Below are positions 1 to 64,000 of a stretch of 64,000 nucleotides of DNA, in pieces. Origin of the DNA: Candidatus Kaiserbacteria bacterium (GTDB lineage: Bacteria > Patescibacteriota > Minisyncoccia > Phycocordibacterales > UBA918). The DNA lies in the NCBI GenBank assembly GCA_031430855.1, contig JANPCG010000012.1, forward strand, positions 496 through 64,495. The letters run 5' to 3'. Numbering within the stretch: position 1 is the first letter of the stretch; each line of letters starts with the position of its first letter. The notes beneath the pieces are model-generated. The model did not search any database and was not told where the DNA came from. It saw only the letters and a program-made list of their open reading frames with translations. The translations under genes and the position numbers were made by a program.

Positions 1-140
1 ACCAGGAACAACGGTTGATGACATCACTGAAAGGGGCTGTGAGTCGCGCCCGGGGTTTGTATGGACCGAAACACAAATACCAAGAGCAGGCGGAGCTACA
101 CAAACAACCTGTATCTATGCACCGTAAGTTTTATTTGAAT

Positions 141-869
141 CTAGCGATGTTTACGAACAAAGATTTCTTGAATGAGGGTCACCACATTACTCACGACAAA
201 GTAGAGCGCAATTGCAGCTGAAAAGGTATACGCAATAAATACAATCATAATCGGCATAACATATTTCATTTGGAGTTGCATATTCCGCATAAAATCATCC
301 TTGAAGTCAGCCGGTGCACCATCCACTTTCGGAGGGAGAGCTGGCATCGCAAAATACATTGAGATAAATTGGGTTATTCCCGCCAATAGAGCGAGTGGGA
401 GATTTTTACCCGTAATGTCAATTTGACCTAAAAAATTCATTGATGCGAGAGCGGGGTTGGGAATAAATGAATAGAGAATTTCAGTGTTAATTTGTGGCAA
501 AATAACACCACCACCTTTCGATACTGCTAAATAGAGCGCAATCACAAATGGTAATTGAATGAAGATAAGCAGAATACTTGCAAACGGATTCATTCCGGCC
601 TCTTTATATACCTCCATCATTGCCTTAGCTTGTTCTTCTCGCTTATCTTTAAACTCAGCTTTAATAGCTTTGAGTTTTGGCTCCAACTCCTTCATTAACT
701 TTTGGGTTTTAACTGCTTTAATGGAAAGGGGGAATAGAATAAGTTTTACGACCGCTACCGTCGCAATAATGGCAAGTCCAACATCCCCACCCGGAATAAC
801 GTCAATAAAAAATACCAGTCCGTTATAAACTGGATCAAAAAATATGGTGTGCCAAATATATGTAAACAT
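141..869 (-). CDS. yidC: YidC/Oxa1-family membrane protein insertase (short form)
   Basis: 242 aa multi-TM ORF with YidC-like core; classic synteny rpmH-rnpA-yidC beside dnaA. Confidence 0.8.
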   Translation of the reverse strand: MFTYIWHTIFFDPVYNGLVFFIDVIPGGDVGLAIIATVAVVKLILFPLSIKAVKTQKLMKELEPKLKAIKAEFKDKREEQAKAMMEVYKEAGMNPFASILLIFIQLPFVIALYLAVSKGGGVILPQINTEILYSFIPNPALASMNFLGQIDITGKNLPLALLAGITQFISMYFAMPALPPKVDGAPADFKDDFMRNMQLQMKYVMPIMIVFIAYTFSAAIALYFVVSNVVTLIQEIFVRKHR

Positions 870-880
870 GTGGGGCTATT

Positions 881-1222
881 CTACCGTGCTTTAGGGAGAT
901 AGGCGAGACAAAGGGTTTGTGCACATTCTTTGGCGAGGTCTGCTCGAGTAAGTGCCCCCGCTTGCGGCTTGGCAATGACAATACAAACCCCTTCTGCTAT
1001 AGCGTTTTCTTCTTTAAAACGGGCTACGCTCGCATAGAGACGTCGCCTTGTGCGATTTCTCTCCACCGCTGATTTAGAGACCTTTTTTCCCACCACTATA
1101 GAAATTTGAAAGGAAATGTTAGGGGTATATACCAGCGTTAGGGCAGGGGACTGGAATCGGCGCCCTCGTTTAAAAAACTCGGTGAATTTTGTGCGATTGA
1201 GACGCTCGGCTTTTTTAAACAT
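881..1222 (-). CDS. rnpA: RNase P protein component
   Basis: 113 aa basic protein (KKAERLNRTKF..RRRL) immediately downstream of rpmH, canonical position. Confidence 0.8.
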   Translation of the reverse strand: MFKKAERLNRTKFTEFFKRGRRFQSPALTLVYTPNISFQISIVVGKKVSKSAVERNRTRRRLYASVARFKEENAIAEGVCIVIAKPQAGALTRADLAKECAQTLCLAYLPKAR

Positions 1223-1292
1223 ACGTGTGCACTTTCAAAGTGATACCTATAATTTTATACCATTTCTGGGTGACTGGTGGTACAAAAAAGCC

Positions 1293-1448
1293 CCGGCGGG
1301 GGCGTTTCTGGGTTATCGTGCTTTTGAAGGCTTTACGGTTAACAAAGCTCGTCCTTTTCGTCGTCTCGCCGCAATTATCTTAGCCCCAGCTGCAGTGGCC
1401 ATTCTGACCAAAAACCCGTGGGTTGTGGCACGCTTTTGCTTACTTGGT
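1293..1448 (-). CDS. rpmH: 50S ribosomal protein L34
   Basis: Hand translation of minus strand gives [51 protein letters not shown], matching the L34 signature; absent from the ORF track because it is under 60 aa. Confidence 0.85.
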
Positions 1449-1553
1449 TGATAGGTTCTCTTACTCATATGGATTTAGAATTAGTGGTAGAACTATACAT
1501 GAAATATTTCAGTTTGCAACTAGGGGAATGTCCCCGATAGTCTGTTTAAAAAG

Positions 1554-1573
1554 TTATGCACAGCTTATACACA
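1554..1573. promoter_or_regulatory. DnaA-box pair upstream of dnaA (TTATGCACA, TTATACACA)
   Basis: Two 9-mers, each one mismatch from TTATCCACA, in the rpmH-dnaA intergenic region. Confidence 0.55.
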
Positions 1574-1657
1574 GTTGCGAATTTGGGGTGGTTGGGGAGG
1601 GGTACTTTTTGGTCGTTTTGTCCCGCGGGAGTTTACAGTTTTTGGTGTACCGGTATA

Positions 1658-3064
1658 ATGCTGTACACACATCCGCACATGCCTCCTACTACTCATCCAC
1701 ATCCGCAAAACAGCATTGTTCGCACTGAACAAATTGATGTTAAACAGTTGTGGGATAATGCGTTGGTAAAAATTGAACTTTCAATTACTCCGGCAAATTT
1801 TAAAACGTGGTTTCGCGACACACACATCATTTCTTTAGAAGACGGTACTCTAACTATTGGGGTTCCAAGTGTATTTGTGCGCGATTGGTTGGCAGATAAA
1901 TTCCAATCAATGATCTTGAAGACACTACGTGAAATTACACCGTATGTTCGGAGTATTGAGTATGCCGTCATGCAACGAAGTGATAGACGTGGGGAAGGAA
2001 CAAAAACGCAAACAATTAACGCAGCTCTACCACTTGAAGACTACTACATTAACAAGAGTGATAATCTTAATCCTAAGTATTCATTTGAAACGTTCGTGGT
2101 TGGGCCATATAACGCACTGGCTCATGCCGCCGCTAAAACCGTAGCCGAGAAACCAGGGATTGCCTATAATCCACTCTTTATCTATGGAAAAACTGGTCAT
2201 GGTAAAACTCACCTCATTCAAGCTGTTGGTAACCAAATTAAAAAGTCGGGTAAAAAAGTATTTTATGTCACCAGTGAGCGGTTTGCCGTTGATTACTTTA
2301 ACTCCCTCCAGAGTGGTACCGCAAACAGTTTTAAGGATAAATACCGTCAGTACGATGTCCTTATTATGGACGACGTGCAATTCTTGGCAACAAAAGAAAA
2401 AACGCAAGAAGAATTATTTCATCTTTTTAATGCACTTCATGATACCAATAAACAAATTGTGTTCTCGAGTGATATGCACCCAGCACTCCTTGCTGGTTTA
2501 GAAGATCGTCTCCGTTCACGATTTGGGCAGGGGATGATTGTTGATATTCCAGCCCCAGATAGCGAATCACGTGCCGCAATCCTACGTGCCAAAGCGGCTC
2601 AGAATAGTATCTCTCTCCATGATGACGTCGTAGAGCACCTCGCCCACACCATTGAAGGAAATATCCGTGAACTTGAAGGTGCCCTCAATACCATAATGTG
2701 TCAGTCACAACTATTAGGGAGGACACTCACTATCGATGAAGTAAAAGCTATTATTAAAAATAGTAGCCGCCCACGTAAAACTCTTGCTGTTTCTGATGTA
2801 GTTGATAAAGTTGCCCGCTTCTTTGATATCGACCAAGCGAGTATTTATGAAAAAACCAGGCGTAAAGAGGTGGTTAAACCACGACAAATTATCATGTATA
2901 TCCTACGGGAGGATTTCCAGGTTTCTTACCCTGCGATAGGGAAGAAATTAGGTGGTCGCGACCACACAACGGTCATTCACTCGTGTGAGAAGATTAAACG
3001 AGACCTTAAAGTAGATTCAGAACTTGAAGAAGAAATCACTCAAGTTCGACTCCTCCTTAAATAA
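1658..3064 (+). CDS. dnaA: Chromosomal replication initiator DnaA
   Basis: N-terminal QLWDNALVKIELSITPANFKTWF; AAA+ Walker A GKTGHGKTHL; C-terminal DNA-binding domain. Start is at ATG 1658 or 1679, and the track start 1556 lies inside the DnaA boxes. Confidence 0.9.
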   Translation: MLYTHPHMPPTTHPHPQNSIVRTEQIDVKQLWDNALVKIELSITPANFKTWFRDTHIISLEDGTLTIGVPSVFVRDWLADKFQSMILKTLREITPYVRSIEYAVMQRSDRRGEGTKTQTINAALPLEDYYINKSDNLNPKYSFETFVVGPYNALAHAAAKTVAEKPGIAYNPLFIYGKTGHGKTHLIQAVGNQIKKSGKKVFYVTSERFAVDYFNSLQSGTANSFKDKYRQYDVLIMDDVQFLATKEKTQEELFHLFNALHDTNKQIVFSSDMHPALLAGLEDRLRSRFGQGMIVDIPAPDSESRAAILRAKAAQNSISLHDDVVEHLAHTIEGNIRELEGALNTIMCQSQLLGRTLTIDEVKAIIKNSSRPRKTLAVSDVVDKVARFFDIDQASIYEKTRRKEVVKPRQIIMYILREDFQVSYPAIGKKLGGRDHTTVIHSCEKIKRDLKVDSELEEEITQVRLLLK

Positions 3065-3097
3065 AAAACATTGGTCCTCGGGACCAATGTTTTTTAT
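3064..3097 (+). terminator. Rho-independent terminator after dnaA
   Basis: Hairpin aaaaaacattggtcc-tcg-ggaccaatgtttttt followed by a T-run. Confidence 0.7.
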
Positions 3098-3189
3098 TTC
3101 TACACCCCATTGGTATAGCGTGGGGAAAAACAATGATAAAGCTGTTTATTTAGCCCTGAATAACCGCACAATCTTATCTCCAAGTGACC

Positions 3190-3390
3190 TTAAAACTGTG
3201 TATAAAAAGAGTTTTAATCCACAGCCCTTAAGACGAAGAGTAGTTATCCCTCTCCTTGTAAACACTATCCCCAAAGAAATACACAAGTATTGCGAAATAA
3301 TCAATGCTACAGTAGCGTTATAAATACAACATATATTTGCTTTATGCACACTTCCACACCCCTAATAAAGAAGAGTAAAATAATAAAAAA
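3190..3390. promoter_or_regulatory. Candidate oriC/DNA-unwinding region between dnaA and dnaN
   Basis: DnaA boxes TGTGTATAA (3197-3205, reverse) and TTATGCACA (3342-3350) plus a very AT-rich stretch at 3300-3390. Confidence 0.5.
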
Positions 3391-4485
3391 ATGAAAATAA
3401 CTATCAACCAACAAAAACTTATACACACACTAGAACTGATCACGAGAGTGAGTATCAAACATGTCACCTTACCGGTCTTGCAGTGTGTACTTATTACAGT
3501 GAAAGATTCACAAGTTACCTTTAAAGCCACTAATCTTGAAATCAGTATTGAAGTAACGAATGAAGCCCAAATAGAAACTGACGGAATTGTTGCGGTTTCT
3601 GCCACTACCCTACTTCAAGCAATTCAATACATCACAAAAAAAGATGTTGTATTATCAGTTGTTGATGGCGTATTAAGTGTTGATAGTGGAAGTGGAAAAA
3701 CGACTATTAATACTATGCCGTATGATGAGTTTCCATCTATAACAAAACTTACTACCCCAGGGGCGACGATTCAAAAACAATTTTTCTCCCTCGGTATCAA
3801 AACAGTTGGGTTTGCTGCGTCGCAGTCATCAATTAAACCAGAACTTGGAAGTATTTTTATCCAACAAAAAAGAGAACACTCTCTCACCTTTGTGGCAACA
3901 GATAGTTTTCGCCTAATGGAAAAGACAGTCCCGCAAAAAAACTTTGTTCTTGATCAAACATTACTTATTCCGCAAAAGAACGCAGTGGAGCTCGCTCGAA
4001 TTTGTGATTTACTTGAAAGTGACCCTGTACTCATAATTACTGAAAACCAATGTGCTCTCGCTTTTTCAGAAGGGGTCTATATAACGTCACGACTCATCTC
4101 AGGTTCATTTCCTGACTATGAGCAGATAATTCCTAAAGAGTACAGTACACACACCACTGTGCTCAAAAATGACCTTCTCCAGGCCTTTAAAAAGACTCAG
4201 GTGTTTCTTAATAAGTTTATGCAAGTAACGATGAATGTTTCAGTTGCTACCTTAGTCGTTTCTTCTCAAAATGGAGAAGTGGGCACCACAACTGATACTG
4301 TATCTGTCCAAACGAATGGAAATGATTTATTGCTTAACTTTAACCAACAGTATTTAATTGATCCACTTTCACACATCAGTGACGAAAGTATTATCTTGCA
4401 TTTTGCGGGGATTGGTCGACCACTCGTGATTCAAGGAGTATCTGATACAACGTTACGCTATTTAGTGATGCCAATGAATAAATAA
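3391..4485 (+). CDS. dnaN: DNA polymerase III beta sliding clamp
   Basis: 364 aa; MKITINQQKL start; three-domain clamp length; directly after dnaA. Confidence 0.9.
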   Translation: MKITINQQKLIHTLELITRVSIKHVTLPVLQCVLITVKDSQVTFKATNLEISIEVTNEAQIETDGIVAVSATTLLQAIQYITKKDVVLSVVDGVLSVDSGSGKTTINTMPYDEFPSITKLTTPGATIQKQFFSLGIKTVGFAASQSSIKPELGSIFIQQKREHSLTFVATDSFRLMEKTVPQKNFVLDQTLLIPQKNAVELARICDLLESDPVLIITENQCALAFSEGVYITSRLISGSFPDYEQIIPKEYSTHTTVLKNDLLQAFKKTQVFLNKFMQVTMNVSVATLVVSSQNGEVGTTTDTVSVQTNGNDLLLNFNQQYLIDPLSHISDESIILHFAGIGRPLVIQGVSDTTLRYLVMPMNK

Positions 4486-4587
4486 AATAAAACAACGACC
4501 GCTAGGTTGTATGTTTTATTTTATTCCCGATTTTCTATTCCTAATGAAAATCGCTGGAACGATAAATCTTAAATAGAGATAACCCGT

Positions 4588-4905
4588 ATGTATAAAAATA
4601 CACCCCCACACCCTAAAAAATCTCGACGGGGAGAAATTACAAAAATTTCGGACCTGTTTGAAAAATATAAAGTTACTTTACGGGCTCCACAGGGTGTTGT
4701 AGTAAAAGAGGTGATCGAAGTCATTACAGACTTAACAGGAATTACTCTACAATCGAAATATATCAAGTATGCCGTCTCTACAAAAACAATTTCTATTACT
4801 GCTCCGAGTATTGTGAAGCAGGAAATTACGTTACACCAAACAGAAATACTTTTGCATCTAAAAGCCCGACTCGGAGAAAAAAGTGTCCCAAAGATTATTT
4901 TTTAA
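4588..4905 (+). CDS. DUF721/DciA-like small protein
   Basis: 105 aa; C-terminal pattern ISITAPSIVKQEITLHQTEILLHLKARLGEKSVPKIIF resembles the DUF721 consensus; position after dnaN as in many bacteria. Confidence 0.4.
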   Translation: MYKNTPPHPKKSRRGEITKISDLFEKYKVTLRAPQGVVVKEVIEVITDLTGITLQSKYIKYAVSTKTISITAPSIVKQEITLHQTEILLHLKARLGEKSVPKIIF

Positions 4906-4938
4906 AAAACCCGCACACTTACTGTAAGGGTTTTTTAA

Positions 4939-7221
4939 TTAGTTTCGTGATCGGCGCGATCGTGGGGCGTCTTCTACTACTTCTTCCACCACCTCTTCTG
5001 GTGTCGTAGTGGCGTTGATGATACTTCCATAGGTCTCATTTTTCCATTTCTGAACGGCGTATTCCCAGTTTACATACGCATCGTCCGTTGCTGGATTAGA
5101 AGGGTTCGGTCCGCGTGGATTATTACGATTTACAAAGTGGAGGATATTATGAATGTTATTAATTACTCCTGAAAGATTCGGAACGCTGGAGCTTGCTTGG
5201 GCTTCTGCGAGGATCATGGTGGTATCAATGTAATCACCGCGAATGATTGGCTTTACGCCACTGAGGTCAATTTGTGGTTGGGCAAAACGTTCGTCAGGGA
5301 TTTTTGTGAGCGCAAAATCAAAGAACTCCCGCCACATTGGTGTCACAATAAGACCAGAGAGACCGCCTCCCATTGGTCTATTATCGTTATTTCCTACCCA
5401 CGTTCCGACCGCTAAATTTGGGGTGTATCCCATGAGCCACGCATCACGTAAGTTGTTTGTACTACCCGTTTTTGAGGCGACATCCCGTTCAGTGAAGTTA
5501 ACGAGTGAATTAGCTCCCCATAACGGAGTTCGAGCTACGTTATCAGTAAGAACGTCACTAATCATCAGGGTGGTATTTCGATCAAGAACTTGTTTTGTAA
5601 CGACCGTATTTTCAAATACAACCGCGCCGCTTGGGTCTTCTACCCGGAGGATACTCCTTGGTTCAGCGCGCAATCCTTCATTAGCAAATACACCGTACGC
5701 GTGGGTCATATCAAGGAGTCGAACCTCACCTCCGCCAAGGACAAGAGTAAGACCATATCGTTCAGGGTCATTTAGGGTAGTTAGTCCCATATCAGCGGCT
5801 AACTTGAGGGCATTTTTAGGCCCAGCGAGATAGAGTGTTTTAACTGCGGGAATATTAAGAGATTGGGCCATAGCGTTACGCATACTCACCGGACCAAGAA
5901 ACTTACCATTGTAGTTATTTGGTGAGTAACATGGTGACTCTGAACTGGTACTATCAGGAGGACAGAGCGGTGAGAACTGTGTTTTAACGTCAAAAACAAT
6001 GGTATTTGGGAGAAATCCCTTGGCGAATGCTGCGGCATAGATAAATGGCTTAATAGAAGAGCCTGGTTGTCGTTCAGCGAGTGCAATATTGAAGTTTCCG
6101 TCAATGTCTTCACTAAAGTAATCCTTTGAACCCACCATCACCAGCACGTCGCCGTTTTTAGGGTCAGTCGCCACCATTCCAGCATTATCCGCTTTAAAAC
6201 GTGTCACGTTAATTTCGGCGTGTTTCTTTACAATTCTCTCTGCCTCTTCCTGAAACTCATAGTTGAGGGTGGTAATAACCCTAAGACCGCGTTCAGCAAG
6301 GGCCTCTTCGCCAAATTGTTTAACCAGCTGTTCCCGAACAAACATAACAAAGTGAGGAGCCCGAATCCCAGAAATTGCTTGCGGGAGAAAGGTGACTTCA
6401 GAATCTTTAGCCTCATTATATTCGTCAGCAGTAATGAGTCCATTTTCTAACATTCGATTAAGTACGGTGTTTTTGCGAGCATCAAGATCTTCTCGATTAT
6501 TACCATACGGAGAGAGGTAGGTAGGTGCTTGGGGGAGGGCGGCAATATACGCCGCTTCTGCCAAAGTTACATCTGCTGAAGACTTACCAAAAAAAGCTTG
6601 CGAGGCCTCCTCAACTCCGTAAATCGTCCCCCCATACGGTGATTCATTAAGATAGATAGCGAGAATTTCATCTTTTGATAAGACACGTTCGAGTTTAACA
6701 GAAAGAATAGCCTCTTTAATTTTTCTGGTTAATTTTTTCTCGCGTTGTAAAACAGAATTTTTGATTACCTGTTGGGTAAGTGTCGAACCACCCTGTCCAC
6801 CAAGGAGGTTACCATCAGTAATGTTAACGTAGGCGGCACGCATAATTCCCCGAATATCAACCCCGGGGTGACTATAAAATCGCTCATCCTCAATCGCGAC
6901 CGTCGCGTTCTTTAAATAACGAGAAATTTTTTCGAAAGGAACAATCGTTCGCTTTACATCCTGATGGAGATCGTAGAGGAGGACTTCACCTGTGCGATCA
7001 TAGATTTTAGTTGACTGAAGGATTCTACGGTCTTCAAAAGAAGATAAATCAGGGATTTCCATAGTGGAAATCCAGATGAGGAGGGCGCTTATCCCAACCA
7101 CAAGCACAACAAAAAATACAATAATCGTATCGAGAATAAGTCCTTTATAGTGTTTCTTCCACCACTCTCGTGTAATAAATTTTTTCAACATAAACATACG
7201 TATATGGCCCAATAGTAGCAT
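4939..7221 (-). CDS. mrcA: Class A penicillin-binding protein (transglycosylase/transpeptidase)
   Basis: 760 aa; N-terminal TM; GT51 motifs (EDERFYSHPGVD, QGGSTLTQQ); transpeptidase domain. Confidence 0.85.
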   Translation of the reverse strand: MLLLGHIRMFMLKKFITREWWKKHYKGLILDTIIVFFVVLVVGISALLIWISTMEIPDLSSFEDRRILQSTKIYDRTGEVLLYDLHQDVKRTIVPFEKISRYLKNATVAIEDERFYSHPGVDIRGIMRAAYVNITDGNLLGGQGGSTLTQQVIKNSVLQREKKLTRKIKEAILSVKLERVLSKDEILAIYLNESPYGGTIYGVEEASQAFFGKSSADVTLAEAAYIAALPQAPTYLSPYGNNREDLDARKNTVLNRMLENGLITADEYNEAKDSEVTFLPQAISGIRAPHFVMFVREQLVKQFGEEALAERGLRVITTLNYEFQEEAERIVKKHAEINVTRFKADNAGMVATDPKNGDVLVMVGSKDYFSEDIDGNFNIALAERQPGSSIKPFIYAAAFAKGFLPNTIVFDVKTQFSPLCPPDSTSSESPCYSPNNYNGKFLGPVSMRNAMAQSLNIPAVKTLYLAGPKNALKLAADMGLTTLNDPERYGLTLVLGGGEVRLLDMTHAYGVFANEGLRAEPRSILRVEDPSGAVVFENTVVTKQVLDRNTTLMISDVLTDNVARTPLWGANSLVNFTERDVASKTGSTNNLRDAWLMGYTPNLAVGTWVGNNDNRPMGGGLSGLIVTPMWREFFDFALTKIPDERFAQPQIDLSGVKPIIRGDYIDTTMILAEAQASSSVPNLSGVINNIHNILHFVNRNNPRGPNPSNPATDDAYVNWEYAVQKWKNETYGSIINATTTPEEVVEEVVEDAPRSRRSRN

Positions 7222-7382
7222 AATTTATACTCGTTACCGCATAGTAAAAGTAGTGTACCCTACCGGTTAAAACAACCCACACTCATCTCAGGTCGAGAAA
7301 CGTTTTATATAATGAATAGTAATGACGTCAATTTTTAATTCATTTCATTTTATTACGTACGGAAGTTGGTATTTATTCCATC

Positions 7383-7414
7383 AAAAAAGCGATACCATGA
7401 GGTATCGCTTTTTT
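7383..7414. terminator. Bidirectional rho-independent terminator
   Basis: aaaaaagcgatacc-atga-ggtatcgctttttt, with A-run and T-run on either side. Confidence 0.7.
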
Positions 7415-7430
7415 GATAGTTGGATTACTG

Positions 7431-7708
7431 TTACAGTTCGTCGATGTCGTCAAACGCATCGAATTCAACATCTTCAGCGTCGTCCTCGAGCTCTGCATCT
7501 TCATCTTCATTTTCCTCCTTCTCCTCTTCGTCATCATCATCTTCTTTAATTGGAAGAATTCCAAACCCTTCTAATGCTTCATCTTCTTCTTCAACCTCTA
7601 CTCCTGCCACCTCATCAAGTAAATCATCAGCCAAAGTCGCGTCGTCATCACTAAGTTCTTCTGGTTCTTCTATCTCATCATCATTGTGGCTAACAAAATT
7701 ATTGATCA
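7431..7708 (-). CDS. Highly acidic small protein (about 60% Asp/Glu), function unknown
   Basis: 92 aa from ATG 7708: MINNFVSHNDDEIEEPEEL...DAFDDIDEL; the longer track ORF from 7823 has an implausible N-terminus; terminator follows. Confidence 0.5.
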
Positions 7709-7924
7709 TACAAATTATTTTTATGTACAAGTTGTAGCAAAGGCGCTCATTTTTTGCAACCCTAATAACGTGACTTGTAAAATTTAGCCAGAAGATAGCG
7801 AGTCTGTACAATACCTCAGGCACGTAAATCTGACGTAGTTCTAGGTGCCGAGATAAAATGAGACGAAAATGTACATCTGTACGTTGAGTTTATTTTTTCT
7901 TGTTAACAACGAAATGCGTTAGAT

Positions 7925-8407
7925 TTACGTGCCTGAGCGACCATATTGGGCAAGGCAGGTTATACCAACTGCAATAGCATCATATTCGTCATCAAGAGCA
8001 TGGGTGGGTACGTTTGGAACTAAACGAGTAACCATCGCAAATACAGCCGCCTTATCACTACCTCCATGACCCGTTACGGCCACCTTTATTTCTTGTGGGC
8101 CAAACTCATAGACAACACAGCCCGCTTTTTTTGCCAGGTAGATAATGATACCTCGGGCTTGTGCGACACCAATTGCGGTTTTAATATTTTTATTAAAAAA
8201 TAACGTTTCGATACCAACGGTATCAGGTTCGTGCTGAGCAATCAGTACTTCCACCTCCTTCCCCATACTATGGAGACGATCAGGGAGGGTTTGTTTCTTG
8301 TCCGTTAAAACACACTCAGAATGAAGGAGGTGTTCTCGTCCATCGCGGTATTCCATTATCGCGACTCCAAGGCGGTCGTATCCAGGATCTATTGCGAGTA
8401 CTTTCAT
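7925..8407 (-). CDS. ruvC: Holliday junction resolvase RuvC
   Basis: 160 aa; MKVLAIDPGYDRLGVAI start and RuvC fold. Confidence 0.85.
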   Translation of the reverse strand: MKVLAIDPGYDRLGVAIMEYRDGREHLLHSECVLTDKKQTLPDRLHSMGKEVEVLIAQHEPDTVGIETLFFNKNIKTAIGVAQARGIIIYLAKKAGCVVYEFGPQEIKVAVTGHGGSDKAAVFAMVTRLVPNVPTHALDDEYDAIAVGITCLAQYGRSGT

Positions 8408-8448
8408 AATTATCCTCAGTGTATCACTGAATGAAAACGAATGAGTAA

Positions 8449-8997
8449 TTACCCAGTTTCTTCGAGTGTGTCTGCGGTTGTATAAACCTCCTGCACGTCA
8501 TCCTGGTCTTCGAGAGCTTCAATGAGGTTGGCTAATTTCTCACCATCTTCATCGCTCAGGTCAACAGAATTTTGTGGGACATACCCATCATTGGTTTTAG
8601 TGAACGCCCAGCTGGCACTGCCTGGTCCGCCAAGAGCCAGTCCGGCTTTGGTAAAGATGTTGCGGATTAGAGGGGCGGTACGATTGTTATTGTCGGTTAC
8701 GGCCAGAATTAAAATAGCTGTGCCGCCTGGGCCAAACGCCTCAAACATCACTTCAGTTAATGCGACTCCACTACCGCCAGCACCTTTAGCAATGGCTCGA
8801 TCAATATTTTCTTTTGGCATAGAATCTTTTTTAGCTCGTTCTATTACCGCAGCAAGACCGGGAGAGGTGATATTACCATTTGCTTTTCTTGATTCCATTG
8901 CTATCAACGTTGAATGTTTTGAAAAAATTTTACTGCGCACACCATCAGTGGCTGCTTTTTTGTGTTTAATCTTTGACCATTTATTATGTCCACTCAT
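8449..8997 (-). CDS. yebC: YebC/PmpR-family transcriptional regulator
   Basis: MSGHNKWSKIKHKKAA N-terminus typical of YebC; 182 aa, shorter than usual. Confidence 0.75.
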   Translation of the reverse strand: MSGHNKWSKIKHKKAATDGVRSKIFSKHSTLIAMESRKANGNITSPGLAAVIERAKKDSMPKENIDRAIAKGAGGSGVALTEVMFEAFGPGGTAILILAVTDNNNRTAPLIRNIFTKAGLALGGPGSASWAFTKTNDGYVPQNSVDLSDEDGEKLANLIEALEDQDDVQEVYTTADTLEETG

Positions 8998-9006
8998 AAC
9001 GTACTA

Positions 9007-9999
9007 TTATTTATTTTCTAAATGACTATAGGCAAGAGCACTTACAATTCGACCGCGTGGTGTTCGTTCAAGGAGTCCTTGGCGAATGAGGTATGGTTCA
9101 ATTACATCTTCAATGGTTGATTGTTCTTCTCCGGTCGCAGCGGCAATGGTGTTAAGGCCAACCGGGCCGCCACTGAACTTATGCATAATTGCTTCGAGTA
9201 CGGCTCGATCAGGAGCTCCGAGACCAAGCGTATCAATTTCAAGGAGAGTAAAGGTTCGATCGACAATGGTGGCATTTAGCTCTCCTTTTTCTAGCTGGGC
9301 TAGATCTCGGCAGCGCTTTAAGAGGTAGTTAGCCGTTCGGGGTGTTGCCCTGCAGCGGGTAGCAATATTCTGCATTACTGCGGGGGTGGCCTGCACCTTC
9401 AAGAGGGCGGCTGAACGCGTGAGAATCTCAGCGATTTCTGTGTCAGTATAAAATTCAAGCCTGAAGGTCCCCCCAGAGAAGCGACTCCGCAAAGGAGCTG
9501 ACAGGAGTGAAATCCGCGTCGTCGCAGCCACGAGAGTGAAGGGGGGGAGTTCAAGCTGTACGGTTCGAGCAGACGGTCCCTTCCCAATGATGATATCAAG
9601 TACGCCTGACTCCATGGCGGGGTAGAGCACCTCTTCTATGCTTTTTGAGAGGCGATGAATCTCATCGATAAAAAGAACATCCCCTGGAGAAAGATTGGTT
9701 AATATCGCTGCCAAATCCCCAACCCGTTCAATGGCTGGTCCTGAGGTCGTGCGCATATTGGTACCTAACGTCTTTGAGATCAGATGAGCGAGGGTGGTTT
9801 TACCCAATCCCGGTGGACCATAAAGGAGGATGTGTTCCGCAGCATGGCTCCGTTCTCGAGCGGCAGTAAGAAGAATACGGAGATTTTCTTTAATTTTACT
9901 TTGACCAACGTATTCCTCCCAGCTTTGCGGTCGCAGGGTTTGATCCAGGTGACCGGCATCATCGCGGGTAATTTTTGAACTTGAGAGCGGGGTCGTCAT
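9007..9999 (-). CDS. ruvB: Holliday junction branch-migration ATPase RuvB
   Basis: 330 aa; Walker A GPPGLGKTT; RuvB N and C domains. Confidence 0.9.
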   Translation of the reverse strand: MTTPLSSSKITRDDAGHLDQTLRPQSWEEYVGQSKIKENLRILLTAARERSHAAEHILLYGPPGLGKTTLAHLISKTLGTNMRTTSGPAIERVGDLAAILTNLSPGDVLFIDEIHRLSKSIEEVLYPAMESGVLDIIIGKGPSARTVQLELPPFTLVAATTRISLLSAPLRSRFSGGTFRLEFYTDTEIAEILTRSAALLKVQATPAVMQNIATRCRATPRTANYLLKRCRDLAQLEKGELNATIVDRTFTLLEIDTLGLGAPDRAVLEAIMHKFSGGPVGLNTIAAATGEEQSTIEDVIEPYLIRQGLLERTPRGRIVSALAYSHLENK

Positions 10000-10075
10000 A
10001 GTAGCGTTAGTATAGCAATCTGAGGTTTATTTTGCACATCAGAGTACGTACTCAGAAAGGAAGAAGAAGGAGAGG

Positions 10076-10104
10076 TCTTGACAATTACAATAGACTATGC
10101 TAAT
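10076..10104 (+). promoter_or_regulatory. Sigma70-like promoter (TTGACA-17-TAATAT)
   Basis: cTTGACAattacaatagactatgcTAATATaac; near-consensus -35 and -10 with 17-nt spacing. Confidence 0.5.
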
Positions 10105-10442
10105 ATAACAAATGAAGCGCAGGTAGCCCTGCAACGCTCATTCATAAAAAACGATCATAGAACGCCAACCCTGGCGGAATTTTTTATGTCAGCTGTCGTT
10201 CGAGCAGATAACTCTCTAAGCAACTTGAATACGTTGCGAGGATTACGTGGCGCCTACCCTAGAGTAGGAGTGCTGGGTAATCCCTTAGCGCGGTATTCAC
10301 TTTCAATGCGGAAGCATTGCTTAGAGAGTTATACACTTGAACGGATCAAAAAACTGGATGATGACTCTTTTCTGAAACGACTATATCACAGTAGAAATAA
10401 AATACAGCTTGACCGCAGTAAAATGTAACGTCAGGTTGTAAT

Positions 10443-10472
10443 AAAAAAAGCGACCGGTATGGTCGCTTTTTT
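10443..10472. terminator. Bidirectional rho-independent terminator
   Basis: aaaaaaagcgacc-ggta-tggtcgctttttt. Confidence 0.7.
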
Positions 10473-10475
10473 ACA

Positions 10476-12221
10476 CTACACTATATGACTGGTGAAATCG
10501 TCCTCGCCATTCACGGCAGTTGGAGGGAGTGGGGTCATTTCACTGATGTTACCTTTAGTGTTTGAGAGATCAACCACTCGTTCCAATTCATCGAGTGAGG
10601 TCATGCCACTGAGTACTTTTGTGACACCGTCTTGAGCCATGGTGGGAATCCTTTGCCCTTTAGCAGCCTCTAGAATAAGATGTTCGCGCGGGTCACGAAT
10701 TACTACTTCTTCAACCGCGTTATCGATTATTACTGCTTCAAACACACTTGCGCGTCCCTTAAATCCGGTGTTTCCACACGCTGCGCAACCGACCGATTTA
10801 AATAATATCAAAGGTGAAGGAACTATTAACGGTTCAGGATAATCTTGGGCAATGCGGGTTACTAATTCCATCTCTCGCTGCCCGGCTTCATATGATTGTT
10901 TGCACTCAGTACAGAGAACTCGGACCAGTCGTTGCCCCAACATGATATTAACCGAACTACCGATAATTCGGGGATCAACCCCCAAGTCTATGAGTCGGGG
11001 GAAACCCCCAACAGCACTATTGGTGTGGAGAGTTGAAAATACCAAGTGCCCCGTTTGGGCGGCATGAATAGCCGTTTCTGCTACTTCATGGTCACGAATT
11101 TCCCCAATCATAATGATGTCGGGGTCTTGCCGAAGAATGGCGCGCAGGCCAGACGAGAACGAATAGTCAGGTCCAACTTGGGTTTGTACAATTCCCTCGA
11201 GTTTATATTCAACAGGGTTTTCAATGGTAATAATTTTCTTTTCACTGTCATGAACCGCCCGCAAAAAAGCATAGAGTGCGGTGGTCTTACCCGATCCGGT
11301 TGGACCAGTAGTAATAATCAAACCGTTTGGTCGTTTGAGTTGATCCTGCATTACCTTTAGTAAGAGAGGATTAAGATCTAATTTATCCATGCTAAAACTG
11401 GCAACGCCAGGATCAAGTAAACGCATTACCATTGATTCGCCAACCGCACCCGGAATAATCGAAGCCCGCACCTCAATCTCACGTTCGCCAAACACAAACT
11501 GAAAGCGCCCATCCTGCGCTTCTTTTCGCTGATTAAGCGTCATCCCAGAGAGTAGTTTTAAGCGAGAGATGATTCGTCCATATAACATCTGTTCCAAATT
11601 AAAGATATCGAGGAGCACTCCATCGAGACGATACCGTAAACGAATTGTTTGGTTTTCCGGTTCGATGTGAATGTCCGACGCCTTTAAAGCGAGTGCCCCA
11701 GCAAAAATAAGTTCTAGTGTTTCAGATATGCGCCGGGGACTATTAATGGTGCCAATGTGGTTAAAGGCAGCTGCAACATCAGAAATATTAGAAATTACCT
11801 TAGCAGACTTGAGGATGTCGTCGGGGTTTATGTCCAGCACACCGCGCTTGCTCGCGGTGGCGTTTTTGTGGTCAGCGTACCGAGCAATACCGTGATCAAA
11901 ACTACTTCCAGAAACTAAATAAATTTTTGGTTCCAAACCACGAGTGCGAATGAGTTCGAGTATGCGAATGGTGTCAGGACTATTAGGGCTCGTGGTTCCG
12001 ACCGAAATAATATTTCGGGCTAAATCAAATCCTACAATGCGCCCCAGTCGAGCCTCAGCTTCGGGAATCTTCATTAATGCTTCGGGGTTAATGGTGTAGC
12101 CGTGCAAATCGATATACTCGTATCCGTACTGAGGGGCCATGGCCTGGACCAATTTTTCCTCCCCGCGCTTACGGAGTTCTGCGATATGGGCATTTGAAAC
12201 AGCGTCGTTAAATTGAGGCAT
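10476..12221 (-). CDS. pilB: Type IV pilus assembly ATPase PilB (GspE family)
   Basis: N1 domain, Walker A GPTGSGKTT, tetra-Cys CxxC..CxxC; start placed at MPQFND (ATG 12221) with AGG upstream, whereas the track start 12326 adds an implausible basic leader. Confidence 0.85.
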   Translation of the reverse strand: MPQFNDAVSNAHIAELRKRGEEKLVQAMAPQYGYEYIDLHGYTINPEALMKIPEAEARLGRIVGFDLARNIISVGTTSPNSPDTIRILELIRTRGLEPKIYLVSGSSFDHGIARYADHKNATASKRGVLDINPDDILKSAKVISNISDVAAAFNHIGTINSPRRISETLELIFAGALALKASDIHIEPENQTIRLRYRLDGVLLDIFNLEQMLYGRIISRLKLLSGMTLNQRKEAQDGRFQFVFGEREIEVRASIIPGAVGESMVMRLLDPGVASFSMDKLDLNPLLLKVMQDQLKRPNGLIITTGPTGSGKTTALYAFLRAVHDSEKKIITIENPVEYKLEGIVQTQVGPDYSFSSGLRAILRQDPDIIMIGEIRDHEVAETAIHAAQTGHLVFSTLHTNSAVGGFPRLIDLGVDPRIIGSSVNIMLGQRLVRVLCTECKQSYEAGQREMELVTRIAQDYPEPLIVPSPLILFKSVGCAACGNTGFKGRASVFEAVIIDNAVEEVVIRDPREHLILEAAKGQRIPTMAQDGVTKVLSGMTSLDELERVVDLSNTKGNISEMTPLPPTAVNGEDDFTSHIV

Positions 12222-12336
12222 AGGTGGCCTTATTGTAGCATTACGTCTCCACCGTCTGGAGGAAACTCTGTTACCAAAGTAACCGAAAAACTGCCACCTC
12301 GCCTTGCGTCTTCCTATCAGGTACAATGCCTTTACT

Positions 12337-12789
12337 ATGGAGACTCAAACAATTTCGACAGTTGACGAGCTCGGGGTGTTTTCAGAGGAACTCCTCACCC
12401 GGTGGCGCAAAGAAACTGCCGACACTGGCGCTTTGGTGGTTGCCTTACACGGAGATTTGGGTGCGGGTAAAACAACATTTGTACAAACTGTTGCAAAGGC
12501 GCTTGGTGTCATTGATACCGTGACGAGTCCAACGTTTGTGGTGATGAAATCATACGAAACAACAGACTCCATTTTCTCAACATTGGTGCATATCGATGCT
12601 TACCGGATTGAAGATAGTGATGAAATGCGCCCGTTGTATTTTGATCAGATAGTACTGACGCCGAACACACTCGTGTGTGTTGAATGGGCTGAAAAAATCG
12701 CTGCGAAGTTACCCGAGCAGGCGTACCACATTACGTTTATTCACCAGCATGAAGATGAACGAACACTTACCTATGGCTTCAAAAAATAA
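12337..12789 (+). CDS. tsaE: tRNA t6A biosynthesis protein TsaE
   Basis: P-loop GDLGAGKTTF and SPTF motif; start at METQT (track ORF starts 12304). Confidence 0.75.
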   Translation: METQTISTVDELGVFSEELLTRWRKETADTGALVVALHGDLGAGKTTFVQTVAKALGVIDTVTSPTFVVMKSYETTDSIFSTLVHIDAYRIEDSDEMRPLYFDQIVLTPNTLVCVEWAEKIAAKLPEQAYHITFIHQHEDERTLTYGFKK

Positions 12790-15169
12790 TTCAGATAAAA
12801 AAACGTTAGTCTTGCTTGATTCTCACGCAATTTTACATCGGGCGTATCATGCGCTACCCGATTTTGCGTCACCGTCAGGCGAGCCGACTGGGGCGCTCTA
12901 TGGTGTGGTCGCTATGCTCTTAAAAATTATTGAAGATTTTAAACCTGACTATATCGCGGCCTGTTTTGATCTTCCTGAACCAACCTATAGGCATGAGGCC
13001 TACGCCTTATATAAAGGAACACGGAGTAAAACTGATGACTCCCTGGTCGCACAAATTAATCGCTCCCGAGATATATTTGCCGCGTTTGGGATTCCCATCT
13101 ATGAACATCCGGGTTTTGAAGCTGACGATATGTTGGGTACGATTGCGTATCAAACGAGAGATGATAAAGATCTACGGGTAATCATTGCCTCAGGTGATAT
13201 GGATACTATGCAGTGTGTTGATAAAAAACGGGTACAGGTATATACCTTAAAGAAGGGTATCAAAGACACCGTGTTGTATGACGAAGAGGCAGTTAAAGAT
13301 CGGTTTGGCTTCCTTCCTAAACTCGTTCCTGACTACAAAGGACTACGCGGTGATACGTCAGATAATATTCCAGGGATAGTTGGAATTGGAGAAAAAACCG
13401 CTACTGATTTAATTACCCAGTTTGGTTCAATTGATGATATTTATAAAAAATTAAAAAAAGATGAAACGCAGTTTCTCGCAGCAGGCATTAAACCTCGGAT
13501 TGTAGGGCTATTAAAAGCCGGTGAAGAAGAGGCTCAATTTTCAAAAATGTTGGCTACTATCCGGACGGACGCCCCGGTTACCTTTGTGCCGCATACCACG
13601 CATTGGCAGGAGCGAGCAGACACAGAGGCGATTCTAAATTTATTTAGTGAGTTAGGGTTCCGCACCTTAGGGGCTAAAATTAAAACCCTCTTTGCGCTCG
13701 CGGCTGATGTTCCGGATGATCCAGCGGAACGAGGAGTCTCTCCGGAGTCGGTACACAAGGCAGCTGTTTTGCTCTGGCTTTTGGAATCAGAACGTACTAA
13801 CGCCAGCTATACCGATATTATTGATTATGGTCGATCGTATTTTGAAACGGCTGATTTTATTCAGATTTTAGAAAAATTAGAAACGGCGGTAATGGGTGAC
13901 CCTGGCCTGGCTTCAGTCTATGTCACGATTGAAGCGCCTCTCATGCATGTTCTCTCTCATATAAATGCCACCGGCATCACACTCGACGTTTCGTATTTAG
14001 CGGGACTCTCTAAAACGATGCACACAGAGTTAACAACACTCGAGGTAAAAATCTACAAACACGCCGGTCGAGAATTTAATATCAACTCCCCTAAACAAAT
14101 GGGAGATGTCCTCTTTGATGATTTAAGACTAAAACCAAAAAACCAAAAGAAAACCGCCGGAGGGCAACGTTCGACCAAAGAATCAGAATTAGATAAGATG
14201 CGAGAGGACCATCCAATTATTACTGATATTTTACGTTATCGAGAATTACAAAAATTAGTTTCAACCTACATAGATAACCTGCCACCACTTGTTAGTTCTG
14301 ATGGTCGTTTACGGACAACCTTTGTACAAACGGGGGCAGCAACTGGGCGAATGGCTTCGCAGAACCCAAATTTACAAAATATTCCAATTCGTACCGAAGA
14401 GAGCAAGGCAATCCGCCAGGCATTTATTGCATCTCCGGGATATACGATTGTTTCCATCGATTATTCTCAGATTGAATTACGGATTGCTGCTATCCTTTCT
14501 CAAGATGAAAAGATGATTGAAATTTTCACTCGGGGAGAAGATGTGCATACGGGTGTTGCGGTTCGTGTGTTTGGTGTGAAGCCTGAGGAAGTGACTCGCG
14601 AGATGCGCCGCAAAGCCAAAGTCATTAACTTCGGTATTCTGTATGGAATGGGAGTAAACGCGTTGCGGGGAAATTTAGGTGAAGGGACGACAAGAGAAGA
14701 GGCTCAGGAATTTTTTAATGCGTACTTCAACACTTTCACCCGACTGGCTGAATATCTAGAAGAAACCAAAGCCTATGCCCGCACCAATGGTTTTACTGAA
14801 ACCTTATTTGGACGTCGTCGTCATTTTCCTGGTATGCAATCGACCGCTCCTTTTATTCGGGCCCAGGCAGAGCGCATGGCAATTAATGCGCCCGTGCAAG
14901 GTACGGCTGCGGATGCGATGCGGGTAGCAATGAATCGAGTATATACATACCTTGGAAACGAACAGAAGTTAGACGACGTACGGATTCTTCTTCAGGTTCA
15001 CGATGAATTGTTATTTGAAATTAAAGATGATGTCCTCAAGGAAGAGATTCCAAAACTAGTTACCCTGATGGAGGGTGTTCTTGATCAGTATGAAACGTAC
15101 GGTATACCACTTCAGGCAGATGTCGCTGTCGGTCCAAATTGGGGAATGATGAATGATTGGGAGGGGTAG
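12773..15169 (+). CDS. polA: DNA polymerase I
   Basis: 5'-nuclease N-terminus (LLDSHAILHRAYHAL); family A polymerase motifs (RRKAKVINFGILYGMG, QVHDELLFE); start at MASKNN, overlapping the tsaE end. Confidence 0.9.
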   Translation: MASKNNSDKKTLVLLDSHAILHRAYHALPDFASPSGEPTGALYGVVAMLLKIIEDFKPDYIAACFDLPEPTYRHEAYALYKGTRSKTDDSLVAQINRSRDIFAAFGIPIYEHPGFEADDMLGTIAYQTRDDKDLRVIIASGDMDTMQCVDKKRVQVYTLKKGIKDTVLYDEEAVKDRFGFLPKLVPDYKGLRGDTSDNIPGIVGIGEKTATDLITQFGSIDDIYKKLKKDETQFLAAGIKPRIVGLLKAGEEEAQFSKMLATIRTDAPVTFVPHTTHWQERADTEAILNLFSELGFRTLGAKIKTLFALAADVPDDPAERGVSPESVHKAAVLLWLLESERTNASYTDIIDYGRSYFETADFIQILEKLETAVMGDPGLASVYVTIEAPLMHVLSHINATGITLDVSYLAGLSKTMHTELTTLEVKIYKHAGREFNINSPKQMGDVLFDDLRLKPKNQKKTAGGQRSTKESELDKMREDHPIITDILRYRELQKLVSTYIDNLPPLVSSDGRLRTTFVQTGAATGRMASQNPNLQNIPIRTEESKAIRQAFIASPGYTIVSIDYSQIELRIAAILSQDEKMIEIFTRGEDVHTGVAVRVFGVKPEEVTREMRRKAKVINFGILYGMGVNALRGNLGEGTTREEAQEFFNAYFNTFTRLAEYLEETKAYARTNGFTETLFGRRRHFPGMQSTAPFIRAQAERMAINAPVQGTAADAMRVAMNRVYTYLGNEQKLDDVRILLQVHDELLFEIKDDVLKEEIPKLVTLMEGVLDQYETYGIPLQADVAVGPNWGMMNDWEG

Positions 15170-15219
15170 TGAATGCCACTCATCTATTGAATTAAATTCT
15201 TTGTTACAATACCCGCACT

Positions 15220-15921
15220 ATGATTCATCTCTATTTTGGTAATGATACAGTCGCTGTAAGGCAGCAGGCTCTTCGGGCAGTCGAGTCTCTTGCGTTAGAT
15301 GACGTGCGGGTCACGCGAATTGAAAGTGCGCAATTTGAGCCGGGAATGATTACTAATTTATTAGGGGCAACGTCATTATTTGGCGGTACCGAACTCTATG
15401 TTTTGGATACTCCTTCGGATGATGGGGAATTCTATCGTGAAATTATTGCACAGGTTCCCGCCATGGGGGAGTCCCATAATACCTTTGTAATTATCGAAGG
15501 AGCACTCCTCGCTCCAGAACGGAAGAAATTTGAAAAATACGCATCAGTTGTTGTGGAGTCTAAACGTGAAGCAGGGGAACGATTTGATGTGTTTAAAATG
15601 GCTGAGGCCCTCAGTAAGCGAGATAAAAAGACGCTGTGGGTATTGCTCCAAGAGGCAAAACGAGCAGGACTTTCGGCCGAAGAAATCATTGGTACCTTGT
15701 GGTGGCAACTCAAGACATTGCGGATAGCTGCCCAAACTGCAAGCGCAGAAGCAGCGGGGATGAAGTCGTATCCGTATGACAAAGCGAAGCGTGCGCTTGG
15801 TGGTTTTAAAGTTGGAGAGATCGAGAAATTATCAATTGATTTGTTGCTGGTCTATCACGAAGGTCACGGGGGAGTACGGGATACCGATGAGGGTTTGGAG
15901 GAGTGGGTGTTGCGGGGGTAA
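15220..15921 (+). CDS. holA: DNA polymerase III delta subunit-like
   Basis: 233 aa with a delta-like N-terminal domain; short for HolA. Confidence 0.4.
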   Translation: MIHLYFGNDTVAVRQQALRAVESLALDDVRVTRIESAQFEPGMITNLLGATSLFGGTELYVLDTPSDDGEFYREIIAQVPAMGESHNTFVIIEGALLAPERKKFEKYASVVVESKREAGERFDVFKMAEALSKRDKKTLWVLLQEAKRAGLSAEEIIGTLWWQLKTLRIAAQTASAEAAGMKSYPYDKAKRALGGFKVGEIEKLSIDLLLVYHEGHGGVRDTDEGLEEWVLRG

Positions 15922-15924
15922 TAT

Positions 15925-15960
15925 AAAAATGGAGTCGCCTCAGTGAGGCGACTCCATTTT
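15925..15960. terminator. Bidirectional terminator hairpin
   Basis: aaaaatggagtcgcctca-gtg-aggcgactccatttt. Confidence 0.65.
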
Positions 15961-16157
15961 CAGTCTTTGTTGTTGCTTGGTCCAAGTACGCAAGCAGTGA
16001 TTGCGGCTTGGGCTTCCGGACTGATATTGCGAGCAGTAGGTAGACCAACATCAGAGGCAGGATCAAAGGCGGGGAGACGTGTTTCGGCGGCATGTCTCAG
16101 AAAAGCAGCTACCTCCGGATCGGATGCAGCAACTTCTGCGAGGGTTTGTCTTGGCAT
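15960..16157 (-). CDS. Small GC-rich hypothetical protein (65 aa)
   Basis: AGGAA Shine-Dalgarno 7 nt before the ATG; locally elevated GC; no recognisable domain. Confidence 0.3.
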   Translation of the reverse strand: MPRQTLAEVAASDPEVAAFLRHAAETRLPAFDPASDVGLPTARNISPEAQAAITACVLGPSNNKD

Positions 16158-16598
16158 GACACATTCCTTTCAGGGTTTCTGTAGAAAGTATACTATAGGA
16201 TTAGAAAGTGGACACGGGTTGCTAAGCATATTCGTTCGTTCTTTATTTGCATCAGGGGGTATCGGTCCCTACGAGACCAGTATAAGTAGGTTTTTTGTGG
16301 TCACGGTAAAACATAATCCCATTATGTTTTACCTAACTATAATCATTTGCTACACTCTAATTCTAGTAAGTACTCGCGACATTACCTCGCGGTTTCTGGC
16401 CCTAGGAAGGGTCCAGAAACATCGCTGTGTTTAGCACTAGAACACGTATCTGCCGCAGGGCAGGTGGTCACGGGTTACTAAGTAAAATATTTCACTCCGT
16501 TCATATTTATACTAAGTACCCTCGACCCCGCCTCGACTGTCGCAAGGCGACATGTCTCCGTCTCGCACAGACGCCACACCTGCCGCAGGGCAGGTGCT

Positions 16599-16640
16599 AA
16601 AACAAAACCACGGCTACATTCGTAGCTGTGGTTTTGTTTT
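16599..16640 (-). terminator. Long hairpin terminator downstream of tRNA-Lys
   Basis: aaaacaaaaccacggctac-att-cgtagctgtggttttgtttt, 19-bp stem. Confidence 0.6.
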
Positions 16641-16647
16641 GCGTCTG

Positions 16648-16720
16648 TGCGCCCACCAGGGATCGAACCTGGGACCTTCTCCTTAAAAGGGAGCTGCTCT
16701 ACCGGCTGAGCTATAGGCGC
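16648..16720 (-). tRNA. tRNA-Lys (anticodon UUU)
   Basis: Hand-folded cloverleaf: acceptor GCGCCTA/TGGGCGC, D-arm GCTC/GAGC, anticodon loop CTTTTAA, T-arm CCAGG-TTCGATC-CCTGG; no encoded CCA. Confidence 0.85.
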
Positions 16721-16873
16721 ATGTGTATTCAGTTGTATGCGGAGCTTTTCCTTAATAAGGGCAAAGTGCATGGGATGCAGTTTGCGCGGACCGAGGTGAG
16801 CTAAAAGCGCATGTGTATTTCCTCATTCTTACTTTTTGCTTGTATGCTCAAAAAGTTGCTGCACTATACCATA

Positions 16874-17311
16874 TTAAATCGGTAAATCAAACGCAAGAAT
16901 GCCAGCTCCCGTAATAAACAGGCTCGCAGAAATTGCTAATAATAGGATGAGTGAGAGAGGAGATGGAATGCTCCCGTTAGGAAATCGTTTATGCCAAATG
17001 AGCAGCTTCATACCCAAACCAATACTCATAATAGCTGCGACTTGTGTGAAGAGACCAAGGATAAATAATCCCCCAATGATACATTCACAAATGATTATCA
17101 GGGTGAGAATTATTTTGCCATTTTTTATAATTGGCCAGTGAATCTGGGGAGCTATAGTATTAAAAGTAATACCCTGTTTACGGGCCTGGTGTAAAAACAC
17201 GATACCAATAACAATGCGTAAGAGAGTATAGGCAATTAATGAGAGGAATTGGAGTGGGAAGAGGTTTAGCATAGCAGTTTGTGGTAGTCTACCATGAATG
17301 AAATACGTCAT
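16874..17311 (-). CDS. DoxX-like 4-TM membrane protein
   Basis: 145 aa with four predicted TM helices. Confidence 0.35.
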   Translation of the reverse strand: MTYFIHGRLPQTAMLNLFPLQFLSLIAYTLLRIVIGIVFLHQARKQGITFNTIAPQIHWPIIKNGKIILTLIIICECIIGGLFILGLFTQVAAIMSIGLGMKLLIWHKRFPNGSIPSPLSLILLLAISASLFITGAGILAFDLPI

Positions 17312-17759
17312 TTTGCATGATATTCGCAGTCACTATAACGTCGGAGCGATTTTTCGTACTTGTGATGGAGCCGGAGTAGATAAAGTATTTATAACAGGCT
17401 ATACTCCCGCTCCGCTCGATCGGTTTGGTCGAGTGGTACCTGAAATCCATAAAACATCTCTTGGTGCGAGTAGTATGGTTCCGTGGGAAAGGTTCGAAAC
17501 TACCGAAGCGGTGGTGTCTGATTTTAAAAATAAAGGAGTGGCAGTAATTGCGGTTGAGCAGAGTCCGAAGTCTATATCTTTGTATGATTTTACTCCGAAG
17601 GGTGATGTGGCGTACATATTTGGAAATGAAATTGAGGGAGTGCCACAATCTATTTGTGCGGTGGCTGATGCGGTGCTCGAGATTCCGATGAGAGGTCAAA
17701 AGGAGTCACTCAATGTATCAGTTACGGCTGGTATTGTATTATTTCATAGTCCGGTATGA
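17298..17759 (+). CDS. trmL: SpoU/TrmH-family tRNA 2'-O-methyltransferase (TrmL-like)
   Basis: 153 aa SPOUT fold: VILHDIRSHYNVGAIFRTCDGAG, IFGNEIEGV, SLNVSVTAGIVLFH. Confidence 0.75.
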   Translation: MKYVILHDIRSHYNVGAIFRTCDGAGVDKVFITGYTPAPLDRFGRVVPEIHKTSLGASSMVPWERFETTEAVVSDFKNKGVAVIAVEQSPKSISLYDFTPKGDVAYIFGNEIEGVPQSICAVADAVLEIPMRGQKESLNVSVTAGIVLFHSPV

Positions 17760-19267
17760 ACAACGTGTATAAAATATCAAAAAAATACCTAACCTCCGCA
17801 TTATTTGTGGCAATTATAACGGGAATTGCCTTGGGAATTGGTTTTATTGTGCCACCACTTGCGGGTCTCGCAGTAGTAGGGGTTGTGGGTTGTATCTATC
17901 TCATTGAGGGGGCAAAAAATCCCTGGTGGGCAGGAGTTTATATTGGTATCGCTTGGACGATAAAGTCTCTCTGTTCTATTTTATGGTTCTGGGCAGCGTA
18001 CCCAATTTCCTGGATAACGCTCACTTCACCGGTTACAGAAATTTTTATTATTTTTCTTCATTGGATGACCGGGGCTCTCTGGCTAGGGGCTGGTGGCGTT
18101 TTTTTTGGCATCGGATTAAAATATATAGAAGGGGTAAAAATCCTTCCCCGCCCCCTTTGGTATATTTTAGTTCCCGTATGGTGTGTGGTCGGTGAACTTG
18201 CTGGTGCCCTGACTTTTTCCTTTATTGGTTTAGGGCCAGGCTCTTACCTGCAAACCTATTTTAGTTTTGGTTTTATTGGCTACCTGCTTGGGTATTCGCC
18301 ATTTGGCATTGCAATAGCCCCGTATGGAGGGGTATATACCCTTACCGCCATAATGGCTTCGCTCGGGGTTTTCTTTTTTGTGGTACTTAAGAATCGTTCG
18401 TATCAGATTGGTTTGGCAGGCCTTGTCGGCGTAATCATTTGTGCGGTTGTGCCATTTTCCCTTCCTCCCACCCCCAGTAGTAATATGAGTGTCATTAGTA
18501 TCAATACTCGTTTTGACGCCTATTATCTAAGTAATCAAGCCGGGCAGCAGGGGAGAGCACAAACTCTCGAGACTGCGGTTACCGAAGCTCTCGTCTATAA
18601 TCCTCAATTTATTATCTTGCCCGAAGATTCTCGGTACCTGATGAGTCAGTTTGGGTCAGTACAAGAGAATAGTATTGTTAATAAATTTCTATTTACGCAC
18701 CCGGACGGTCGTTCAATTATTATTGATAGTGGACGAGAGGATTTATTAGATGGCACAAGTGTATTGCGAGCCCATCTTTTAGATGCTACCAATAACCAGT
18801 TTTTACAATTTGATAAACAGTATCTTGTTCCGCAAGGAGAGTATGTCCCGGCCCTTTACGGTGCAGCCATGCATTTGTTTGGGTATGGTCCCTTTGTTGA
18901 AAAGATTGAACAAAATAATTCCTATCGGCCAGGGCCATTCCTGCAAAGTGAAACTGTCCCGGCACATTTACCGGCAATACTTTTTTGTTTTGAAAGTGTC
19001 CGTCCAGATGGAGTTCAGTCGATTACTCATAATCGGCAGGTGCCATTCGTCGCTCATCCCATTTCTCATGCCTGGTTTCATTCATCGAAGGTGTTATGGC
19101 AACAACTTGATGTGATGCTTCAAATTCAGGCTCGCCAGTCTGGTGTACCGATAGTGAGTGCGGGAAATATGGTACCGGGCAAACTGTACTTACCTGACGG
19201 CACTATAGAGACCGGAGAATTACTAGTGGAGGGAGAGCGGTACGAACTCCGTTTATTTTCTTTTTAA
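17756..19267 (+). CDS. lnt: Apolipoprotein N-acyltransferase-like (multi-TM plus CN-hydrolase domain)
   Basis: About 230-aa polytopic N-terminus followed by a nitrilase-like domain with ILPE and ILFCFES (Glu/Cys) motifs. Confidence 0.5.
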   Translation: MNNVYKISKKYLTSALFVAIITGIALGIGFIVPPLAGLAVVGVVGCIYLIEGAKNPWWAGVYIGIAWTIKSLCSILWFWAAYPISWITLTSPVTEIFIIFLHWMTGALWLGAGGVFFGIGLKYIEGVKILPRPLWYILVPVWCVVGELAGALTFSFIGLGPGSYLQTYFSFGFIGYLLGYSPFGIAIAPYGGVYTLTAIMASLGVFFFVVLKNRSYQIGLAGLVGVIICAVVPFSLPPTPSSNMSVISINTRFDAYYLSNQAGQQGRAQTLETAVTEALVYNPQFIILPEDSRYLMSQFGSVQENSIVNKFLFTHPDGRSIIIDSGREDLLDGTSVLRAHLLDATNNQFLQFDKQYLVPQGEYVPALYGAAMHLFGYGPFVEKIEQNNSYRPGPFLQSETVPAHLPAILFCFESVRPDGVQSITHNRQVPFVAHPISHAWFHSSKVLWQQLDVMLQIQARQSGVPIVSAGNMVPGKLYLPDGTIETGELLVEGERYELRLFSF

Positions 19268-19279
19268 GAGGCACTACTT

Positions 19280-20557
19280 TTAACTCTCTCGTTTTGCAAG
19301 TTCTTCTTGAACCACCTGGGCATCGCTCCAGGGAATACGTGTGTTGTTTGGCCCCATAATATAAGGATCAGTTCCTTTACCTGATATGAGAACGTACCCG
19401 CCGTCAGGTACTTTTTGTAAAGCGGTAGCAATGGCAGTTCTACGGTCCATAATAATCTCAAGCTTACTCTGGTCTTCAATACCCTTTTTCATAGCTTCTA
19501 CAATTGCTCGAGGATTCTCATCGTACGGATCTTCATTGGTGAGAATGATATGATCACAATATCGTTCAGCGATGGCTCCCATTTCTGGCCGCTTCCAAGT
19601 ATCTCGTCCACCACCCGTATTGCCTAAGATACAAATCTTTGGTACTTCTGGAAAGGCTTTATAAAATTGCTCTAATGAGTCTGGTGTGTGGGCGTAGTCC
19701 ACTACGGCGGTAATCTGTTTTGCTGCAGTTTTGCTTGAATAAAAGTGCTCCACGCGACCCTTGAGTGGGGGAAGAGCACGAAGGGCTCCCTCAATTGTTT
19801 TCATAGAGACACCTAAGGCTCGGGTCAAGGTAATAGCGGCCAGCGCATTGTAGACATTAAAGAGTCCAACCAGAGGAACCCGGACGGTAGTATCCTCAAC
19901 TACTAAGGTCACGCTATCCTTATGTAGGGAATAGAGGGATACATCATGCAGACTATACGGAAGGGCATGTTCAACGGGAAAGTTAAGGAAGTCAGCCCCG
20001 TGCTCATTGTCTATGTTAGCGATGAGATAACGAGGACGTTTTTTGGATTGTGCTACCGCAGCCGCAATTTTTAATTTTGCATTTTTGTAATTCTCAAACG
20101 AACCATGTGACTCGATATGTTCTGGCGTGAGATTGGTAAATACCAGGGCATCAAACTCAATAAAACAATGTCGGAATTGTTTTGCCCCCTCGGATGTCAT
20201 TTCTAGAACGGCATACGTACACCCTGCGTCAACTGCCTGGCGGAGAAATCTTTGGACAAAGAACCTCCCCGGGGTAGTCATTTTAAATAAATTGGGCTTT
20301 GTCTTGTCACCAATAACAAACTGAATGGTAGAAAGGGAGGCAACTGAATTACCGTTCGCTCGTAGAATGGTAGCGATAATTTCAGTTACTGATGATTTCC
20401 CTTTTGTTCCAGTAACTGCCAAAACGGTGATATGTCGACTGGGATGCCGATAAATAACACTTCCGATAAACGCCAGTAAGTAATGGTATGCCGGACGAAT
20501 AACTGAGATGATTTGTCGTGGTAGTATTTTCTTTAGTGTATATAATAAGGTGTCCAT
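19280..20557 (-). CDS. Mur ligase family protein (MurE/MurT-like)
   Basis: P-loop TGTKGKSS near residue 50, LEMTSEGAKQ and NIDNEHG motifs; lacks the usual N-terminal domain. Confidence 0.55.
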   Translation of the reverse strand: MDTLLYTLKKILPRQIISVIRPAYHYLLAFIGSVIYRHPSRHITVLAVTGTKGKSSVTEIIATILRANGNSVASLSTIQFVIGDKTKPNLFKMTTPGRFFVQRFLRQAVDAGCTYAVLEMTSEGAKQFRHCFIEFDALVFTNLTPEHIESHGSFENYKNAKLKIAAAVAQSKKRPRYLIANIDNEHGADFLNFPVEHALPYSLHDVSLYSLHKDSVTLVVEDTTVRVPLVGLFNVYNALAAITLTRALGVSMKTIEGALRALPPLKGRVEHFYSSKTAAKQITAVVDYAHTPDSLEQFYKAFPEVPKICILGNTGGGRDTWKRPEMGAIAERYCDHIILTNEDPYDENPRAIVEAMKKGIEDQSKLEIIMDRRTAIATALQKVPDGGYVLISGKGTDPYIMGPNNTRIPWSDAQVVQEELAKRES

Positions 20558-20626
20558 TCATTTAGTATACGGACGAATTATGTTTTTGCCAAAGCATCAA
20601 ACCACCGGTTTTAAACGGTACTAGAT

Positions 20627-21589
20627 ATGAACACCTATTTTTTTAATAAAGGTATAAGTGTATTTCTCCCACTTTCTATAATCGGATTGACGTTTGTCAT
20701 GATGGGTTCCAATACTACGCAGTGGACCCTCCTCTTAATGATGGTGTTTACCTTGGGCTATACGCACTATTTTATTGGTGGATATTATCAAATAAAAGGT
20801 TTTTTGCGACATGAAAAGGCGGTTCGTTTAATGGCCGCTTTTGTTGTCTGTGTGATTTTTTCCGCCTTTTTGATTACTGTGGCACAGGTGTACGGATATA
20901 TGTGGTTAGTGGCATTTTTTGCCATTCCCTATTTTATGTTACATGGCTATTTTAATGAGATTACCCTCTTCGAGAAAAGTAGTGCCCTCTTTGTACCGCG
21001 AGGAATATTCCTGTCCGGAAGTTTGTTTTTTACCGGGCTCACGATGTTTGCGTTTACGCATCCTAGTGCCTACTTTGGTTATGATTTATCTTTTCTGTCA
21101 CCATTTGAGATAGCCTTCCAGCAAAGCGTACAGACCGTCAGTCTATTAATCGGGGATGCGTTAGCTGTTACGTTACTCGTAATGGGGGTTTTTGTAGCTT
21201 CGTATTATTTGTATACCGAGCGCCAGTATCGAAGTTTTCTTTTCATGTTGTTATTAATAGAGCTTGTAGCCATTAGTCTGGTGACTCTGGGACGTCCGAA
21301 TTATACGTACTTTTTCTTCCTCCTTTTGTCGTATCACTTTACTACCTGGGCCTTATTTTATGGTCAGCAGTTTTATACACGATCAACCAAAGCGTTTTTT
21401 CGGTATATCATTTTTCATGTGATTATTGTGAGTGGTGCCATTTTTGGCTATTGGTTGTTTGCGTATCTTGGTATTAAAAATCCATCCATCCTTGTCTTTA
21501 ATGGTAATGTCTTTCTATTTCTCACTATGGTACATATCACATCCTCGTTTTTAAATGATGCATGGTGTAGAAGGCTGCTTGGTACTTAG
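20627..21589 (+). CDS. Polytopic integral membrane protein, hypothetical
   Basis: 320 aa with about 9-10 hydrophobic helices. Confidence 0.4.
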   Translation: MNTYFFNKGISVFLPLSIIGLTFVMMGSNTTQWTLLLMMVFTLGYTHYFIGGYYQIKGFLRHEKAVRLMAAFVVCVIFSAFLITVAQVYGYMWLVAFFAIPYFMLHGYFNEITLFEKSSALFVPRGIFLSGSLFFTGLTMFAFTHPSAYFGYDLSFLSPFEIAFQQSVQTVSLLIGDALAVTLLVMGVFVASYYLYTERQYRSFLFMLLLIELVAISLVTLGRPNYTYFFFLLLSYHFTTWALFYGQQFYTRSTKAFFRYIIFHVIIVSGAIFGYWLFAYLGIKNPSILVFNGNVFLFLTMVHITSSFLNDAWCRRLLGT

Positions 21590-21617
21590 CTAGAGGGATA
21601 ACTATATTTTAAAATAC

Positions 21618-22454
21618 GTGGTGGCGTTATACTATTTATATATGCCACCAAATCAAGATGAACCAATTGTGTACGAAAAAAAACCAACGTCCCCTGTAGC
21701 CAAGGTTGTCCTTGGTCTTATGATTGGATTTATAGTATTAGTCTGTGTAGGTTTTATTCTTACACAAACTACCAAAAATACCGATGTGCCGACTCCTGTC
21801 GTTGATGATCCAGAGGCGCAGCTGCAAGCAGAAATTGCTCGGATTAAAGCTGAGGCAGAAGGAAAACCTTTTGTCTTTACGGCTGTGTCTGACGCACTTA
21901 ATCAAATTTCACTCCCACCCCCACCTTCAAGCAATGACAATGATGCAACAGTATATGCACAACTAAAAGCAACAACGACAGTATCCGAGGCAGTAGTGCA
22001 GGATGATGTGGTTTTTAATCTTGCGCCTCTTGGTATCTCATATATTGATTATCTCAATAACCTTGATAATCCAAGTGAAATTTACCAACTTACCGACGAA
22101 TTACATCAATTAACGTTAGCTTTAAACGAAAAGTATAAACGACCGCCGTTAGCAGAAAGAATTCAGGGAGTGATTCAAATAGCGCCACTTGATACAATTG
22201 TGGCAGGTAATGAAACCCCCTCGGTGTATCCAAGTATCCGAGCGGTTGATGCTTTTTTGGCGCTTGAAATTATGGCACGCATCGATCCTGAGAATGCTGC
22301 TCTTTATGAGGCTGCAACTATGGGTGTTATTAATCGGGGAATCGGCTATGGGCTGTATGGACAAAGTGATGTCGATGCTGCACGGTCGCTCGTAACACAG
22401 TATATGAATATCTACGCAGCCTCTTCGACTGAAGCGGTAACAGATAAAAATTAA
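21618..22454 (+). CDS. Membrane-anchored hypothetical protein
   Basis: One TM helix then a soluble domain; start may be ATG 21642 rather than GTG 21618. Confidence 0.4.
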   Translation: MVALYYLYMPPNQDEPIVYEKKPTSPVAKVVLGLMIGFIVLVCVGFILTQTTKNTDVPTPVVDDPEAQLQAEIARIKAEAEGKPFVFTAVSDALNQISLPPPPSSNDNDATVYAQLKATTTVSEAVVQDDVVFNLAPLGISYIDYLNNLDNPSEIYQLTDELHQLTLALNEKYKRPPLAERIQGVIQIAPLDTIVAGNETPSVYPSIRAVDAFLALEIMARIDPENAALYEAATMGVINRGIGYGLYGQSDVDAARSLVTQYMNIYAASSTEAVTDKN

Positions 22455-22457
22455 TTT

Positions 22458-23480
22458 ATGATTTATTCCTTAAAAAAACAAACGCCAGTTTTTATTCTCC
22501 TGAGCTGTCTGCTTGGTGTTCTCGTAATGAGTTCTCCTGTTTTTGCTGGTGGAGGAGCTAGTAGTGGGGGTAGTGGAGGTAGTGGAGGTTTTAGCAATGG
22601 CGGCACTAGGGTTGTAGGCGGTGCTACAGCGGTAGGAAATTGGAGTAGTGCAAACCGAATTTCAAATAGTGTAGCGGAGTATAACAATAACAATAATTCT
22701 AGACCAGGAGGAACGTGGGAAGCAAGAACTTCCTATAACCCAAGTACGGGTACGTACACCTCAAGCGCTGTATTCACTCGTGAATCATCTGGTGGCAACG
22801 GTGGTGGAAATACTTTTACGCCAATTCGAACTACTCCCCCAGGTGGTGGTACTCCACCCTCACCACCTCCACCTCCACCTCCACCTCCAGTCCCACCGAC
22901 ACTCAGTTTGGCAGCAGAAGTTAATGACGCTCGTGACTACAACGCAAACACAACAATTCGTGTGGCACCGAGTGATAAAATAGATTTGACATGGAACTCT
23001 ACCAGAGCTACTACGTGTACCAATAACTTTGGTGGTACGGGTCTCAATAACACAATTGCCATTAATCCAAACGCCATCGTACCGGGGACATCACGCTTAT
23101 TCCAAATGTTGTGTTCGGGAGCAGGGGGGAGTATTGCGCGCATGATTACAGCTGAGGTGCCTGGTGTAGTAATAAATCTAACAGCCGATAAAAATTTAGT
23201 CCGGTATGGTGAAACGGTCACGTACACATGGACGGTTGCGCTCAGTTCACCTTTGTCGAGCGTACCAAGTACGACACCGTATCCAATGAACTGTGTCCTA
23301 AGCGGGGGAGCAAACACAACCTTTAATGCGACGACAGAACCAACGGGAAGTATTACATCAGAAGCACTCACGAACTCTAGGCAGACTACACTTACGTGTA
23401 CTGAAACAGCAGCTGGTACTGGCTATCGGGTGAGTGATTCAATTATTATTGAAATCATTCCGCGATCAGAAGAGACCTAA
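22458..23480 (+). CDS. Secreted/surface protein with Gly-Ser-rich and poly-Pro linker
   Basis: Signal peptide; GGSGGSGG repeats; PPSPPPPPPPPPVPP encoded by a (CCACCT)n microsatellite. Confidence 0.5.
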   Translation: MIYSLKKQTPVFILLSCLLGVLVMSSPVFAGGGASSGGSGGSGGFSNGGTRVVGGATAVGNWSSANRISNSVAEYNNNNNSRPGGTWEARTSYNPSTGTYTSSAVFTRESSGGNGGGNTFTPIRTTPPGGGTPPSPPPPPPPPPVPPTLSLAAEVNDARDYNANTTIRVAPSDKIDLTWNSTRATTCTNNFGGTGLNNTIAINPNAIVPGTSRLFQMLCSGAGGSIARMITAEVPGVVINLTADKNLVRYGETVTYTWTVALSSPLSSVPSTTPYPMNCVLSGGANTTFNATTEPTGSITSEALTNSRQTTLTCTETAAGTGYRVSDSIIIEIIPRSEET

Positions 23481-23534
23481 TTATTTTTCTGAAAGAAGAG
23501 TAAAAGTCACCATATTGGTGGCTTTTTATGTCTA

Positions 23535-24107
23535 TTAAGATAGTTTTTGGAGTGCTTTCCGAACGACGCTACTCGTTGATTCAGTAATATCTAATTCTTC
23601 TAATGCCCGCCTGATGTTTATTGGGTTATATCCCAACGTGAGGAGGGTATCAAATACATCATTATAAGCGCTGATATTTTGTTCGGTGTTTGGGGCGGCT
23701 GCAACAAACGTGAGGGTTTCAACCTTGTCTTTGAGTTCGGTGACAATTTTTTCAGCTGTCTTCCTCGTGATGCCAGAGAGTTTATGTAAATGTGCCGCGT
23801 CACCCAAATTCACTGCTTCGAGGATAAGGGTAACGTCAGCCGCGTCTAATATTTGGATAGCAGACTTTGGTCCAATTTTTGAAATTCCGAGCAAAAGTTC
23901 GAAACAGTCAAGTTCAATTTCGGTTAAAAACCCATATAAATCAAGGGCGTTTTCACGGACAGCGAGGTGAGTATGAAGGGTAATCTGATCTCCAGAAATA
24001 ATCCCTGATTTTTTGGTGGTCCGTACTAAGTACCCGAGATTATTGCACTCAAGAACAACCCCCTGAGGGGTGACGCGCACGACAATACCGGAAATGAGCC
24101 GAATCAT
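23535..24107 (-). CDS. ruvA: Holliday junction DNA helicase subunit RuvA
   Basis: MIRLISGIV start; OB fold plus HhH domains. Confidence 0.8.
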   Translation of the reverse strand: MIRLISGIVVRVTPQGVVLECNNLGYLVRTTKKSGIISGDQITLHTHLAVRENALDLYGFLTEIELDCFELLLGISKIGPKSAIQILDAADVTLILEAVNLGDAAHLHKLSGITRKTAEKIVTELKDKVETLTFVAAAPNTEQNISAYNDVFDTLLTLGYNPINIRRALEELDITESTSSVVRKALQKLS

Positions 24108-24199
24108 AGTATGAGCATTGTACCCCAATTAAGGCTTCTGCCCCAGAGGTTGATTTTTTTTTATAAATACGGTACAGTTCCCTAACTTAAATATATTAT

Positions 24200-24469
24200 A
24201 TGGCAATTACCAGAGGAGCAAAAAAAGCAGTACGTAGTAGTGACCGCAAGCGCGTTTACAACATCCGTACTACGAGCGCAATGCGTGACGTGGTTAAAGA
24301 TATCAAAAAAGCAATTGTAGCCGGCAACGGAGCTGAAGCAAAAACGATGCTCCCTGCCGCGTACAAAGCGATTGACAAAGCAGCCAAGCGTGGAGTTATC
24401 AAAGATAACACCGCAGACCGAAAAAAGTCTCGACTCTCAGCCGCTATCAAAAAGGCAACGGCAAAGTAA
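24200..24469 (+). CDS. rpsT: 30S ribosomal protein S20
   Basis: 89 aa, MAITRGAKKAVRSSDRKR...AAIKKATAK. Confidence 0.85.
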   Translation: MAITRGAKKAVRSSDRKRVYNIRTTSAMRDVVKDIKKAIVAGNGAEAKTMLPAAYKAIDKAAKRGVIKDNTADRKKSRLSAAIKKATAK

Positions 24470-24472
24470 CAA

Positions 24473-24498
24473 AAAAGACCCCGAGGGGGTCTTTTTTG
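24473..24498 (+). terminator. Rho-independent terminator after rpsT
   Basis: aaaaaagacccc-gag-ggggtctttttt. Confidence 0.75.
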
Positions 24499-24644
24499 TT
24501 GAGTTAGAGGGAGATTCTTTATCCTAATGAAATTATTCCTCTAGTCTAAAATATTATCCAAAAACGAGAAGGGAGATTCGGTCGTTAACACGACCAGTAC
24601 CCCAATTGGATAGTTTACCTCGCTTCGCTCCCAAACTATCTCAA

Positions 24645-24668
24645 TCGGGCTTCGAATCTCCCTCTCTC
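24645..24668 (+). repeat. tRNA-Ser 3'-end copy (att-like), inverted relative to the tRNA-Ser gene
   Basis: cttcgaatctccctctctc is an 18-19 nt perfect reverse complement of the gagagagggagattcgaa in tRNA-Ser at 39105-39123. Confidence 0.6.
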
Positions 24669-24871
24669 GCGCAAAATACAACAAAACCCAAACAAGGCTC
24701 AAGCTTTGTTTGGGTTTTGGTATTTGCGGGCTAGGTGAGTTAAGTACCCCCATGCTCAAGCCTTGTAAGGGTATTCTAGCACTTTTAGGGTAGGTCGATT
24801 TAGGTACGTGGGTCGGGGTCTGTGTATCGGAAAGGACGGCTCTTTTGCTCAGAATGAGACAAATGAGACAC

Positions 24872-25567
24872 CTACGCGTATTTGCCACCTCCTGTCTCGT
24901 CTGGGGCTATATAGAAGTCTATACGGGTCGCACCACTGTCACCGACAGGATCGTCAAAGGAGACAATCGGAGGCTTTCCCCTCGCTGAGTATTCAAGGGT
25001 TCTAAAGAGGTATCCAAGGTAGGATCCGGTATAGCGGTACCTGAGCATACATCCGACAATATGAGCGGTAACCTCATCAGGGTAGCCCTTCCACTTGTAT
25101 ATCTGAGGATAGAGATCCATCCAGTCATTCACGACATACGTCACCCATGTCACCAGTTCATCCCGAGCGCAGGTATTACCTTTCTGTGCTAACCGCACTA
25201 ACGACACAGTCATCTTGTTACAAATCTCCTTATCCTTGCCATCACTCCGAACGATAAACAGATAGAGCTTGTCTTTGTATTTAGCGAGGACTTTATCAAC
25301 TTCTTCCTGCTTCTCATAGAAACGAATCTTTTTGCACTTATACCGTACCCACTTCTTCTGGTACCTGCGGTCCAGCTGTTCCGTAATCGCATCCCAATCG
25401 GGAGTATCTTGCTCAGTTCTGAAGTGTTTGGTAACGCACAGGTAGACTGGCTGGGACTGTTTAAAAATCCACGAACTCGTAAATGTCTCTGGATTATGTG
25501 ACGCTAGGAGGTCATTGAGTTTTTGGATTGCGGTATGTATTTCAATGGAAATAGTATATCGAATTTT
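24872..25567 (-). pseudogene. Hypothetical protein, apparently 5'-truncated (open for 232 codons with no ATG/GTG/TTG upstream of residue 120)
   Basis: Hand translation is open from 25567 down to the M at 25213; the first candidate start leaves only 113 aa. Confidence 0.35.
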
Positions 25568-25950
25568 TTATAGCTGTGGAAAACTATTTCAAAATCAGGT
25601 GTACGGAGAAACCCTTATTTCGTATGTCTATTATCGCTGAAATAATTATAACCCTCCTGATAATAAAACAGTGAAAAACTGCGATTATAACACTGCCTAA
25701 CTTTTGTAATCTTTGCTAGGGTATTAATGCAGGTACGCTTGCGCAAAGATATACGCACGGATTGTCTAAGTGCAGTTAATGAAGACAATGGTGTATACGC
25801 CTCATATGGTGAGGAGTTTGAATACCAAATATAACCTTGATTCCAACGTGAAAGGAATCAAAACAATTTTTAGAGCAACCGATATCGGACTGAGTTGCTC
25901 GCATAATACCTAACTGCAAAAGACACACTTAATAATTAAGTGATTTTGCC

Positions 25951-27315
25951 ATGTCCAATGAAACAACAACGCTGGGAAACGAGCGTGATCTTAAGATCGA
26001 ATACGTTTCCATCTCGGAACTAACGTCACCAGAATACAACCCTCGGTTCTGGAGTGAAGAAAATAAGGAAGAACTTAAACAAAGCATTATTCGCTATGGA
26101 GTGGTAGATCCACTTCTGGTAAATAGTGCAGAAGAACGAAAAGGAATTGTGATTGGAGGAAACTTCAGACTCAGTGTCTTGAAGGAACTTGGTCACGATA
26201 CAGTACCAGTTGTATATATCTCCATCCCTGAACTCGAAAAAGAAAAGGAGCTGTGTCTTCGATTGAACAAAAACCAAGGTGAGTGGAACATGGAACTCCT
26301 GGCTCAATTCGATGAGACGTTCTTGTCTGACCTCGGCTTTGATTCAACAGAGCTCGATAAAGTTTTTGAAGAAGACGACAACGAAGAACAGTTTGACCTG
26401 AAGAAAGAATTGGAGAAAGTCGGTATTGATAATATTACCGTAGAGAAAGGTGACGTCTACGATCTCGATGGGTCACGCCTTATGTGCGGAGACTCCACTA
26501 TCGAAGCAGACATGCTCAAGCTATGTGGCGAACACAAGATAGATATGGTCATGACTGATCCGCCGTACATCCTCGATTATCTTCACGGCAAGACCAAGAA
26601 AGATGGAGAAGCTGTGACCGGCTTTGGTGCCAAGAAGAATCGTCGCTACCTTGAGACTGATGTATTGCCTGATAACTTCACGGAGTTATGGATGGATAAC
26701 GTGGTGAAGGTACAAAATGAGAACTTCTCAATTATCGTCTATGAGAACTGGAAGAATATTCGTACCGTTTGGGACGAGCTTGAAAAGCATTGGAAGGTAC
26801 GCAATATGCTCGTCTGGCATTTACCGAATCGTAACCAAGGATATGCGGGAAAGCTTAAGTTCTTCTCCAAGTACGACATCGCCATGGTTGCTACTTCAAC
26901 TGAAGAAACCGTGCCTGATGTTGAAACTGAGGATATCGAACTTGTTCAAAACGAGTACGATACCGCACTCTTTGCTATCTCTGGAAAACCGCAATGGGAG
27001 GGTTATCAGAAAGGATCAAAGTACTGCCCGACTGACTTCATTGAGTACAACGCTTCCGATGAGAAGTCGTCTGGTCAAGGAATCATCTTTGGCACGAAGC
27101 CAATTCAGATATTGATTCCGTATATCAAGATACTTACTAAACGAGACCAATTAGTATTGGAACCTTTTGGTGGTAGTGGCTCAACTCTGATTGCCTCAAC
27201 GAAACTAAGTCGGCGTTGCTTCATCATGGAAAAGTCTCCTGTCTATGCAGAGGTGATTCTTAATCGCTGGGAAAAGCTGACAGGAAAGAAGCGAGTTAAG
27301 GTCAATCATGAGTAG
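25951..27315 (+). CDS. ParB-like nuclease domain fused to a beta-class DNA methyltransferase
   Basis: N-terminal ParB/Srx fold (VDPLLVN..IVIGGNFR); C-terminal DPPY motif IV preceding FGGSGST motif I (circularly permuted order). Confidence 0.75.
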   Translation: MSNETTTLGNERDLKIEYVSISELTSPEYNPRFWSEENKEELKQSIIRYGVVDPLLVNSAEERKGIVIGGNFRLSVLKELGHDTVPVVYISIPELEKEKELCLRLNKNQGEWNMELLAQFDETFLSDLGFDSTELDKVFEEDDNEEQFDLKKELEKVGIDNITVEKGDVYDLDGSRLMCGDSTIEADMLKLCGEHKIDMVMTDPPYILDYLHGKTKKDGEAVTGFGAKKNRRYLETDVLPDNFTELWMDNVVKVQNENFSIIVYENWKNIRTVWDELEKHWKVRNMLVWHLPNRNQGYAGKLKFFSKYDIAMVATSTEETVPDVETEDIELVQNEYDTALFAISGKPQWEGYQKGSKYCPTDFIEYNASDEKSSGQGIIFGTKPIQILIPYIKILTKRDQLVLEPFGGSGSTLIASTKLSRRCFIMEKSPVYAEVILNRWEKLTGKKRVKVNHE

Positions 27316-27862
27316 ACTTCATGAAAAATCTAAAATCCTTCAAATACTCAGTGAGACACCACTGGTATCTTTGTCGTGCAAGAAGATTGGGGTGTCGCGA
27401 GCCACCTATTACCGCTGGTACAAAGATGACAAGAGCTTCCGAGATCAGGCGGATCAAATACTGGATATCGGCAGAAAGAATATAAATGATTTGGCTGAAC
27501 AATCACTCATCAAAGAGATAGCAAAAGGTAACATGGTGGCTGTACGCTTTTGGCTCCAGCACAATGATAAAAGATATGTACCTATCAGAACTACGTATGT
27601 ACCTCCTACAAATCACTTCCATAGATTAAATGTTGGAGAAGTTTGTTCGACGTGTGGTTATAGAGAAAAGGATCCAAAAGAACTTACATTGATTGCTAAC
27701 CACTCTGACGAACTCAAGGAAATAGAAACGGTTAAAAAGATGAGTAGAAAAGAACTTCATAAGAAGATTCTTGAAAAGAAAGCTATATTGCCAAGTAAAG
27801 AGCTGACCCAATATATGAACGAATTGTATAAGCGCAATAACCCAAGTGGTTATGACCTGTAG
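27308..27862 (+). CDS. HTH DNA-binding protein (terminase-small-subunit/regulator-like)
   Basis: CKKIGVSRATYYRWYKDD helix-turn-helix; start overlaps the methyltransferase stop. Confidence 0.5.
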   Translation: MSRLHEKSKILQILSETPLVSLSCKKIGVSRATYYRWYKDDKSFRDQADQILDIGRKNINDLAEQSLIKEIAKGNMVAVRFWLQHNDKRYVPIRTTYVPPTNHFHRLNVGEVCSTCGYREKDPKELTLIANHSDELKEIETVKKMSRKELHKKILEKKAILPSKELTQYMNELYKRNNPSGYDL

Positions 27863-27880
27863 TAATGGCTCAACATGAAC

Positions 27881-28135
27881 TTATTTAATTAAGATTAAAA
27901 ACAATAGGATAAATATAGTAACGAGGACTAAAGTAGTTACTTTTAGTAAAGTCTTAATGCTGAGTAAAGTGGCAACTGATTCAATTGACTTAGACTTAAT
28001 ATCTTCGATAACATCAAACAAAGTGTCGGTTGTAAATCCTTGTGTTAAGTTACGTTCAATGTTCGAAAGTCTGCCAACATCTTCTGAGATGGATAAAAGG
28101 AGTTCTTTCTCGGTGTACTGTTCAATATTTTTCAT
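27881..28135 (-). CDS. Small protein with C-terminal TM anchor
   Basis: 84 aa with a hydrophobic C-terminus. Confidence 0.25.
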   Translation of the reverse strand: MKNIEQYTEKELLLSISEDVGRLSNIERNLTQGFTTDTLFDVIEDIKSKSIESVATLLSIKTLLKVTTLVLVTIFILLFLILIK

Positions 28136-28437
28136 AAATCTTTGGACGGATTTTGTTGATAATGCGGACTAGGCAGGTAGCAAAAAGCTCCTAACCAGGC
28201 CGACACACCCCGTGAGGTATGCCCATACCAGTTTCCCAGTATGACCGTCCAAAGTAGCTCTGATTAGGAGTTCTTTACTTTGGACAGATTTGCGACCATA
28301 TCCTCAAGCGAACTTGAGGGGTTAGGTCTATATATTCAGTTGTTCTACGATGACAATAATAGCAAAAATATCGCTATCAGTCAGTACCTTAGCTTAGATT
28401 CCGAGCCTTGCGAAGGGGTCTGTTGCCAACACCTTAT

Positions 28438-29166
28438 CTAGCAAACCGTTGAGCCAATTGTCTCAAGTTTCTCCTTCACCTTCTCCCATTTAGGGAACTT
28501 CTGATCAAGGAAGGTAAAGAATCTTTTATCGTGATTCTTATACTTCATATGGCAGAGTTCGTGAACGATAACGTAGTCGATACAGTCCTTTGAAGTGTGA
28601 ATCAGTTTAGGGTTGAGGAATATCTTGTCTTGGTTCAAGAAACTACCCCAACGCTTCTTCATTTCTCGAATAGATAGCTTCGGCGTACTCTTGAAATCAA
28701 AGCGAGTAAGCATCTCGGTAAACCTATCTTGAAAGATGAGGTTAGTTTTCTCTGCAAACCAATTCTCGATAAGCTTCTTGTTGTGTTTGCCGTCGGTAAC
28801 TGATTTTGTTGTGAGAACAACGAGTTGACCTCGGGTAAGCGAAACAGAATCCTCTCTAGCTTTTCGAACAATGAGTTTGTATTGTCTACCGAGGTATAGG
28901 TATCCCTCGCCTGACACATATTCTTTTTCGTACATCTTTCGCTGGTACTTCTTAAAGAACGAAAGTTGCTTCTCTAGCCAGAACCACTTCTTTTGGAGAA
29001 AGGCTTCAATTCTTTCGCCTTCAGCTTTGAGGGGACACTTTACGATAATGCGTAAATCTGGAGTAACCGTGAGGCTCAGCGTTTTACGGTCTTGTTTAAT
29101 AAGTTGATATTCGTATATGAATGTTCCGAAGATAAATTCCTTCATATGATTATAAGAACAAATCAA
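28438..29166 (-). CDS. DUF45/YgjP-like zinc metallohydrolase (HExxH)
   Basis: VIVHELCHMKYKNHD motif; this family is commonly encoded beside type I hsdR. Confidence 0.6.
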   Translation of the reverse strand: MICSYNHMKEFIFGTFIYEYQLIKQDRKTLSLTVTPDLRIIVKCPLKAEGERIEAFLQKKWFWLEKQLSFFKKYQRKMYEKEYVSGEGYLYLGRQYKLIVRKAREDSVSLTRGQLVVLTTKSVTDGKHNKKLIENWFAEKTNLIFQDRFTEMLTRFDFKSTPKLSIREMKKRWGSFLNQDKIFLNPKLIHTSKDCIDYVIVHELCHMKYKNHDKRFFTFLDQKFPKWEKVKEKLETIGSTVC

Positions 29167-32100
29167 AATTATGCTCTGCTAGGAGCAGGGCGGTTTCAAT
29201 AACAACCTTGATCTGGTCGTTATCAATATCAATACCTTTCTCTCCCTTCACGATGTCATACAGATAGTCGTCAATACTATTTCGCATCTTGCGCTTCACG
29301 TCCGCATTTTTATACCAGTCGACGATTGCCTCGTTCTTGATGATGGTGAATATGTCGAGAATAGTAGCGATATAGACTTCCTCGCTGAGGTTCAGGTTAT
29401 CAAGTTCGACTCGAAGATTACGGTAGAACACATCTGAACCCTTTTGCGATTCAATCTGTTCTGGAAGGCTTTCATCTTTCTTGTTCACCACGTCGTCACT
29501 AATGAGTTTCATTTGCTTCAACGCTTCAACATCAGCGAGTTTGCCTTGACGCATCTTCTCAAGAATCTCTGAAATCTTCTTAGAAAACTTCTCGTAGAAT
29601 TCAGGATCACTATCCATTTTCTCTGAAATGGTTCTTTCAGTTTGTGCCGCGATTGCCTCAGCTTTTGACTTGTCAGAACCAAGGTTAGCCACCGCTTCCT
29701 CAAACTGCTTTCTGTCGGTAATGTTTACCTGCTTTGTGAGCAACTCAACGCCACGAGCATCAACATATTTATCAAGGATATTAATGAGTGATTGTTTGTA
29801 CTCAAGTAGATCAACACGGTCGGCATACTTTAGACTCGCAGACTTACGAAGTTCCAAGAACTTCTTGAGTTCACGCTTGTAGAGGTCGAGGTGATCGAAT
29901 TCATGAACGAAGTCTTGTAGCACAAAACACTCGTTCAGGTTTTTAATGAATGCATTAAGAGTCTTGTAGAACGTCTCACGTTTTGGTTGGTCAGATAGGA
30001 ATTGGAGATAGACTTCATCATCGGTTGATCCTTTGATTTCATTAAATAAATCATGGACGGTTCCATAACTCTGTTCTAGGTCTTGTATCTTCTCAGACAC
30101 ATCAATCAGAGTGCCTTTAACATCAGTCTCATCATAGTTACCGAAAAGCTTCATCGCTGTGTCGATGTTCTTAGCATTCTCGGAATAGTCCATGATGTAT
30201 CCGGCAGTCTTAGGCTTTTCCTTCTTGTTCTCAAACAAACGGTTTACACGCGCAATAGCCTGAAGCAAGTTGTGATCTTTTAGATCCTTGGCGAGATAGA
30301 GTACGGTGTTGCGTGGTGCATCAAAACCAGTGAGTAGTTTGTCGCACACAATAATGACCTCGATGCCATCGTCGTTATACTTAAAACTCCCGACGACATC
30401 CTTTTCGTATTTATCGACGCTACTGTGATTCTTACGAACTCCTTCTAGGTATCCGACTACTTCTTTCTTGTGGAGATTCTCCTCGTCTCCGTCTTCATGT
30501 TCATCAGAAATAATAACCGCCGTACGAATATTTCCCCGAGTCTCAAAGAACTTCTGGAAAAGGATGGCTGAGTATTTCGATGGAGCAACAATCTGAGCCT
30601 TGAGTCCGGTGTACTGGAAGTTCCTAATAAAGTGCGTTTCTATATCGTACGCAATTTCGACAATACGCTGAGGATTGTCTTTAATTATCTTACTTCCAAT
30701 GTATCGTTGTAGCTCTTTCTTCTGCTTCTCATTAAGTCCTTCGGTGATACGTTCAACATGGCGGTCTATTTGTTCCGCATTCTGAATGAGGTCTACATAC
30801 CGACCCTCATAGATAAGAGGGAGAATGATGTTATCAGCGAGAGCGTCATCAATGGTGTACTTATCGATGTAATCACCGAACTTCTTCCAACTCTCTCGGT
30901 CTTTCTTCATGAGTGGCGTACCAGTAAATCCGATGTAACAGGCATTTGGAATGATTCGATTCATCTCAAAGTTCGCCATACCGTTCTGACTTCGGTGTGC
31001 CTCATCAATAAGCACAAAGATATTTTTATCGTCGTCAACAAATCCCGTGCTCTTTTTTGCCGCAGATTCAAACTTCTGGACAAGCGTAGTTACTACCGAT
31101 AGATCCTTCTCTTTAATGAGGTCAATCAAGTGCTGACCACTGGTAGCCTGAACAACCTCTTTCTTGAGGTTACAGTTCTTAAACGTATCTTTGATCTGTT
31201 TATCCAAGTCACGACGGTCTGTCACAATAATGACTCGTGGATTGAGAATATGAGGATCCTCAATAAGAGCCTTCACAAACATCACCATAGTCAGTGACTT
31301 ACCTGATCCTTGGGTATGCCAGACGAGCCCACCTTTTCGGCGAGTGATCTCGTGGTCAGTTACTTCTTCCTCTTCCACTCGCTTCAACATCTTATGGATA
31401 GCAAAATACTGCTGGTAGCGTGAGAGCTTCTTTACTCCTGCGTCAAAGAGAATGTAATTTTTGGTCAAATCCAAAAGGCGTTTCGGCTCAAAGAGTGAAA
31501 ACACCCCTCGGTCTTGTTCTGTAGGGAGGCGGTCGGTTCTTTGTTTGTGACCATCCGTATAGCCGTTGAGGTCTTGTAGTACCTGAGCGTACACATCAGC
31601 ATCAATAGGCTTCTGAATCAGAGCGGTTACTTGTTCGTTAAATGTTTCTAGATCTGTGCCTTTTTCTTTCCATACCGCATAGAATTTGTTCGGTGTGCCA
31701 GTTGTTCCGTACTGTAGTTCCTTGCCGTTGGTAGCCACAAGGAGCTGGGTGTATGTGTACAGATTAGGGCAAAACTCAGAACTTTGGTTACGGTTCATTT
31801 GGTTAATCGCTTCACTTACCGCAACGCTCGACTTCTTGTTTTCAATGACTGCAAAAGGTAGCCCGTTAACGAACACCACGATATCTGGTCGTATGTTCTG
31901 CTTACCACTACAAGCATATTCAACAGATACGTGAAAAGCGTTATTGGCAATGTTTTCAAAATCTATGAACCGAAAGTTCTTTGATACTTTTTTACCGCCA
32001 TTATTAACCTTAATGGTCTTACCACCACTCGTCGGCATGATGGTGTTGTATATCTTCTGAGCAGTATCTATGAGTCCTTCGTATTGGATATGCTCAAGTT

Positions 32101-32341
32101 CATCAATAGCGTCACGTACATCTTTCTCACTGAATTTATAATCAGTACCATCGACCTCGTATCCATTGATCTCCATCAGTTTCTCTGTAGCAATATCAGC
32201 CAAGATGAAGTTTGAAGTATTGCCACGTTGCTTCAAAGCCTCCTCAACAGAAACATAGGTGTAGCCCGTATTCAGAAGAAGCTCCACAAATGGAAGTTGC
32301 GATTGTCGTGCCTCGTCAAAATTTACTTTATCTAATGTCAT
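29150..32341 (-). CDS. hsdR: Type I restriction enzyme R subunit
   Basis: 1063 aa; helicase motif I HTQGSGKSLT and DEAH (VLIDEAHRSQ). Confidence 0.9.
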   Translation of the reverse strand: MTLDKVNFDEARQSQLPFVELLLNTGYTYVSVEEALKQRGNTSNFILADIATEKLMEINGYEVDGTDYKFSEKDVRDAIDELEHIQYEGLIDTAQKIYNTIMPTSGGKTIKVNNGGKKVSKNFRFIDFENIANNAFHVSVEYACSGKQNIRPDIVVFVNGLPFAVIENKKSSVAVSEAINQMNRNQSSEFCPNLYTYTQLLVATNGKELQYGTTGTPNKFYAVWKEKGTDLETFNEQVTALIQKPIDADVYAQVLQDLNGYTDGHKQRTDRLPTEQDRGVFSLFEPKRLLDLTKNYILFDAGVKKLSRYQQYFAIHKMLKRVEEEEVTDHEITRRKGGLVWHTQGSGKSLTMVMFVKALIEDPHILNPRVIIVTDRRDLDKQIKDTFKNCNLKKEVVQATSGQHLIDLIKEKDLSVVTTLVQKFESAAKKSTGFVDDDKNIFVLIDEAHRSQNGMANFEMNRIIPNACYIGFTGTPLMKKDRESWKKFGDYIDKYTIDDALADNIILPLIYEGRYVDLIQNAEQIDRHVERITEGLNEKQKKELQRYIGSKIIKDNPQRIVEIAYDIETHFIRNFQYTGLKAQIVAPSKYSAILFQKFFETRGNIRTAVIISDEHEDGDEENLHKKEVVGYLEGVRKNHSSVDKYEKDVVGSFKYNDDGIEVIIVCDKLLTGFDAPRNTVLYLAKDLKDHNLLQAIARVNRLFENKKEKPKTAGYIMDYSENAKNIDTAMKLFGNYDETDVKGTLIDVSEKIQDLEQSYGTVHDLFNEIKGSTDDEVYLQFLSDQPKRETFYKTLNAFIKNLNECFVLQDFVHEFDHLDLYKRELKKFLELRKSASLKYADRVDLLEYKQSLINILDKYVDARGVELLTKQVNITDRKQFEEAVANLGSDKSKAEAIAAQTERTISEKMDSDPEFYEKFSKKISEILEKMRQGKLADVEALKQMKLISDDVVNKKDESLPEQIESQKGSDVFYRNLRVELDNLNLSEEVYIATILDIFTIIKNEAIVDWYKNADVKRKMRNSIDDYLYDIVKGEKGIDIDNDQIKVVIETALLLAEHNFDLFL

Positions 32342-32345
32342 ATGT

Positions 32346-33623
32346 TTATGAGGTTATTTTGGCTGATAATGTTTCAGGTGTTCGGATGGTCCCAGTGATT
32401 AGGTTGTTGAGGAGATATCTTTTCTGTTCTTTGATGATGGACAGTTTCTTTTCCAGCTCGGTTATTTCTTTATCTGCGGTTATTAATATTTTTACAATGG
32501 CTTCTTGTTCTTCAATAGGAGGGAGTTTTAATTCAAACTTTGCCATATCCGATCCATACAGGTGAAAGACTGTGGTGCCTGAAACAAGTTTGATGACGTC
32601 TTTTTTATTTAGATTAACTAGGTAACAAAAGAAGAGTCCATTCAAACTACCATTGGATCTTATGATTAAGATATCTCCTCCTAAAATGATCCCATCTTTA
32701 TCTAGATAACTTGCTGTAGACAAACCTCGGGGAGTAACATCGGAAGTTGGCATGAGGATATCGTTTACTTTCGAAAGAACCATACCTTTATTGTAGTTTG
32801 TTTTGCTTATGATGTTCTCTATATACTCAGCGTACTTAGTAAATAGCTCTCCATAATGTATGGCTTCGTATTTTCCTTCAGAATCTAGGTCGTTCTTAGG
32901 CAAACCTTTACCTTTTTTAAATGACGCAATTTCTCCAAGTTTTACAGACTTCCACTTCTCACCAAATCCAGTTAATCGTCTTTTACCAGTTAGTAAATCC
33001 TGCATCAGACTTTTCTTGATCTGCTTTTTTACTTCAATTTTTCGCGTAAGCCTTTTAATTATCTGGTCCCAAGTTTCTATAACAGAGATAATACGACTTT
33101 GTTCTAGTAGGGGTGGGAGAGCAAGTTTGAATTTTTTAATCAACGGAATCGTCAATTGTGGCTGGGCACTGCCGAATGATACTCGCTTGAGCTCTCTTAA
33201 GAAATGAGACGAAATAAAATATTTATAGAGGAAGGCAGTCTCTAAATCAGTATCTACAGTTTTGTTTCTTAGTATTGCCATCCCAGAGTTAATCCTTACA
33301 TCAGCAAAAGGAACGTTCTCAGAATATGAAGCCACACTACCGATTGTGCCTCTGGTTGTAATCACAAGATCACCTCTTTCGAGCCTTCCTTTATTCATTG
33401 ATGAGTCCTTTGCTTTTGAAATAAATTGATTCTCACTAAAATTAAAACCTTGTTTTGTAACATTTGTGGCAGTAAGAAAAAGACAAAAACCATCAGTTGA
33501 AAAATCATCCTGATGCGGGTAGTTTTTACCCCTATCGCCGTCAATAACTTTTACCCCAACTTCCTGCAAAGTTAAATTTCTCCATCCTTGGGGTATATTT
33601 TTTTGTGATTGGTTAGTTTTCAT
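32346..33623 (-). CDS. hsdS: Type I restriction-modification specificity subunit
   Basis: Two TRDs separated by conserved LALPPLLEQ / LKLPPIEEQ coiled-coil spacers. Confidence 0.85.
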   Translation of the reverse strand: MKTNQSQKNIPQGWRNLTLQEVGVKVIDGDRGKNYPHQDDFSTDGFCLFLTATNVTKQGFNFSENQFISKAKDSSMNKGRLERGDLVITTRGTIGSVASYSENVPFADVRINSGMAILRNKTVDTDLETAFLYKYFISSHFLRELKRVSFGSAQPQLTIPLIKKFKLALPPLLEQSRIISVIETWDQIIKRLTRKIEVKKQIKKSLMQDLLTGKRRLTGFGEKWKSVKLGEIASFKKGKGLPKNDLDSEGKYEAIHYGELFTKYAEYIENIISKTNYNKGMVLSKVNDILMPTSDVTPRGLSTASYLDKDGIILGGDILIIRSNGSLNGLFFCYLVNLNKKDVIKLVSGTTVFHLYGSDMAKFELKLPPIEEQEAIVKILITADKEITELEKKLSIIKEQKRYLLNNLITGTIRTPETLSAKITS

Positions 33624-33625
33624 AA

Positions 33626-34936
33626 TTAACTCCCATTTAAAACCACATCTTGCCTAGCCTTAGCAACACAAATGTTATTCTTTATGGCATAGCACTCAAC
33701 ATAATGATTGCCAGAATATTTTGTATCCTCTATTTCATTTTTAGTTCGATTATCAGTTATTTCTCCTCTTGGCTGATCACAAGAACTATCGTTCTTAACT
33801 TTCCATTTAAAGATATTTACATCTGGAGAGTTTCCCGATATTAAGAATTTAATCTTCCTGTCTACGCTAATTAGCCCAATTTTATCTAGAATAAATTCTC
33901 TAAAACCACCCCTGCGCACTTGGACTTCTCCGCAGATCTTAAAATTGTATTGTTCTTCAAGTAAAGTTTTAATATTTTCGTCAAATATAAATTTCTCAGA
34001 CGGCGATCTCTTGTAAAAAGAAATATCTACTAGATTATCTGTAGAGTCTGAATCTCTCAGGTTTTCAAGTTTTATTAAAAAACCATCTCGAGCACAGAGT
34101 ATCTTTTCTTTCTGATCGGGTGTGAGTTTCGCTAGGTAATCATCAATAAATTTCGCACTATTTGCTCTATCTTGAATTTGATTAGGGGTATTAACAACGT
34201 TTGGTAAGTTTATAAAAAATGTAAAAATGGCATCAAAAATTTCAATGTTTGGATTTTGTTTAAATATTTTTGTAATTACTTGCTCAAGGTGAAAAGACTT
34301 GAGTTTCAAGTTTTGATCTTTATCGCATAGATTATTTTTCCATCTTTTAACAAACTTCACTGTCTTTCTAAAATCACTATTTATACCAACCTCAGTAGCA
34401 ACTTTAATGTATCCTCTAGGATCAGAGTTAATCCAAGCGTTTGTATCAGAAGCATTCCAAGTCAAAGTATTACGTTTGTTGTGGTTTCTCTCTTTAATCA
34501 CTTCCGGAACCTTATATGTATCCTGATTGAACTCATTTTTTCCGTATGAATAAGCAGGAACAATATCAACTGATAAAATCATGTCAGTGTTTTGCCAAAA
34601 CTCTACAGTAACTGAGTGTGTCTGTAGAGAAACCTTCTTCATGTAGCTTGTCGGATTTCTATAGCTACCACTTATTTCATTAAATAATTTTTGAAGTGTT
34701 GCTGAAGGTGAGTGATCATTTTCATCCCAAGAACCAAGAATATATAGAATATCCAGATCATGAATAGGTGTTATTGCTGTGAAGCGAGGATATGATCCTA
34801 TTTGAATACAGTTATTTACACCAAATAGGTCATTAAAAGACTGGTAGACTTTACCTATCAAATCTTGCTCGGTAGGTTTAGGTGAGAGTGTCTTCGCATA
34901 CTCTCGCAATTTTGAGTTGAATTTATCTTTTGTCAT
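33626..34936 (-). CDS. cGAS/DncV-like nucleotidyltransferase (CD-NTase/SMODS-type Pol-beta NTase)
   Basis: IGSYPRFTAITPIHDLDILYIL (GS-x11-DxD) and a third acidic motif SVDIVPA 52 aa later; 436 aa with a long helical C-terminus; coupled between hsdS and the 2-TM gene. Confidence 0.55.
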   Translation of the reverse strand: MTKDKFNSKLREYAKTLSPKPTEQDLIGKVYQSFNDLFGVNNCIQIGSYPRFTAITPIHDLDILYILGSWDENDHSPSATLQKLFNEISGSYRNPTSYMKKVSLQTHSVTVEFWQNTDMILSVDIVPAYSYGKNEFNQDTYKVPEVIKERNHNKRNTLTWNASDTNAWINSDPRGYIKVATEVGINSDFRKTVKFVKRWKNNLCDKDQNLKLKSFHLEQVITKIFKQNPNIEIFDAIFTFFINLPNVVNTPNQIQDRANSAKFIDDYLAKLTPDQKEKILCARDGFLIKLENLRDSDSTDNLVDISFYKRSPSEKFIFDENIKTLLEEQYNFKICGEVQVRRGGFREFILDKIGLISVDRKIKFLISGNSPDVNIFKWKVKNDSSCDQPRGEITDNRTKNEIEDTKYSGNHYVECYAIKNNICVAKARQDVVLNGS

Positions 34937-35468
34937 AACTTGTGCTCAGTAGAGTTGTCACTATGTCATTAATAAGACGACCTCGCATATTAACAATAGT
35001 AGTAAATTGCTGATTGTTTATTGCCTTCATCATTTCTGGAGAAATCACAATTGATGGGGGTGTGAACTCAGGAAAGTAAAAAATAAAACCCGCATTTGAT
35101 TTCTTGTTTGAAAGAATAGTTTTTATCTGGTCTTCAGTAAAAGACTGATAGTGTACTAACGCCAATGTAGTTTCTTTTACTTTTGACAGTGTGTCCGGTT
35201 TGATTTGGTAGATATTTTTTTCTCTAAAAACACCCGTGTCAACTAAATCTGTCTTTAACGATGAAAACATATCGTCATTAGCCACTATCGCAATTTTTCT
35301 ACTCCAACGACCAAACCCTAACCTTAAAAAGAGTGGATATACACCAAGAGTCCAACTCGTTATCGCCCAGATGAAAAGACATATAGCAAAGATCGTTGTT
35401 AGCGCTCCGACAATATTTACAAATATAGTTAAGAAATTTAGTAGAGTCATATATTTATTTAATTCCAA
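34923..35468 (-). CDS. 2-TM membrane protein with C-terminal alpha/beta domain, candidate effector partner of the NTase
   Basis: Two N-terminal TM helices (residues about 8-52) then an about 125-aa soluble domain; overlaps hsdM stop and NTase start by 14 nt each. Confidence 0.45.
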   Translation of the reverse strand: MELNKYMTLLNFLTIFVNIVGALTTIFAICLFIWAITSWTLGVYPLFLRLGFGRWSRKIAIVANDDMFSSLKTDLVDTGVFREKNIYQIKPDTLSKVKETTLALVHYQSFTEDQIKTILSNKKSNAGFIFYFPEFTPPSIVISPEMMKAINNQQFTTIVNMRGRLINDIVTTLLSTSYDKR

Positions 35469-36963
35469 GTTCTTTTAGATAAACAGCCATTTGTTTTTCA
35501 AGCTTCTGTAGCTCTGGTTCAAGTTCTGCAAGTTCTTTCAGGTTCGCAGTAATATCTACAGGGGCTTCTTCGGTGAAAGTATCTACGTAACGAGTGATGT
35601 TGAGGTTGAAATCGTTCTCCTCAATCTCTTTAAGACTCACTTTGCGAGCAAACTTTGCTACATCTTTACGAGTCTTGTAGGTAGAGTAAATCTTCTCGAT
35701 GTTTTCATCGGTCAGAATGTTCTGAGCCTTATTTGCCTTGAACTCCTTAGATGCTTCGATAAAGAAGACATCTTTCTTGCTTTCATTCTCTCCGCCTTTT
35801 TCTCGCGAACGGTCTAAGACGAGAATTGCTACTGGAATACCTGTGGTCTGGAATAGTCCGGCTGGGAGCCCAATAACTGCTTCGACGACGTTTTCCTTTA
35901 GAAGTTGTTCACGGATTTTACCCTCGGCTCCACCTCGAAAGAGAACACCATGAGGAACAATAACGGCAATGCGCCCTGTCTTTGGTTTTGCTGTTTCCAC
36001 CATGTGCGTGATAAAGGCAAAGTCACCTTTATCCTTCGGTGGAGTACCACGCCAGAAGCGCTTGTACTTGTCTGCATCCGCATGTTCCGCACCCCATTTC
36101 TTGAGAGAGAATGGTGGGTTCGATACTACCGTGTCGAACTTCATTAGACGATCGTCTTCAACGAGAAGTGGATTGTTGAGTGTGTCACCCCATTCCAGAC
36201 GAGCAGAATCCTTTCCGTGGAGGAACATATTCATGCGAGCAAGTTGATAGGTTGAACCTGTTGATTCCTGACCATACAGAGCGTAGTTTTTAGAGCCTTG
36301 TTTCTCTACTTCTTCACCAGCAAGGAGGAGGAGACCACCCGATCCGGCACAAGGGTCACAGATACGTGCGCCAGGCTTTGGTTCGGCAAGCCGTGCTACG
36401 AGATGAGCTACATTGCGAACGGTAAAAAATTCACCAGCTTTTTTACCTGCGTCTGCACCAAACTTCTCAATCAGGTACATGTAAGAGTTACCGATGATAT
36501 CGTCATTTACTCCTGTGAGATCAATCTTTGCAAAATCTTGTACGAGGTTGCGGAGCATCTTGTTACGCTCAGCAAGTTTGCCGAGGTTTGCTTCTGAGTT
36601 GAAGTCTACAGAAAATACACCATCAAGCTTTTCCTTGTTATGGTCTTCAATACGATGGAGTGCCTTGTTTATTTCTTCACCAAGGTTGTCTTGTTCGATG
36701 ATTGAGTAAATGTAATCAAACGATGACTTCGGAGGGAGGTAGAAGCGATCCAGCTTCATTTTTTCCTCGATACGCTTTTCGTCGCCAGCGAACCGCTTTT
36801 TGTATTCGTCGTGTGCTGTCTTTGATTTATCACTAAGATACTTCAAGAAAAGCATCGGAAGTACGTAGTTCATGTAGTCCGCCGCATTGAGCTGACTGCG
36901 TGAAGAGTTTGCCGAATCCCAAAGGGTCTTATTGAGGTCTTCCTGAGTGTATTTCTTAGTCAT
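35455..36963 (-). CDS. hsdM: Type I R-M N6-adenine DNA methyltransferase subunit
   Basis: Motif I DPCAGSGGLL and motif IV NPPF. Confidence 0.9.
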   Translation of the reverse strand: MTKKYTQEDLNKTLWDSANSSRSQLNAADYMNYVLPMLFLKYLSDKSKTAHDEYKKRFAGDEKRIEEKMKLDRFYLPPKSSFDYIYSIIEQDNLGEEINKALHRIEDHNKEKLDGVFSVDFNSEANLGKLAERNKMLRNLVQDFAKIDLTGVNDDIIGNSYMYLIEKFGADAGKKAGEFFTVRNVAHLVARLAEPKPGARICDPCAGSGGLLLLAGEEVEKQGSKNYALYGQESTGSTYQLARMNMFLHGKDSARLEWGDTLNNPLLVEDDRLMKFDTVVSNPPFSLKKWGAEHADADKYKRFWRGTPPKDKGDFAFITHMVETAKPKTGRIAVIVPHGVLFRGGAEGKIREQLLKENVVEAVIGLPAGLFQTTGIPVAILVLDRSREKGGENESKKDVFFIEASKEFKANKAQNILTDENIEKIYSTYKTRKDVAKFARKVSLKEIEENDFNLNITRYVDTFTEEAPVDITANLKELAELEPELQKLEKQMAVYLKELGIK

Positions 36964-36964
36964 A

Positions 36965-37567
36965 TTATTGGTTAATTAAATTAAAGCTGGCGTTGATAAT
37001 GGTTTTTTGGATCTCTTGCTTTCGTTTGTGTATTCGTTCTTGGTCGGTGATGTTTTCCTGAAGGGCTATGATCGACTTCTGTGTATGTACTGGCGGTAGG
37101 GGTATTTCAAAGTCGTTGAGGTTTTTTACGAGGATGCTCTGTATGTATGAGGCACCTGTAACTATTTGCGATAGTGCCTTTTGTCCGTCTGTTGAATTGA
37201 GATAAAGACAGACATACTTAGGTAGCGCAGTGACGTCTTTGATTCGAATGACATGAACCGATGATGATGGCATCACACGCATCTCATTTGAGGCAAAGAC
37301 AGCAGAGCGAAACGAACCAGCTCCTGAGCCTCTTGAAACAAGCAAAATATCGTTATACTGCAAAAAGTAGGGGGTTCTGAGTGATTTACCTGAAAACAGG
37401 GTCAGATCGCCCGTTTCAACCACTTCTTGATTCGGAGAGATATTCTTGGCTTGGAGCACGAAGATGTCGCCTTTAGGGTCATTTTCAATCGGTCCACGGA
37501 ACGTGTACCCAGAAGATATGTCTGCTATTTGGCTCAATTCCTTGTGCATGTATGGAGTGTACTGCAC
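36965..37567 (-). CDS. Half-size HsdS-like specificity protein (single TRD)
   Basis: 200 aa with one TRD plus conserved IPLPPVHTQKSIIALQ spacer; 1 nt upstream of hsdM. Confidence 0.6.
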   Translation of the reverse strand: MQYTPYMHKELSQIADISSGYTFRGPIENDPKGDIFVLQAKNISPNQEVVETGDLTLFSGKSLRTPYFLQYNDILLVSRGSGAGSFRSAVFASNEMRVMPSSSVHVIRIKDVTALPKYVCLYLNSTDGQKALSQIVTGASYIQSILVKNLNDFEIPLPPVHTQKSIIALQENITDQERIHKRKQEIQKTIINASFNLINQ

Positions 37568-37657
37568 TTATTGTAAAAAAGCAAATTCTGGTCAATTTGG
37601 CAACCTACATGAGTCGCACTGGACTCTTTAGGCGTTCGGCGTCATTGATGTGTTTGT

Positions 37658-38986
37658 ATGAATCAAGCAATATCAATGCCATACGGCACCAAAATACAGG
37701 AGGTAGTACCCGTAAAGGTGAAATACTGCCTTTACGCAAGAAAATCAACGGAATCAGAAGAACGCCAAGTTCTCTCTATAGATAGCCAGATTAAGGAGAT
37801 GCTCCAGCTGGCAGACCGAGAGTGCTTGGAGGTGGTGACAATGAAGCGAGAAAGTCACTCCGCGAAGGAGACTGGGCAACGACCAGTCTTTAACGAAATA
37901 GTCGAAGAGATAGGAGAAGGTAAATACAATGGAATTCTGACATGGGCACCAGACCGTATCAGCAGAAATGCCGGCGACCTTGGGAGAATTGTAGACTTAA
38001 TGGACTCAGGCAAGCTCGAAGAAATACGCACCTTCGGGCAGAAGTTCGGCAATAATCCAAACGAGAAGTTCCTGCTGATGATTTTGGGATCACAGGCAAA
38101 ACTCGAGAATGACAACCGCGGTATCAATGTGAAGCGAGGTTTGAGAACAAGAGCTGAGATGGGACTATGGTCGGGACAAGCTCCCTTAGGTTATCTAACC
38201 CAAGGGCTAATGGATAAGAAATGCCAGCTGATTATTGACCCACTCCGAGCATCAGCAGTGAAGCAGATGTTTGAAAAAGTAGCCTACGAACAATGGTCAG
38301 GACGCAAGGTATACAACTGGCTCCGCTTCGAGCTCAACTTCTATACAAGAGGAAATAAACCTCTCACCCTCGGAGGTGTGTACCGCATCCTAGAAAACCC
38401 TTTCTACTACGGCGTCTTCGAGCGACCACGTAAAAGTGGAAACTGGTATCAAGGTAAACATACGCCACTCATCACACAGGAGTTATTCGAGAAATCAAAA
38501 GCCCAGCTCAAGCGTGATCAGATAGTGCGTGAGACTAAAGAATTTGCCTTCACGAAACTTTTCACCTGCGGATACTGTGGATCAGGTATATCAGCTGAAG
38601 AGAAATGGAAACAACTCAAGGATGGTGGAGCAAATAGATACATATACTACTCCTGCTCACGAGCGCGAGACCGCAACTGCAAGAACATGTATATCCGCGA
38701 AGAAGATTTAATACTAGAACTCCTGAAGATATTGGATAAGGTAAATATCAATGAGCTTGGTATGAGGCAGAAGCTTGAGGATGAAATTGCACGGTTCAAT
38801 ATTTTCCAACGGTCGGTACTTGGAGCCAAAGAAAAGATAAAAACAGATGCAGATACTGATATACGAAACTACGCAAAGTACATACTGAAAGAAGGTACGA
38901 CGATTGAGAAACGTGAACTACTGGCGAACTTACGATCACGGATAATGTACAAAGATAAAACGCTCACCTTGATAGATGAGCGTTAA
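37658..38986 (+). CDS. Large serine recombinase (integrase/resolvase family)
   Basis: Catalytic YARKSTESEE..SIDSQ N-terminal domain, recombinase domain and C-terminal zinc ribbon (CGYCG..CSRARDRNC); likely start at MPYGTK (37676). Confidence 0.85.
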   Translation: MNQAISMPYGTKIQEVVPVKVKYCLYARKSTESEERQVLSIDSQIKEMLQLADRECLEVVTMKRESHSAKETGQRPVFNEIVEEIGEGKYNGILTWAPDRISRNAGDLGRIVDLMDSGKLEEIRTFGQKFGNNPNEKFLLMILGSQAKLENDNRGINVKRGLRTRAEMGLWSGQAPLGYLTQGLMDKKCQLIIDPLRASAVKQMFEKVAYEQWSGRKVYNWLRFELNFYTRGNKPLTLGGVYRILENPFYYGVFERPRKSGNWYQGKHTPLITQELFEKSKAQLKRDQIVRETKEFAFTKLFTCGYCGSGISAEEKWKQLKDGGANRYIYYSCSRARDRNCKNMYIREEDLILELLKILDKVNINELGMRQKLEDEIARFNIFQRSVLGAKEKIKTDADTDIRNYAKYILKEGTTIEKRELLANLRSRIMYKDKTLTLIDER

Positions 38987-39096
38987 ATCATAAAAGTTCG
39001 GTATCTCACGTACCTCAAGCTAAGTGGGTCAAAAGACTCGCTTAATTTTTTGGCTTGAAATAAGGGTACTCGGGTCACACCGATACTTAGTTCTAT

Positions 39097-39186
39097 TGGC
39101 GGAGAGAGGGAGATTCGAACTCCCGAGGAGGTTTCCCCCCTGACAGTTTTCAAGACTGTTCCATTCAACCGCTCTGGCATCTCTCC
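39097..39186 (-). tRNA. tRNA-Ser (anticodon UGA), type II with long variable arm, CCA encoded
   Basis: Reverse complement GGAGAGATGCCAGAGCGGTTGAATGG...CAGTCTTGAAAACTG...GGGAGTTCGAATCTCCCTCTCTCCGCCA folds as a class II tRNA. Confidence 0.85.
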
Positions 39187-39275
39187 AAATATGTAATTTT
39201 CTGCCGTCCGTTAGGAACAGATACTAGCAAATAATGGTGAAAATGTATACAGCTCTCATGCTACAATAATTCGTA

Positions 39276-39746
39276 ATGGATTCAATTGCACGCAGTGTGA
39301 CTTGGGATGCTCCTGAGCATCATCATATTGAAAAAGGGGGGGATTGGTTTTTCTCGCTTTTAATTATTACTATTGCGGTCGTTATTGCTGCCGTTTTCTT
39401 TAGTAATCTGTTATTTGCAATTTTGTGTGGTGTGGGTGGGGGAGTGCTCGCTATTGCTGCGAGTAAGCGACCAAAAATAATCCCCTATGCAGTGACTGTA
39501 CGAGGGATTCGGATTGGTGAAGCGTTGTACCCATATACCACCCTTCGATCGTGGCACATTGATGAAGATAATCCTCGTGGTCCTCAGCTCCTTGTGCTAT
39601 CAAAGAAGTACTTCATGCCCCTTTTGGTGCTCCCTATTCCCGAAGAGTATGTTGATGATATCGAAGATATTATTGCCGAACGCCTGGGCGAAGAATTTAT
39701 TGAAGAAACGTTCTTCAATATGTTTATGGAATTTCTCGGTTTTTAA
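39276..39746 (+). CDS. Hypothetical 2-TM membrane protein
   Basis: 156 aa; two TM helices then an acidic C-terminus. Confidence 0.35.
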   Translation: MDSIARSVTWDAPEHHHIEKGGDWFFSLLIITIAVVIAAVFFSNLLFAILCGVGGGVLAIAASKRPKIIPYAVTVRGIRIGEALYPYTTLRSWHIDEDNPRGPQLLVLSKKYFMPLLVLPIPEEYVDDIEDIIAERLGEEFIEETFFNMFMEFLGF

Positions 39747-39818
39747 TTAAAGAGAATCAAGTGACAGTCATAAAGCTCTGTGGTATTATCGCAGCACTCT
39801 GAAAAAGAGTAACAGACT

Positions 39819-39890
39819 GCTCTCATAGTTTAATGGATAGAATGCCAGTTTGCGGAATTGGCGATTCAGGTTCGATTCCTGGTGAGAGCA
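39819..39890 (+). tRNA. tRNA-Arg (anticodon reads GCG in my fold; unusual, uncertain)
   Basis: Acceptor GCTCTCA/TGAGAGC, T-arm TCAGG-TTCGATT-CCTGG, anticodon loop TTGCGGA; D-stem has two G-T wobbles. Confidence 0.55.
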
Positions 39891-40100
39891 CGAGTACAAA
39901 AATGAGCACCCTTCTGGGGTGCCATTTTTGTTCGTGCTCTCACAGAAACTGTGCCTGCGCACAGTTGCGACAGGAATCGAAAGTCGGAGTCATGTCGCTT
40001 TAGCGACAGACGAGACAGGGTCGTGAGTGACATAATTTTAGGGAGTGAAACGACCATAAAATTAGTCGACTCCTGACCGAACTTCCTGGTGAGAGCGGGT
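39884..40100 (+). repeat. About 210-bp tRNA-associated repeat, copy A, ending in a tRNA 3'-end copy
   Basis: About 85% identical to 40782-41000; begins in the tRNA-Arg 3' end and ends with cttcctggtgagagc. Confidence 0.7.
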
Positions 40101-40324
40101 CGAGAGTACTCAGTAACTCGTGACCGATTCCGCACGTGTACAATAAAACCTGGGAGGCTTTAGGACAAAAATCGAAGCCCGATTGAGCCCGTTTGTGAAC
40201 TGAAAGCGAAACAAAATAACAATTGGGTACACTGTTCATGTAATGAAAGTTCTCTAGCGAAGACACAGTCTAGCGAGACCTACTGAGAGGCTTAAACACC
40301 TTATAAACATAAATAATTCAATTT

Positions 40325-40618
40325 ATGAAGAAACACGTCATATTTTTCTCACTCCTATTATTTATAGCAATAGGAACACTATTGATTGTCCAAAATCAGC
40401 AAAATGTTGCAGGAAAACAAGAAAATCAATGCCTTGCTTCAGGTGGAGGGTGGGCGCCTTACTGGGATCAGATAGACTGTAATGGAAACAAACTTTTATC
40501 AAATTCTGATTTAGTTAATAGAGATAAGACATGTTGGTGCCATTCGCTAAACACGTGCTGGAACGGTACTGACTGCGTTTCTCGAGAGAGCAGTACACAA
40601 CCGTCCGAAAAAAATTGA
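40325..40618 (+). CDS. Small secreted Cys-rich protein (bacteriocin-like?)
   Basis: Signal peptide MKKHVIFFSLLLFIAIGTLLIV plus an about 70-aa mature part with 6 Cys; sits between the two repeat copies. Confidence 0.4.
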   Translation: MKKHVIFFSLLLFIAIGTLLIVQNQQNVAGKQENQCLASGGGWAPYWDQIDCNGNKLLSNSDLVNRDKTCWCHSLNTCWNGTDCVSRESSTQPSEKN

Positions 40619-40781
40619 GTCAGCATCACTTGCTCTACTAGCCACTTCTCAAAACTCCTAGGTTGTACGATATGTCTGGCTTACTCCATTAATAGATCCT
40701 ACTGACAGACCTTATTAAATGCTGGCCTGATTAGCTTAAAGACTCCTACAGGGCTTGATGAAAGATTTTTCCAGCCCGAGA

Positions 40782-41000
40782 GAGAGCACAAGCACAAAAA
40801 TGAGCACCCCTTAAAAAGGGTGCTATTTTCATTCGTGCTCTCACAGTAATTGTGCCTACGCACAGGTACGTCAGGAATCGAAAGTCGGAGTGATGTGAGT
40901 TTATGAACAAGTGAGACAGGGTCGTGAGCGACATATTTTTAAAGAGCGAAGCGATTATGAAAATAGTCGACTCCTGGCCGATTCCTGGCGACAGAACTGC
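40782..41000 (+). repeat. About 210-bp tRNA-associated repeat, copy B
   Basis: Homologous to 39884-40100; ends with gattcctggcgacag (a degenerate tRNA 3' end). Confidence 0.7.
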
Positions 41001-41121
41001 AAGGTATCCTTATCTCCTACACGAGTGAGTACAAGAATCTAATGTGAGATATAAAAAATGGACTGACATCGCACGAAGCGATGTCAGTCCAGCTACACAA
41101 GCGCCAGGTTTGCAACGGGTA

Positions 41122-41862
41122 TCAGACGTGCGCCACGCTCCGCAGGATGTGTCCTGCCGCAGTGGTTTTGCGATCGAGGCGAGTCAAGTCATGCAGCTGC
41201 ATCTTGATCGATGGACCCATCGATTGAGGTAGGCCGAAGTGGAGCAAGAAGTTCTGACCAAGACCGTGTCGCAAAAACGACTCGGTTTCTTCGGCAATTA
41301 CTTCTGGTTTGTCGCCCATACCTGCCCGAATCACACACTCTGGCATCTCTGCCATTTGACAGCTGCAGCCACAGCCGTGACCCAGAATACGCCCGGTCGC
41401 CACGTTGATGGTCGTTTGTACATCGAAGTACAGGCGACTGCAGAGCGGCAATGCATGAAGCATCGAGTCTGCAATTTGCCAGTTCATGGCGTCGGGGAGT
41501 AGATGTTCGATTTCAGGAATCCGCTCCTCAACCGTCGGATCTTCACGGGTGCCAAGAAATGCCAACGTAGCATAGAACTGTCTCGGCAGCCGGTCGTGGA
41601 AGCGCTGGAAGATGTGTTTCATTGCACCCAAATATTCCGTCTTTAGCCGAAACAGTGGGTCTCTCAGGCGGGGCTGATATTCATCGAAAGTAAAGCTCGA
41701 AACCCCGAGGTATCCAGCCGCGAACCGTTCCGCGATTTCTTGCCCCAGTCTGCACTGGTGCATGGTGTGCATATGCTCCATGAAGCCTTGCAGTGAAGCG
41801 ATGAGATCGGGATAGAAACCGTCCTGCTTGAGGATTTCAAGCGAGGGAGTTGTATGGGGCAT
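41122..41862 (-). CDS. Hypothetical protein with GHGCGCSC Cys cluster in a GC-rich (about 55%) block
   Basis: 246 aa ORF; strong compositional contrast with its flanks. Confidence 0.4.
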   Translation of the reverse strand: MPHTTPSLEILKQDGFYPDLIASLQGFMEHMHTMHQCRLGQEIAERFAAGYLGVSSFTFDEYQPRLRDPLFRLKTEYLGAMKHIFQRFHDRLPRQFYATLAFLGTREDPTVEERIPEIEHLLPDAMNWQIADSMLHALPLCSRLYFDVQTTINVATGRILGHGCGCSCQMAEMPECVIRAGMGDKPEVIAEETESFLRHGLGQNFLLHFGLPQSMGPSIKMQLHDLTRLDRKTTAAGHILRSVAHV

Positions 41863-41942
41863 GTTAGACCTCCTCTAAGGAACAAATTAGTGGCATCATT
41901 GCCACCCCTCTATACCCATAAGATACAGAGGGGTGAGAACGA

Positions 41943-42784
41943 TTAATGATGAGCAAACTTGTGATTGCGTGTAAATTTCATTCTGGTACGAACTAATCGA
42001 TTGTTGTTATTTAATGTCTGAGCTACGGTAACTATTTCTTCAAGCTCGTCTTGCCACTCTAATACTGTTCCCGAAGGGTTTCTTTGTACATTATTACTCT
42101 CTGGTAGATACACTACTGGAGTAATTCCTAATTCTTTCTCAATGAAATCTTTGTCCTCGCTATCACTAATTTTGTTGCCAACAAATAAATATGGTGTTTG
42201 ATAAAAGTCCATCAGTCCAGCAATCTGTTTGGCGGTTTTAATGCTGTGAAGGGATGGTTCGCAGACAATTACTCCAATATCAATACCCGTTACTATTCCT
42301 GTTGTAACACCATCCGCTCCTGCTTTTTCATCAACGACGACCACTTCATTTTCCTGAAGAGTTAAAAGCGGCAAGTACACCTTGAGTGCCGTGGACAAAC
42401 TGTGACTACATGCCTTGCCATATAAAACAGTATCAGTTTGGGGGCCGGCTGCCATTAAGTACATAGTAGTATTTATTTTTTTGTATATTGGGTAGTTATT
42501 ATATCTGCAGGAGAAAGAGAAAATTGTGCAGTAATATCAACCAAAAATGCTTCTGAATACTTACTGCTGTCCGGCAAATTAATAAACGTTTGCATATCTT
42601 TCAGGCTTCCACCGATATACTTCATTTCTGGCAACTGCCCATTACAAAGATTGTATGAGAGGTCCATATTATGGTCGGCATCGACAGCTAAAACAGTTTT
42701 CCCCTGAGTATGAAAAAAAAGCGCCATCTGTGTTGCCGCTGATGATTTTCCGCTGCCTCCTTTACCTAAAAATCCAATAATCAT
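41943..42784 (-). pseudogene. CooC/MinD/ParA-family P-loop ATPase, split by a stop and frameshift
   Basis: 42473-42784 encodes a Walker A KGGSGKSS N-terminus; a stop and a 2-nt frame offset precede 41943-42464, which encodes the CooC-like C-terminus. Confidence 0.45.
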
Positions 42785-42977
42785 ATTTGCAAATTAGTTG
42801 CATTAATATATCAGAATTATTTCATAATGCAACTAAATTGCATTATGGGAGGTCTTTCATCGTACACTTGTAGTCAGTATTTTTTCTGAGTAAATCTATA
42901 GCCAACTATTAATGTATCATTTAGTTAAAATATTTCTCTACCTTTATCTATTTCGTATAACCCGTTACAATACCCTC

Positions 42978-43358
42978 ATGCGATTACTTGGTATTGATTA
43001 TGGATCTAAAAAAACAGGCCTAGCTCTCACCGATGAATCGGGAAGTATGGCCTTTCCTCATAGTGTTATCCCAACAAATGCTGACCTATTAAAGACTGTA
43101 GAAGCCTTGATCGTAAGAGAAAAGGTTGGAGAGATAGTACTTGGGTACTCACTCAATCGAGACGGAGAGCCAAATAAAGTACATGAAGCAGCCTCCGAGT
43201 TACTATTGGATCTCACGCTGGCGACCGGTCTGCCTGTCCATCTACAACCAGAACAATACACCACCCAGGCCGCTATCAGGCTGCAGGGGAAATCAGTCAT
43301 GACGGATGCCGCTGCTGCTGCATTAATATTGGATAGTTTTATTACTCAAAAAAAATAA
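42978..43358 (+). CDS. ruvX: YqgF/RuvX-like Holliday-junction-resolvase-fold nuclease
   Basis: MRLLGIDYGSKKTGLALTD start typical of YqgF. Confidence 0.8.
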   Translation: MRLLGIDYGSKKTGLALTDESGSMAFPHSVIPTNADLLKTVEALIVREKVGEIVLGYSLNRDGEPNKVHEAASELLLDLTLATGLPVHLQPEQYTTQAAIRLQGKSVMTDAAAAALILDSFITQKK

Positions 43359-43360
43359 TT

Positions 43361-43693
43361 ATGGATACTATTACATACGAGGATTTTGCGAAACTAGAAA
43401 TTGTGATTGGAACTATTACGGCTGTTGAAGTAGTGCCAGATTCATCAAAACTGCTTAAATTAACCGTGGATATTGGAACTGATACCCCACGACAAATATT
43501 GTCAGGTATTAAAAAATACTTTGAAGACCCGCAGTCACTCGTCGGGGTACAGACACCTTTTTTAATAAATTTAGAAACAAAAGTAATCGCAGGACTCGAG
43601 AGTCAGGGTATGATTTTGGCTGCGGGTACTGATGAAGAGTTTGCCTTGCTGACGACAGTGACTCACATAAGTTCTGGCGCTAAGGTAAGATAA
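43361..43693 (+). CDS. tRNA-binding OB-fold protein (CsaA/Trbp111-like)
   Basis: KLEIVIGTITAVEVVPDSSKLLKLTVDIG pattern of the EMAP/CsaA tRNA-binding domain. Confidence 0.6.
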   Translation: MDTITYEDFAKLEIVIGTITAVEVVPDSSKLLKLTVDIGTDTPRQILSGIKKYFEDPQSLVGVQTPFLINLETKVIAGLESQGMILAAGTDEEFALLTTVTHISSGAKVR

Positions 43694-43697
43694 GGGA

Positions 43698-44312
43698 ATG
43701 AACAGTTCTCCTTTTGACGAACAACATTCACTACAAGAAGTGGCACTTTCTCGAGGTGAGAAGTTGTTACGATCTCGGTACGGCTTGTATGGACTTGGAT
43801 TAATTTCTTATGCGGAGTCGGTATTACCAATTCCAATTCTGACTGATCCTTTTCTCGTAGTATACATTCTTGCTAATCGTAAAAAAGCGATATTGGCGAT
43901 CATCGTTGCTACCCTTACTTCATTGGCGGGAGGTGTGACGGCTTATTATTTAGGCTATCTCTTTGCTGATATGTTTTTACCGCTGCTTGGTCCAGAAACC
44001 CTGGAGCAATTTAATGCATTGGCGGTGCGTGTGCACGATGAAACTTTTATTCTTACTATTCTTGGAGCATTAACACCTGTTCCCTATACAGGCGTAGCGG
44101 TGGCAGCTGGTTTTGTGCACGGAAATTTTATGGCATTTGTTGCTGGATCACTTCTCGCGAGAATACTCCGCTACGGTCTCGTCGGGTACCTTACGTATTA
44201 TTTTGGAGCCCAGTGCATGAATATATTAAAAAAGCACACTGTATCATTAACTCTCGGGACTATTGTACTGATTGGTTTGTATGTTGCGTACCGAATGTGG
44301 TTATCGGTGTAG
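43698..44312 (+). CDS. YqaA/DedA-like membrane protein
   Basis: 204 aa polytopic; ISYAESVLPIPILTDPFL VTT-like motif. Confidence 0.4.
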   Translation: MNSSPFDEQHSLQEVALSRGEKLLRSRYGLYGLGLISYAESVLPIPILTDPFLVVYILANRKKAILAIIVATLTSLAGGVTAYYLGYLFADMFLPLLGPETLEQFNALAVRVHDETFILTILGALTPVPYTGVAVAAGFVHGNFMAFVAGSLLARILRYGLVGYLTYYFGAQCMNILKKHTVSLTLGTIVLIGLYVAYRMWLSV

Positions 44313-44363
44313 TTGTGAGTTGTTTGTATAATCCGTGCCATCAAGAGCGTATACTATAGAGTA

Positions 44364-45458
44364 ATGTCTGTCCTTTTAACTTTAGAAAAAATTATTCCAC
44401 CACCGTCGTTTTTGATGATGCCGAGTACGGGTGTTGATATTTCTGACACCTCACTCAAATACATCCGATTTGCACCAACTGCAAAACCGGGGGCAAAACG
44501 ACAACTCCAAGCTTGGGGTGAGGTTGATATTCCCGATGGAGTATTAAGTCGAGGATCGGTTTTGGATCAAAAAAAATTGATTAGTGTGTTGGAAGAATTT
44601 AAATCTAAAACGAATATCGATCATATTCGAGTATCATTACCAGAAGAGCGAGCCTACCTTTTTGAAACCGAAATAAAACGATCTACTCCAGCTAAAGAAA
44701 TCAGGGGGTTACTTGAGTTTCGTCTTGAAGAAAATGTTCCTATCCCAGCCCGTGAAGCATTTTTTGATTATGATATTCTTGAAGATCGTACAACCGATCA
44801 GTCATTGCGGGTGGTAGTAGCAGCGTATTCTCGCGAAACAATCCTAAATTATTATGATGCCTGTATTGCAGCTAAACTCACACCAGTTTCTTTTGAAGTT
44901 GAGGCTCAGGCAATGGTTCGCTCAGTTTTGCCGCATCATGCTCCTGGTGCCCATATGCTGGTTGATTTTGGGAAAACAAGAACGGGTATCGGTATTGTTC
45001 TTGGTGGGGTACTCATGTATACCTCGACAATTGAATTTGGCGGAAATCAACTTTCTGAAATCCTGCGAAAAGAACTGGGTGAGTTATCAGAATCAGAAAT
45101 AACGCAAATAAAAAACACTCAAGGTCTCATTAAAGGCGTCATTGATACGAGGAGTTATGATGCGTTAATTTCTACTATTTCAGTTATTAAGGATGAAATT
45201 TCTTCCCGTATTCAGTATTGGCATTCTACTCGAGAGGAGAATGGTGTGCGAAGAATTTCTTCGGTAGTACTTTGTGGAGGGAGTGTGAACCTAAAAGGTT
45301 TGCCTGAATATTTAACCGAAGCGCTTGGAATACCGACAGAACGAGCTAATGTTTGGCAAAATGCATTTAGTTTAGATACAGTAATTCCGCCCATAGATTT
45401 GCGACACTCATATGGTTACGCGACGGCAATCGGTTTGGCTCTCAAACGGACGGTATAA
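44364..45458 (+). CDS. pilM: Type IV pilus assembly protein PilM
   Basis: Actin-like ATPase fold, VDISDTSLKYIRF N-terminus; the real start may be ATG 44415. Confidence 0.7.
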   Translation: MSVLLTLEKIIPPPSFLMMPSTGVDISDTSLKYIRFAPTAKPGAKRQLQAWGEVDIPDGVLSRGSVLDQKKLISVLEEFKSKTNIDHIRVSLPEERAYLFETEIKRSTPAKEIRGLLEFRLEENVPIPAREAFFDYDILEDRTTDQSLRVVVAAYSRETILNYYDACIAAKLTPVSFEVEAQAMVRSVLPHHAPGAHMLVDFGKTRTGIGIVLGGVLMYTSTIEFGGNQLSEILRKELGELSESEITQIKNTQGLIKGVIDTRSYDALISTISVIKDEISSRIQYWHSTREENGVRRISSVVLCGGSVNLKGLPEYLTEALGIPTERANVWQNAFSLDTVIPPIDLRHSYGYATAIGLALKRTV

Positions 45459-45462
45459 TTAT

Positions 45463-46011
45463 ATGATAAATCTCCTCCCCCCAACCGCACGAAGAAGTAT
45501 TGTCCGAGAATATTGGCTTCGGGTAGCTACTGTATGGATGTTTCTTTTAGGGACCGGCTGCCTAATTATTGCTGCCTTACTTTTACCTACGTACGTACAA
45601 ATTCATATTCAACTCAGGGCACTTTCTGAGTCAGTAAATGCTTCAACTGAAATGATTACGTCGTATGATACTCTCGCTCAGGAGTTACTGACTGCAAACG
45701 ATCGCGCTAAAATATTAATCAATGCTGCCAGCTCGACGCCATTTTCAACGTATGTTAATTCCATAGAGGAGCTATCCGGCCAAGCTATTTCGATTAATAC
45801 GTATACGTTCACTCGACCAAAAACAGGCGAGGCTACCATCACCGTTTCTGGTGTAGCTCGCACCCGACAGGAGCTCGCTGATTTTAAAGATGTACTCAGT
45901 ACCGATGGAGCATTTAGTCGAGTAGAGCTCCCGATTTCAAATCTCATAAAAGAAAAAGATTTACTCTTTTCTATGCAGCTCATTGTTTCTACAAGTACAA
46001 ATCCACTATGA
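45463..46011 (+). CDS. pilN: Type IV pilus assembly protein PilN
   Basis: MINLLPPTARR N-terminus plus a single TM. Confidence 0.7.
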   Translation: MINLLPPTARRSIVREYWLRVATVWMFLLGTGCLIIAALLLPTYVQIHIQLRALSESVNASTEMITSYDTLAQELLTANDRAKILINAASSTPFSTYVNSIEELSGQAISINTYTFTRPKTGEATITVSGVARTRQELADFKDVLSTDGAFSRVELPISNLIKEKDLLFSMQLIVSTSTNPL

Positions 46012-46538
46012 CAAAAAGCACCAAAACAACATCTATTATAGCGGCAAGTTACTTTACTTTATTTGCTGGAATGCTTTCCTGTGCACTCTATTTAGTCCAT
46101 CAGCAAGGCTCTTCTCTTGATGAAACACGCCATGCTTTGGCAGAGCATTCTGCCAAAGAAGTCGCATACAACTCGGTGGTTAGCATAACTGAAAATAGTC
46201 AGACAAAGCGAGAAGAATTGGCCGGGTATTTTATTACTGAGCGTGATACGGTTGGCTTTATTGCTGATATAGAAAGTGCTGCAGCTATCATTGGAGTTGG
46301 GTTTATTACTACCGAGTTATCCGTAACTGAACTACAGTCAATAGACGGAGTTGTTGTTCCTGCAACACTCGTAGTAGGGAGTAAATTTACCGGCACAAAA
46401 ACGGCTGTTAATAAATTCCTAATCTTATTAGAAAATTTACCCTATCACACCAACATTCCTTCCGTTACGTTATCAAATCAGTCGGAGGATGGGACGTATA
46501 CTGGACAGGCTGAAATAATACTCACGATAAAACCATGA
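46008..46538 (+). CDS. pilO: PilO-like pilus assembly protein
   Basis: 176 aa; N-terminal TM; operon position after pilN. Confidence 0.5.
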   Translation: MTKSTKTTSIIAASYFTLFAGMLSCALYLVHQQGSSLDETRHALAEHSAKEVAYNSVVSITENSQTKREELAGYFITERDTVGFIADIESAAAIIGVGFITTELSVTELQSIDGVVVPATLVVGSKFTGTKTAVNKFLILLENLPYHTNIPSVTLSNQSEDGTYTGQAEIILTIKP

Positions 46539-46996
46539 TAGAAACTAAAGATATAACCAAAATGGTGCAACATGTCGTACGGCGAAAACGCGGTATTGCT
46601 GATCCACAAATTATGCACCCCATGCGGGAGTGGGTGATTGGAATTGGAGTAGCAGCAGCGGTTGTAACAGCTGGCTCCGTTCTCGCTGCGACTCTCTATA
46701 ACTATTATGATGAAAAGCGAGATACCATTATTACGGTAAGTGAAACATTGGTGCCCTACAACGCCGCCTTGATAGAATCAGCGCTTACTCAGTATCGTCA
46801 AAAGCAGCAACAGTATAATCTAATTGTAGGAACGAGTATCTCGTCAGTGCCCACTACTGAGTCGACTAAAGAAACGGCTACCTCAACTGAAACGACAGAG
46901 AGCGGTGTTGTTAAAGATGAAATTCGAATTCCAGAAATAATCCCACAAGAAACCGTTGATGCAGAAGCTGTGACGACTCCTGATTTAGCAATATAG
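46535..46996 (+). CDS. Pilus-operon membrane-anchored hypothetical (PilP-like position)
   Basis: 153 aa with one TM and a Thr/Ser-rich tail. Confidence 0.35.
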   Translation: MIETKDITKMVQHVVRRKRGIADPQIMHPMREWVIGIGVAAAVVTAGSVLAATLYNYYDEKRDTIITVSETLVPYNAALIESALTQYRQKQQQYNLIVGTSISSVPTTESTKETATSTETTESGVVKDEIRIPEIIPQETVDAEAVTTPDLAI

Positions 46997-47118
46997 GAAA
47001 AAGAAAAATAGAATTAAAGTTTGTGCCATAGACCAGAACGCTCTCGTGTGTCTGGTTGGTCATTTGTGTCCAGGCAAGGAATCTAACATTATCTGTTCAG
47101 TACAGGTTGTCGATATTG

Positions 47119-47190
47119 TGCCTCCGCTAGGAATCGAACCTAGAATAACGGCTTAGAAGTCCGCAGTTATATCCATTTAACTACAAAGGC
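47119..47190 (-). tRNA. tRNA-Arg (anticodon UCU)
   Basis: Reverse complement GCCTTTGTAGTTAAATGGATATAACTGCGGACTTCTAAGCCGTTATTCTAGGTTCGATTCCTAGCGGAGGCA; anticodon loop CTTCTAA. Confidence 0.75.
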
Positions 47191-47289
47191 AATTTTAAAA
47201 GTTCTTATGGCTGGAATCGAAACGTACCGTTTCAGTACAGGTTGTCACTATTTTAGTGCACGAATGCAAAAAATACTAGCAACCTCTTG

Positions 47290-47385
47290 ATACCGTATCC
47301 CATACTGTATCAACCTAGTATAACGGCTTAGAAGTCCGATGAAATCGGCTCCCCGCAGATTTCATTATCCATTTAACTACCGGGA
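47290..47385 (-). repeat. Degenerate partial copy of tRNA-Arg(UCU) with an inserted hairpin (pseudo-tRNA)
   Basis: Shares taacggcttagaagtccg and ccatttaactac with the intact tRNA; has an atgaaatcggctccccgcagatttcat insertion; T-arm destroyed. Confidence 0.55.
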
Positions 47386-47482
47386 CAGGGTAGGTACATT
47401 ATGTATGCACGTGGCGTTAGAATAGCAGAAAATTATAGAGGAGGAAACCAGATGGGGAAGCAGGTCTGATATAGTAGAAGGC

Positions 47483-48229
47483 ATGAAATTGATTAATCTA
47501 AATGTGGAAGGGCTTATTCACTCTGAAAAAATATTCCCTTTTTTATTAACAGAATCAGCTGACGTGGTCTGTTTGCAAGAGGCGGCTGCGATTCATGTTA
47601 AATTTCTCCAAGAAAATGGCTACTCTGTTGTATTTGAGGAGCGGTGTATCCGTGAACAAAATGGAGTAGAATTTATTGACGGACTCCTATTCGCTACCAA
47701 GAAACCAGCTTCGGTTTCGATGTTCTGCTATCACAAACCAGGTTTGCCAGTAGAGACAGAGAATTTTAATTACGAGACCGAACGGAATCCTACACCGCGA
47801 CATATTCTTGTAGGAAGTGTCTCAATTGATGGGGTCGAATTTGTAATCGGGACGACACACTTTACTTGGACACGCGACGGCGATGTAGCTTGCGCGGCAC
47901 AGCAAGAAGATATGCAGAAGTTTTTAGGGTGTGCCAAAGACCTACCCGACCATATTATGTGTGGCGATTTTAATATTCCGCGTCACTACAATTCTATGTA
48001 TCAGGAATTACTGGATGTGTATACTGACGAAATACCCGAGTCATATAAAACAAGTCTTGATGCTTCATTTCATCGTTTAAATCAAGACGAAGTAAAAAGA
48101 GAGAAGCTCGATCGGTATATGGTTGATTACGTATTTCAAACTAAAGGGTATCTCATCAATAATATCCGTTTAGAGTTTGGATTAAGTGACCACGCTGCCA
48201 TTGTGGCAGAGGTAGGGAGGGGTAAATAA
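47483..48229 (+). CDS. Endonuclease/exonuclease/phosphatase (EEP) family protein
   Basis: N-terminal LNVEGL, internal CLQE, C-terminal SDHAAI motifs. Confidence 0.65.
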   Translation: MKLINLNVEGLIHSEKIFPFLLTESADVVCLQEAAAIHVKFLQENGYSVVFEERCIREQNGVEFIDGLLFATKKPASVSMFCYHKPGLPVETENFNYETERNPTPRHILVGSVSIDGVEFVIGTTHFTWTRDGDVACAAQQEDMQKFLGCAKDLPDHIMCGDFNIPRHYNSMYQELLDVYTDEIPESYKTSLDASFHRLNQDEVKREKLDRYMVDYVFQTKGYLINNIRLEFGLSDHAAIVAEVGRGK

Positions 48230-48411
48230 CGTTACGTCTTTCAAGTCTCTACGCAAATGATTTTCTGTGGTCACGAGTTACTCAATATTCAATTGATTGA
48301 GGGCTCGGTCACAGATAATTTTCTTCGAAAATTTCTGTGACCACGACTCGCTCGTAAACATCGCTGCGTCTTTCGAGCCCCTACGCAAGCAACGCAGGTT
48401 GCTTGCTCATC

Positions 48412-48459
48412 GCGCACAAATGCAAAAACCGCCTGATGGCGGTTTTTGCATTTGTGCGC
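48412..48459 (-). terminator. Long perfect hairpin terminator abutting the tRNA-Val 3' end
   Basis: gcgcacaaatgcaaaaaccgcc-tgat-ggcggtttttgcatttgtgcgc. Confidence 0.7.
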
Positions 48460-48527
48460 GATGAGGGGCTCGAACCCCCGACCTTTTCAGTGTAAATGAA
48501 CTGCTCTACCAACTGAGCTAATCGCGC
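48455..48527 (-). tRNA. tRNA-Val (anticodon UAC)
   Basis: Reverse complement GCGCGATTAGCTCAGTTGGTAGAGCAGTTCATTTACACTGAAAAGGTCGGGGGTTCGAGCCCCTCATCGCGCA. Confidence 0.85.
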
Positions 48528-48624
48528 AAAAGCCCATGCCAACAATTTGCTGGTAGCCACCATAGTACGCGGTTTTCAGAATATTTCAATATCCCCCCGA
48601 GGGAGGTATACTACGACGACATTT

Positions 48625-48897
48625 ATGACCGAACTTTATGCGATTGTGACAGGGATAGTACAAGGGGTTCGTTTTCGTGATTTTGTGCAAGTGTCTGCTA
48701 CAACGCTTGGGTTAACGGGCTTTGTGCGAAACAATACCGATGGTACGGTCACCGTTGTGGCTCATGGTCTGCCTGATGAATTAAAGTCGTTTGTGGAATA
48801 TCTTCATGAGGGTTCGCTGCAGGCTAAGGTGGAGGGTGTGTCGGTAGAGTGGCGAACTGCCCGTGCAACGTACGATGATTTTTCAGTGTTACAGTAA
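48625..48897 (+). CDS. acyP: Acylphosphatase
   Basis: VTGIVQGVRFRDFV..GLTGFVRNNTDGTV signature; GGAGG Shine-Dalgarno upstream. Confidence 0.75.
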   Translation: MTELYAIVTGIVQGVRFRDFVQVSATTLGLTGFVRNNTDGTVTVVAHGLPDELKSFVEYLHEGSLQAKVEGVSVEWRTARATYDDFSVLQ

Positions 48898-48970
48898 CAT
48901 AAGCAAAAGCACATATTGCCAAATTGGCTTTTGATTGTTACTTTGTGACAACTAACTACATAAAAAATCC

Positions 48971-49666
48971 ATGCCTGACACAAATCAAAAAACCCCAGCA
49001 CTCGATTGCGTGGGATTTATCATGGATGGAAATAGACGCTGGGCAAAAGAACGTGGACTGCCAACTATGGAGGGTCATAAGCAAGGAGAAGATACGTTTT
49101 ACCAGTCCGCGCGCTGGATTAAAGAAATGGGAATACCACACGCGGTTTTTTACGCTTTTTCTACTGAAAATTGGCTTCGAGACAAAGCCGAAGTCGATTA
49201 TTTGATGGAGCTCTTTGTTTCGTTTATAAAAAAAATGAAAGCTGAGATTCACACTGATAAAGTCAGGATAAAAGTTATTGGTGAGCGGACAAAATTTAGT
49301 CAAGAATTACAAGATCTCATTAAAGAATCCGAAGAGATGAGTGCTGAGTACACGGACACTACTATCTGGGTAGCGCTTTCATATGGAGGTCGAACTGAAA
49401 TCCTTTCAGCCTGTAATCAGGCCATTAAGGCAGGGGTACCCATTGATGAGAAGACGTTTGCTTCACTTCTTTATACTGCCGGGATGCCTGACCCTGACCT
49501 CATTATTCGTACCGGGGGAGACCTGCGCACGTCTAATTTTTTACCGTGGCAAGCAGTCTATAGTGAACTCTATTTCACCGATACCTATTGGCCGGCATTT
49601 ACGAAAGACGAATTTACGCGTATTGTAGCGCAATATGGAGAAAGACAACGAAGGCGTGGAAAATAA
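48971..49666 (+). CDS. uppS: Undecaprenyl-diphosphate synthase
   Basis: GFIMDGNRRWAKERG and FSTENW motifs. Confidence 0.85.
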   Translation: MPDTNQKTPALDCVGFIMDGNRRWAKERGLPTMEGHKQGEDTFYQSARWIKEMGIPHAVFYAFSTENWLRDKAEVDYLMELFVSFIKKMKAEIHTDKVRIKVIGERTKFSQELQDLIKESEEMSAEYTDTTIWVALSYGGRTEILSACNQAIKAGVPIDEKTFASLLYTAGMPDPDLIIRTGGDLRTSNFLPWQAVYSELYFTDTYWPAFTKDEFTRIVAQYGERQRRRGK

Positions 49667-49670
49667 AATG

Positions 49671-50411
49671 GCAGAGCCAGTTGTCCTGTTTGAGGACTCG
49701 GGTATTATGGTGGTGAGTAAACCATACGGCATGCTCGTGCATGAAGATTGGGGGTCGGGCAGTGAAGGGACCCTGGTTGATTGGTTTCTAAAACAAGTGC
49801 CGACAGCGAAAGGGGTAGGAGAACAGACGGTAACAACAACAGGCAAAGTACTTGAACGTTCAGGGGTGGTACATCGTCTGGATCGAGAGACTTCTGGAGT
49901 CATGGTATTGTCTAAAACCGCAGAAGCCCATGCTCACCTAAAAGCACAATTTCATGATCGGTTGGCAAAAAAAGAATATCGGGCATTTGTGTATGGTCGC
50001 ATGCATGAGCGGTGGGGGACTATAGATCGACCAATTGGTCGGAGCAACAAAGACTTCAAACTCCGTTCTGCCCAAAGGGGGGCTAAAGGAACTCTCAGAC
50101 CCGCGGTCACTGATTGGGAACGGATTGTATCCGGAGAGTATGAGGGTGAAATATTCTCGTACCTTAAACTAATTCCCAAAACTGGACGTACCCACCAGTT
50201 ACGGGTGCATCTTAAGGCTAACGACCGCCCAATCGTACAAGATGTACTCTATTCGGGTAAAAAACGCGAACAATCAAATAACCTCGGGTTGACGCGGTTA
50301 GCACTTCACGCCCATATCCTCGAGATTGCCCTCCCAACTGGACAAATTGAACGGTTTATAGCACCGGTACCGCATGAATTTGAGCTGGCAGCCGAACGTA
50401 TTGCAGAATAG
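49671..50411 (+). CDS. RluA-family pseudouridine synthase
   Basis: HRLDRETSGVMVL catalytic motif. Confidence 0.8.
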   Translation, partial: AEPVVLFEDSGIMVVSKPYGMLVHEDWGSGSEGTLVDWFLKQVPTAKGVGEQTVTTTGKVLERSGVVHRLDRETSGVMVLSKTAEAHAHLKAQFHDRLAKKEYRAFVYGRMHERWGTIDRPIGRSNKDFKLRSAQRGAKGTLRPAVTDWERIVSGEYEGEIFSYLKLIPKTGRTHQLRVHLKANDRPIVQDVLYSGKKREQSNNLGLTRLALHAHILEIALPTGQIERFIAPVPHEFELAAERIAE

Positions 50412-50467
50412 GGGTCGCTGTGGTAGATTATGGCACGTTTTAGACGGACACATTACTTTAAATTATT

Positions 50468-51100
50468 ATGACAACAACACTCGCGGGGGTAATTACCTCA
50501 CCAGTTCAGATGGAAGATCGTAAGTCGCTTGGCATCAAAGCTGGTGATACGGTTAAGGTACACCAAAAAATCGTCGATAAGGGTAAGACCCGTATCCAGA
50601 TTTTTGAAGGACTCGTATTGGCTCGAAAGCATGGTGACGAACCAGGAGCCACCTTTACTGTACGAAAAGTATCAAGTGGTATTGGTGTTGAGAAAATCTA
50701 CCCCCTCTATTCTCCTTTGATTGAGCAAATTGAAATTGTAAAGCGAGCCAAAGTTCGTCGTGCTAAGCTGTACTACATTCGTGAGAAAGTGGCTCGTGAG
50801 ATTAAGCGTCAAATGCGACGTATGTCACTCGTTTCTATGTCAACTGAATCCGAGACTGACGCAACTGCTCGAATTGACGCTGAGGCCAAAGTAGTAGCAG
50901 AAGCAGCCGCTCTAGCCGAAGCCGAAGCGGTAAAGGCAGCCACTCCAGAAGTAGAAGAAGTGGTAATTGAAGTTGTTCCGGAAGTTGAAGTAATTCCAGA
51001 GGCAGAGGTTGCAGAGGCAGCTACTCCTGAAGTAGCCGAAGTCGAATTTGCTCCAGAAGCACCTGCAGTTGAAACACCAACGGAAGAAAAGAAAGACTAA
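50468..51100 (+). CDS. rplS: 50S ribosomal protein L19 with about 95-aa Ala/Glu/Val/Pro-rich C-terminal extension
   Basis: L19 core (KAGDTVKV..IQIFEGLV..FTVRKVS..KLYYIRE) plus a low-complexity tail. Confidence 0.8.
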   Translation: MTTTLAGVITSPVQMEDRKSLGIKAGDTVKVHQKIVDKGKTRIQIFEGLVLARKHGDEPGATFTVRKVSSGIGVEKIYPLYSPLIEQIEIVKRAKVRRAKLYYIREKVAREIKRQMRRMSLVSMSTESETDATARIDAEAKVVAEAAALAEAEAVKAATPEVEEVVIEVVPEVEVIPEAEVAEAATPEVAEVEFAPEAPAVETPTEEKKD

Positions 51101-51112
51101 TGATTCAATAAG

Positions 51113-51141
51113 AAAAACCCCGACCTCGGTCGGGGTTTTTC
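51113..51141. terminator. Bidirectional terminator
   Basis: aaaaaccccgacc-tcg-gtcggggttttt. Confidence 0.75.
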
Positions 51142-51873
51142 TTATTCAACATCTTTGGCAGATCCAGTAAGTTTTTTACGAAGCATTGCTCCAATAATAC
51201 CAACCGTAAGACCAAAGAATACGAGTGCCGTAAACCGGGCCAGTATCATCACAATCGTACCACCAGTAGTAAGAGGATTTGGATACGTTCGGTCACCAAT
51301 AATGACTTGAAATACCCAGTACATTCCATGGAGGATAGTTGGTGCATCCCCATGTTCTTCCGTTAAATAAAATAGTGTACCAATAGTCACTATTGCAATG
51401 GTAAGTACAACAATATAAATTTCAAAATTTAACCCCAGTACAGCCTGGCTGCCGGCCTTTTTATCTGAAAAACGAGCTACCTTAATGAGTCGTAGGGTTC
51501 GTAACATTCGAACCACTCGAATGGCACGAGCAACCTTCAGGAAGGTGAGGTTTGTTAAACCCAGATACGTAGGCACAATAGCCAAAAAATCAATCATTCC
51601 ATAGAAGCTAAAAATGTACCCAACGCGATTTTTAGCGTAGTAAATACGTCCTAAGTACTCTGCTGTAAATATCCCTACGGTAATGTACTCAACGAGTCGT
51701 AGCCAGATTAACCAATCAGTAAGTTCAGGAACTGTTTCGAGAATAATTGCACATACCGATATTACGGTAACAAAGCCGAGACTATAGTTGAGCGGCAAGA
51801 AATAGCGGTGGCGAGGATTTTCTAGAGCTCGGTATAGATTATAAGTAAATGATTTTTGGTGAGACATATACAA
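51142..51873 (-). CDS. Voltage-gated ion channel-family protein (6-TM)
   Basis: S4-like RAIRVVRMLRTLRLIK, with Arg at every third position; pore region is not canonical K+ or Na+. Confidence 0.55.
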   Translation of the reverse strand: MYMSHQKSFTYNLYRALENPRHRYFLPLNYSLGFVTVISVCAIILETVPELTDWLIWLRLVEYITVGIFTAEYLGRIYYAKNRVGYIFSFYGMIDFLAIVPTYLGLTNLTFLKVARAIRVVRMLRTLRLIKVARFSDKKAGSQAVLGLNFEIYIVVLTIAIVTIGTLFYLTEEHGDAPTILHGMYWVFQVIIGDRTYPNPLTTGGTIVMILARFTALVFFGLTVGIIGAMLRKKLTGSAKDVE

Positions 51874-51930
51874 AAAAGTATATCATTTTGTCTAGGTAGA
51901 ATTTACCTAGTATTCCTATATGATAAAGCT

Positions 51931-52770
51931 ATGACTATTGAAGAGAAATTTCACACGCTCATTTCGTTGGTTGAAACTGAAGGCTTAAAAGCCCGGGCCT
52001 ACTTTGACGATAATCAAAACGCCAACGAACAAAAAGCTGACGGTTCAGTGGTGACGCAGATTGATACAGATATTGAAGATGCCATTGTTGGATTTGTACG
52101 GACATATTTTCCTGAAGATACGATTATAGGAGAAGAGAGTGCTGGATATATCGGTACAAGTGATTTTGTGTGGCATATTGATCCAGTCGATGGGACCGAT
52201 AACTTTCTGCGTCGGATTCCGTTTTGCGCTATTTCCGTCGCTCGTCTTGGGAGTACGACTGAAGATTCATTTGGGATTGTCCATAACCCAATTACCAACC
52301 AAACCTTCGCAGCCTTGATGGATAATGGTGTTTATGAAAGAGAACATGTCCATGTGCTAACCAACGAATTGCTTGGTGGGAGAGCTGTATTTTCAATTAG
52401 TAGAGGAAGGGACGACTGGATGAAATCAGCTGCCTTTAATCTATTTAAAGTTATCGGTACCAGCTTAGGTAAATGCAGTATATTTAATTGTACAGCGTTA
52501 GAATTAGCTTATATTGCAGCTAATCGGATTGATGGACAACTAATATTTGGTTTACATTCCTACGATTACGCTGCTGGACTATTCCTAGTTAAAGCTGCTG
52601 GTGGACAAATTAGCGTCTTCCGTAATGGAGTCTGGTCATCCTGGACTGGTAGTCTTAAAGAACTCTGTGCTGTCCACGGCGAAATCATGTTCATTTCCCA
52701 TAGTGGGATTCACGACGATGCTCTGAAACTTATTGGTGATCCGAGAACTTGGTCAGACGAATCAGCTTGA
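51931..52770 (+). CDS. Inositol monophosphatase family (SuhB/CysQ-like)
   Basis: DPVDGTDNF and GEES motifs. Confidence 0.75.
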   Translation: MTIEEKFHTLISLVETEGLKARAYFDDNQNANEQKADGSVVTQIDTDIEDAIVGFVRTYFPEDTIIGEESAGYIGTSDFVWHIDPVDGTDNFLRRIPFCAISVARLGSTTEDSFGIVHNPITNQTFAALMDNGVYEREHVHVLTNELLGGRAVFSISRGRDDWMKSAAFNLFKVIGTSLGKCSIFNCTALELAYIAANRIDGQLIFGLHSYDYAAGLFLVKAAGGQISVFRNGVWSSWTGSLKELCAVHGEIMFISHSGIHDDALKLIGDPRTWSDESA

Positions 52771-52826
52771 AGTATCGAGCCGTTTAGGGCATAATGGCGC
52801 CACCTCAAAAGAACGAACGGATAGAT

Positions 52827-52908
52827 GCCCAGGTGGGGAAATTGGTAGACCCACTACCTTGAGGTGGTAGCGCTTTCGGGCATGCTGGTTCAAGTCCAGT
52901 CCTGGGCA
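52827..52908 (+). tRNA. tRNA-Leu (anticodon GAG)
   Basis: GCCCAGG..CCTGGGCA acceptor, anticodon loop TTGAGGT, long variable arm. Confidence 0.75.
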
Positions 52909-52916
52909 CACGAGCG

Positions 52917-52960
52917 AAAATTAAAATCACTAGTCTTTTAAAAGACTAGTGATTTTAATT
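52917..52960 (+). terminator. Long hairpin after tRNA-Leu
   Basis: ttaaaatcactagtctttt-aa-aagactagtgattttaa; a second hairpin follows at 52962-52985. Confidence 0.65.
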
Positions 52961-53274
52961 TAGTACCTGCCTTGCGGCAGGTACGGCGCTTGTGTGAACC
53001 GCAGCGATGTTTCTTTTTCACCCAGAAAAAGAAACCGCGAGGTGGGGTCGAGAACACTTGGTAGATTAGGAGCAAAGCGAACTAATATACCTAGTGATTC
53101 GTGACCAAGAAATAAATCTATCACAGAAACTTGACCCAAAGCGAAAAATTAAAGTTAGTAACTCGTGACCAATAGAAACATATTTCCATCCCAAACAATC
53201 CCCAAGTAAATGTAAAGCTAACTTGACATTAGCCACTGCTCATATATTCTAGGTTTATAACCTAATTATTTTAT

Positions 53275-53934
53275 ATGAAAAATTCGCAAGGCTTTGGAGT
53301 ATTAGCAGTAGTAGGAATTATTGCTGTTGTCGCACTGATTGGAGGCTTCGTTTTTGTGACCGGTCAAAATAGTGATAAAGCGGCCATGGAAGCTAAAGTG
53401 ATGGAGGATAAAATGAAAATGGAAGAAGGGGCAATGATGGAGAAAAAAGCGATGGAAGAAAAAGCTATGACTGATAAAGAAATGGGAGTTGGACAAGAAG
53501 GAGACAAGATGGAAACAGAAGCAGATACAATGATGAAAAAAGATGATGCTATGAAAGCAGACGACAGTAATATGAAGAAAGATGAAGCAGGGACAATGAT
53601 GAAAAAGGATGATAGTGCCATGATGGAAAAAACAGGAACGTATGCAACGTATAGTGCCAATACCTTAGCAATAGCCCAAAAAGGAAGAGTAGTATTATTT
53701 TTCCACGCTGGCTGGTGTCCAACCTGCCGATCAGCTGATTCTGATATTACTGCAGGAGCAGCTACCATTCCAGCTGGCGTAACTATTCTCAAGACAGACT
53801 ATGACAAAGAAATTGCTCTCAAAAAGAAATACGGCGTAACGACACAGCACACGTTTGTTGAAGTTGATGCAAATGGTACCTTGATTCAAAAGTGGTCAGG
53901 GGGAAATTTAGCAGGCATTATTGCTAAGTTATAA
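53275..53934 (+). CDS. Membrane-anchored thioredoxin-like protein with Met/Lys/Asp-rich linker
   Basis: N-terminal TM, MxxM-rich low-complexity region, Trx fold with WCPTC. Confidence 0.6.
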   Translation: MKNSQGFGVLAVVGIIAVVALIGGFVFVTGQNSDKAAMEAKVMEDKMKMEEGAMMEKKAMEEKAMTDKEMGVGQEGDKMETEADTMMKKDDAMKADDSNMKKDEAGTMMKKDDSAMMEKTGTYATYSANTLAIAQKGRVVLFFHAGWCPTCRSADSDITAGAATIPAGVTILKTDYDKEIALKKKYGVTTQHTFVEVDANGTLIQKWSGGNLAGIIAKL

Positions 53935-53943
53935 TCTATCGAG

Positions 53944-54669
53944 ATGACATTCTTTGTAATCTCATTTTTGGCAGGAATGCTTACAGTCTTGGCTCCGTGC
54001 ATTTTGCCGTTGCTGCCGGTCGTGATTGGGGCTGGTGCTACTGGCCGAAGTAAAGTAACGCCGTACATTGTGATAGCTAGTTTAGGAGCATCAATAATTA
54101 TCTTTACTTTTCTACTTAAAGTTAGTACCGCCTTTATTACCATTCCACCCAGTTTTTGGACGTATCTCTCCGGCGGAATCCTTGTTGGTTTTGGACTGAT
54201 TCTTTTGTTTCCTTCTCTGTGGGAGAGGCTGCCCGGAATGGCTAAACTATCAGGCCGGTCAAACAAATTAGTTGGCGCCGGGTATCAAAAAAAGACGATT
54301 TGGGGCGACATGATTATTGGGGCCGCTCTTGGTCCGGTATTCTCGACGTGTAGTCCAACGTACTTTGTTATTCTCGCCACCGTACTGCCGGCGAGTTTCT
54401 TGCTCGGGACGGTATATTTACTAGCCTACATTTTTGGTTTGTCGCTCGTATTGCTCCTAATTTCACTCCTTGGACAAAAATTTGCTGATAGACTGACGAA
54501 ATTTTCGGACTCTCGTGGGGGTGTGAAAATTGTCATGGGTATTTTATTTGTGATTTTAGGTTTTCTGATAATGGCAGGCTTGGACAAAAAAATTGAAATA
54601 TACATCCTGGATAGTGGCTACTTCGATGTGACTAAAATTGAACAAAAATTACTTGAAACAACACAATGA
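53944..54669 (+). CDS. ccdA: CcdA/DsbD-family thiol-disulfide transporter
   Basis: LAPCILPLLP TM1 Cys motif; 6-TM. Confidence 0.7.
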   Translation: MTFFVISFLAGMLTVLAPCILPLLPVVIGAGATGRSKVTPYIVIASLGASIIIFTFLLKVSTAFITIPPSFWTYLSGGILVGFGLILLFPSLWERLPGMAKLSGRSNKLVGAGYQKKTIWGDMIIGAALGPVFSTCSPTYFVILATVLPASFLLGTVYLLAYIFGLSLVLLLISLLGQKFADRLTKFSDSRGGVKIVMGILFVILGFLIMAGLDKKIEIYILDSGYFDVTKIEQKLLETTQ

Positions 54670-55445
54670 AAATTGTCCTTATGTTAATTGGGGTACTATT
54701 AATTGGTTCGGGGATATATCTTTTTGTTGTCCAAATAAGTACTGCACCACAACCAAGTAAAGTAATTGATTTTTCATCAGCTCCTAAAATAGTAGCTGAT
54801 GAAATGTGTACCTCAACTGCTTGTATGAATAAGGCTGAACAAATTGCTCAAAATACCGCTATTAGCATGCCTGTAGAAGCAGAATCAGCTGAGTCAGAAA
54901 AACCCGTTGTAGCGAAAAATCCTATCACACAGGCAGTAGCTGAAACGATCAAAAAGGAAATTTCTAAACCACATGTGACACCGCCAAAAGAAAACAATAA
55001 ATATACCGAGTTTGTAAATCCGAGTGGTTTTGTGAATAGCGAACCATTCACGATGGCGGATTATGTCGGCAAAAAAGTTATTCTCGTTGAATTTATCACC
55101 TACACTTGTATTAATTGTCAGCGGACCTTTCCCTCTATGAAACAGTGGAATGAGACCTATGCTAAAGATGGTTTACTGGTCATAGGAATTCATACGCCAG
55201 AGTTTGCCTACGAACGTGACCGGGATAATGTTATTGCAGCTATGAAAAAAGAAGGAATAACATTCCCCATTGTGCAAGATAACGATTATGCCACCTGGAA
55301 TGCGTACAAAAACCGGTTTTGGCCACACCGGTATGTCATTGATTATGATGGCAATGTCGTCTTTGACCACATTGGAGAGGGGGCGTATGCTGAGACAGAA
55401 GCTGTTATTCAAAAGCTGTTGCAAAAGAAACCGGTAGAGGTATAA
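54666..55445 (+). CDS. Membrane-anchored redoxin/thioredoxin-like protein (CxxC = CINC)
   Basis: EFITYTCINCQ active-site region. Confidence 0.55.
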   Translation: MKIVLMLIGVLLIGSGIYLFVVQISTAPQPSKVIDFSSAPKIVADEMCTSTACMNKAEQIAQNTAISMPVEAESAESEKPVVAKNPITQAVAETIKKEISKPHVTPPKENNKYTEFVNPSGFVNSEPFTMADYVGKKVILVEFITYTCINCQRTFPSMKQWNETYAKDGLLVIGIHTPEFAYERDRDNVIAAMKKEGITFPIVQDNDYATWNAYKNRFWPHRYVIDYDGNVVFDHIGEGAYAETEAVIQKLLQKKPVEV

Positions 55446-55485
55446 GTAGCATAGATATCTGCTTGGATATTGTTGTATTAATGAG

Positions 55486-55695
55486 GTGGGGATTATATCG
55501 AATATGCTTAATAATTTAGTCCATACAAAACGAAAAGCGGTCGGTATCACTCAAGAAGATTTAGCGGTGGCAATCGGAGTTACTCGCCAAACTATTATTT
55601 CCATTGAAAAGGGCAACTACGTACCGTCAGTATTACTCGCACTAAAAATCGCAGACTTCTTCAAGGTTCCTGTTGAAGAGGTGTTTTATATATAA
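55486..55695 (+). CDS. XRE-family HTH transcriptional regulator
   Basis: ITQEDLAVAIGVTRQTIISIEKG Cro/C1-type HTH. Confidence 0.75.
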   Translation: MGIISNMLNNLVHTKRKAVGITQEDLAVAIGVTRQTIISIEKGNYVPSVLLALKIADFFKVPVEEVFYI

Positions 55696-56059
55696 TCGTA
55701 TTATGACAAAAGATATTCTGGTTCCCATTACTGTGATTGTGTCAGCGTTGGCATTTATTGATCCGTTTATGTATTTGATGCCGAGTGTAATGGTCTCAGT
55801 GGTGTTAGGGGTTTTAATGGTGTCGTCACTCGGATATGCTTTAATTGTTTTTAAAGAGGGAGCCCGAGATGAGCGAGAAGTGAGTTTGCGGGCGTTTGCA
55901 GACAGAATAACGTGCTTGGTTGGAACGACCGTTTTGGTAGGAGTAATTGTGTATCAAGTGCTGGTTATCCATCGGGTTGATACCTTTATCGTCGTAATTT
56001 TACTCGTGATGATTGTGACAAAGTTTCTGGCTCATTTATACGCTGACCGGCGATTATAA
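55673..56059 (+). CDS. Small 4-TM membrane protein paired with the XRE regulator
   Basis: Overlaps the XRE gene; start likely MTKDIL at 55703. Confidence 0.4.
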   Translation: MKRCFIYNRIMTKDILVPITVIVSALAFIDPFMYLMPSVMVSVVLGVLMVSSLGYALIVFKEGARDEREVSLRAFADRITCLVGTTVLVGVIVYQVLVIHRVDTFIVVILLVMIVTKFLAHLYADRRL

Positions 56060-56119
56060 GTAGATAACCTTGATGTATTTGCCGGATTTTAAAATCGGTA
56101 TTCTGTTATACTGTGCAGC

Positions 56120-56560
56120 ATGCAAACAAAAATCGTTCACTCATACGGTATCATCCCAATTCGGAAAACAGATACCGGATTAGAGATGCTCGTGATTCAT
56201 ATGTATGGGAGCGCTGGTGGTACCCATTGGACATTCCCCAAAGGTCGGCCGGAAGTAGGGGAGACACCGATTGTGAGCGCACTTCGTGAGTGTAAAGAAG
56301 AAGTTGGTATTACTCCCGCTACCGTATGGGAGGATGCCCCAATTGTTGAATCATATACATTCGTTCATGATGATACTCAGGTTGAAAAAACGGTCACCTT
56401 CTACATTGGTATGGTCGAAAACTCCGACATCACTATTCAGCCGGAAGAAATAAAAGAAGCCTTTTGGTTGCCGGTAGGGGAAGTGATGGAGAAGTTGACC
56501 CACGATAGTTCGAAGTCAATTTTCATCCAGGCAAAGACTCTAATGGCGAAGAGAATTTAA
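56120..56560 (+). CDS. NUDIX hydrolase
   Basis: Nudix box GRPEVGETPIVSALRECKEEVGI. Confidence 0.8.
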   Translation: MQTKIVHSYGIIPIRKTDTGLEMLVIHMYGSAGGTHWTFPKGRPEVGETPIVSALRECKEEVGITPATVWEDAPIVESYTFVHDDTQVEKTVTFYIGMVENSDITIQPEEIKEAFWLPVGEVMEKLTHDSSKSIFIQAKTLMAKRI

Positions 56561-57549
56561 CGTTTGATTGCTCGTACTGACGCAATGTACGCAATGCTGA
56601 TGCAAACGAGGCCAATGAGACCAGTGAGCGTTGTTGGTACTGGTATAATGACCCCTACGAGCATTGCGATTGCGAGACCAAGGATGGCCCACTGAGCACC
56701 TTGTTCGAGATAAATTAAGTGGGAAAGAGTTTTTTGAGCAACGAGAAATACGGTAAGGGATCGCACAAAAAGTGCGCCGACCCCAAGTCCAACCATGATA
56801 ATGAGGAGGTTCGTCGAAAGTGCAAAAGCACCAATGACGCCATCGAGTGAAAAAGCCGAGTCCAATACATTGAGGTAGACAAATAATGCTAAGCCGCCAC
56901 CGATGAGGCGATGTTTTTTGAGTGAGACTATATACGACACACCCTCCATCACTATAAATAGAAGTATTCCAATCAGTCCAGCACTGAGTATTTCAAGTTG
57001 CGGGTGATCGGTCGCTAATGAGACGCCTGTTAGTATCAAGACGGCGAGGGCAACCTCAATGACGCCAACCCGACACCAGTGTTCTAGATGACGTTCTGCG
57101 TTACTCACAAAGGGAATTGATTTACCTAGTCGGAAAAAATACGCGAGTGATACCATCAGTAAAAACATCCCCCCAAACGTTGTAATAGAGCCCTCGATAC
57201 TTGAAAGGAGGAGGCTGTAGGTCTCAGGGTCACTCAGGGCCAGATAGGTAATAGTAAAGGGAGATACTGCTGCGGCAATACTCACAATCAAAATAGGTAA
57301 CAAAAACCGCGTCCCAAAAACCGCAATCAAAATTCCCCAAGTGAGAAATCGCTTTTGCCAGAGTGGATCCATGCGCTCCAGAGTACGAGCGTTGACGACT
57401 GCATTATCAAATGAGAGAGTTACTTCTAAAATGCAGAGGGTGATTACTAGGAATAATCCTGTCAGGCCCGCTTCGTACCAAACGACCGCAAAACCTACAA
57501 CCGCAATGATGCTTGGCCACAAAAAAAGTGAATGGTGAGAGGGGGTCAT
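56557..57549 (-). CDS. TerC-family integral membrane protein
   Basis: Paired motifs LSFDNAVV and DSAFSLDGV. Confidence 0.5.
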   Translation of the reverse strand: MTPSHHSLFLWPSIIAVVGFAVVWYEAGLTGLFLVITLCILEVTLSFDNAVVNARTLERMDPLWQKRFLTWGILIAVFGTRFLLPILIVSIAAAVSPFTITYLALSDPETYSLLLSSIEGSITTFGGMFLLMVSLAYFFRLGKSIPFVSNAERHLEHWCRVGVIEVALAVLILTGVSLATDHPQLEILSAGLIGILLFIVMEGVSYIVSLKKHRLIGGGLALFVYLNVLDSAFSLDGVIGAFALSTNLLIIMVGLGVGALFVRSLTVFLVAQKTLSHLIYLEQGAQWAILGLAIAMLVGVIIPVPTTLTGLIGLVCISIAYIASVRAIKR

Positions 57550-57593
57550 GAGGGGTAGTACAACCCTGTAAGTATAACTTACTCAGAATCAGG

Positions 57594-58280
57594 TTACGTG
57601 TAGTGTGCTTCTCTCAGTTTATAGATACCAACCGCAAAAAATATTAATGCCACTACTGCTACTGACAAAAATCCTTCTTTGTTATCAACGGTCTTGATAT
57701 CAATGACATACGGAATCAAAAAGGTAGTGACGAGCATTCCAAGACTCACAATAAATTTAACCCGTACCGACGAGAGAAATACGCGCCAGGGATTACCACC
57801 TTCAGTAATCTGCGCCACTTCGTAATTAGCCCGAAAGGCGGGGAACCAGGTTGTAAACAGACTATCTGAAACGGTGGTATTAGGTGCTATAGAGGTTCCA
57901 AGAATTTTTTTCTGGTAGGTACGCGCCATAATAATATTAACTGCCCCGGCCGCGCACCAGCCAAAGAAAATAGTAGCAATCGTACCAACAAATACTAATG
58001 GTCCTCCGGCCTGAGAAAGGATGGTAAGAATAAGGATAATCGTAGACCCCGGGAAGAAGTTACCAAAGAAGTAGAGTCCCTCGAGGAAAATTGCTAAAAA
58101 GGCAGCAATGTAAATGTATATCCCATCTGCGTTTTCGAGAAAACCGACAAGCTCCTCTACGCCGGGGATTCCAACATCAAGTATTCCTAAGAGGCCGTAG
58201 GTCGAGAGGGCACAGCCAGAAACTATCCATACCAAGGCTCCGTAATATCGTGATGTGTGTGGGGTTACTGTGGTATTCAT
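57594..58280 (-). CDS. DedA/VTT-family membrane protein
   Basis: FLEGLYFFGNFFPGSTIIL motif. Confidence 0.6.
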   Translation of the reverse strand: MNTTVTPHTSRYYGALVWIVSGCALSTYGLLGILDVGIPGVEELVGFLENADGIYIYIAAFLAIFLEGLYFFGNFFPGSTIILILTILSQAGGPLVFVGTIATIFFGWCAAGAVNIIMARTYQKKILGTSIAPNTTVSDSLFTTWFPAFRANYEVAQITEGGNPWRVFLSSVRVKFIVSLGMLVTTFLIPYVIDIKTVDNKEGFLSVAVVALIFFAVGIYKLREAHYT

Positions 58281-58348
58281 GGCTCTGATTGTAGCAGACT
58301 ATCGTTAAAGTACTACTGCGTATGGGTATGCGGTATAATGCCGGGTAT

Positions 58349-59737
58349 ATGACACTTGTATTACCTGTCGACTATCGTCGAGCCTTTAAAGACGCTGATA
58401 TTAGAGGTGTGTATCCCGAAGAAATTAACGAAGAGCTTGTCGAAGCGGTGGCGCGTGCTTTTGTGGAAGCCCATTCGTACAAAACGGTCGTTGTTGGTTG
58501 CGATATGCGTCTCTCGTCTCCTGTACTACATAAAGCTTTTATTGCGGGTGCACGAGCCTCCGGTGCGACGGTGATTGATATTGGTTTGGTTGCTACCCCG
58601 CAGCTTTACTTTGTTTCAGGTTCACAAAATCTCCCGGGAGTAATGATTACTGCATCGCACAGCCCAAAAGCTTATAACGGATTGAAGTTGGTACATCCAC
58701 AAGCCATCCCACTTACAAAACGGACTGGACTCAACGAAATTTTAAAATTGGTAAAACAAGGGACAAGAAAAGATTCAAAAATTCGAGGGGGACTTATGAA
58801 AAAAAATATCGACGGAGCGTACCAAAAATTTGTCTTTAAGGGAGTGAAGGCCAATCGATACAAAGGAATCACCGTGGCGACAGATATTGGAAACGGAATG
58901 GCTCATGATTTGATTCCGCTCATGCGAGAAAAGCTTGATATCCATTTCGACACCCTCTACTCAAAACTGGATGGTCGATTTCCGAATCGTGATTCTGATC
59001 CCAACTTACGTGAGAATCAAATTGACCTTGATAAAAAAATTGACACCGGTCATTATGATTTCGGAATTTCATTTGATGGTGATGCTGATCGGATTGCCTT
59101 TTTAGATGAGGCAGGAAATTACGTTAATAGTGCTGCAATTGGTGCATTGATTGCAAAGCGTATTCTTGCTCGAGAACCCAAAGCATTGATTGCAAGTACT
59201 AATTTAAATAGCCGGATTTATGATGAAACTATTCGCATCCATGGCGGTAAGGTTGTTATGGCGCGAACCGGTCACACGTTTGTAAAGGAAGCGATGCGAA
59301 AGCGTGAAGCGGTATTTGGGTGTGAGTACTCAGGACACTTTTTCTTTCGAGATTTTTTCTATACTGATTCCGTTGAACTAACCTTCCTCGAAGTAACAAA
59401 TGCCTACCTTGAAGCTAAAGCAGTGGGGCAGACATTTGGCGAGATGATGGCGCCGTATTTAGTGTATGCGCAAACTGAAGATATTGTGGTAAAAGTTGCT
59501 GATAAAGACGTGGCTATGGAAAAACTGTACCAGTATCTGGTTTCTCTTAACCCGAAAACACTTAAGAAATTTGATGGCTACTTTGTCGATTTTGGTGACG
59601 TGTGGGGAGCTGTGAAAATGAGTGTGACTGAATATGGCGTGAAGCTGATGTTTGAGTCATTCCAAAAATCAAAAGCCGTAAAACTCCAAAAACAAATCCG
59701 CACATTCGTTCAGTCAATCGCAAAAGACACCCAGTAA
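58349..59737 (+). CDS. Phosphomannomutase/phosphoglucomutase (alpha-D-phosphohexomutase)
   Basis: Active-site TASHSP, metal-binding FDGDADR. Confidence 0.8.
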   Translation: MTLVLPVDYRRAFKDADIRGVYPEEINEELVEAVARAFVEAHSYKTVVVGCDMRLSSPVLHKAFIAGARASGATVIDIGLVATPQLYFVSGSQNLPGVMITASHSPKAYNGLKLVHPQAIPLTKRTGLNEILKLVKQGTRKDSKIRGGLMKKNIDGAYQKFVFKGVKANRYKGITVATDIGNGMAHDLIPLMREKLDIHFDTLYSKLDGRFPNRDSDPNLRENQIDLDKKIDTGHYDFGISFDGDADRIAFLDEAGNYVNSAAIGALIAKRILAREPKALIASTNLNSRIYDETIRIHGGKVVMARTGHTFVKEAMRKREAVFGCEYSGHFFFRDFFYTDSVELTFLEVTNAYLEAKAVGQTFGEMMAPYLVYAQTEDIVVKVADKDVAMEKLYQYLVSLNPKTLKKFDGYFVDFGDVWGAVKMSVTEYGVKLMFESFQKSKAVKLQKQIRTFVQSIAKDTQ

Positions 59738-59750
59738 TGCGGCGGTATGA

Positions 59751-60005
59751 TTAAATAGAAAACTTTTGACGCCTTGAGGTAACTTTAGATACTGCTTCGT
59801 GTTTACTGCGGTCACCGTTTCTACTTTCTACCCGCTTTCTCCATCGGATATACGTTTTTGGTGATTGGTTTGTGTGCATAAATTGAATCACCTGATTTTC
59901 GGTGAGTCCCCACTCTCGGAAAATTGTTTCAAACGAAATGGTGTCACCCCAGGCCATAAGGATGATTTGCTCAATTTCTATATCAGTAAAAACTCGTTTC
60001 TTCAT
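59751..60005 (-). CDS. Small conserved hypothetical protein
   Basis: 84 aa, basic C-terminus. Confidence 0.3.
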   Translation of the reverse strand: MKKRVFTDIEIEQIILMAWGDTISFETIFREWGLTENQVIQFMHTNQSPKTYIRWRKRVESRNGDRSKHEAVSKVTSRRQKFSI

Positions 60006-60042
60006 GTTCTCATTTTAGCGTAAATGTTGCTAGAATACTCGC

Positions 60043-60522
60043 ATGAGAAAACTTTGGAACCGACCAAATCAAGCCGTGTGGAGTTTGGCGACAACTGACC
60101 AAAATGAGGTAGGGAATATGAATATCTGCACCTATGTAAGTGCGGTATCTATGGAGCCAAAACTCATGATGGTGGCGGTATATCACAACACAAAAACCCA
60201 TGCGAACGTTATTGCTTGCAGACGAGCAGTGCTGCAGCTCCTTTCTGAAGACCTGGCTTCAGTCACAAAAGTATGCGGCCATCTTTCAGGTAATAGTGTC
60301 GATAAAGTTACACGACTCAAAAAACGTTTTCCCCTTAGTGATTGTAACGGAATTCCCTATTTTACTGGTTGCGTGGGGTATCTAGAGCTCGAGCTTCAAA
60401 AGCTTCTTCCGATTGACGGTGACCATGATCTCGCTATTTTTAACGTACTGAAGCATAAAAACTTACACGATACACCAATACTGACCACTGACTATATGCG
60501 GTCAAAAGGTTTGCTCCGCTAA
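60043..60522 (+). CDS. Flavin reductase-like (FMN-binding split barrel) protein
   Basis: WSLATTDQNEVGNMNICTYVSAVSMEP pattern. Confidence 0.5.
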   Translation: MRKLWNRPNQAVWSLATTDQNEVGNMNICTYVSAVSMEPKLMMVAVYHNTKTHANVIACRRAVLQLLSEDLASVTKVCGHLSGNSVDKVTRLKKRFPLSDCNGIPYFTGCVGYLELELQKLLPIDGDHDLAIFNVLKHKNLHDTPILTTDYMRSKGLLR

Positions 60523-60528
60523 ATGTCC

Positions 60529-61167
60529 CTATTCGATTGGAATCAAAATTTCATTACGAAGTGTGAGTGGCATGGTGATTGGGGGATTGTAGCGAGCTGT
60601 CTCAATTTCGCCCGCTACTGTTTGACCATCACGCGTGAGGTACTGTAGGAGCATAGCTTTTTTGACCTCAGTCCGGCTGGCAGTAGGGTACCAGGTGTAC
60701 CTGAGAACAGCTACTTTTCTAGCTGGGACGGCGATTAGTTTCACGGCTTCATTGTTTGGTTGGGGTAGAGTATCTAAGGTATATTTTGACGGTACCACAA
60801 ACGCTATGGTGCGGGTGGCATTACCGGTTGCTAATTCAAGTACTGGTACGGTCATGGCAATTTTTTCTGACCTATCAACAGTAGTACTTTCTAGTACCGG
60901 TGTCGTCATGGCAATACTTTCCCGTTTTGTATTATTACCAAAAATATAATCAGCGATAATTCGAAAGCCTTGATTGGTTGCTCGATCATAATCACCAGTC
61001 ACGGTGGTAGCCGCCATAATATAAGGCGCATACTTCCTGATTTCGTACCCGTCTCGTTTCTCAAGTACCGAATACGCTGGTTCCTCAATTGTCCAGATGA
61101 CTACATAACTTCCAATTGTCCACACCAAAAGTCCAATCAAGAGTGCGCCTAAAATGTAATAGTACAT
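60529..61167 (-). CDS. SOUL/HBP heme-binding family protein
   Basis: YEIRKY..AMTTPV..internal duplication..RNE pattern; N-terminal TM. Confidence 0.5.
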   Translation of the reverse strand: MYYYILGALLIGLLVWTIGSYVVIWTIEEPAYSVLEKRDGYEIRKYAPYIMAATTVTGDYDRATNQGFRIIADYIFGNNTKRESIAMTTPVLESTTVDRSEKIAMTVPVLELATGNATRTIAFVVPSKYTLDTLPQPNNEAVKLIAVPARKVAVLRYTWYPTASRTEVKKAMLLQYLTRDGQTVAGEIETARYNPPITMPLTLRNEILIPIE

Positions 61168-61259
61168 GTGAGTAGTATACTCCTAAATGAAAATATAGGT
61201 GTCGCACATAAAAAATTCTCAGAACGTAATAAAACACATCGCAATACGTCAAGTACAGT

Positions 61260-61823
61260 ATGATTAAAATTCTTTTTGGCCTGGCGGTGGTGTTGGCAGT
61301 ACTCGGCGGAGTGGCTCTCTATAATCGAGAAGGTACTTCCGCTGTTGAAAATACTAAAGTGGTAAATACTGTTCGTACTAAAGAAACTGGGTCAATGAGT
61401 AGAAATAGTACTGACGACGAAACGATGTCTGAATCGACCAGCAATCGTGTTGTGGTTGATTTAAGTAATACTGGTCTTACAAAAACGCCGATGGATATCT
61501 TTAGTAAAACGAGCACCGAAGAGCTTAATCTCTCAAAGAATGGTCTCGCCGGTTCGCTCCCTGCAGAAGTTCGCCTGTTACAGAATCTCAAGGTGCTTAA
61601 TTTAAGCAATAATCAGTTTACTGGAGTGCCTGCTGAAATTGGTCAGCTTGAGAATCTTGAGGTACTTGATCTTTCAAATAATAAAATTACAGGCTTACCT
61701 AATGAGCTCGGTAACTTAAGTAAATTAAAAATACTTAATTTAAAAGGGAACAACTATTCAGAAGCAGATCTTACTGGTATCAAATCTCGTTTACCAAAAA
61801 CGGCTGTGATTCTCGTTGATTAA
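61260..61823 (+). CDS. Leucine-rich-repeat protein, secreted/anchored
   Basis: LxxLxLSNNxxTGxP repeats x5. Confidence 0.7.
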   Translation: MIKILFGLAVVLAVLGGVALYNREGTSAVENTKVVNTVRTKETGSMSRNSTDDETMSESTSNRVVVDLSNTGLTKTPMDIFSKTSTEELNLSKNGLAGSLPAEVRLLQNLKVLNLSNNQFTGVPAEIGQLENLEVLDLSNNKITGLPNELGNLSKLKILNLKGNNYSEADLTGIKSRLPKTAVILVD

Positions 61824-61833
61824 TTTTAATCAA

Positions 61834-62267
61834 CTAATTGTTAATAATTTGAACAATTTCCCCGGCCGCTACTTTTTCATGGGGCTGCATCGATAGTGAA
61901 GCAAGTTCATCGGTATACCAAAATGCAAAACCGCAGCCTTCGCTTAACTGAATCATTTTTAGTGGCCAGATAAATTCCGCGGTATATAGATAAAGCGGTA
62001 CCGTCTTTCCATCTTTTGTTGTGGTCGGTATCTCTGTAGCAAATTGTAATTGTTCGTCTGCTAGTATGATATTGAGCTCTTCAAGAATTTCTCGTTTTAT
62101 ACAAGTGGCGGGATTTTCTTTATTTTCAAGGCGCCCCCCAAATGGGGTCCATACATCAATACCTCGCCACCCGCGGTCTTTTTTTGAAGAAGTATTTGGG
62201 TGCCAAAGTCATCTCTACGATAAAAATAAATTGCTGCGTAGCCTAACATTGGATTCATTAAGTACAT
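61834..62267 (-). pseudogene. NUDIX hydrolase interrupted by a frameshift in an A7 homopolymer
   Basis: N-terminus MNPMLGYAAIYFYRRDDFGTQILLQKK is in one frame; the Nudix box GGRLENKENPATCIKREILEELNI continues in the -1 frame after the AAAAAAA at about 62180-62186; one extra A would restore a 140-aa ORF. Confidence 0.6.
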
Positions 62268-62298
62268 TATATCCTTACCTCTTGCTAAGATAAATCTC

Positions 62299-62823
62299 CT
62301 AAGAATTATGGTTCACAAATTTCTTTTTAAATATGTACGTTACGATACTGGCACAAACTGAGCCGATAATTGCGCCAGCTACAATGTCCGAGAGGTAGTG
62401 AACGCCTGCAACTACTCGCGACAAAATGACAACTGTTGAAAGTAGCAATACGATCAAACCTAAACGCTTATCAAAAAAATATATTGCTGTTGCAAATGCA
62501 AATAATAACGTTGCATGTCCTGAAGGAAACGACCATTCATGAACAATAAAAAGGGGATGGATTTGGCTTGATTCGAGAAATGGCCGAGGGCGATTATAAA
62601 ACAAACGTATCGCTTCGGTAACTATTCCGCGAGCCACAAAAGTAGAGATACTAACACAGACTAAGACGAACATATTTCGCATCATTGAGCCTGAGAGTAA
62701 CCAAACAAAGGCAATTGCCACAATAATCCATGTTAAATATACGGCATTAAAATAAATCAATCCATCATAGAATGGAGAGAGGCCGAGGTAACTATTGAGT
62801 TTTAGCGCTATCGAGAGATCCAT
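62299..62823 (-). CDS. PAP2-family phosphatase (undecaprenyl-diphosphatase-like)
   Basis: PSGH and SRVVAGVHYLSD motifs. Confidence 0.75.
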   Translation of the reverse strand: MDLSIALKLNSYLGLSPFYDGLIYFNAVYLTWIIVAIAFVWLLSGSMMRNMFVLVCVSISTFVARGIVTEAIRLFYNRPRPFLESSQIHPLFIVHEWSFPSGHATLLFAFATAIYFFDKRLGLIVLLLSTVVILSRVVAGVHYLSDIVAGAIIGSVCASIVTYIFKKKFVNHNS

Positions 62824-63057
62824 GCGGTGAGTATACCAGGTTGTGCTGGATTCTATGCATTCGACACTATATTATAGCTCAATAAAATTTTTGGATACAA
62901 AAACCTAAAGAATCCGTGAATAGGGGACGATTATTGGTAAATTACAATTCAAATCAAAATACTCATTTTGGTTGCCAATCCTAAATAATGGAGTAGGATA
63001 CTCGCGGATACAGGTACTTAGTATCTGAGGCCTTTTCATCGCAAACAGGAGGAATCC

Positions 63058-64000
63058 ATGCGCTACATATCGACACGCGGTCAAGGAAAACCACTTTCGT
63101 TCAATGACGTCCTGCTGGCAGGTCTCGCGCCTGATGGTGGCCTCTATGTCCCCGAGGAATATCCTCAGCTGACATGGAAACACATCGAACAGATGAAGGG
63201 CTGGAGTTATCATCAAATCGCTTTCCATGTCATCAGAATGTATGTCGACAGGGCAGATATCAACGATACTGCTTTGCGGTTGCTCATTGAGCGTTCTTAC
63301 GATTCTCGTCTCTTCGGCAGTGCCGACATTACGCCGATCCAACCGCTTTCCAAAGGAGTGGGCTTGCTGAAACTATCGAACGGGCCTACCTTAGCGTTCA
63401 AGGATATTGCCCTGCAACTTGTTGCAAACCTGATGGACCATGTCCTTCAGGAGCGTGACGAGTACCTCAACATCCTTGGTGCGACCTCTGGCGACACTGG
63501 TTCAGCGGCAGAAGAGGCAGTACGCGGTCGGGAACGGCTCCGTATTTTCATGCTTTCGCCATTTGGACGAATGACACCGTTTCAGCAGATGCAGATGTAC
63601 CGGATCGATGACCTGGCCGTCTTCAACCTGGTTGCAAACGGCAATTTTGACGATTGTCAGACGGCGGTGAAGCTGGTGAATAGCGACGCCAACTTCAAAA
63701 CCAAGTATTCGATTGGTGCCGTGAACTCAATCAACTGGGCGCGTGTCATGGCCCAGGTTGTCTACTACATCTACGGATACACGAGGGTGATGACCGATCC
63801 GTGCGAAACTCTGACAATAGCGGTGCCGTCGGGTAACTTCGGCAATGCGCTCGCTGCTTATGTGGCGGGCAAGATGGGGCTTCGTATCAACGTCGTCGTG
63901 GCCACCAATAAGAACGATGTGCTTCATGAGTTCTTCAAGCACGGAGTATATCGGGTACGAAAAGGCGACGAGGTTAAAGCGACATTCAGTCCTTCCATGG
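63058..64000 (+). CDS. thrC: Threonine synthase (partial, runs off the window)
   Basis: MRYISTRGQGKPLSFNDVLLAGLAPDGGLYVPEEYP N-terminus; strong AGGAGG Shine-Dalgarno; GC about 55%; absent from the track because no stop lies in the window. Confidence 0.8.
   Translation, partial: MRYISTRGQGKPLSFNDVLLAGLAPDGGLYVPEEYPQLTWKHIEQMKGWSYHQIAFHVIRMYVDRADINDTALRLLIERSYDSRLFGSADITPIQPLSKGVGLLKLSNGPTLAFKDIALQLVANLMDHVLQERDEYLNILGATSGDTGSAAEEAVRGRERLRIFMLSPFGRMTPFQQMQMYRIDDLAVFNLVANGNFDDCQTAVKLVNSDANFKTKYSIGAVNSINWARVMAQVVYYIYGYTRVMTDPCETLTIAVPSGNFGNALAAYVAGKMGLRINVVVATNKNDVLHEFFKHGVYRVRKGDEVKATFSPSM

Follow-up and report, generated by a model that had tools for sequence, protein, structure and literature searches.

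Organization of the locus

The stretch of DNA analysed here, hereafter the window (64,000 nucleotides), contains on its minus strand a type I restriction-modification (R-M) operon in which a mobile cassette of two genes, coding for a small membrane protein and its partner cyclase, is inserted between hsdM and hsdS. The first gene of the operon encodes a short HsdS-like protein of 200 aa with a single target-recognition domain (36965..37567; Pfam Methylase_S, 4e-10; PADLOC Specificity_I) and is followed by hsdM, encoding the type I R-M methyltransferase (35455..36963; Pfam N6_Mtase, 6e-100, and HsdM_N; PADLOC MTase_I). Immediately downstream come the gene of the putative effector (34923..35450, 175 aa plus stop codon), a protein made of an N-terminal transmembrane (TM) helix and a C-terminal REC-like putative sensor domain, as delimited from the ORF, the homologue lengths and the PADLOC models PDLC00664 and PDLC01057, and the gene of the cyclase (33626..34936, 436 aa), identified with Pfam and PADLOC as a CD-NTase (SMODS) extended by a C-terminal AGS-C domain. 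The operon continues with hsdS, for a full-length specificity subunit (32346..33623; Pfam Methylase_S in two stretches, 1e-35; PADLOC Specificity_I, 3e-65), with a long ORF of 1063 aa in the hsdR position (29150..32341) and with a YgjP-like/WLM zinc metallopeptidase (28438..29166; Pfam YgjP-like, 2e-52) which overlaps this hsdR-like ORF at its end. The ORF in the hsdR position, taken from the ORF list, was judged by tblastn only, outside the domain-library scan, and its matches are long ORFs located within type I R-M clusters, with up to 42% identity over ~900 aa (loci L061 and L068). Neither Cap2/Cap3 (E1/E2/JAB) nor HORMA/TRIP13 was found among the scanned genes of the operon (hsdS-like gene, hsdM, hsdS and YgjP-like gene). 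On the plus strand, a large serine recombinase (37658..38986; Pfam Resolvase, Recombinase and Zn_ribbon_recom) flanks the island, as a serine recombinase does again in contig L083, and beside it lies, on the minus strand, a tRNA-Ser(tga) gene (39097..39186; ARAGORN) which is a possible integration site of the island.

In the ORF list, the effector gene appears as a minus-strand ORF of 181 aa with a TTG start (34923..35468). It is a genuine conserved gene, far beyond a chance ORF: 144 homologues were retrieved among a set of 5.8 billion proteins, with E-values as low as 1e-102, and an exhaustive search yielded 275 homologue clusters at 50% identity. Since nearly all homologues measure 172-182 aa, with an alignment that begins at residue 7 of the TTG-started ORF, and since the effector was independently called with 175 aa on a metagenome contig identical to this one, translation likely starts at the ATG in 35450 rather than at the TTG in 35468. 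This ATG lies 4 nt after the stop codon of hsdM (35455-35457), so that the overlap with hsdM disappears and only a tight packing of both genes is left. The overlap at both ends described in the earlier note accordingly holds for the downstream end, where the cyclase gene (ATG in 34936) and the effector gene (stop codon 34923-34925) share 14 nt, an overlap found again with an equal size in orthologous loci, but not for the upstream end, where it would need the unlikely TTG start.

The membrane anchor and the CheY-like domain

The N-terminus, previously read as two TM helices, is better interpreted as a single TM helix accompanied by a conserved interfacial segment, because in 49 homologues the uncharged core is limited to 29 residues (13-41), charged residues at positions 5, 8 and 12 occur in roughly one third of these proteins, a Pro occupies position 9 in 22 of them, and the AlphaFold (AF2) monomer model displays a single unbroken helix from residue 3 to residue 50; a two-TM hairpin topology was rejected on the same grounds. 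The predicted TM helix (about residues 13-35; 35346..35414, minus strand), delimited from the hydropathy and charge of the 49 homologues and from the AF2 model, harbours an invariant G15 within a small-residue motif G-G-x-x-T. The conserved juxtamembrane segment which follows, G36-x-x-P39-L-x-x-R43-L-G45-x-x-R48-W49-x-R51-K52 (35295..35345, minus strand), is defined by invariant alignment columns, and its positive charge argues, according to the positive-inside rule, for a C-terminal domain facing the cytoplasm. Within this segment the pLDDT falls to 65 at residues 41-50, which suggests that these residues form a hinge.

The C-terminal domain (residues 53-172; 34935..35294, minus strand) adopts a (β/α)5 flavodoxin-like, CheY/REC-like fold and represents a putative cyclic-oligonucleotide sensor. 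In the AlphaFold model of the protein, which has a mean pLDDT of 87.6, strands β1 (53-56, IAIV), β3 (96-100, LALVH), β4 (121-125, GFIFY) and β5 (150-153) are each followed by a helix, and the alternating β/α region recognized earlier behind the N-terminal helix is therefore recovered. The resemblance to TIR or STING domains which had also been suggested gives way to the CheY/REC-like fold, and neither a profile nor a fold match to TIR, STING, SAVED, CARF or SLOG was obtained for the domain. No model of Pfam or NCBIfam covers the protein, a PDB sequence search returned spurious weak matches only (McbB, E 0.02), and Foldseek against the PDB and viral structures (BFVD) gave no match at E <= 1e-3, the structures retrieved being generic three-layer α/β folds (LarB, Ras, REC). 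Identity with Cap15 was considered and rejected, the eight-stranded β-barrel of that effector being absent from a model which consists of an alternating β/α three-layer domain without a PDB sequence match.

Despite the similar topology, CheY-like REC domains share only 9-15% identity and no profile similarity with the effector domain. That the protein is a membrane-tethered receiver domain of the ordinary response-regulator kind, accepting a phosphate, can hardly be credited at all, and such a function (PF00072) is effectively refuted: no Response_reg match is obtained even at E 0.1, the family profile aligned to CheY with hhalign reaches a probability of 0.1%, the acidic residues after β1 are variable, β3 ends with H/D/E/N followed by Y/W, devoid of a conserved phospho-acceptor Asp, Y125 at β4 and the invariant N154 at β5 occupy the places of the Thr/Ser and the Lys of REC domains, respectively, and no histidine kinase turned up in the neighbourhoods scanned.

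The residues that are invariant in the whole family sit at the C-terminal ends of β4 and β5 (Y125; N154-x-R156-G-R158-L-x-N161). The signature V153-N-x-R156-G-R158-L-x-N161-D162 (34965..34994, minus strand), at the end of β5 and the start of α5, is a candidate phosphate-binding site and is unchanged across members from CBASS types I, II and III, CRISPR-linked members and fusion proteins. Together, Y125 and the VNxRGRLxN[DE] signature would mark the candidate binding site of the family.

Relatives, partner enzymes and genomic contexts

With respect to the catalogues of defence systems, the protein matches over its full length the PADLOC model PDLC00664 of the CBASS 'Effector, 1TM' (2e-53; ORF residues 9-181 against positions 4-174 of 174) and also matches PDLC01057, a type III CRISPR accessory model (C3a59; 5e-34). 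The CBASS 'Effector 1TM' models of PADLOC derive from the loci of Millman 2020 (PMC8565338), and '1TM' is listed among the CBASS effectors by DefenseFinder too (PMC9090908). The possibility of a new effector type, raised in the earlier note, has consequently to be abandoned, the family being already listed in PADLOC under two labels, CBASS 'Effector 1TM' and type III CRISPR accessory (C3a59, Mem_04), and fitting the published description of Cam2 (PMC11229360). The window protein is a new member of this known and catalogued family; the searchable literature yielded no experiments dealing with any family member, with Cam2 or with a CBASS effector of REC type, and the PADLOC 'Effector 1TM' entry consists of a label, without fold, ligand or mechanism. 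Compared with the CBASS 'Effector, 1TM', which it resembles by the full-length profile match, the adjacent CD-NTase and the two-gene type I layout, the window copy shows no difference in architecture and is distinguished by its occurrence in a Patescibacteria-like genome and by its nesting in a type I R-M operon.

The genomic context was surveyed in 80 species-level loci containing homologues of the effector. A CD-NTase occurs in 62 of them and is cut at the contig end in 3 more (65/80); TRIP13 is additionally present in 8 loci (type III CBASS) and a JAB protein in 4 (type II CBASS). In type I loci with AGS-C-type cyclases, the start of the cyclase gene as a rule precedes the effector stop codon by about 14 nt, and in types II and III the cyclase is located a few kb upstream of the effector. 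The effector-NTase pair is kept across many phyla, far outside its own genome, and the partnership between a membrane effector or sensor and the adjacent NTase, as originally proposed, is borne out by the neighbouring CD-NTase, the full-length match to a CBASS effector and this wide conservation. Another 9 of the 80 loci correspond to type III CRISPR-Cas operons (Cas10, RAMPs, Csm2/4, Cmr3/5, Cas6), and the CRISPR-linked homologue of locus L033 is recognized by both the C3a59 (2e-69) and the CBASS 1TM (2e-63) models. The window copy itself has no CRISPR link.

In about 10-15 of the 80 loci the cassette is found inside a type I R-M operon, and these cases span at least three phyla (Patescibacteria, Bdellovibrionota and Bacteroidota). 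This recurrence, together with the location of the gene only 4 nt behind hsdM within the hsd operon, would agree with an accessory role in the type I R-M system, for instance in anchoring HsdM/HsdR to the membrane or regulating them, the neighbourhood of the NTase being accidental. However, a CD-NTase or Cas10 is associated with the effector in about 74 of the 80 loci, most of which are devoid of R-M genes, and both observations speak against an accessory role, which was rejected and to which we give very little credence. In addition, the hsdM genes of the nested loci share only 24-77% identity with that of the window while the cassette is common to all, which indicates that the cassette moves between different R-M backbones. 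Defence genes embedded within type I R-M operons were reportedly described by Payne et al. in 2024. The presence of unrelated defence genes in such operons is a known pattern, exemplified by TgvAB from VPI-2 of Vibrio cholerae (PMC11411939), a two-gene defence module which likewise sits within a type I R-M operon that is complete apart from the insertion; TgvAB is a type IV restriction enzyme, the embedded module of the window a CBASS pair. A literature search, not exhaustive, found no description of CBASS nested in hsd operons.

The cyclase of the window matches the Pfam families SMODS (4e-7) and AGS_C (3e-16) and the PADLOC model PDLC00785 (4e-184). Residues G47, S48, D60, D62 and D124 are conserved at >=95% in the window protein and 32 orthologues, and the cyclase is, as judged from these residues, a CD-NTase with a predicted intact GS...DxD...D active site. 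Its nearest solved relatives, PaCdnD and EcCdnC, are reached weakly (1e-7). Among the cyclases associated with other members of the family, that of locus L067 resembles E. coli CdnC closely and over its full length (1.4e-94), and that of locus L073 is closely related to the cAAG synthase (about 1e-80). Both EcCdnC and the cAAG synthase are reportedly cyclic-trinucleotide synthases, in work of 2020 attributed to Ye, Lau and Lowey. Because of this proximity, a cyclic trinucleotide, for instance cA3 or cAAG, is the most likely ligand of the effector.

A search for homologues fused to known domains disclosed a TIR domain in place of the membrane anchor, a kind of fusion that the earlier note had proposed to look for. 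In homologue P0232 the TM helix is replaced by a TIR domain (TIR_2, 1e-11), and in P0247 by an N-terminus assigned by eye, without a Pfam hit, as TIR-like or deoxyribosyltransferase-like. Since TIR is a known executioner, its exchange for the TM helix indicates that the protein delivers its output through the N-terminal part and receives its input through the α/β domain. These TIR-fusion relatives are rare, and the fusion P0232 occurs on contigs of <2 kb without neighbouring genes. A third candidate, P0169, contains a truncated RVT_1 fragment only; this reverse transcriptase (RT) fusion may be a chimera of gene calling or assembly and was given no weight.

The fusions also bear on the idea that the protein is a membrane-anchored regulator or sensor controlling the cyclase, as a tether or an envelope relay, with the toxic output residing elsewhere, possibly in the R-M enzymes. 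Such a role would suit a gene which precedes and overlaps that of the cyclase, a single TM helix, which is a weak pore former, and the signal relay typical of REC folds. It nevertheless appears improbable when one considers that the pair stands alone in most loci with no other candidate effector, that CARF, SAVED and NucC are all absent from the 25 most frequent of the 63 Pfam families at the 9 CRISPR loci, that a TIR executioner can swap for the TM helix, and that R-M genes are near the pair in only about 15 of the 80 loci.

Proposed mode of action and relation to known systems

The gene is thus quite probably that of a minimal (type I) CBASS effector, a single-pass protein with its N-terminus outside, which would damage the membrane by nucleotide-triggered oligomerisation. 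Starting from the gene, fold, family, partner enzymes and distribution described above, the ligand, its binding site, the oligomerisation and the membrane damage can be predicted as follows. Upon phage infection, the adjacent CD-NTase-AGS-C enzyme would synthesize a cyclic oligonucleotide, most likely a trinucleotide (cA3 or cAAG), to be bound by the CheY-like domain in a candidate pocket located at the C-terminal ends of β3-β5 and lined with Y125 and N154-x-R156-G-R158-L-x-N161. Binding of the ligand would promote oligomerisation, allowing the TM helices to pack through their small-residue motif and to breach or depolarise the inner membrane, and the infected cell would halt its growth or die ahead of the completion of the phage cycle. 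As a counterpoint, a lone TM helix is a minimal device for membrane damage.

Other small proteins that combine a TM segment at the N-terminus with a nucleotide sensor in the cytoplasm, namely Cap15 of CBASS and the CRISPR effectors Cam1 and Csx23, are considered to kill via ligand-induced oligomerisation and membrane disruption (summarised in PMC11229360). The window protein resembles them in size, in its N-terminal TM segment and in its putative cytoplasmic nucleotide-sensing domain, but the sensor folds differ, being a β-barrel in Cap15, a CARF domain in Cam1, a novel tetrameric domain in Csx23 and a (β/α)5 CheY-like domain here. A closer counterpart is Cam2 (CRISPR-associated membrane protein 2), described from type III CRISPR-Cas loci as the association of an N-terminal TM segment with a C-terminal REC fold and predicted to sense cyclic trinucleotides (Hoikkala et al. 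2024, PMC11229360). The window protein, with its N-terminal TM helix, its REC-like domain and its homologues in type III CRISPR-Cas operons, fits the published description of Cam2, the likeness being based on this description and on the CRISPR-linked homologues; the partner is Cas10 for Cam2 and a CD-NTase for the window copy.

Instead of activating the effector, the nucleotide could silence it, according to a guard ('Panoptes-like') logic in which a constitutive nucleotide keeps the membrane effector off until phage sponges or nucleases release it. Type II Panoptes, where a TM effector is kept inactive by cA3, provides a precedent (PMC13577387), and activation and de-repression are indistinguishable from sequence alone. 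However, the partner in the window is a CD-NTase with AGS-C and not mCpol, and the same effector family serves both Cas10 of type III CRISPR systems and the HORMA/TRIP13-regulated CdnC. These enzymes make their signal only on infection, so that activation by the ligand is the simpler rule for the whole family and a guard function is quite unlikely.

The family ranks among the few nucleotide-signal effectors common to CBASS types I, II and III and to type III CRISPR-Cas. Its CheY-like fold, which is very common, appears to act as a cyclic-oligonucleotide receptor, and we know of no REC-like domain for which the binding of a cyclic oligonucleotide has yet been demonstrated. To the existing catalogue entries are added the Y125/VNxRGRLxN[DE] signature, the TIR fusions, which favour a sensor module, and the cyclases, which point to a concrete ligand.

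In the window, the CBASS pair probably forms a second, abortive-infection layer behind restriction. A functional wiring of the pair to the R-M system, with co-transcription from the hsd promoter, an AGS-C cyclase triggered by failed or ongoing restriction and an effector used as abortive back-up once restriction is evaded, has in our opinion a small chance of being correct; stalled HsdR complexes, restriction fragments or anti-restriction proteins are conceivable triggers. The repeated finding of the cassette within operons of this kind is consistent with such a wiring, without demonstrating it. Otherwise the window offers an ordinary case, an effector of known type located in a defence island, to which the repeated nesting in type I R-M operons adds a small extra observation.

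Probable effector gene and surrounding operon

The effector frame is a real and conserved gene, for which a homologue search retrieved 144 homologues (E-values down to 1e-102) and an exhaustive search yielded 275 family clusters at 50% identity. On the minus strand, the frame extends over 34923-35468 when read from a TTG codon or over 34923-35450 (175 aa) when read from an ATG codon. Since the homologues measure 172-182 aa, their alignments begin at residue 7 of the longer frame, and the same gene on an identical metagenome contig was called at 175 aa, the true start is most likely the ATG at 35450, located 4 nt past the hsdM stop, so that the effector frame abuts hsdM without overlap. Of the overlaps described at both ends by the earlier note, that with the cyclase start persists (14 nt, an equal length recurring in orthologous loci), while that with hsdM would disappear.

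According to ORF calling, the effector belongs to a single tightly packed minus-strand operon. A short single-domain HsdS-like gene (36965-37567; 200 aa, one target-recognition domain) comes first, followed by hsdM (35455-36963), the effector, a 436-aa nucleotidyltransferase (33626-34936), a full-length hsdS (32346-33623), a 1063-aa ORF in the hsdR position (29150-32341) and a YgjP-like/WLM zinc metallopeptidase (28438-29166; Pfam, 2e-52), the HsdS-like gene, hsdM and hsdS being identified from Pfam and PADLOC. The 1063-aa ORF is called hsdR, as a putative assignment, from its size, its position and tblastn matches to ORFs in the R-M clusters of related loci. The nucleotidyltransferase is a CD-NTase, composed of SMODS and C-terminal AGS-C domains, and matches PDLC00785, a cyclase model of PADLOC, at 4e-184. 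Among the window protein and 32 orthologues, the catalytic residues G47, S48, D60, D62 and D124 are at least 95% conserved. The short HsdS-like gene, additional to the full-length hsdS, also precedes hsdM in the homologous loci L005, L061, L068, L070 and L083, and may serve as an alternative specificity subunit or be no more than a remnant. The metallopeptidase gene shares 17 nt with the end of the hsdR-like ORF; it gave no match in a PADLOC search and apparently belongs to the R-M operon.

The operon is flanked by a large serine recombinase gene (37658-38986, plus strand; Pfam) and a tRNA-Ser gene (39097-39186; tRNA search). Owing to these borders and to the drop in G+C over hsdS, cyclase and effector (36% at 32-36 kb vs about 43% around), the R-M/CBASS block (28438-39186) has the appearance of an integrated island whose core was acquired more recently.

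Membrane helix and C-terminal domain

The first 42 residues of the window protein are free of charges, which accounts for the impression of two N-terminal TM helices recorded in the earlier note. Among 49 homologues, the uncharged core is restricted to residues 13-41, positions 5, 8 and 12 being charged in about one third of them and position 9 being a proline in 22, and AlphaFold2 predicts a single continuous helix (residues 3-50) with a confidence dip at 41-50. A hairpin of two spans was rejected, since a 29-residue uncharged core is too short to cross the membrane twice. A single TM helix (residues ~13-35) and, after it, a conserved interfacial segment (G36-x-x-P39...R43-L-G45-x-x-R48-W49-x-R51-K52) are the better reading, in agreement with the PADLOC label "1TM". 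With respect to topology, the Arg/Lys cluster after the helix would place the C-terminal domain in the cytoplasm according to the positive-inside rule. The helix also bears a conserved G-G-x-x-T small-residue motif, which may suit helix-helix packing.

The alternating beta-alpha region recognized at the outset is recovered in the AlphaFold2 model as five strands (53-56, 80-83, 96-100, 121-125 and 150-153), each with a helix after it (mean pLDDT 87.6). The proposed TIR/STING-like character was not retained, no match of the domain to TIR, STING, SAVED, CARF or SLOG being seen. A Pfam search of the effector returned nothing at E 0.1, REC included, hhalign against CheY gave a 0.1% probability, i.e., no sequence-level relation to REC, and the REC catalytic residues are missing or non-conserved in the family alignments. 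The domain is thus a flavodoxin-like (beta/alpha)5 module with a conserved surface of its own. The sole residues invariant across all contexts are L69, Y125, V153, N154, R156, G157, R158, L159 and N161, which comprise the family motif VNxRGRLxN[DE] at the b5/a5 junction and a tyrosine at the end of b4. The motif and the tyrosine map to the face equivalent to that which forms the active site in REC domains; the two arginines and the aromatic residue would provide the expected phosphate and base contacts of a candidate ligand site.

Family assignment, genomic partners and fusions

In PADLOC, the protein matches over its full length the CBASS model "Effector, 1TM" (PDLC00664, 2e-53) and the model "C3a59, trans-membrane" (5e-34), and by its C-terminal motif only the model "Mem_04" (7e-7), annotated as a type III operon membrane protein, possibly with a CARF domain "diverged beyond recognition". 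The PADLOC CBASS models derive from the loci compiled in Millman et al. 2020 (PMC8565338), which dates the cataloguing of the family among CBASS effectors to 2020. The window effector is a new, experimentally uncharacterised member of this catalogued family, rather than the possibly new effector type of the earlier note, whose central proposal, namely that the protein is a membrane effector sensing the ligand of a nucleotide-signal system, is well supported. The "1TM" family is very probably Cam2, the CRISPR-associated membrane protein 2.

A species-level scan (one genome per species) gave 94 loci, and neighbours were profiled in 80 of these, distributed among Patescibacteria, Bacteroidota, Pseudomonadota, Chlorobiota, Nitrospirota, Actinomycetota and others; the closest relative of the window locus, the Candidatus Paceibacterota MAG L001, shows 90% identity. 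The gene pair is clearly conserved, as a CD-NTase occurs in 62 of the 80 loci, with three more cut by a contig end, its start usually preceding the effector stop by about 14 nt. These cyclases include AGS-C-type enzymes like that of the window (about 40 loci) and a 261-aa minimal SMODS cyclase (about 13). TRIP13, indicative of type III CBASS, is also present in eight loci (PADLOC, 7e-117), and a JAB protein, indicative of type II CBASS, in four. Moreover, nine loci contain a type III CRISPR-Cas operon (Cas10 in 7 proteins, RAMPs in 11, together with Csm2, Csm4, Cmr3, Cmr5 and Cas6), with the effector homologue inside the cas gene string; CARF, SAVED and NucC are absent from the 25 most frequent of the 63 Pfam families found there. 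The CRISPR-linked homologue of L033 matches both C3a59 (2e-69) and the CBASS 1TM model (2e-63). A single effector family serves both CBASS and CRISPR signal generators, and the interest resides in this family more than in the present copy: a CheY-like fold as a putative cyclic-oligonucleotide receptor common to both systems.

Next to Cas10 in a Methylococcaceae MAG, one homologue (L059:2278-2754) is interrupted by an in-frame stop codon, and may be a pseudogene unless the stop stems from a sequencing error. Directly behind the effector homologue, five type III CBASS loci with a CdnC-like cyclase and TRIP13 carry a Fic/DOC-domain gene (L067:6483-7109, and the same position in L069, L072, L077 and L079); its products match the PADLOC candidate PDC-S23 (1e-43 to 1e-46) and may act as a second effector or have a regulatory role.

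Fusions to known domains, which the earlier note had proposed to look for, do exist: in rare homologues from the exhaustive search, the alpha/beta domain is kept and the TM helix replaced, by a TIR domain in protein P0232 (TIR_2, 1e-11) and, in protein P0247, by a region without Pfam match, judged by eye as TIR-like or deoxyribosyltransferase-like. Since TIR is a known executioner activated by oligomerisation, its substitution for the helix marks the N-terminal part as output and the alpha/beta domain as input, and suggests that ligand-induced oligomerisation may be the activation step. The P0232 gene (L081:327-1229) is flanked by direct repeats of about 135 nt (L081:42-176 and L081:1445-1580), 80-84% identical and 1404 nt apart, an arrangement reminiscent of a gene-cassette array, possibly attC-like as in integrons. 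In P0169 (284 aa), a truncated RVT_1 N-terminal half (1e-15) precedes the REC-like domain in place of the helix; this may be a genuine fusion or else a chimera created by assembly or gene calling.

Candidate ligand and restriction-modification setting

Over its full length, the cyclase of L067 (type III CBASS) is closely related to E. coli MS115-1 CdnC (1.4e-94); that of L073 (type II) has the cyclic AMP-AMP-GMP synthase as a close relative (~1e-80). CdnC and this synthase both make cyclic trinucleotides. The nearest solved relatives of the window AGS-C cyclase are PaCdnD and EcCdnC, at only 1e-7 and over the catalytic core. From these relationships, a cyclic trinucleotide would be the leading candidate for the ligand, rather than a conclusion. 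Hoikkala et al. made the same guess from the co-occurrence of Cam2 with NucC and SAVED-CHAT (PMC11229360).

The effector-cyclase cassette lies between hsdM and hsdS. The order hsdM-effector-cyclase recurs in L002, L003, L005, L018 and L051, and hsdS-effector-cyclase...hsdR in three Flavobacteriaceae loci (L061, L068 and L070); R-M genes occur at most 6 kb away in about 15 of the 80 loci. The cassette has moved between differing R-M backbones, since the host hsdM genes share only 24-77% identity with that of the window and, in L002, the effector is 71% identical to its window counterpart vs 40% for hsdM. Type I R-M operons are known to embed independent defence modules such as TgvAB (PMC11411939), where Payne et al. 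2024 is cited for the same pattern, and the arrangement is taken to reflect layered defence within a mobile island. That restriction and cyclase activation are functionally coupled, as their co-location might suggest, seems improbable.

Elsewhere in the window, yidC (141-869), dnaA (1556-3064) and dnaN (3391-4485) indicate that it begins at the chromosomal replication-origin region. At a 1e-4 threshold, Pfam gave no hit for ORFs of 503 aa (17756-19267, plus strand) and 246 aa (41122-41862, minus strand). The plus-strand gene at 25951-27315, some 1 kb away from the R-M island, encodes a fusion of a ParB_N domain with an N6/N4 DNA methyltransferase and appears to be an orphan methylase.

What the first reader, a model, noticed from the sequence alone, without database searches (positions are those of the whole stretch)
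39819..41000. tRNA-Arg locus followed by two about 210-bp direct repeats, each bounded by copies of the tRNA 3' end
The repeats at 39884-40100 and 40782-41000 are about 85% identical, strongly structured (several perfect hairpins), and each ends in cctggtgagagc-like sequence, the 3' end of the adjacent tRNA. Three tRNA-3'-end copies in a row is the scar pattern of serial site-specific integrations. The units are too small to encode a recombinase, so they may be miniature, trans-mobilised cassettes or a structured sRNA family.
Basis: seen in the sequence. Interest (0 to 1): 0.65.

Follow-up and report, generated by a model that had tools for sequence, protein, structure and literature searches.

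The report
Structured mini-cassettes inserted behind tRNA genes
The two repeats are copies of an apparently undescribed family of about 200-base non-coding cassettes that sit directly behind tRNA genes in Kaiserbacteria-like bacteria, and each cassette carries both a sense and an antisense copy of the end of its own tRNA, so it looks like a small mobile element that recognises its target by sequence.

Summary
tRNA-Arg(GCG) lies at 39819-39891. Unit A (39891-40096) and unit B (40790-40995) are 82-85% identical. Unit A ends in an exact 14-nt copy of the tRNA 3' end. Unit B ends in a decayed copy.

Each unit starts with a terminator hairpin. It then carries a 20-nt antisense copy of the tRNA's last 20 nt, split by a small hairpin, followed by a conserved scaffold and the sense copy.

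The same scaffold occurs in about 16 other metagenomic loci. It always lies behind a tRNA (Arg-GCG, Arg-CCT, Arg-TCT or His), and its sense and antisense blocks match the local tRNA. Fourteen copies give strong covariation: 41 pairs, 96.7% paired, 12 pairs with compensatory changes. An invariant G·U pair places the structure on the tRNA-sense strand.

Related cassette types follow Ser, Val, Leu and Phe tRNAs. Five of the six tRNAs in the window have a cassette or a remnant behind them, and the displaced cassette of the sixth (tRNA-Ser) lies beyond an inserted island. In a census of 49 tRNA loci, 34 have the antisense block downstream, against 0 of 45 upstream controls.

No Rfam family matches, and no recombinase is consistently nearby.

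Best reading: these are trans-mobilised insertion cassettes whose single strand folds into a mimic of the target site. The enzyme and the active form (RNA or ssDNA) remain unknown.

The parts
39761..39789 (+). Promoter-like site upstream of tRNA-Arg (GTGACA, 17-nt spacer, TATTAT, with TG before the second hexamer).
   Evidence: It is the only sigma-70-like match in 39200-41300. No promoter is predicted for the units themselves.
39819..39891 (+). tRNA-Arg (anticodon GCG). Its last 20 nt (39871-39890, TTCGATTCCTGGTGAGAGCA) are the left sense copy, S_L.
39891..39934 (+). Unit A, hp1: a hairpin directly after the tRNA. Its core (39906-39922 plus a T-run) looks like an intrinsic terminator on both strands.
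   Evidence: (I1, I2).
39935..39943 (+). Unit A, aA: TGCTCTCAC, the antisense of the acceptor 3' strand plus discriminator (9 of 9 Watson-Crick).
39944..39970 (+). Unit A, P2: a small hairpin (CTGTGC-CTGC-GCACAG) inserted exactly between the two antisense blocks. This is where the D and anticodon domain leaves the acceptor/T helix in a real tRNA.
   Evidence: (the gap is 24-31 nt or 0 across loci).
39971..39981 (+). Unit A, aT: CAGGAATCGAA, the antisense of the T-loop plus T-stem 3' strand (11 of 11).
   Evidence: (I10).
39982..40082 (+). Unit A scaffold. It holds a variable hairpin (39991-40009), an invariant strand GAGACAGGGTCGTGAG (40012-40027) and a long hairpin, 'module H' (40018-40078), whose apex is GA-NN-GNA-NN-GA.
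   Evidence: (covariation).
40083..40096 (+). Unit A, S_R: an exact sense copy of the tRNA 3' end (TTCCTGGTGAGAGC). In the fold of the excised unit it pairs with aA and aT.
   Evidence: (D4).
40097..40135 (+). Truncated cassette: a short module H (GGGTCGAGAGTACTCAGTAACTCGTGACC) followed by an att remnant (GATTCCGCAC).
   Evidence: A longer version occupies the same position in L030 and also occurs in L014.
40147..40254 (+). Decayed type-3 cassette, with the P2 hairpin AACCTGGGAGGCTTTAGG, AATCGAA-GCCCGATTGAG and CAATTGGGTAC.
   Evidence: Comparison by eye with the intact type-3 units in L020, L032 and L043. Coordinates.
40325..40618 (+). A 97-aa ORF between the cassettes. It has an N-terminal hydrophobic segment, six Cys residues and no Pfam match. 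It may be cargo or a remnant of another insertion.
40769..40995 (+). Unit B, the second type-1 cassette. Its parts are: left boundary 40769-40789; hp1 40790-40835; aA 40836-40844; P2 40845-40871; aT 40872-40882; scaffold and module H 40883-40981; degenerate sense copy 40982-40995.
   Evidence: An orthologous copy, including the left boundary, is in L016.
48269..48453 (-). Cassette behind tRNA-Val (tRNA at 48454-48527). Parts: hp1 48453-48418; aA GTGCGCGATGAG 48417-48406; P2 48405-48386; aT CGTAGGGGCTCGAA 48385-48372; scaffold 48371-48307; partial sense copy 48306-48295.
24471..24726 (-). Type-3 cassette that belongs to tRNA-Ser (39097-39186). It is now separated from the tRNA by a 14.4-kb island. 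It carries a contiguous 18-nt antisense block GAGAGAGGGAGATTCGAA (24668-24651), a scaffold at 24650-24580 and sense copies at 24579-24565 and 24517-24501.
16299..16642 (-). Trailer of tRNA-Lys (16647-16720). It has a terminator hairpin, a P2-like hairpin, a variable hairpin, module H at 16529-16466 and a second module ending at 16299.
52917..53170 (+). Trailer of tRNA-Leu (52827-52909). It has a terminator hairpin, a P2-like hairpin (52965-52982), module H at 53044-53106 and a second module tail at 53153-53170.
47066..47112 (-). Remnant of the 3' end of a type-2 cassette directly behind tRNA-Arg(TCT) (47118-47190): GACAACCTGTACTGAACAGATAATGTTAGATTCC.
   Evidence: compared with the type-2 units in L015 and L030.

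Best explanation
Units A and B are two copies of one type ('type 1') of a family of non-coding cassettes, about 170-210 bp long, that are inserted immediately behind tRNA genes in Kaiserbacteria-like (Parcubacteria/CPR) bacteria.

A cassette has four parts, in this order:
1. A terminator hairpin (hp1), which ends the tRNA transcript.
2. A perfect antisense copy of the tRNA's last ~20 nt. This covers the acceptor 3' strand plus discriminator and the T-stem 3' strand plus T-loop. It is often split by a small hairpin (P2) exactly at the acceptor/T junction.
3. A conserved scaffold.
4. A sense copy of the tRNA 3' end.

On the strand with the tRNA's polarity the antisense block pairs with a sense copy. 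The unit therefore folds into a branched rod whose central helix reproduces, in hairpin form, the duplex of the tRNA gene's 3' end (equivalently, the acceptor/T helix of the tRNA).

Shown: the anatomy; the matching of the sense and antisense blocks to whichever tRNA lies upstream; covariation on the tRNA-sense strand; the spread of one scaffold type across unrelated tRNAs; and variable arrays, decayed copies and unoccupied tRNAs.

Inferred: cassettes are mobilised in trans. The folded single strand (more likely ssDNA than RNA) is the recombination site, which a recombinase encoded elsewhere pairs with the tRNA gene. Insertion is Campbell-type, in the manner of integron attC sites or the folded attP of CTXphi. 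It rebuilds the tRNA, supplies a new terminator and pushes older cassettes away from the tRNA, where they decay.

My split of belief: about 0.85 that these are evolutionarily mobile, tRNA-end-specific insertion cassettes; about 0.35-0.4 that the folded single-strand att route is the mechanism. The confidence given for this explanation (0.5) is for the statement taken as a whole.
For: (1) Family and target matching. Two collection scans found the type-1 unit in 16 further loci. The genome scan used an aT-plus-scaffold pattern, and the metagenome scan used a pattern from the scaffold alone. In every locus that contains a tRNA, the unit lies on the same strand downstream of it: Arg-GCG, Arg-CCT, Arg-TCT or His. 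The right-end copy equals the local tRNA 3' end: GGTGAGAGC, GGCGAGAGC, GGCGAGGGC, GGTCGGGGC or GTAGCCGCC.

(2) Antisense block. In 24 or more loci, covering Arg (three isoacceptors), His, Leu, Val and Phe, a 9-nt and an 11-nt antisense block lie 27-50 nt behind the tRNA. Totals are 432 Watson-Crick pairs, 12 G·U pairs and 16 mismatches. The gap between the blocks is either 0 or 24-31 nt. T-loop variants are mirrored: TTCGACT in L033, TTCAATT in L017 and TTCGAGC in tRNA-Val.

(3) Census. An antisense match of 8 nt or more is present downstream in 34 of 49 tRNA loci, against 0 of 45 upstream controls. A sense copy of 11 nt or more is present in 22 of 49, against 0 of 45.

(4) Structure. There are 41 pairs with 96.7% of cells paired (29-38% when partners are slid). 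Twelve pairs and 44 cells carry double-sided changes, matched by 0 of 500 shuffles. An invariant G·U pair (columns 114/166) and U·G pairs would be A·C mismatches on the other strand.

(5) Fold of the excised unit. Unit A cut out of its context folds with antisense paired to sense, both as DNA (z = -8.9) and as RNA (z = -7.6).

(6) Mobility. The type-1 scaffold is nearly identical behind His and Arg tRNAs (2 differences in about 66 nt between L023 and unit B). Type 3 lies behind both Ser and Arg, and type 2 behind Arg-GCG, Arg-CCT, Arg-TCT and Ser. Orthologous tRNA-Arg loci, between the 156-aa gene and RuvX, carry different cassette types and numbers. L039-41 and L044 have only a plain terminator. 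Copies further from the tRNA are more degenerate.

(7) Points favouring DNA over RNA. Each cassette starts with an intrinsic-terminator-like hairpin, and no promoter is predicted for it. The central helix also pairs T-loop bases, which are paired in the gene but not in a tRNA. The apex GCGAAGC is the classic very stable DNA mini-hairpin; that last point rests on my own knowledge and was not tested.
Against: - No recombinase is associated with the cassettes. The only one in the 64-kb window is a large serine recombinase inside an island that is absent from the same strain's contig L001, where the cassettes are identical.
- No excised circle, empty/filled pair with identical flanks, or autonomous relative was found. 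The L043/L044 pair turned out to be confounded by an inversion.
- The scaffold, with its invariant 16-nt strand, is more elaborate than any known folded att site.
- P2 sits exactly where a tRNA's D and anticodon domain would emerge. That argues for RNA-level tRNA mimicry.
- It is unexplained how a cassette acquires a new matching antisense block when it moves to a different tRNA.
- Orientation relative to replication shows no lagging-strand bias. Only 2 of 6 cassettes in the window lie on the lagging-strand template, judged from the dnaA/dnaN position and GC skew.
Confidence: 0.5

Rival explanations
1. The unit is a functional tRNA-like non-coding RNA. Read-through transcripts from the tRNA promoter fold so that the antisense block and the sense copy form an acceptor/T minihelix carrying the neighbouring tRNA's own acceptor sequence. 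RNase P would then cut 5' of the antisense block, RNase Z would cut after the discriminator, and CCA might be added. The released RNA of about 165 nt would act as a decoy, tag or regulator. Its spread between tRNAs would be secondary, by duplication and recombination.
For: The structure lies on the transcribed-sense strand, with G·U pairs and strong covariation. P2 sits exactly at the acceptor/T junction, mirroring tRNA topology. The sense copy keeps the discriminator base, and in the His-linked units the G-1:C73 pair as well. RnpA is encoded in the window, so classical RNase P is present. tRNA promoters are strong, so terminator read-through could still yield appreciable RNA (inference).
Against: Every unit begins with a good intrinsic terminator, and no promoter of its own is predicted. 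Many cassettes have lost the sense copy yet keep a perfect antisense block (34 against 22 of 49 loci), so the minihelix is not the best-conserved feature. The helix also pairs T-loop bases, unlike a tRNA. Decayed and truncated copies and unoccupied tRNAs fit a dispensable element. There is no match to any Rfam family, including tRNA-like ones.
Confidence: 0.2
2. The units are ordinary scars. Larger integrative elements with tyrosine (or serine) integrases repeatedly entered the tRNA 3' end through double-stranded att sites and were later deleted, leaving att copies and a conserved att-flanking arm.
For: Direct repeats that run from the T-loop to just past the tRNA end, and tandem accretion, are the classic signature of tRNA-targeting integrases (established knowledge). 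A real 14.4-kb island with a large serine recombinase sits exactly at the 3' end of tRNA-Ser in the window, and similar islands occur in L043 and L046/47.
Against: The same complete unit of about 200 nt, with the same internal order, recurs in more than 20 loci without any larger element or integrase. Independent deletions would not leave identical remnants. Strand-specific covariation and the perfect internal antisense copy are not expected for a double-stranded att arm. The serine-recombinase island has only an imperfect junction repeat of about 9 nt and ends that do not resemble the cassettes.
Confidence: 0.1
3. The cassettes move as single-stranded DNA in the manner of IS200/IS605 elements or REP/REPIN sequences. 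A Y1 (HUH) transposase encoded elsewhere would bind the hairpins. The antisense block would act as an extended 'guide' that base-pairs with the cleavage or target sequence (the tRNA 3' end), as the tetranucleotide guides of IS608 do.
For: The unit has hairpin-rich ends. It carries an internal sequence complementary both to the target and to its own right-end copy. It is small and non-autonomous, and its structure is strand-specific.
Against: IS200/IS605 insertions create no duplication, whereas 14-22-nt repeats flank these units. No Y1 transposase or TnpB is present among the 70 window ORFs or the neighbouring ORFs tested. There is no lagging-strand orientation bias (2 of 6). The hp1 sequence varies with the locus rather than with the cassette type, so it is not a conserved transposase-binding site.
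Confidence: 0.08
4. The cassettes spread through an RNA intermediate, as a retroelement-like, SINE-like parasite. The antisense block would act as a primer-binding site for the tRNA 3' end, and the terminal sense copies as repeats for strand transfer. Alternatively, the tRNA-like 3' end would be the start site for a reverse transcriptase, as in the Neurospora Mauriceville retroplasmid, which integrates at tRNA 3' ends.
For: The layout formally resembles R-PBS...R. The repeat length of 14-22 nt is typical of target-primed reverse transcription. The 3' end is tRNA-like.
Against: No reverse transcriptase was found in the window or the flanks. The antisense block follows the genomic trailer rather than CCA, as the sequences show. 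There is no poly-A or other retro signature.
Confidence: 0.05

Closest known systems
Integron attC sites and gene-cassette arrays
   Same: Both are small units arranged in arrays at one fixed site. In both, an inverse copy at the start pairs with the direct copy at the end on one specific strand, giving a folded recombination site with a one-sided extrahelical element. Structure is conserved more than sequence. Some units carry small promoter-less ORFs (the 97-aa ORF here and a HAD hydrolase in L017).
   Different: The RYYYAAC/GTTRRRY core sites are absent, and no IntI gene is nearby. The paired arms here are 20 nt and copy a tRNA gene end. The middle part is a conserved scaffold rather than a variable loop, and every unit carries a terminator.
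The folded attP(+) hairpin of CTXphi and other IMEX elements (XerCD, dif)
   Same: In both, two inverted att halves in one strand fold into a hairpin that mimics the double-stranded chromosomal target. There is a bulge at the centre, and tandem arrays form at the target.
   Different: The target here is a tRNA gene end, not dif. There is no phage genome, and the unit is only about 200 nt. Involvement of a Xer-type enzyme is pure inference.
tRNA-targeting integrative elements, and non-autonomous derivatives that accumulate in tandem (CIME-type accretion)
   Same: Both have direct repeats equal to the tRNA 3' end (from the T-loop to just past the acceptor). Both rebuild an intact tRNA, form tandem arrays and depend on mobilisation in trans.
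   Different: These units have no integrase anywhere in the array and are 10-100 times smaller. They have an internal antisense copy and a covarying single-strand structure. They occupy most tRNAs of the genome rather than one.
IS200/IS605 elements, REP/REPIN sequences and their RAYT transposases
   Same: Both are miniature, hairpin-rich, strand-specific, non-autonomous repeats in intergenic DNA. In both, an internal guide could recognise the target by base pairing.
   Different: These units are flanked by long direct repeats. No Y1 transposase was found and there is no replication-strand bias. The guide is 20 nt rather than 4.
tRNA-like structures (mascRNA, viral TLS, the tRNA-like domain of tmRNA, the 3' end of the Mauriceville retroplasmid)
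   Same: The ends of the unit form an acceptor/T-type helix with the discriminator base. A hairpin sits where the rest of the tRNA would branch off.
   Different: ARAGORN and Rfam do not call it. T-loop bases are paired and the loop is replaced by a scaffold of about 100 nt. The acceptor sequence copies whichever tRNA lies upstream.

Membership tests
Any Rfam 15 family | A covariance-model match at or near the family's gathering score | tested here: not met
   In 39700-41200 at E up to 10, only chance-level hits to eukaryotic or viral families appear, far below their thresholds. Across the whole window at E up to 0.05, nothing falls in any tRNA trailer.
tRNA / tmRNA gene | Cloverleaf, or tRNA-like domain plus tag reading frame, detected by ARAGORN | tested here: not met
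   ARAGORN calls only the six true tRNAs in the window and nothing inside the units. The same holds in the other loci.
Group I intron in a tRNA gene | P3-P9 catalytic core; a 5' exon ending in U paired with G; an intron ending in G | tested here: not met
   There is no Intron_gpI hit even at E up to 10. The unit lies behind an already complete tRNA. Because the flanks are direct repeats, the same position would have to be U at one splice site and G at the other (inference). The Patescibacteria tRNA introns described in bioRxiv 10.1101/2025.07.03.662931 lie in the anticodon loop.
Integron gene cassette / attC | A single-strand fold in which an inverse core pairs with the core site | tested here: met
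   The antisense block pairs with the sense copy in folds of the excised unit. Covariation is strand-specific. This is an analogy of architecture only.
Integron gene cassette / attC | RYYYAAC ... GTTRRRY core sequences, and an IntI integrase with attI next to the array | tested here: not met
   The unit ends are tRNA-derived (TTCCTGGTGAGAGC and its complement), as searches show. No tyrosine recombinase was found among the window ORFs or the flanking ORFs of other loci that were tested.
tRNA-targeting integrase element | Direct repeats identical to the 3' part of the target tRNA, with an intact tRNA at one junction | tested here: met
   Exact repeats of 14-24 nt are present in the window, L015, L020, L023, L024, L028, L031, L032, L033 and L043.
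tRNA-targeting integrase element | An integrase gene inside the element | tested here: not met
   The units are 170-210 bp and hold no conserved ORF. Indels between copies break the reading frames.
IS200/IS605, REP/RAYT | No target duplication; a Y1 transposase in the genome neighbourhood; the active strand on the lagging-strand template | tested here: not met
   Repeats of 14-22 nt flank the units. No Y1_Tnp or OrfB match was found in the 70 window ORFs. Only 2 of 6 window cassettes lie on the lagging-strand template. The rest of the genome could not be searched.
MITE | Terminal inverted repeats and a short target-site duplication | tested here: not met
   The left end (CGAGTACAAAAATG...) and the right end (...GACTCCTGACCGAAC) are not inverted repeats of each other. 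The flanking repeat is 14-22 nt and equals the tRNA end.
Diversity-generating retroelement (TR/VR pair) | Two repeats that differ at adenines only, a reverse transcriptase nearby, and the VR inside a gene | tested here: not met
   Differences between units A and B include G/A, C/T, A/T and indels, and many are compensatory within helices. No reverse transcriptase was found, and both copies are non-coding.
Large-serine-recombinase island | An element carrying the recombinase, inserted at a fixed site with a 2-bp crossover | tested here: inconclusive
   A genuine island of this kind (24730-39093) lies at the tRNA-Ser 3' end. However, the cassettes are identical in L001, which lacks the island. 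A role for this enzyme in cassette movement is therefore neither supported nor excluded.

The most novel reading that the evidence does not exclude
The cassettes are a new class of sequence-programmed insertion element. On this reading the internal 20-nt antisense block acts as a guide that selects the target (the 3' end of a particular tRNA gene) by base pairing, in a folded single strand or in an RNA. A compact enzyme encoded elsewhere, not yet identified, carries out insertion. Retargeting to another tRNA happens by replacing the guide. This would be a natural, guide-directed DNA insertion system whose guide and cargo lie on the same 200-nt molecule. It would be distinct from integrons, IS110 bridge RNAs, CRISPR-associated transposons and IS605.
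Probability: 0.2. Interest if true: 0.92.

Novelty: new variant of a known kind. Interest (0 to 1): 0.76.

Why it matters
If these are trans-mobilised cassettes that recognise tRNA gene ends through a 20-nt internal complement, they are a compact natural example of target choice by base pairing in DNA insertion. They occur in the poorly studied CPR bacteria.

They also appear to shape these very small genomes. They occupy the flank of most tRNA genes, break metagenome assemblies there, supply the tRNA terminators, sit next to landing sites of defence islands, and lie at the ends of at least one inversion.

Even on the most conservative reading, this is a widespread, strongly covarying structured element family of about 200 nt that is absent from Rfam. 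It also gives a concrete handle for finding the responsible enzyme by phylogenetic profiling.

Tried and rejected
- **Rfam.** Gathering and permissive scans of the region and of the whole window found no family.
- **tmRNA or a second tRNA with an intron.** ARAGORN is negative, and the unit's 5' part has no D or anticodon arm.
- **Group I intron.** There is no model hit, the repeats are incompatible with the splice-site rules, and the published Patescibacteria tRNA introns lie at position 35/36.
- **DGR template/variable repeat pair.** The differences are not adenine-specific.
- **MITE.** There are no terminal inverted repeats.
- **Coding potential.** ORFs of 40-89 aa overlap the units on both strands, but indels and compensatory changes argue against coding.
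- **Viral origin.** Three patterns gave 0 hits in IMG/VR.
- **The neighbouring large serine recombinase as the cassette enzyme.** Its island is absent from L001, which has identical cassettes.
- **L043/L044 as a clean filled/empty pair.** I first read them that way. I withdrew this after finding that the tRNA-Ser..tRNA-Arg segment is inverted between them and the flanks differ.
- **Fold-back copying at the native terminator as the origin of the antisense block.** This is unlikely, because in L043 hp1 came with the cassette while a different terminator lies beyond the sense copy. P2 also interrupts the copy at a fixed place.
- **Literature.** Seven completed full-text searches found no description of such tRNA-flank cassettes. 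One further search failed on a syntax error.
- **Module H census.** 19 of 21 matches to a loose regex for the module H hairpin lie within 700 nt behind a tRNA. This is biased, because many loci were fetched by a pattern that contains module H.
Full report
**1. The observation**

ARAGORN and Rfam place tRNA-Arg (anticodon GCG) at 39819-39891 on the + strand. Two direct repeats follow it. The pair 39917-40080 and 40818-40981 is 82% identical without gaps. The aligned units average 85% identity.

TTCCTGGTGAGAGC occurs exactly at the tRNA end (39876-39889) and again at 40083-40096. A third copy at 40982-40995 matches 11 of 14 bases. Both units fold far better than shuffled sequence, with z = -8.4 and -5.9. 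Only two of the three 'tRNA-end copies' are exact.

**2. Anatomy**

For unit A:

- tRNA 3' end S_L: 39871-39890, TTCGATTCCTGGTGAGAGCA.
- Hairpin hp1: 39891-39934. Its core is an intrinsic-terminator-like stem with an A-tract and a T-tract.
- aA: 39935-39943, TGCTCTCAC, the reverse complement of the acceptor 3' strand plus discriminator.
- Small hairpin P2: 39944-39970.
- aT: 39971-39981, CAGGAATCGAA, the reverse complement of the T-loop and T-stem 3' strand.
- Scaffold: 39982-40082.
- Sense copy S_R: 40083-40096.

Unit B (40790-40995) has the same order. When unit A is cut out and folded alone, aA and aT pair with S_R, and P2 branches off between them. This holds with DNA parameters (-56.1 kcal/mol, z = -8.9) and RNA parameters (-92.8 kcal/mol, z = -7.6).

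Between the two units lie three further features:

- A truncated cassette at 40097-40135.
- A decayed cassette of another type at 40147-40254.
- A 97-aa ORF for a small Cys-rich protein with a hydrophobic N-terminus and no Pfam match, at 40325-40618.

**3. The organism**

A LOOT RNA and the titles of related genome records (Candidatus Kaiserbacteria) place the window in the Parcubacteria (CPR). The window starts at the replication origin region: yidC, rnpA, dnaA and dnaN at 141-4485.

**4. Relatives elsewhere**

A two-block pattern (aT plus scaffold) found three loci in the genome collection. A pattern taken from the scaffold alone found 15 loci in metagenomes, of which two are chance hits in high-GC coding DNA.

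In every real hit that contains a tRNA, the unit lies on the same strand a short way behind it. The tRNAs are Arg-GCG, Arg-CCT, Arg-TCT and His-GTG. The right-end copy equals the local tRNA end, and the antisense blocks match it too. Examples are GGCGGCTAT...TCGGGAATCGAA behind tRNA-His in L018 and GTCCCGG...CAGGAATCGAA behind tRNA-Arg-TCT in L024. The scaffold stays constant.

Several loci carry tandem arrays that mix the window's type 1 with two other types built to the same plan. Type 2 is in L015, L030 and L033. Type 3 is in L020, L032 and L043.

**5. Structure**

Fourteen distinct type-1 units were aligned (A2). RNAalifold predicts 41 pairs. Of all cells, 96.7% are paired, against 90.4 ± 0.6% in column shuffles and 29-38% when partners are slid. 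Twelve pairs and 44 cells carry double-sided changes, matched by 0 of 500 shuffles.

An invariant G·U pair and several U·G pairs would be A·C mismatches on the opposite strand. The structured strand is therefore the one with the tRNA's polarity.

The scaffold contains a variable hairpin, an invariant strand GAGACAGGGUCGUGAG, and a long hairpin ('module H': GGUCG-N-GAG...CUC-N-UGACC). The apex of module H is a two-pair stem with a GNA loop between tandem G·A pairs. It covaries: GT/AC, GC/GC and AC/GT.

No Rfam family matches any part.

**6. It is general to tRNAs in this clade**

In the window, cassettes or their remnants follow tRNA-Val, tRNA-Lys, tRNA-Leu and tRNA-Arg-TCT. The cassette of tRNA-Ser lies 14.4 kb away, because an island has been inserted between them.

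- An exact antisense match of 8 nt or more to the tRNA's last 24 nt occurs within 450 nt downstream in 34 loci. It occurs in 0 of 45 upstream controls.
- A sense copy of 11 nt or more occurs in 22 loci, against 0 of 45 controls.

A pairing-aware search gives 432 Watson-Crick pairs, 12 G·U pairs and 16 mismatches over the two antisense blocks. The gap between the blocks is either 0 or 24-31 nt, the latter being P2. tRNA variants are mirrored: TTCGACT in L033, TTCAATT in L017 and TTCGAGC in tRNA-Val.

The same grammar holds in more distant relatives, whose marker protein is only 56-60% identical.

**7. Evidence for mobility**

- (a) One scaffold type sits behind unrelated tRNAs at very high identity. 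L023 (His) and unit B differ at 2 of about 66 scaffold positions.
- (b) Orthologous tRNA-Arg-GCG loci, flanked by the same 156-aa gene and RuvX, carry different cassette types and numbers. The window has type 1, a truncated unit, a decayed type 3, an ORF and another type 1. L032 has one type 3. L033 has type 2 plus a truncated repeat. L048 has two other units.
- (c) L039-41 and L044 have only a plain terminator behind the same tRNA.
- (d) Sense copies further from the tRNA are more degenerate. This fits insertion next to the tRNA, with older units pushed outward.
- (e) Modules reassort. L028 combines the hp1 and P2 of a type-3 unit with a type-1 scaffold.

A caution is needed. I first took L043 (occupied) and L044 (empty) as a clean pair. 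In fact the 775-bp tRNA-Ser..tRNA-Arg segment is inverted between them and the flanks differ. No isogenic filled/empty pair is in hand.

**8. What moves them**

Pfam scans of all 70 window ORFs of 90 aa or more, and of ORFs next to cassettes in other loci, found no tyrosine recombinase, Y1/HUH transposase, TnpB, IS110-type enzyme or reverse transcriptase.

The only recombinase is a large serine recombinase (37658-38986). It lies inside a 14.4-kb island (24730-39093) inserted exactly at the tRNA-Ser 3' end. The island is absent from the same strain's contig L001, where the tRNA-Arg cassettes are identical. The enzyme must therefore act in trans from elsewhere, or the cassettes spread by host recombination.

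**9. Mechanism**

The three copies of target information (S_L, the antisense block and S_R) are most simply explained as follows. The free form has one sense and one antisense copy, which pair to give a rod with hp1 at one end and the scaffold at the other. Campbell-type recombination between its sense copy and the tRNA gene's 3' end then yields S_L-hp1-antisense-scaffold-S_R. This rebuilds the tRNA and gives it a terminator.

This is the logic of folded attC sites and of the CTXphi attP hairpin, and I take it as the leading model at about 0.35-0.4.

Points favouring a DNA form:
- A terminator stands at the head of each unit, and no promoter is predicted for the unit.
- T-loop bases are paired in the helix.
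- The apex has the sequence of a very stable DNA mini-hairpin (from my own knowledge, not tested).

Points favouring an RNA form:
- P2 is placed exactly at the acceptor/T junction.
- The discriminator is retained, and for His the G-1:C73 pair as well.
- The scaffold is elaborate.

Replication-strand orientation gives no help (2 of 6 on the lagging-strand template). How a cassette gains a new matching antisense block on moving to another tRNA is unexplained.

**10. Comparison with known systems**

The family shares the att-repeat signature and tandem accretion of tRNA-targeting integrative elements. It shares the folded inverse-core/core architecture of attC sites and the CTXphi attP. It shares the miniature, hairpin-rich, guide-like character of IS200/IS605 elements and REPINs. 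It shares the acceptor/T mimicry of tRNA-like RNAs.

It fails at least one defining test for each. There is no integrase, no attC core consensus, flanking repeats are present, there is no Y1 enzyme, and no tRNA or Rfam call is made. Seven completed full-text literature searches found no description of it.

**11. Verdict**

This is a real, widespread and apparently undescribed family of structured cassettes that insert at tRNA gene ends. I classify it as a new variant of a known kind (site-specific insertion cassettes at tRNA genes). I give roughly one chance in five that it is a genuinely new, guide-programmed insertion system.

Noticed in passing
window 24730-39093: A 14.4-kb defence-type island is inserted exactly at the 3' end of tRNA-Ser(TGA), at the junction CCGCCA|ATA, between the tRNA and its own cassette. 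It carries a ParB-methylase, an HTH protein, a LOOT RNA, a YgjP-like peptidase, type I R-M genes (HsdR, two HsdS, HsdM), a SMODS/AGS_C nucleotidyltransferase and a large serine recombinase. It is absent from the same-strain contig L001. Similar recombinase islands lie next to tRNA-Ser in L043 and L046/47. The island end motif AAGTATCGGNGTGACCC is shared with L043.
   Followed up: partly
window 28202-28328 (-): A LOOT RNA (Rfam RF03000, 74 bits) lies inside the island, between the HTH gene and the YgjP-like gene.
   Followed up: no
window 40268-40285, 40699-40716, 40740-40757; island end about 24753-24772; L016: A motif CCTAC(T/A)G..GGCTT flanks the 97-aa ORF and resembles the left end of the serine-recombinase island (TACCCTTACAAGGCTTGAGC). 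It also resembles the sequence to the left of the unit-B orthologue in L016. The ORF segment may be the remnant of a small island of the same kind, inserted between cassettes.
   Followed up: partly
L043 against L044: The 775-bp segment from tRNA-Ser to tRNA-Arg is inverted between two sister assemblies (97.5% identical). The breakpoints lie just outside the two divergent tRNAs. The cassettes behind oppositely oriented tRNAs are inverted repeats and could mediate such inversions.
   Followed up: partly
L003, L004, L011, L013, L046 and others: Many metagenome contigs end inside hp1 or a cassette. L004 shows a fold-back artefact, and L046 has a run of N inside a cassette. The cassettes evidently break short-read assemblies at tRNA genes.
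   Followed up: no
window 41943-42784 (-): A ParA/CbiA-like gene is split into ORFs of 173 aa and 103 aa in the window, in L002 and in L010. It is intact (280 aa) in L001, L009 and L011. This is a frameshift polymorphism or a pseudogene.
   Followed up: no
window 39819-39891 and all related loci: The tRNA-Arg that decodes CGN has a genomically encoded GCG anticodon, not the ACG (inosine) type usual in bacteria. This is consistent across the clade.
   Followed up: no
window 141-4485: yidC, rnpA, dnaA and dnaN are present, so the window begins at the chromosomal replication origin region.
   Followed up: no
L016 5788-6570 and 7366-7977; L017 6140-6787: An IS3-type (rve) transposase and a DUF3800 protein lie upstream of the L016 cassette. 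In L017 a HAD-hydrolase gene sits between cassettes and is bounded by tRNA-His-end-like sequences, so it may be cassette cargo.
   Followed up: partly
L017 about 5735-5765 (-): A perfect palindrome GTACTGAAC-CTGTAAG-GTTCAGTAC lies inside one cassette. In type-2 and type-3 units the same left half is joined to the tRNA T-loop sequence (GTACTGAAC-N7-GTTCGATTCC). This looks like an intact site next to a hybrid recombination site, or like a T-arm-like hairpin.
   Followed up: no
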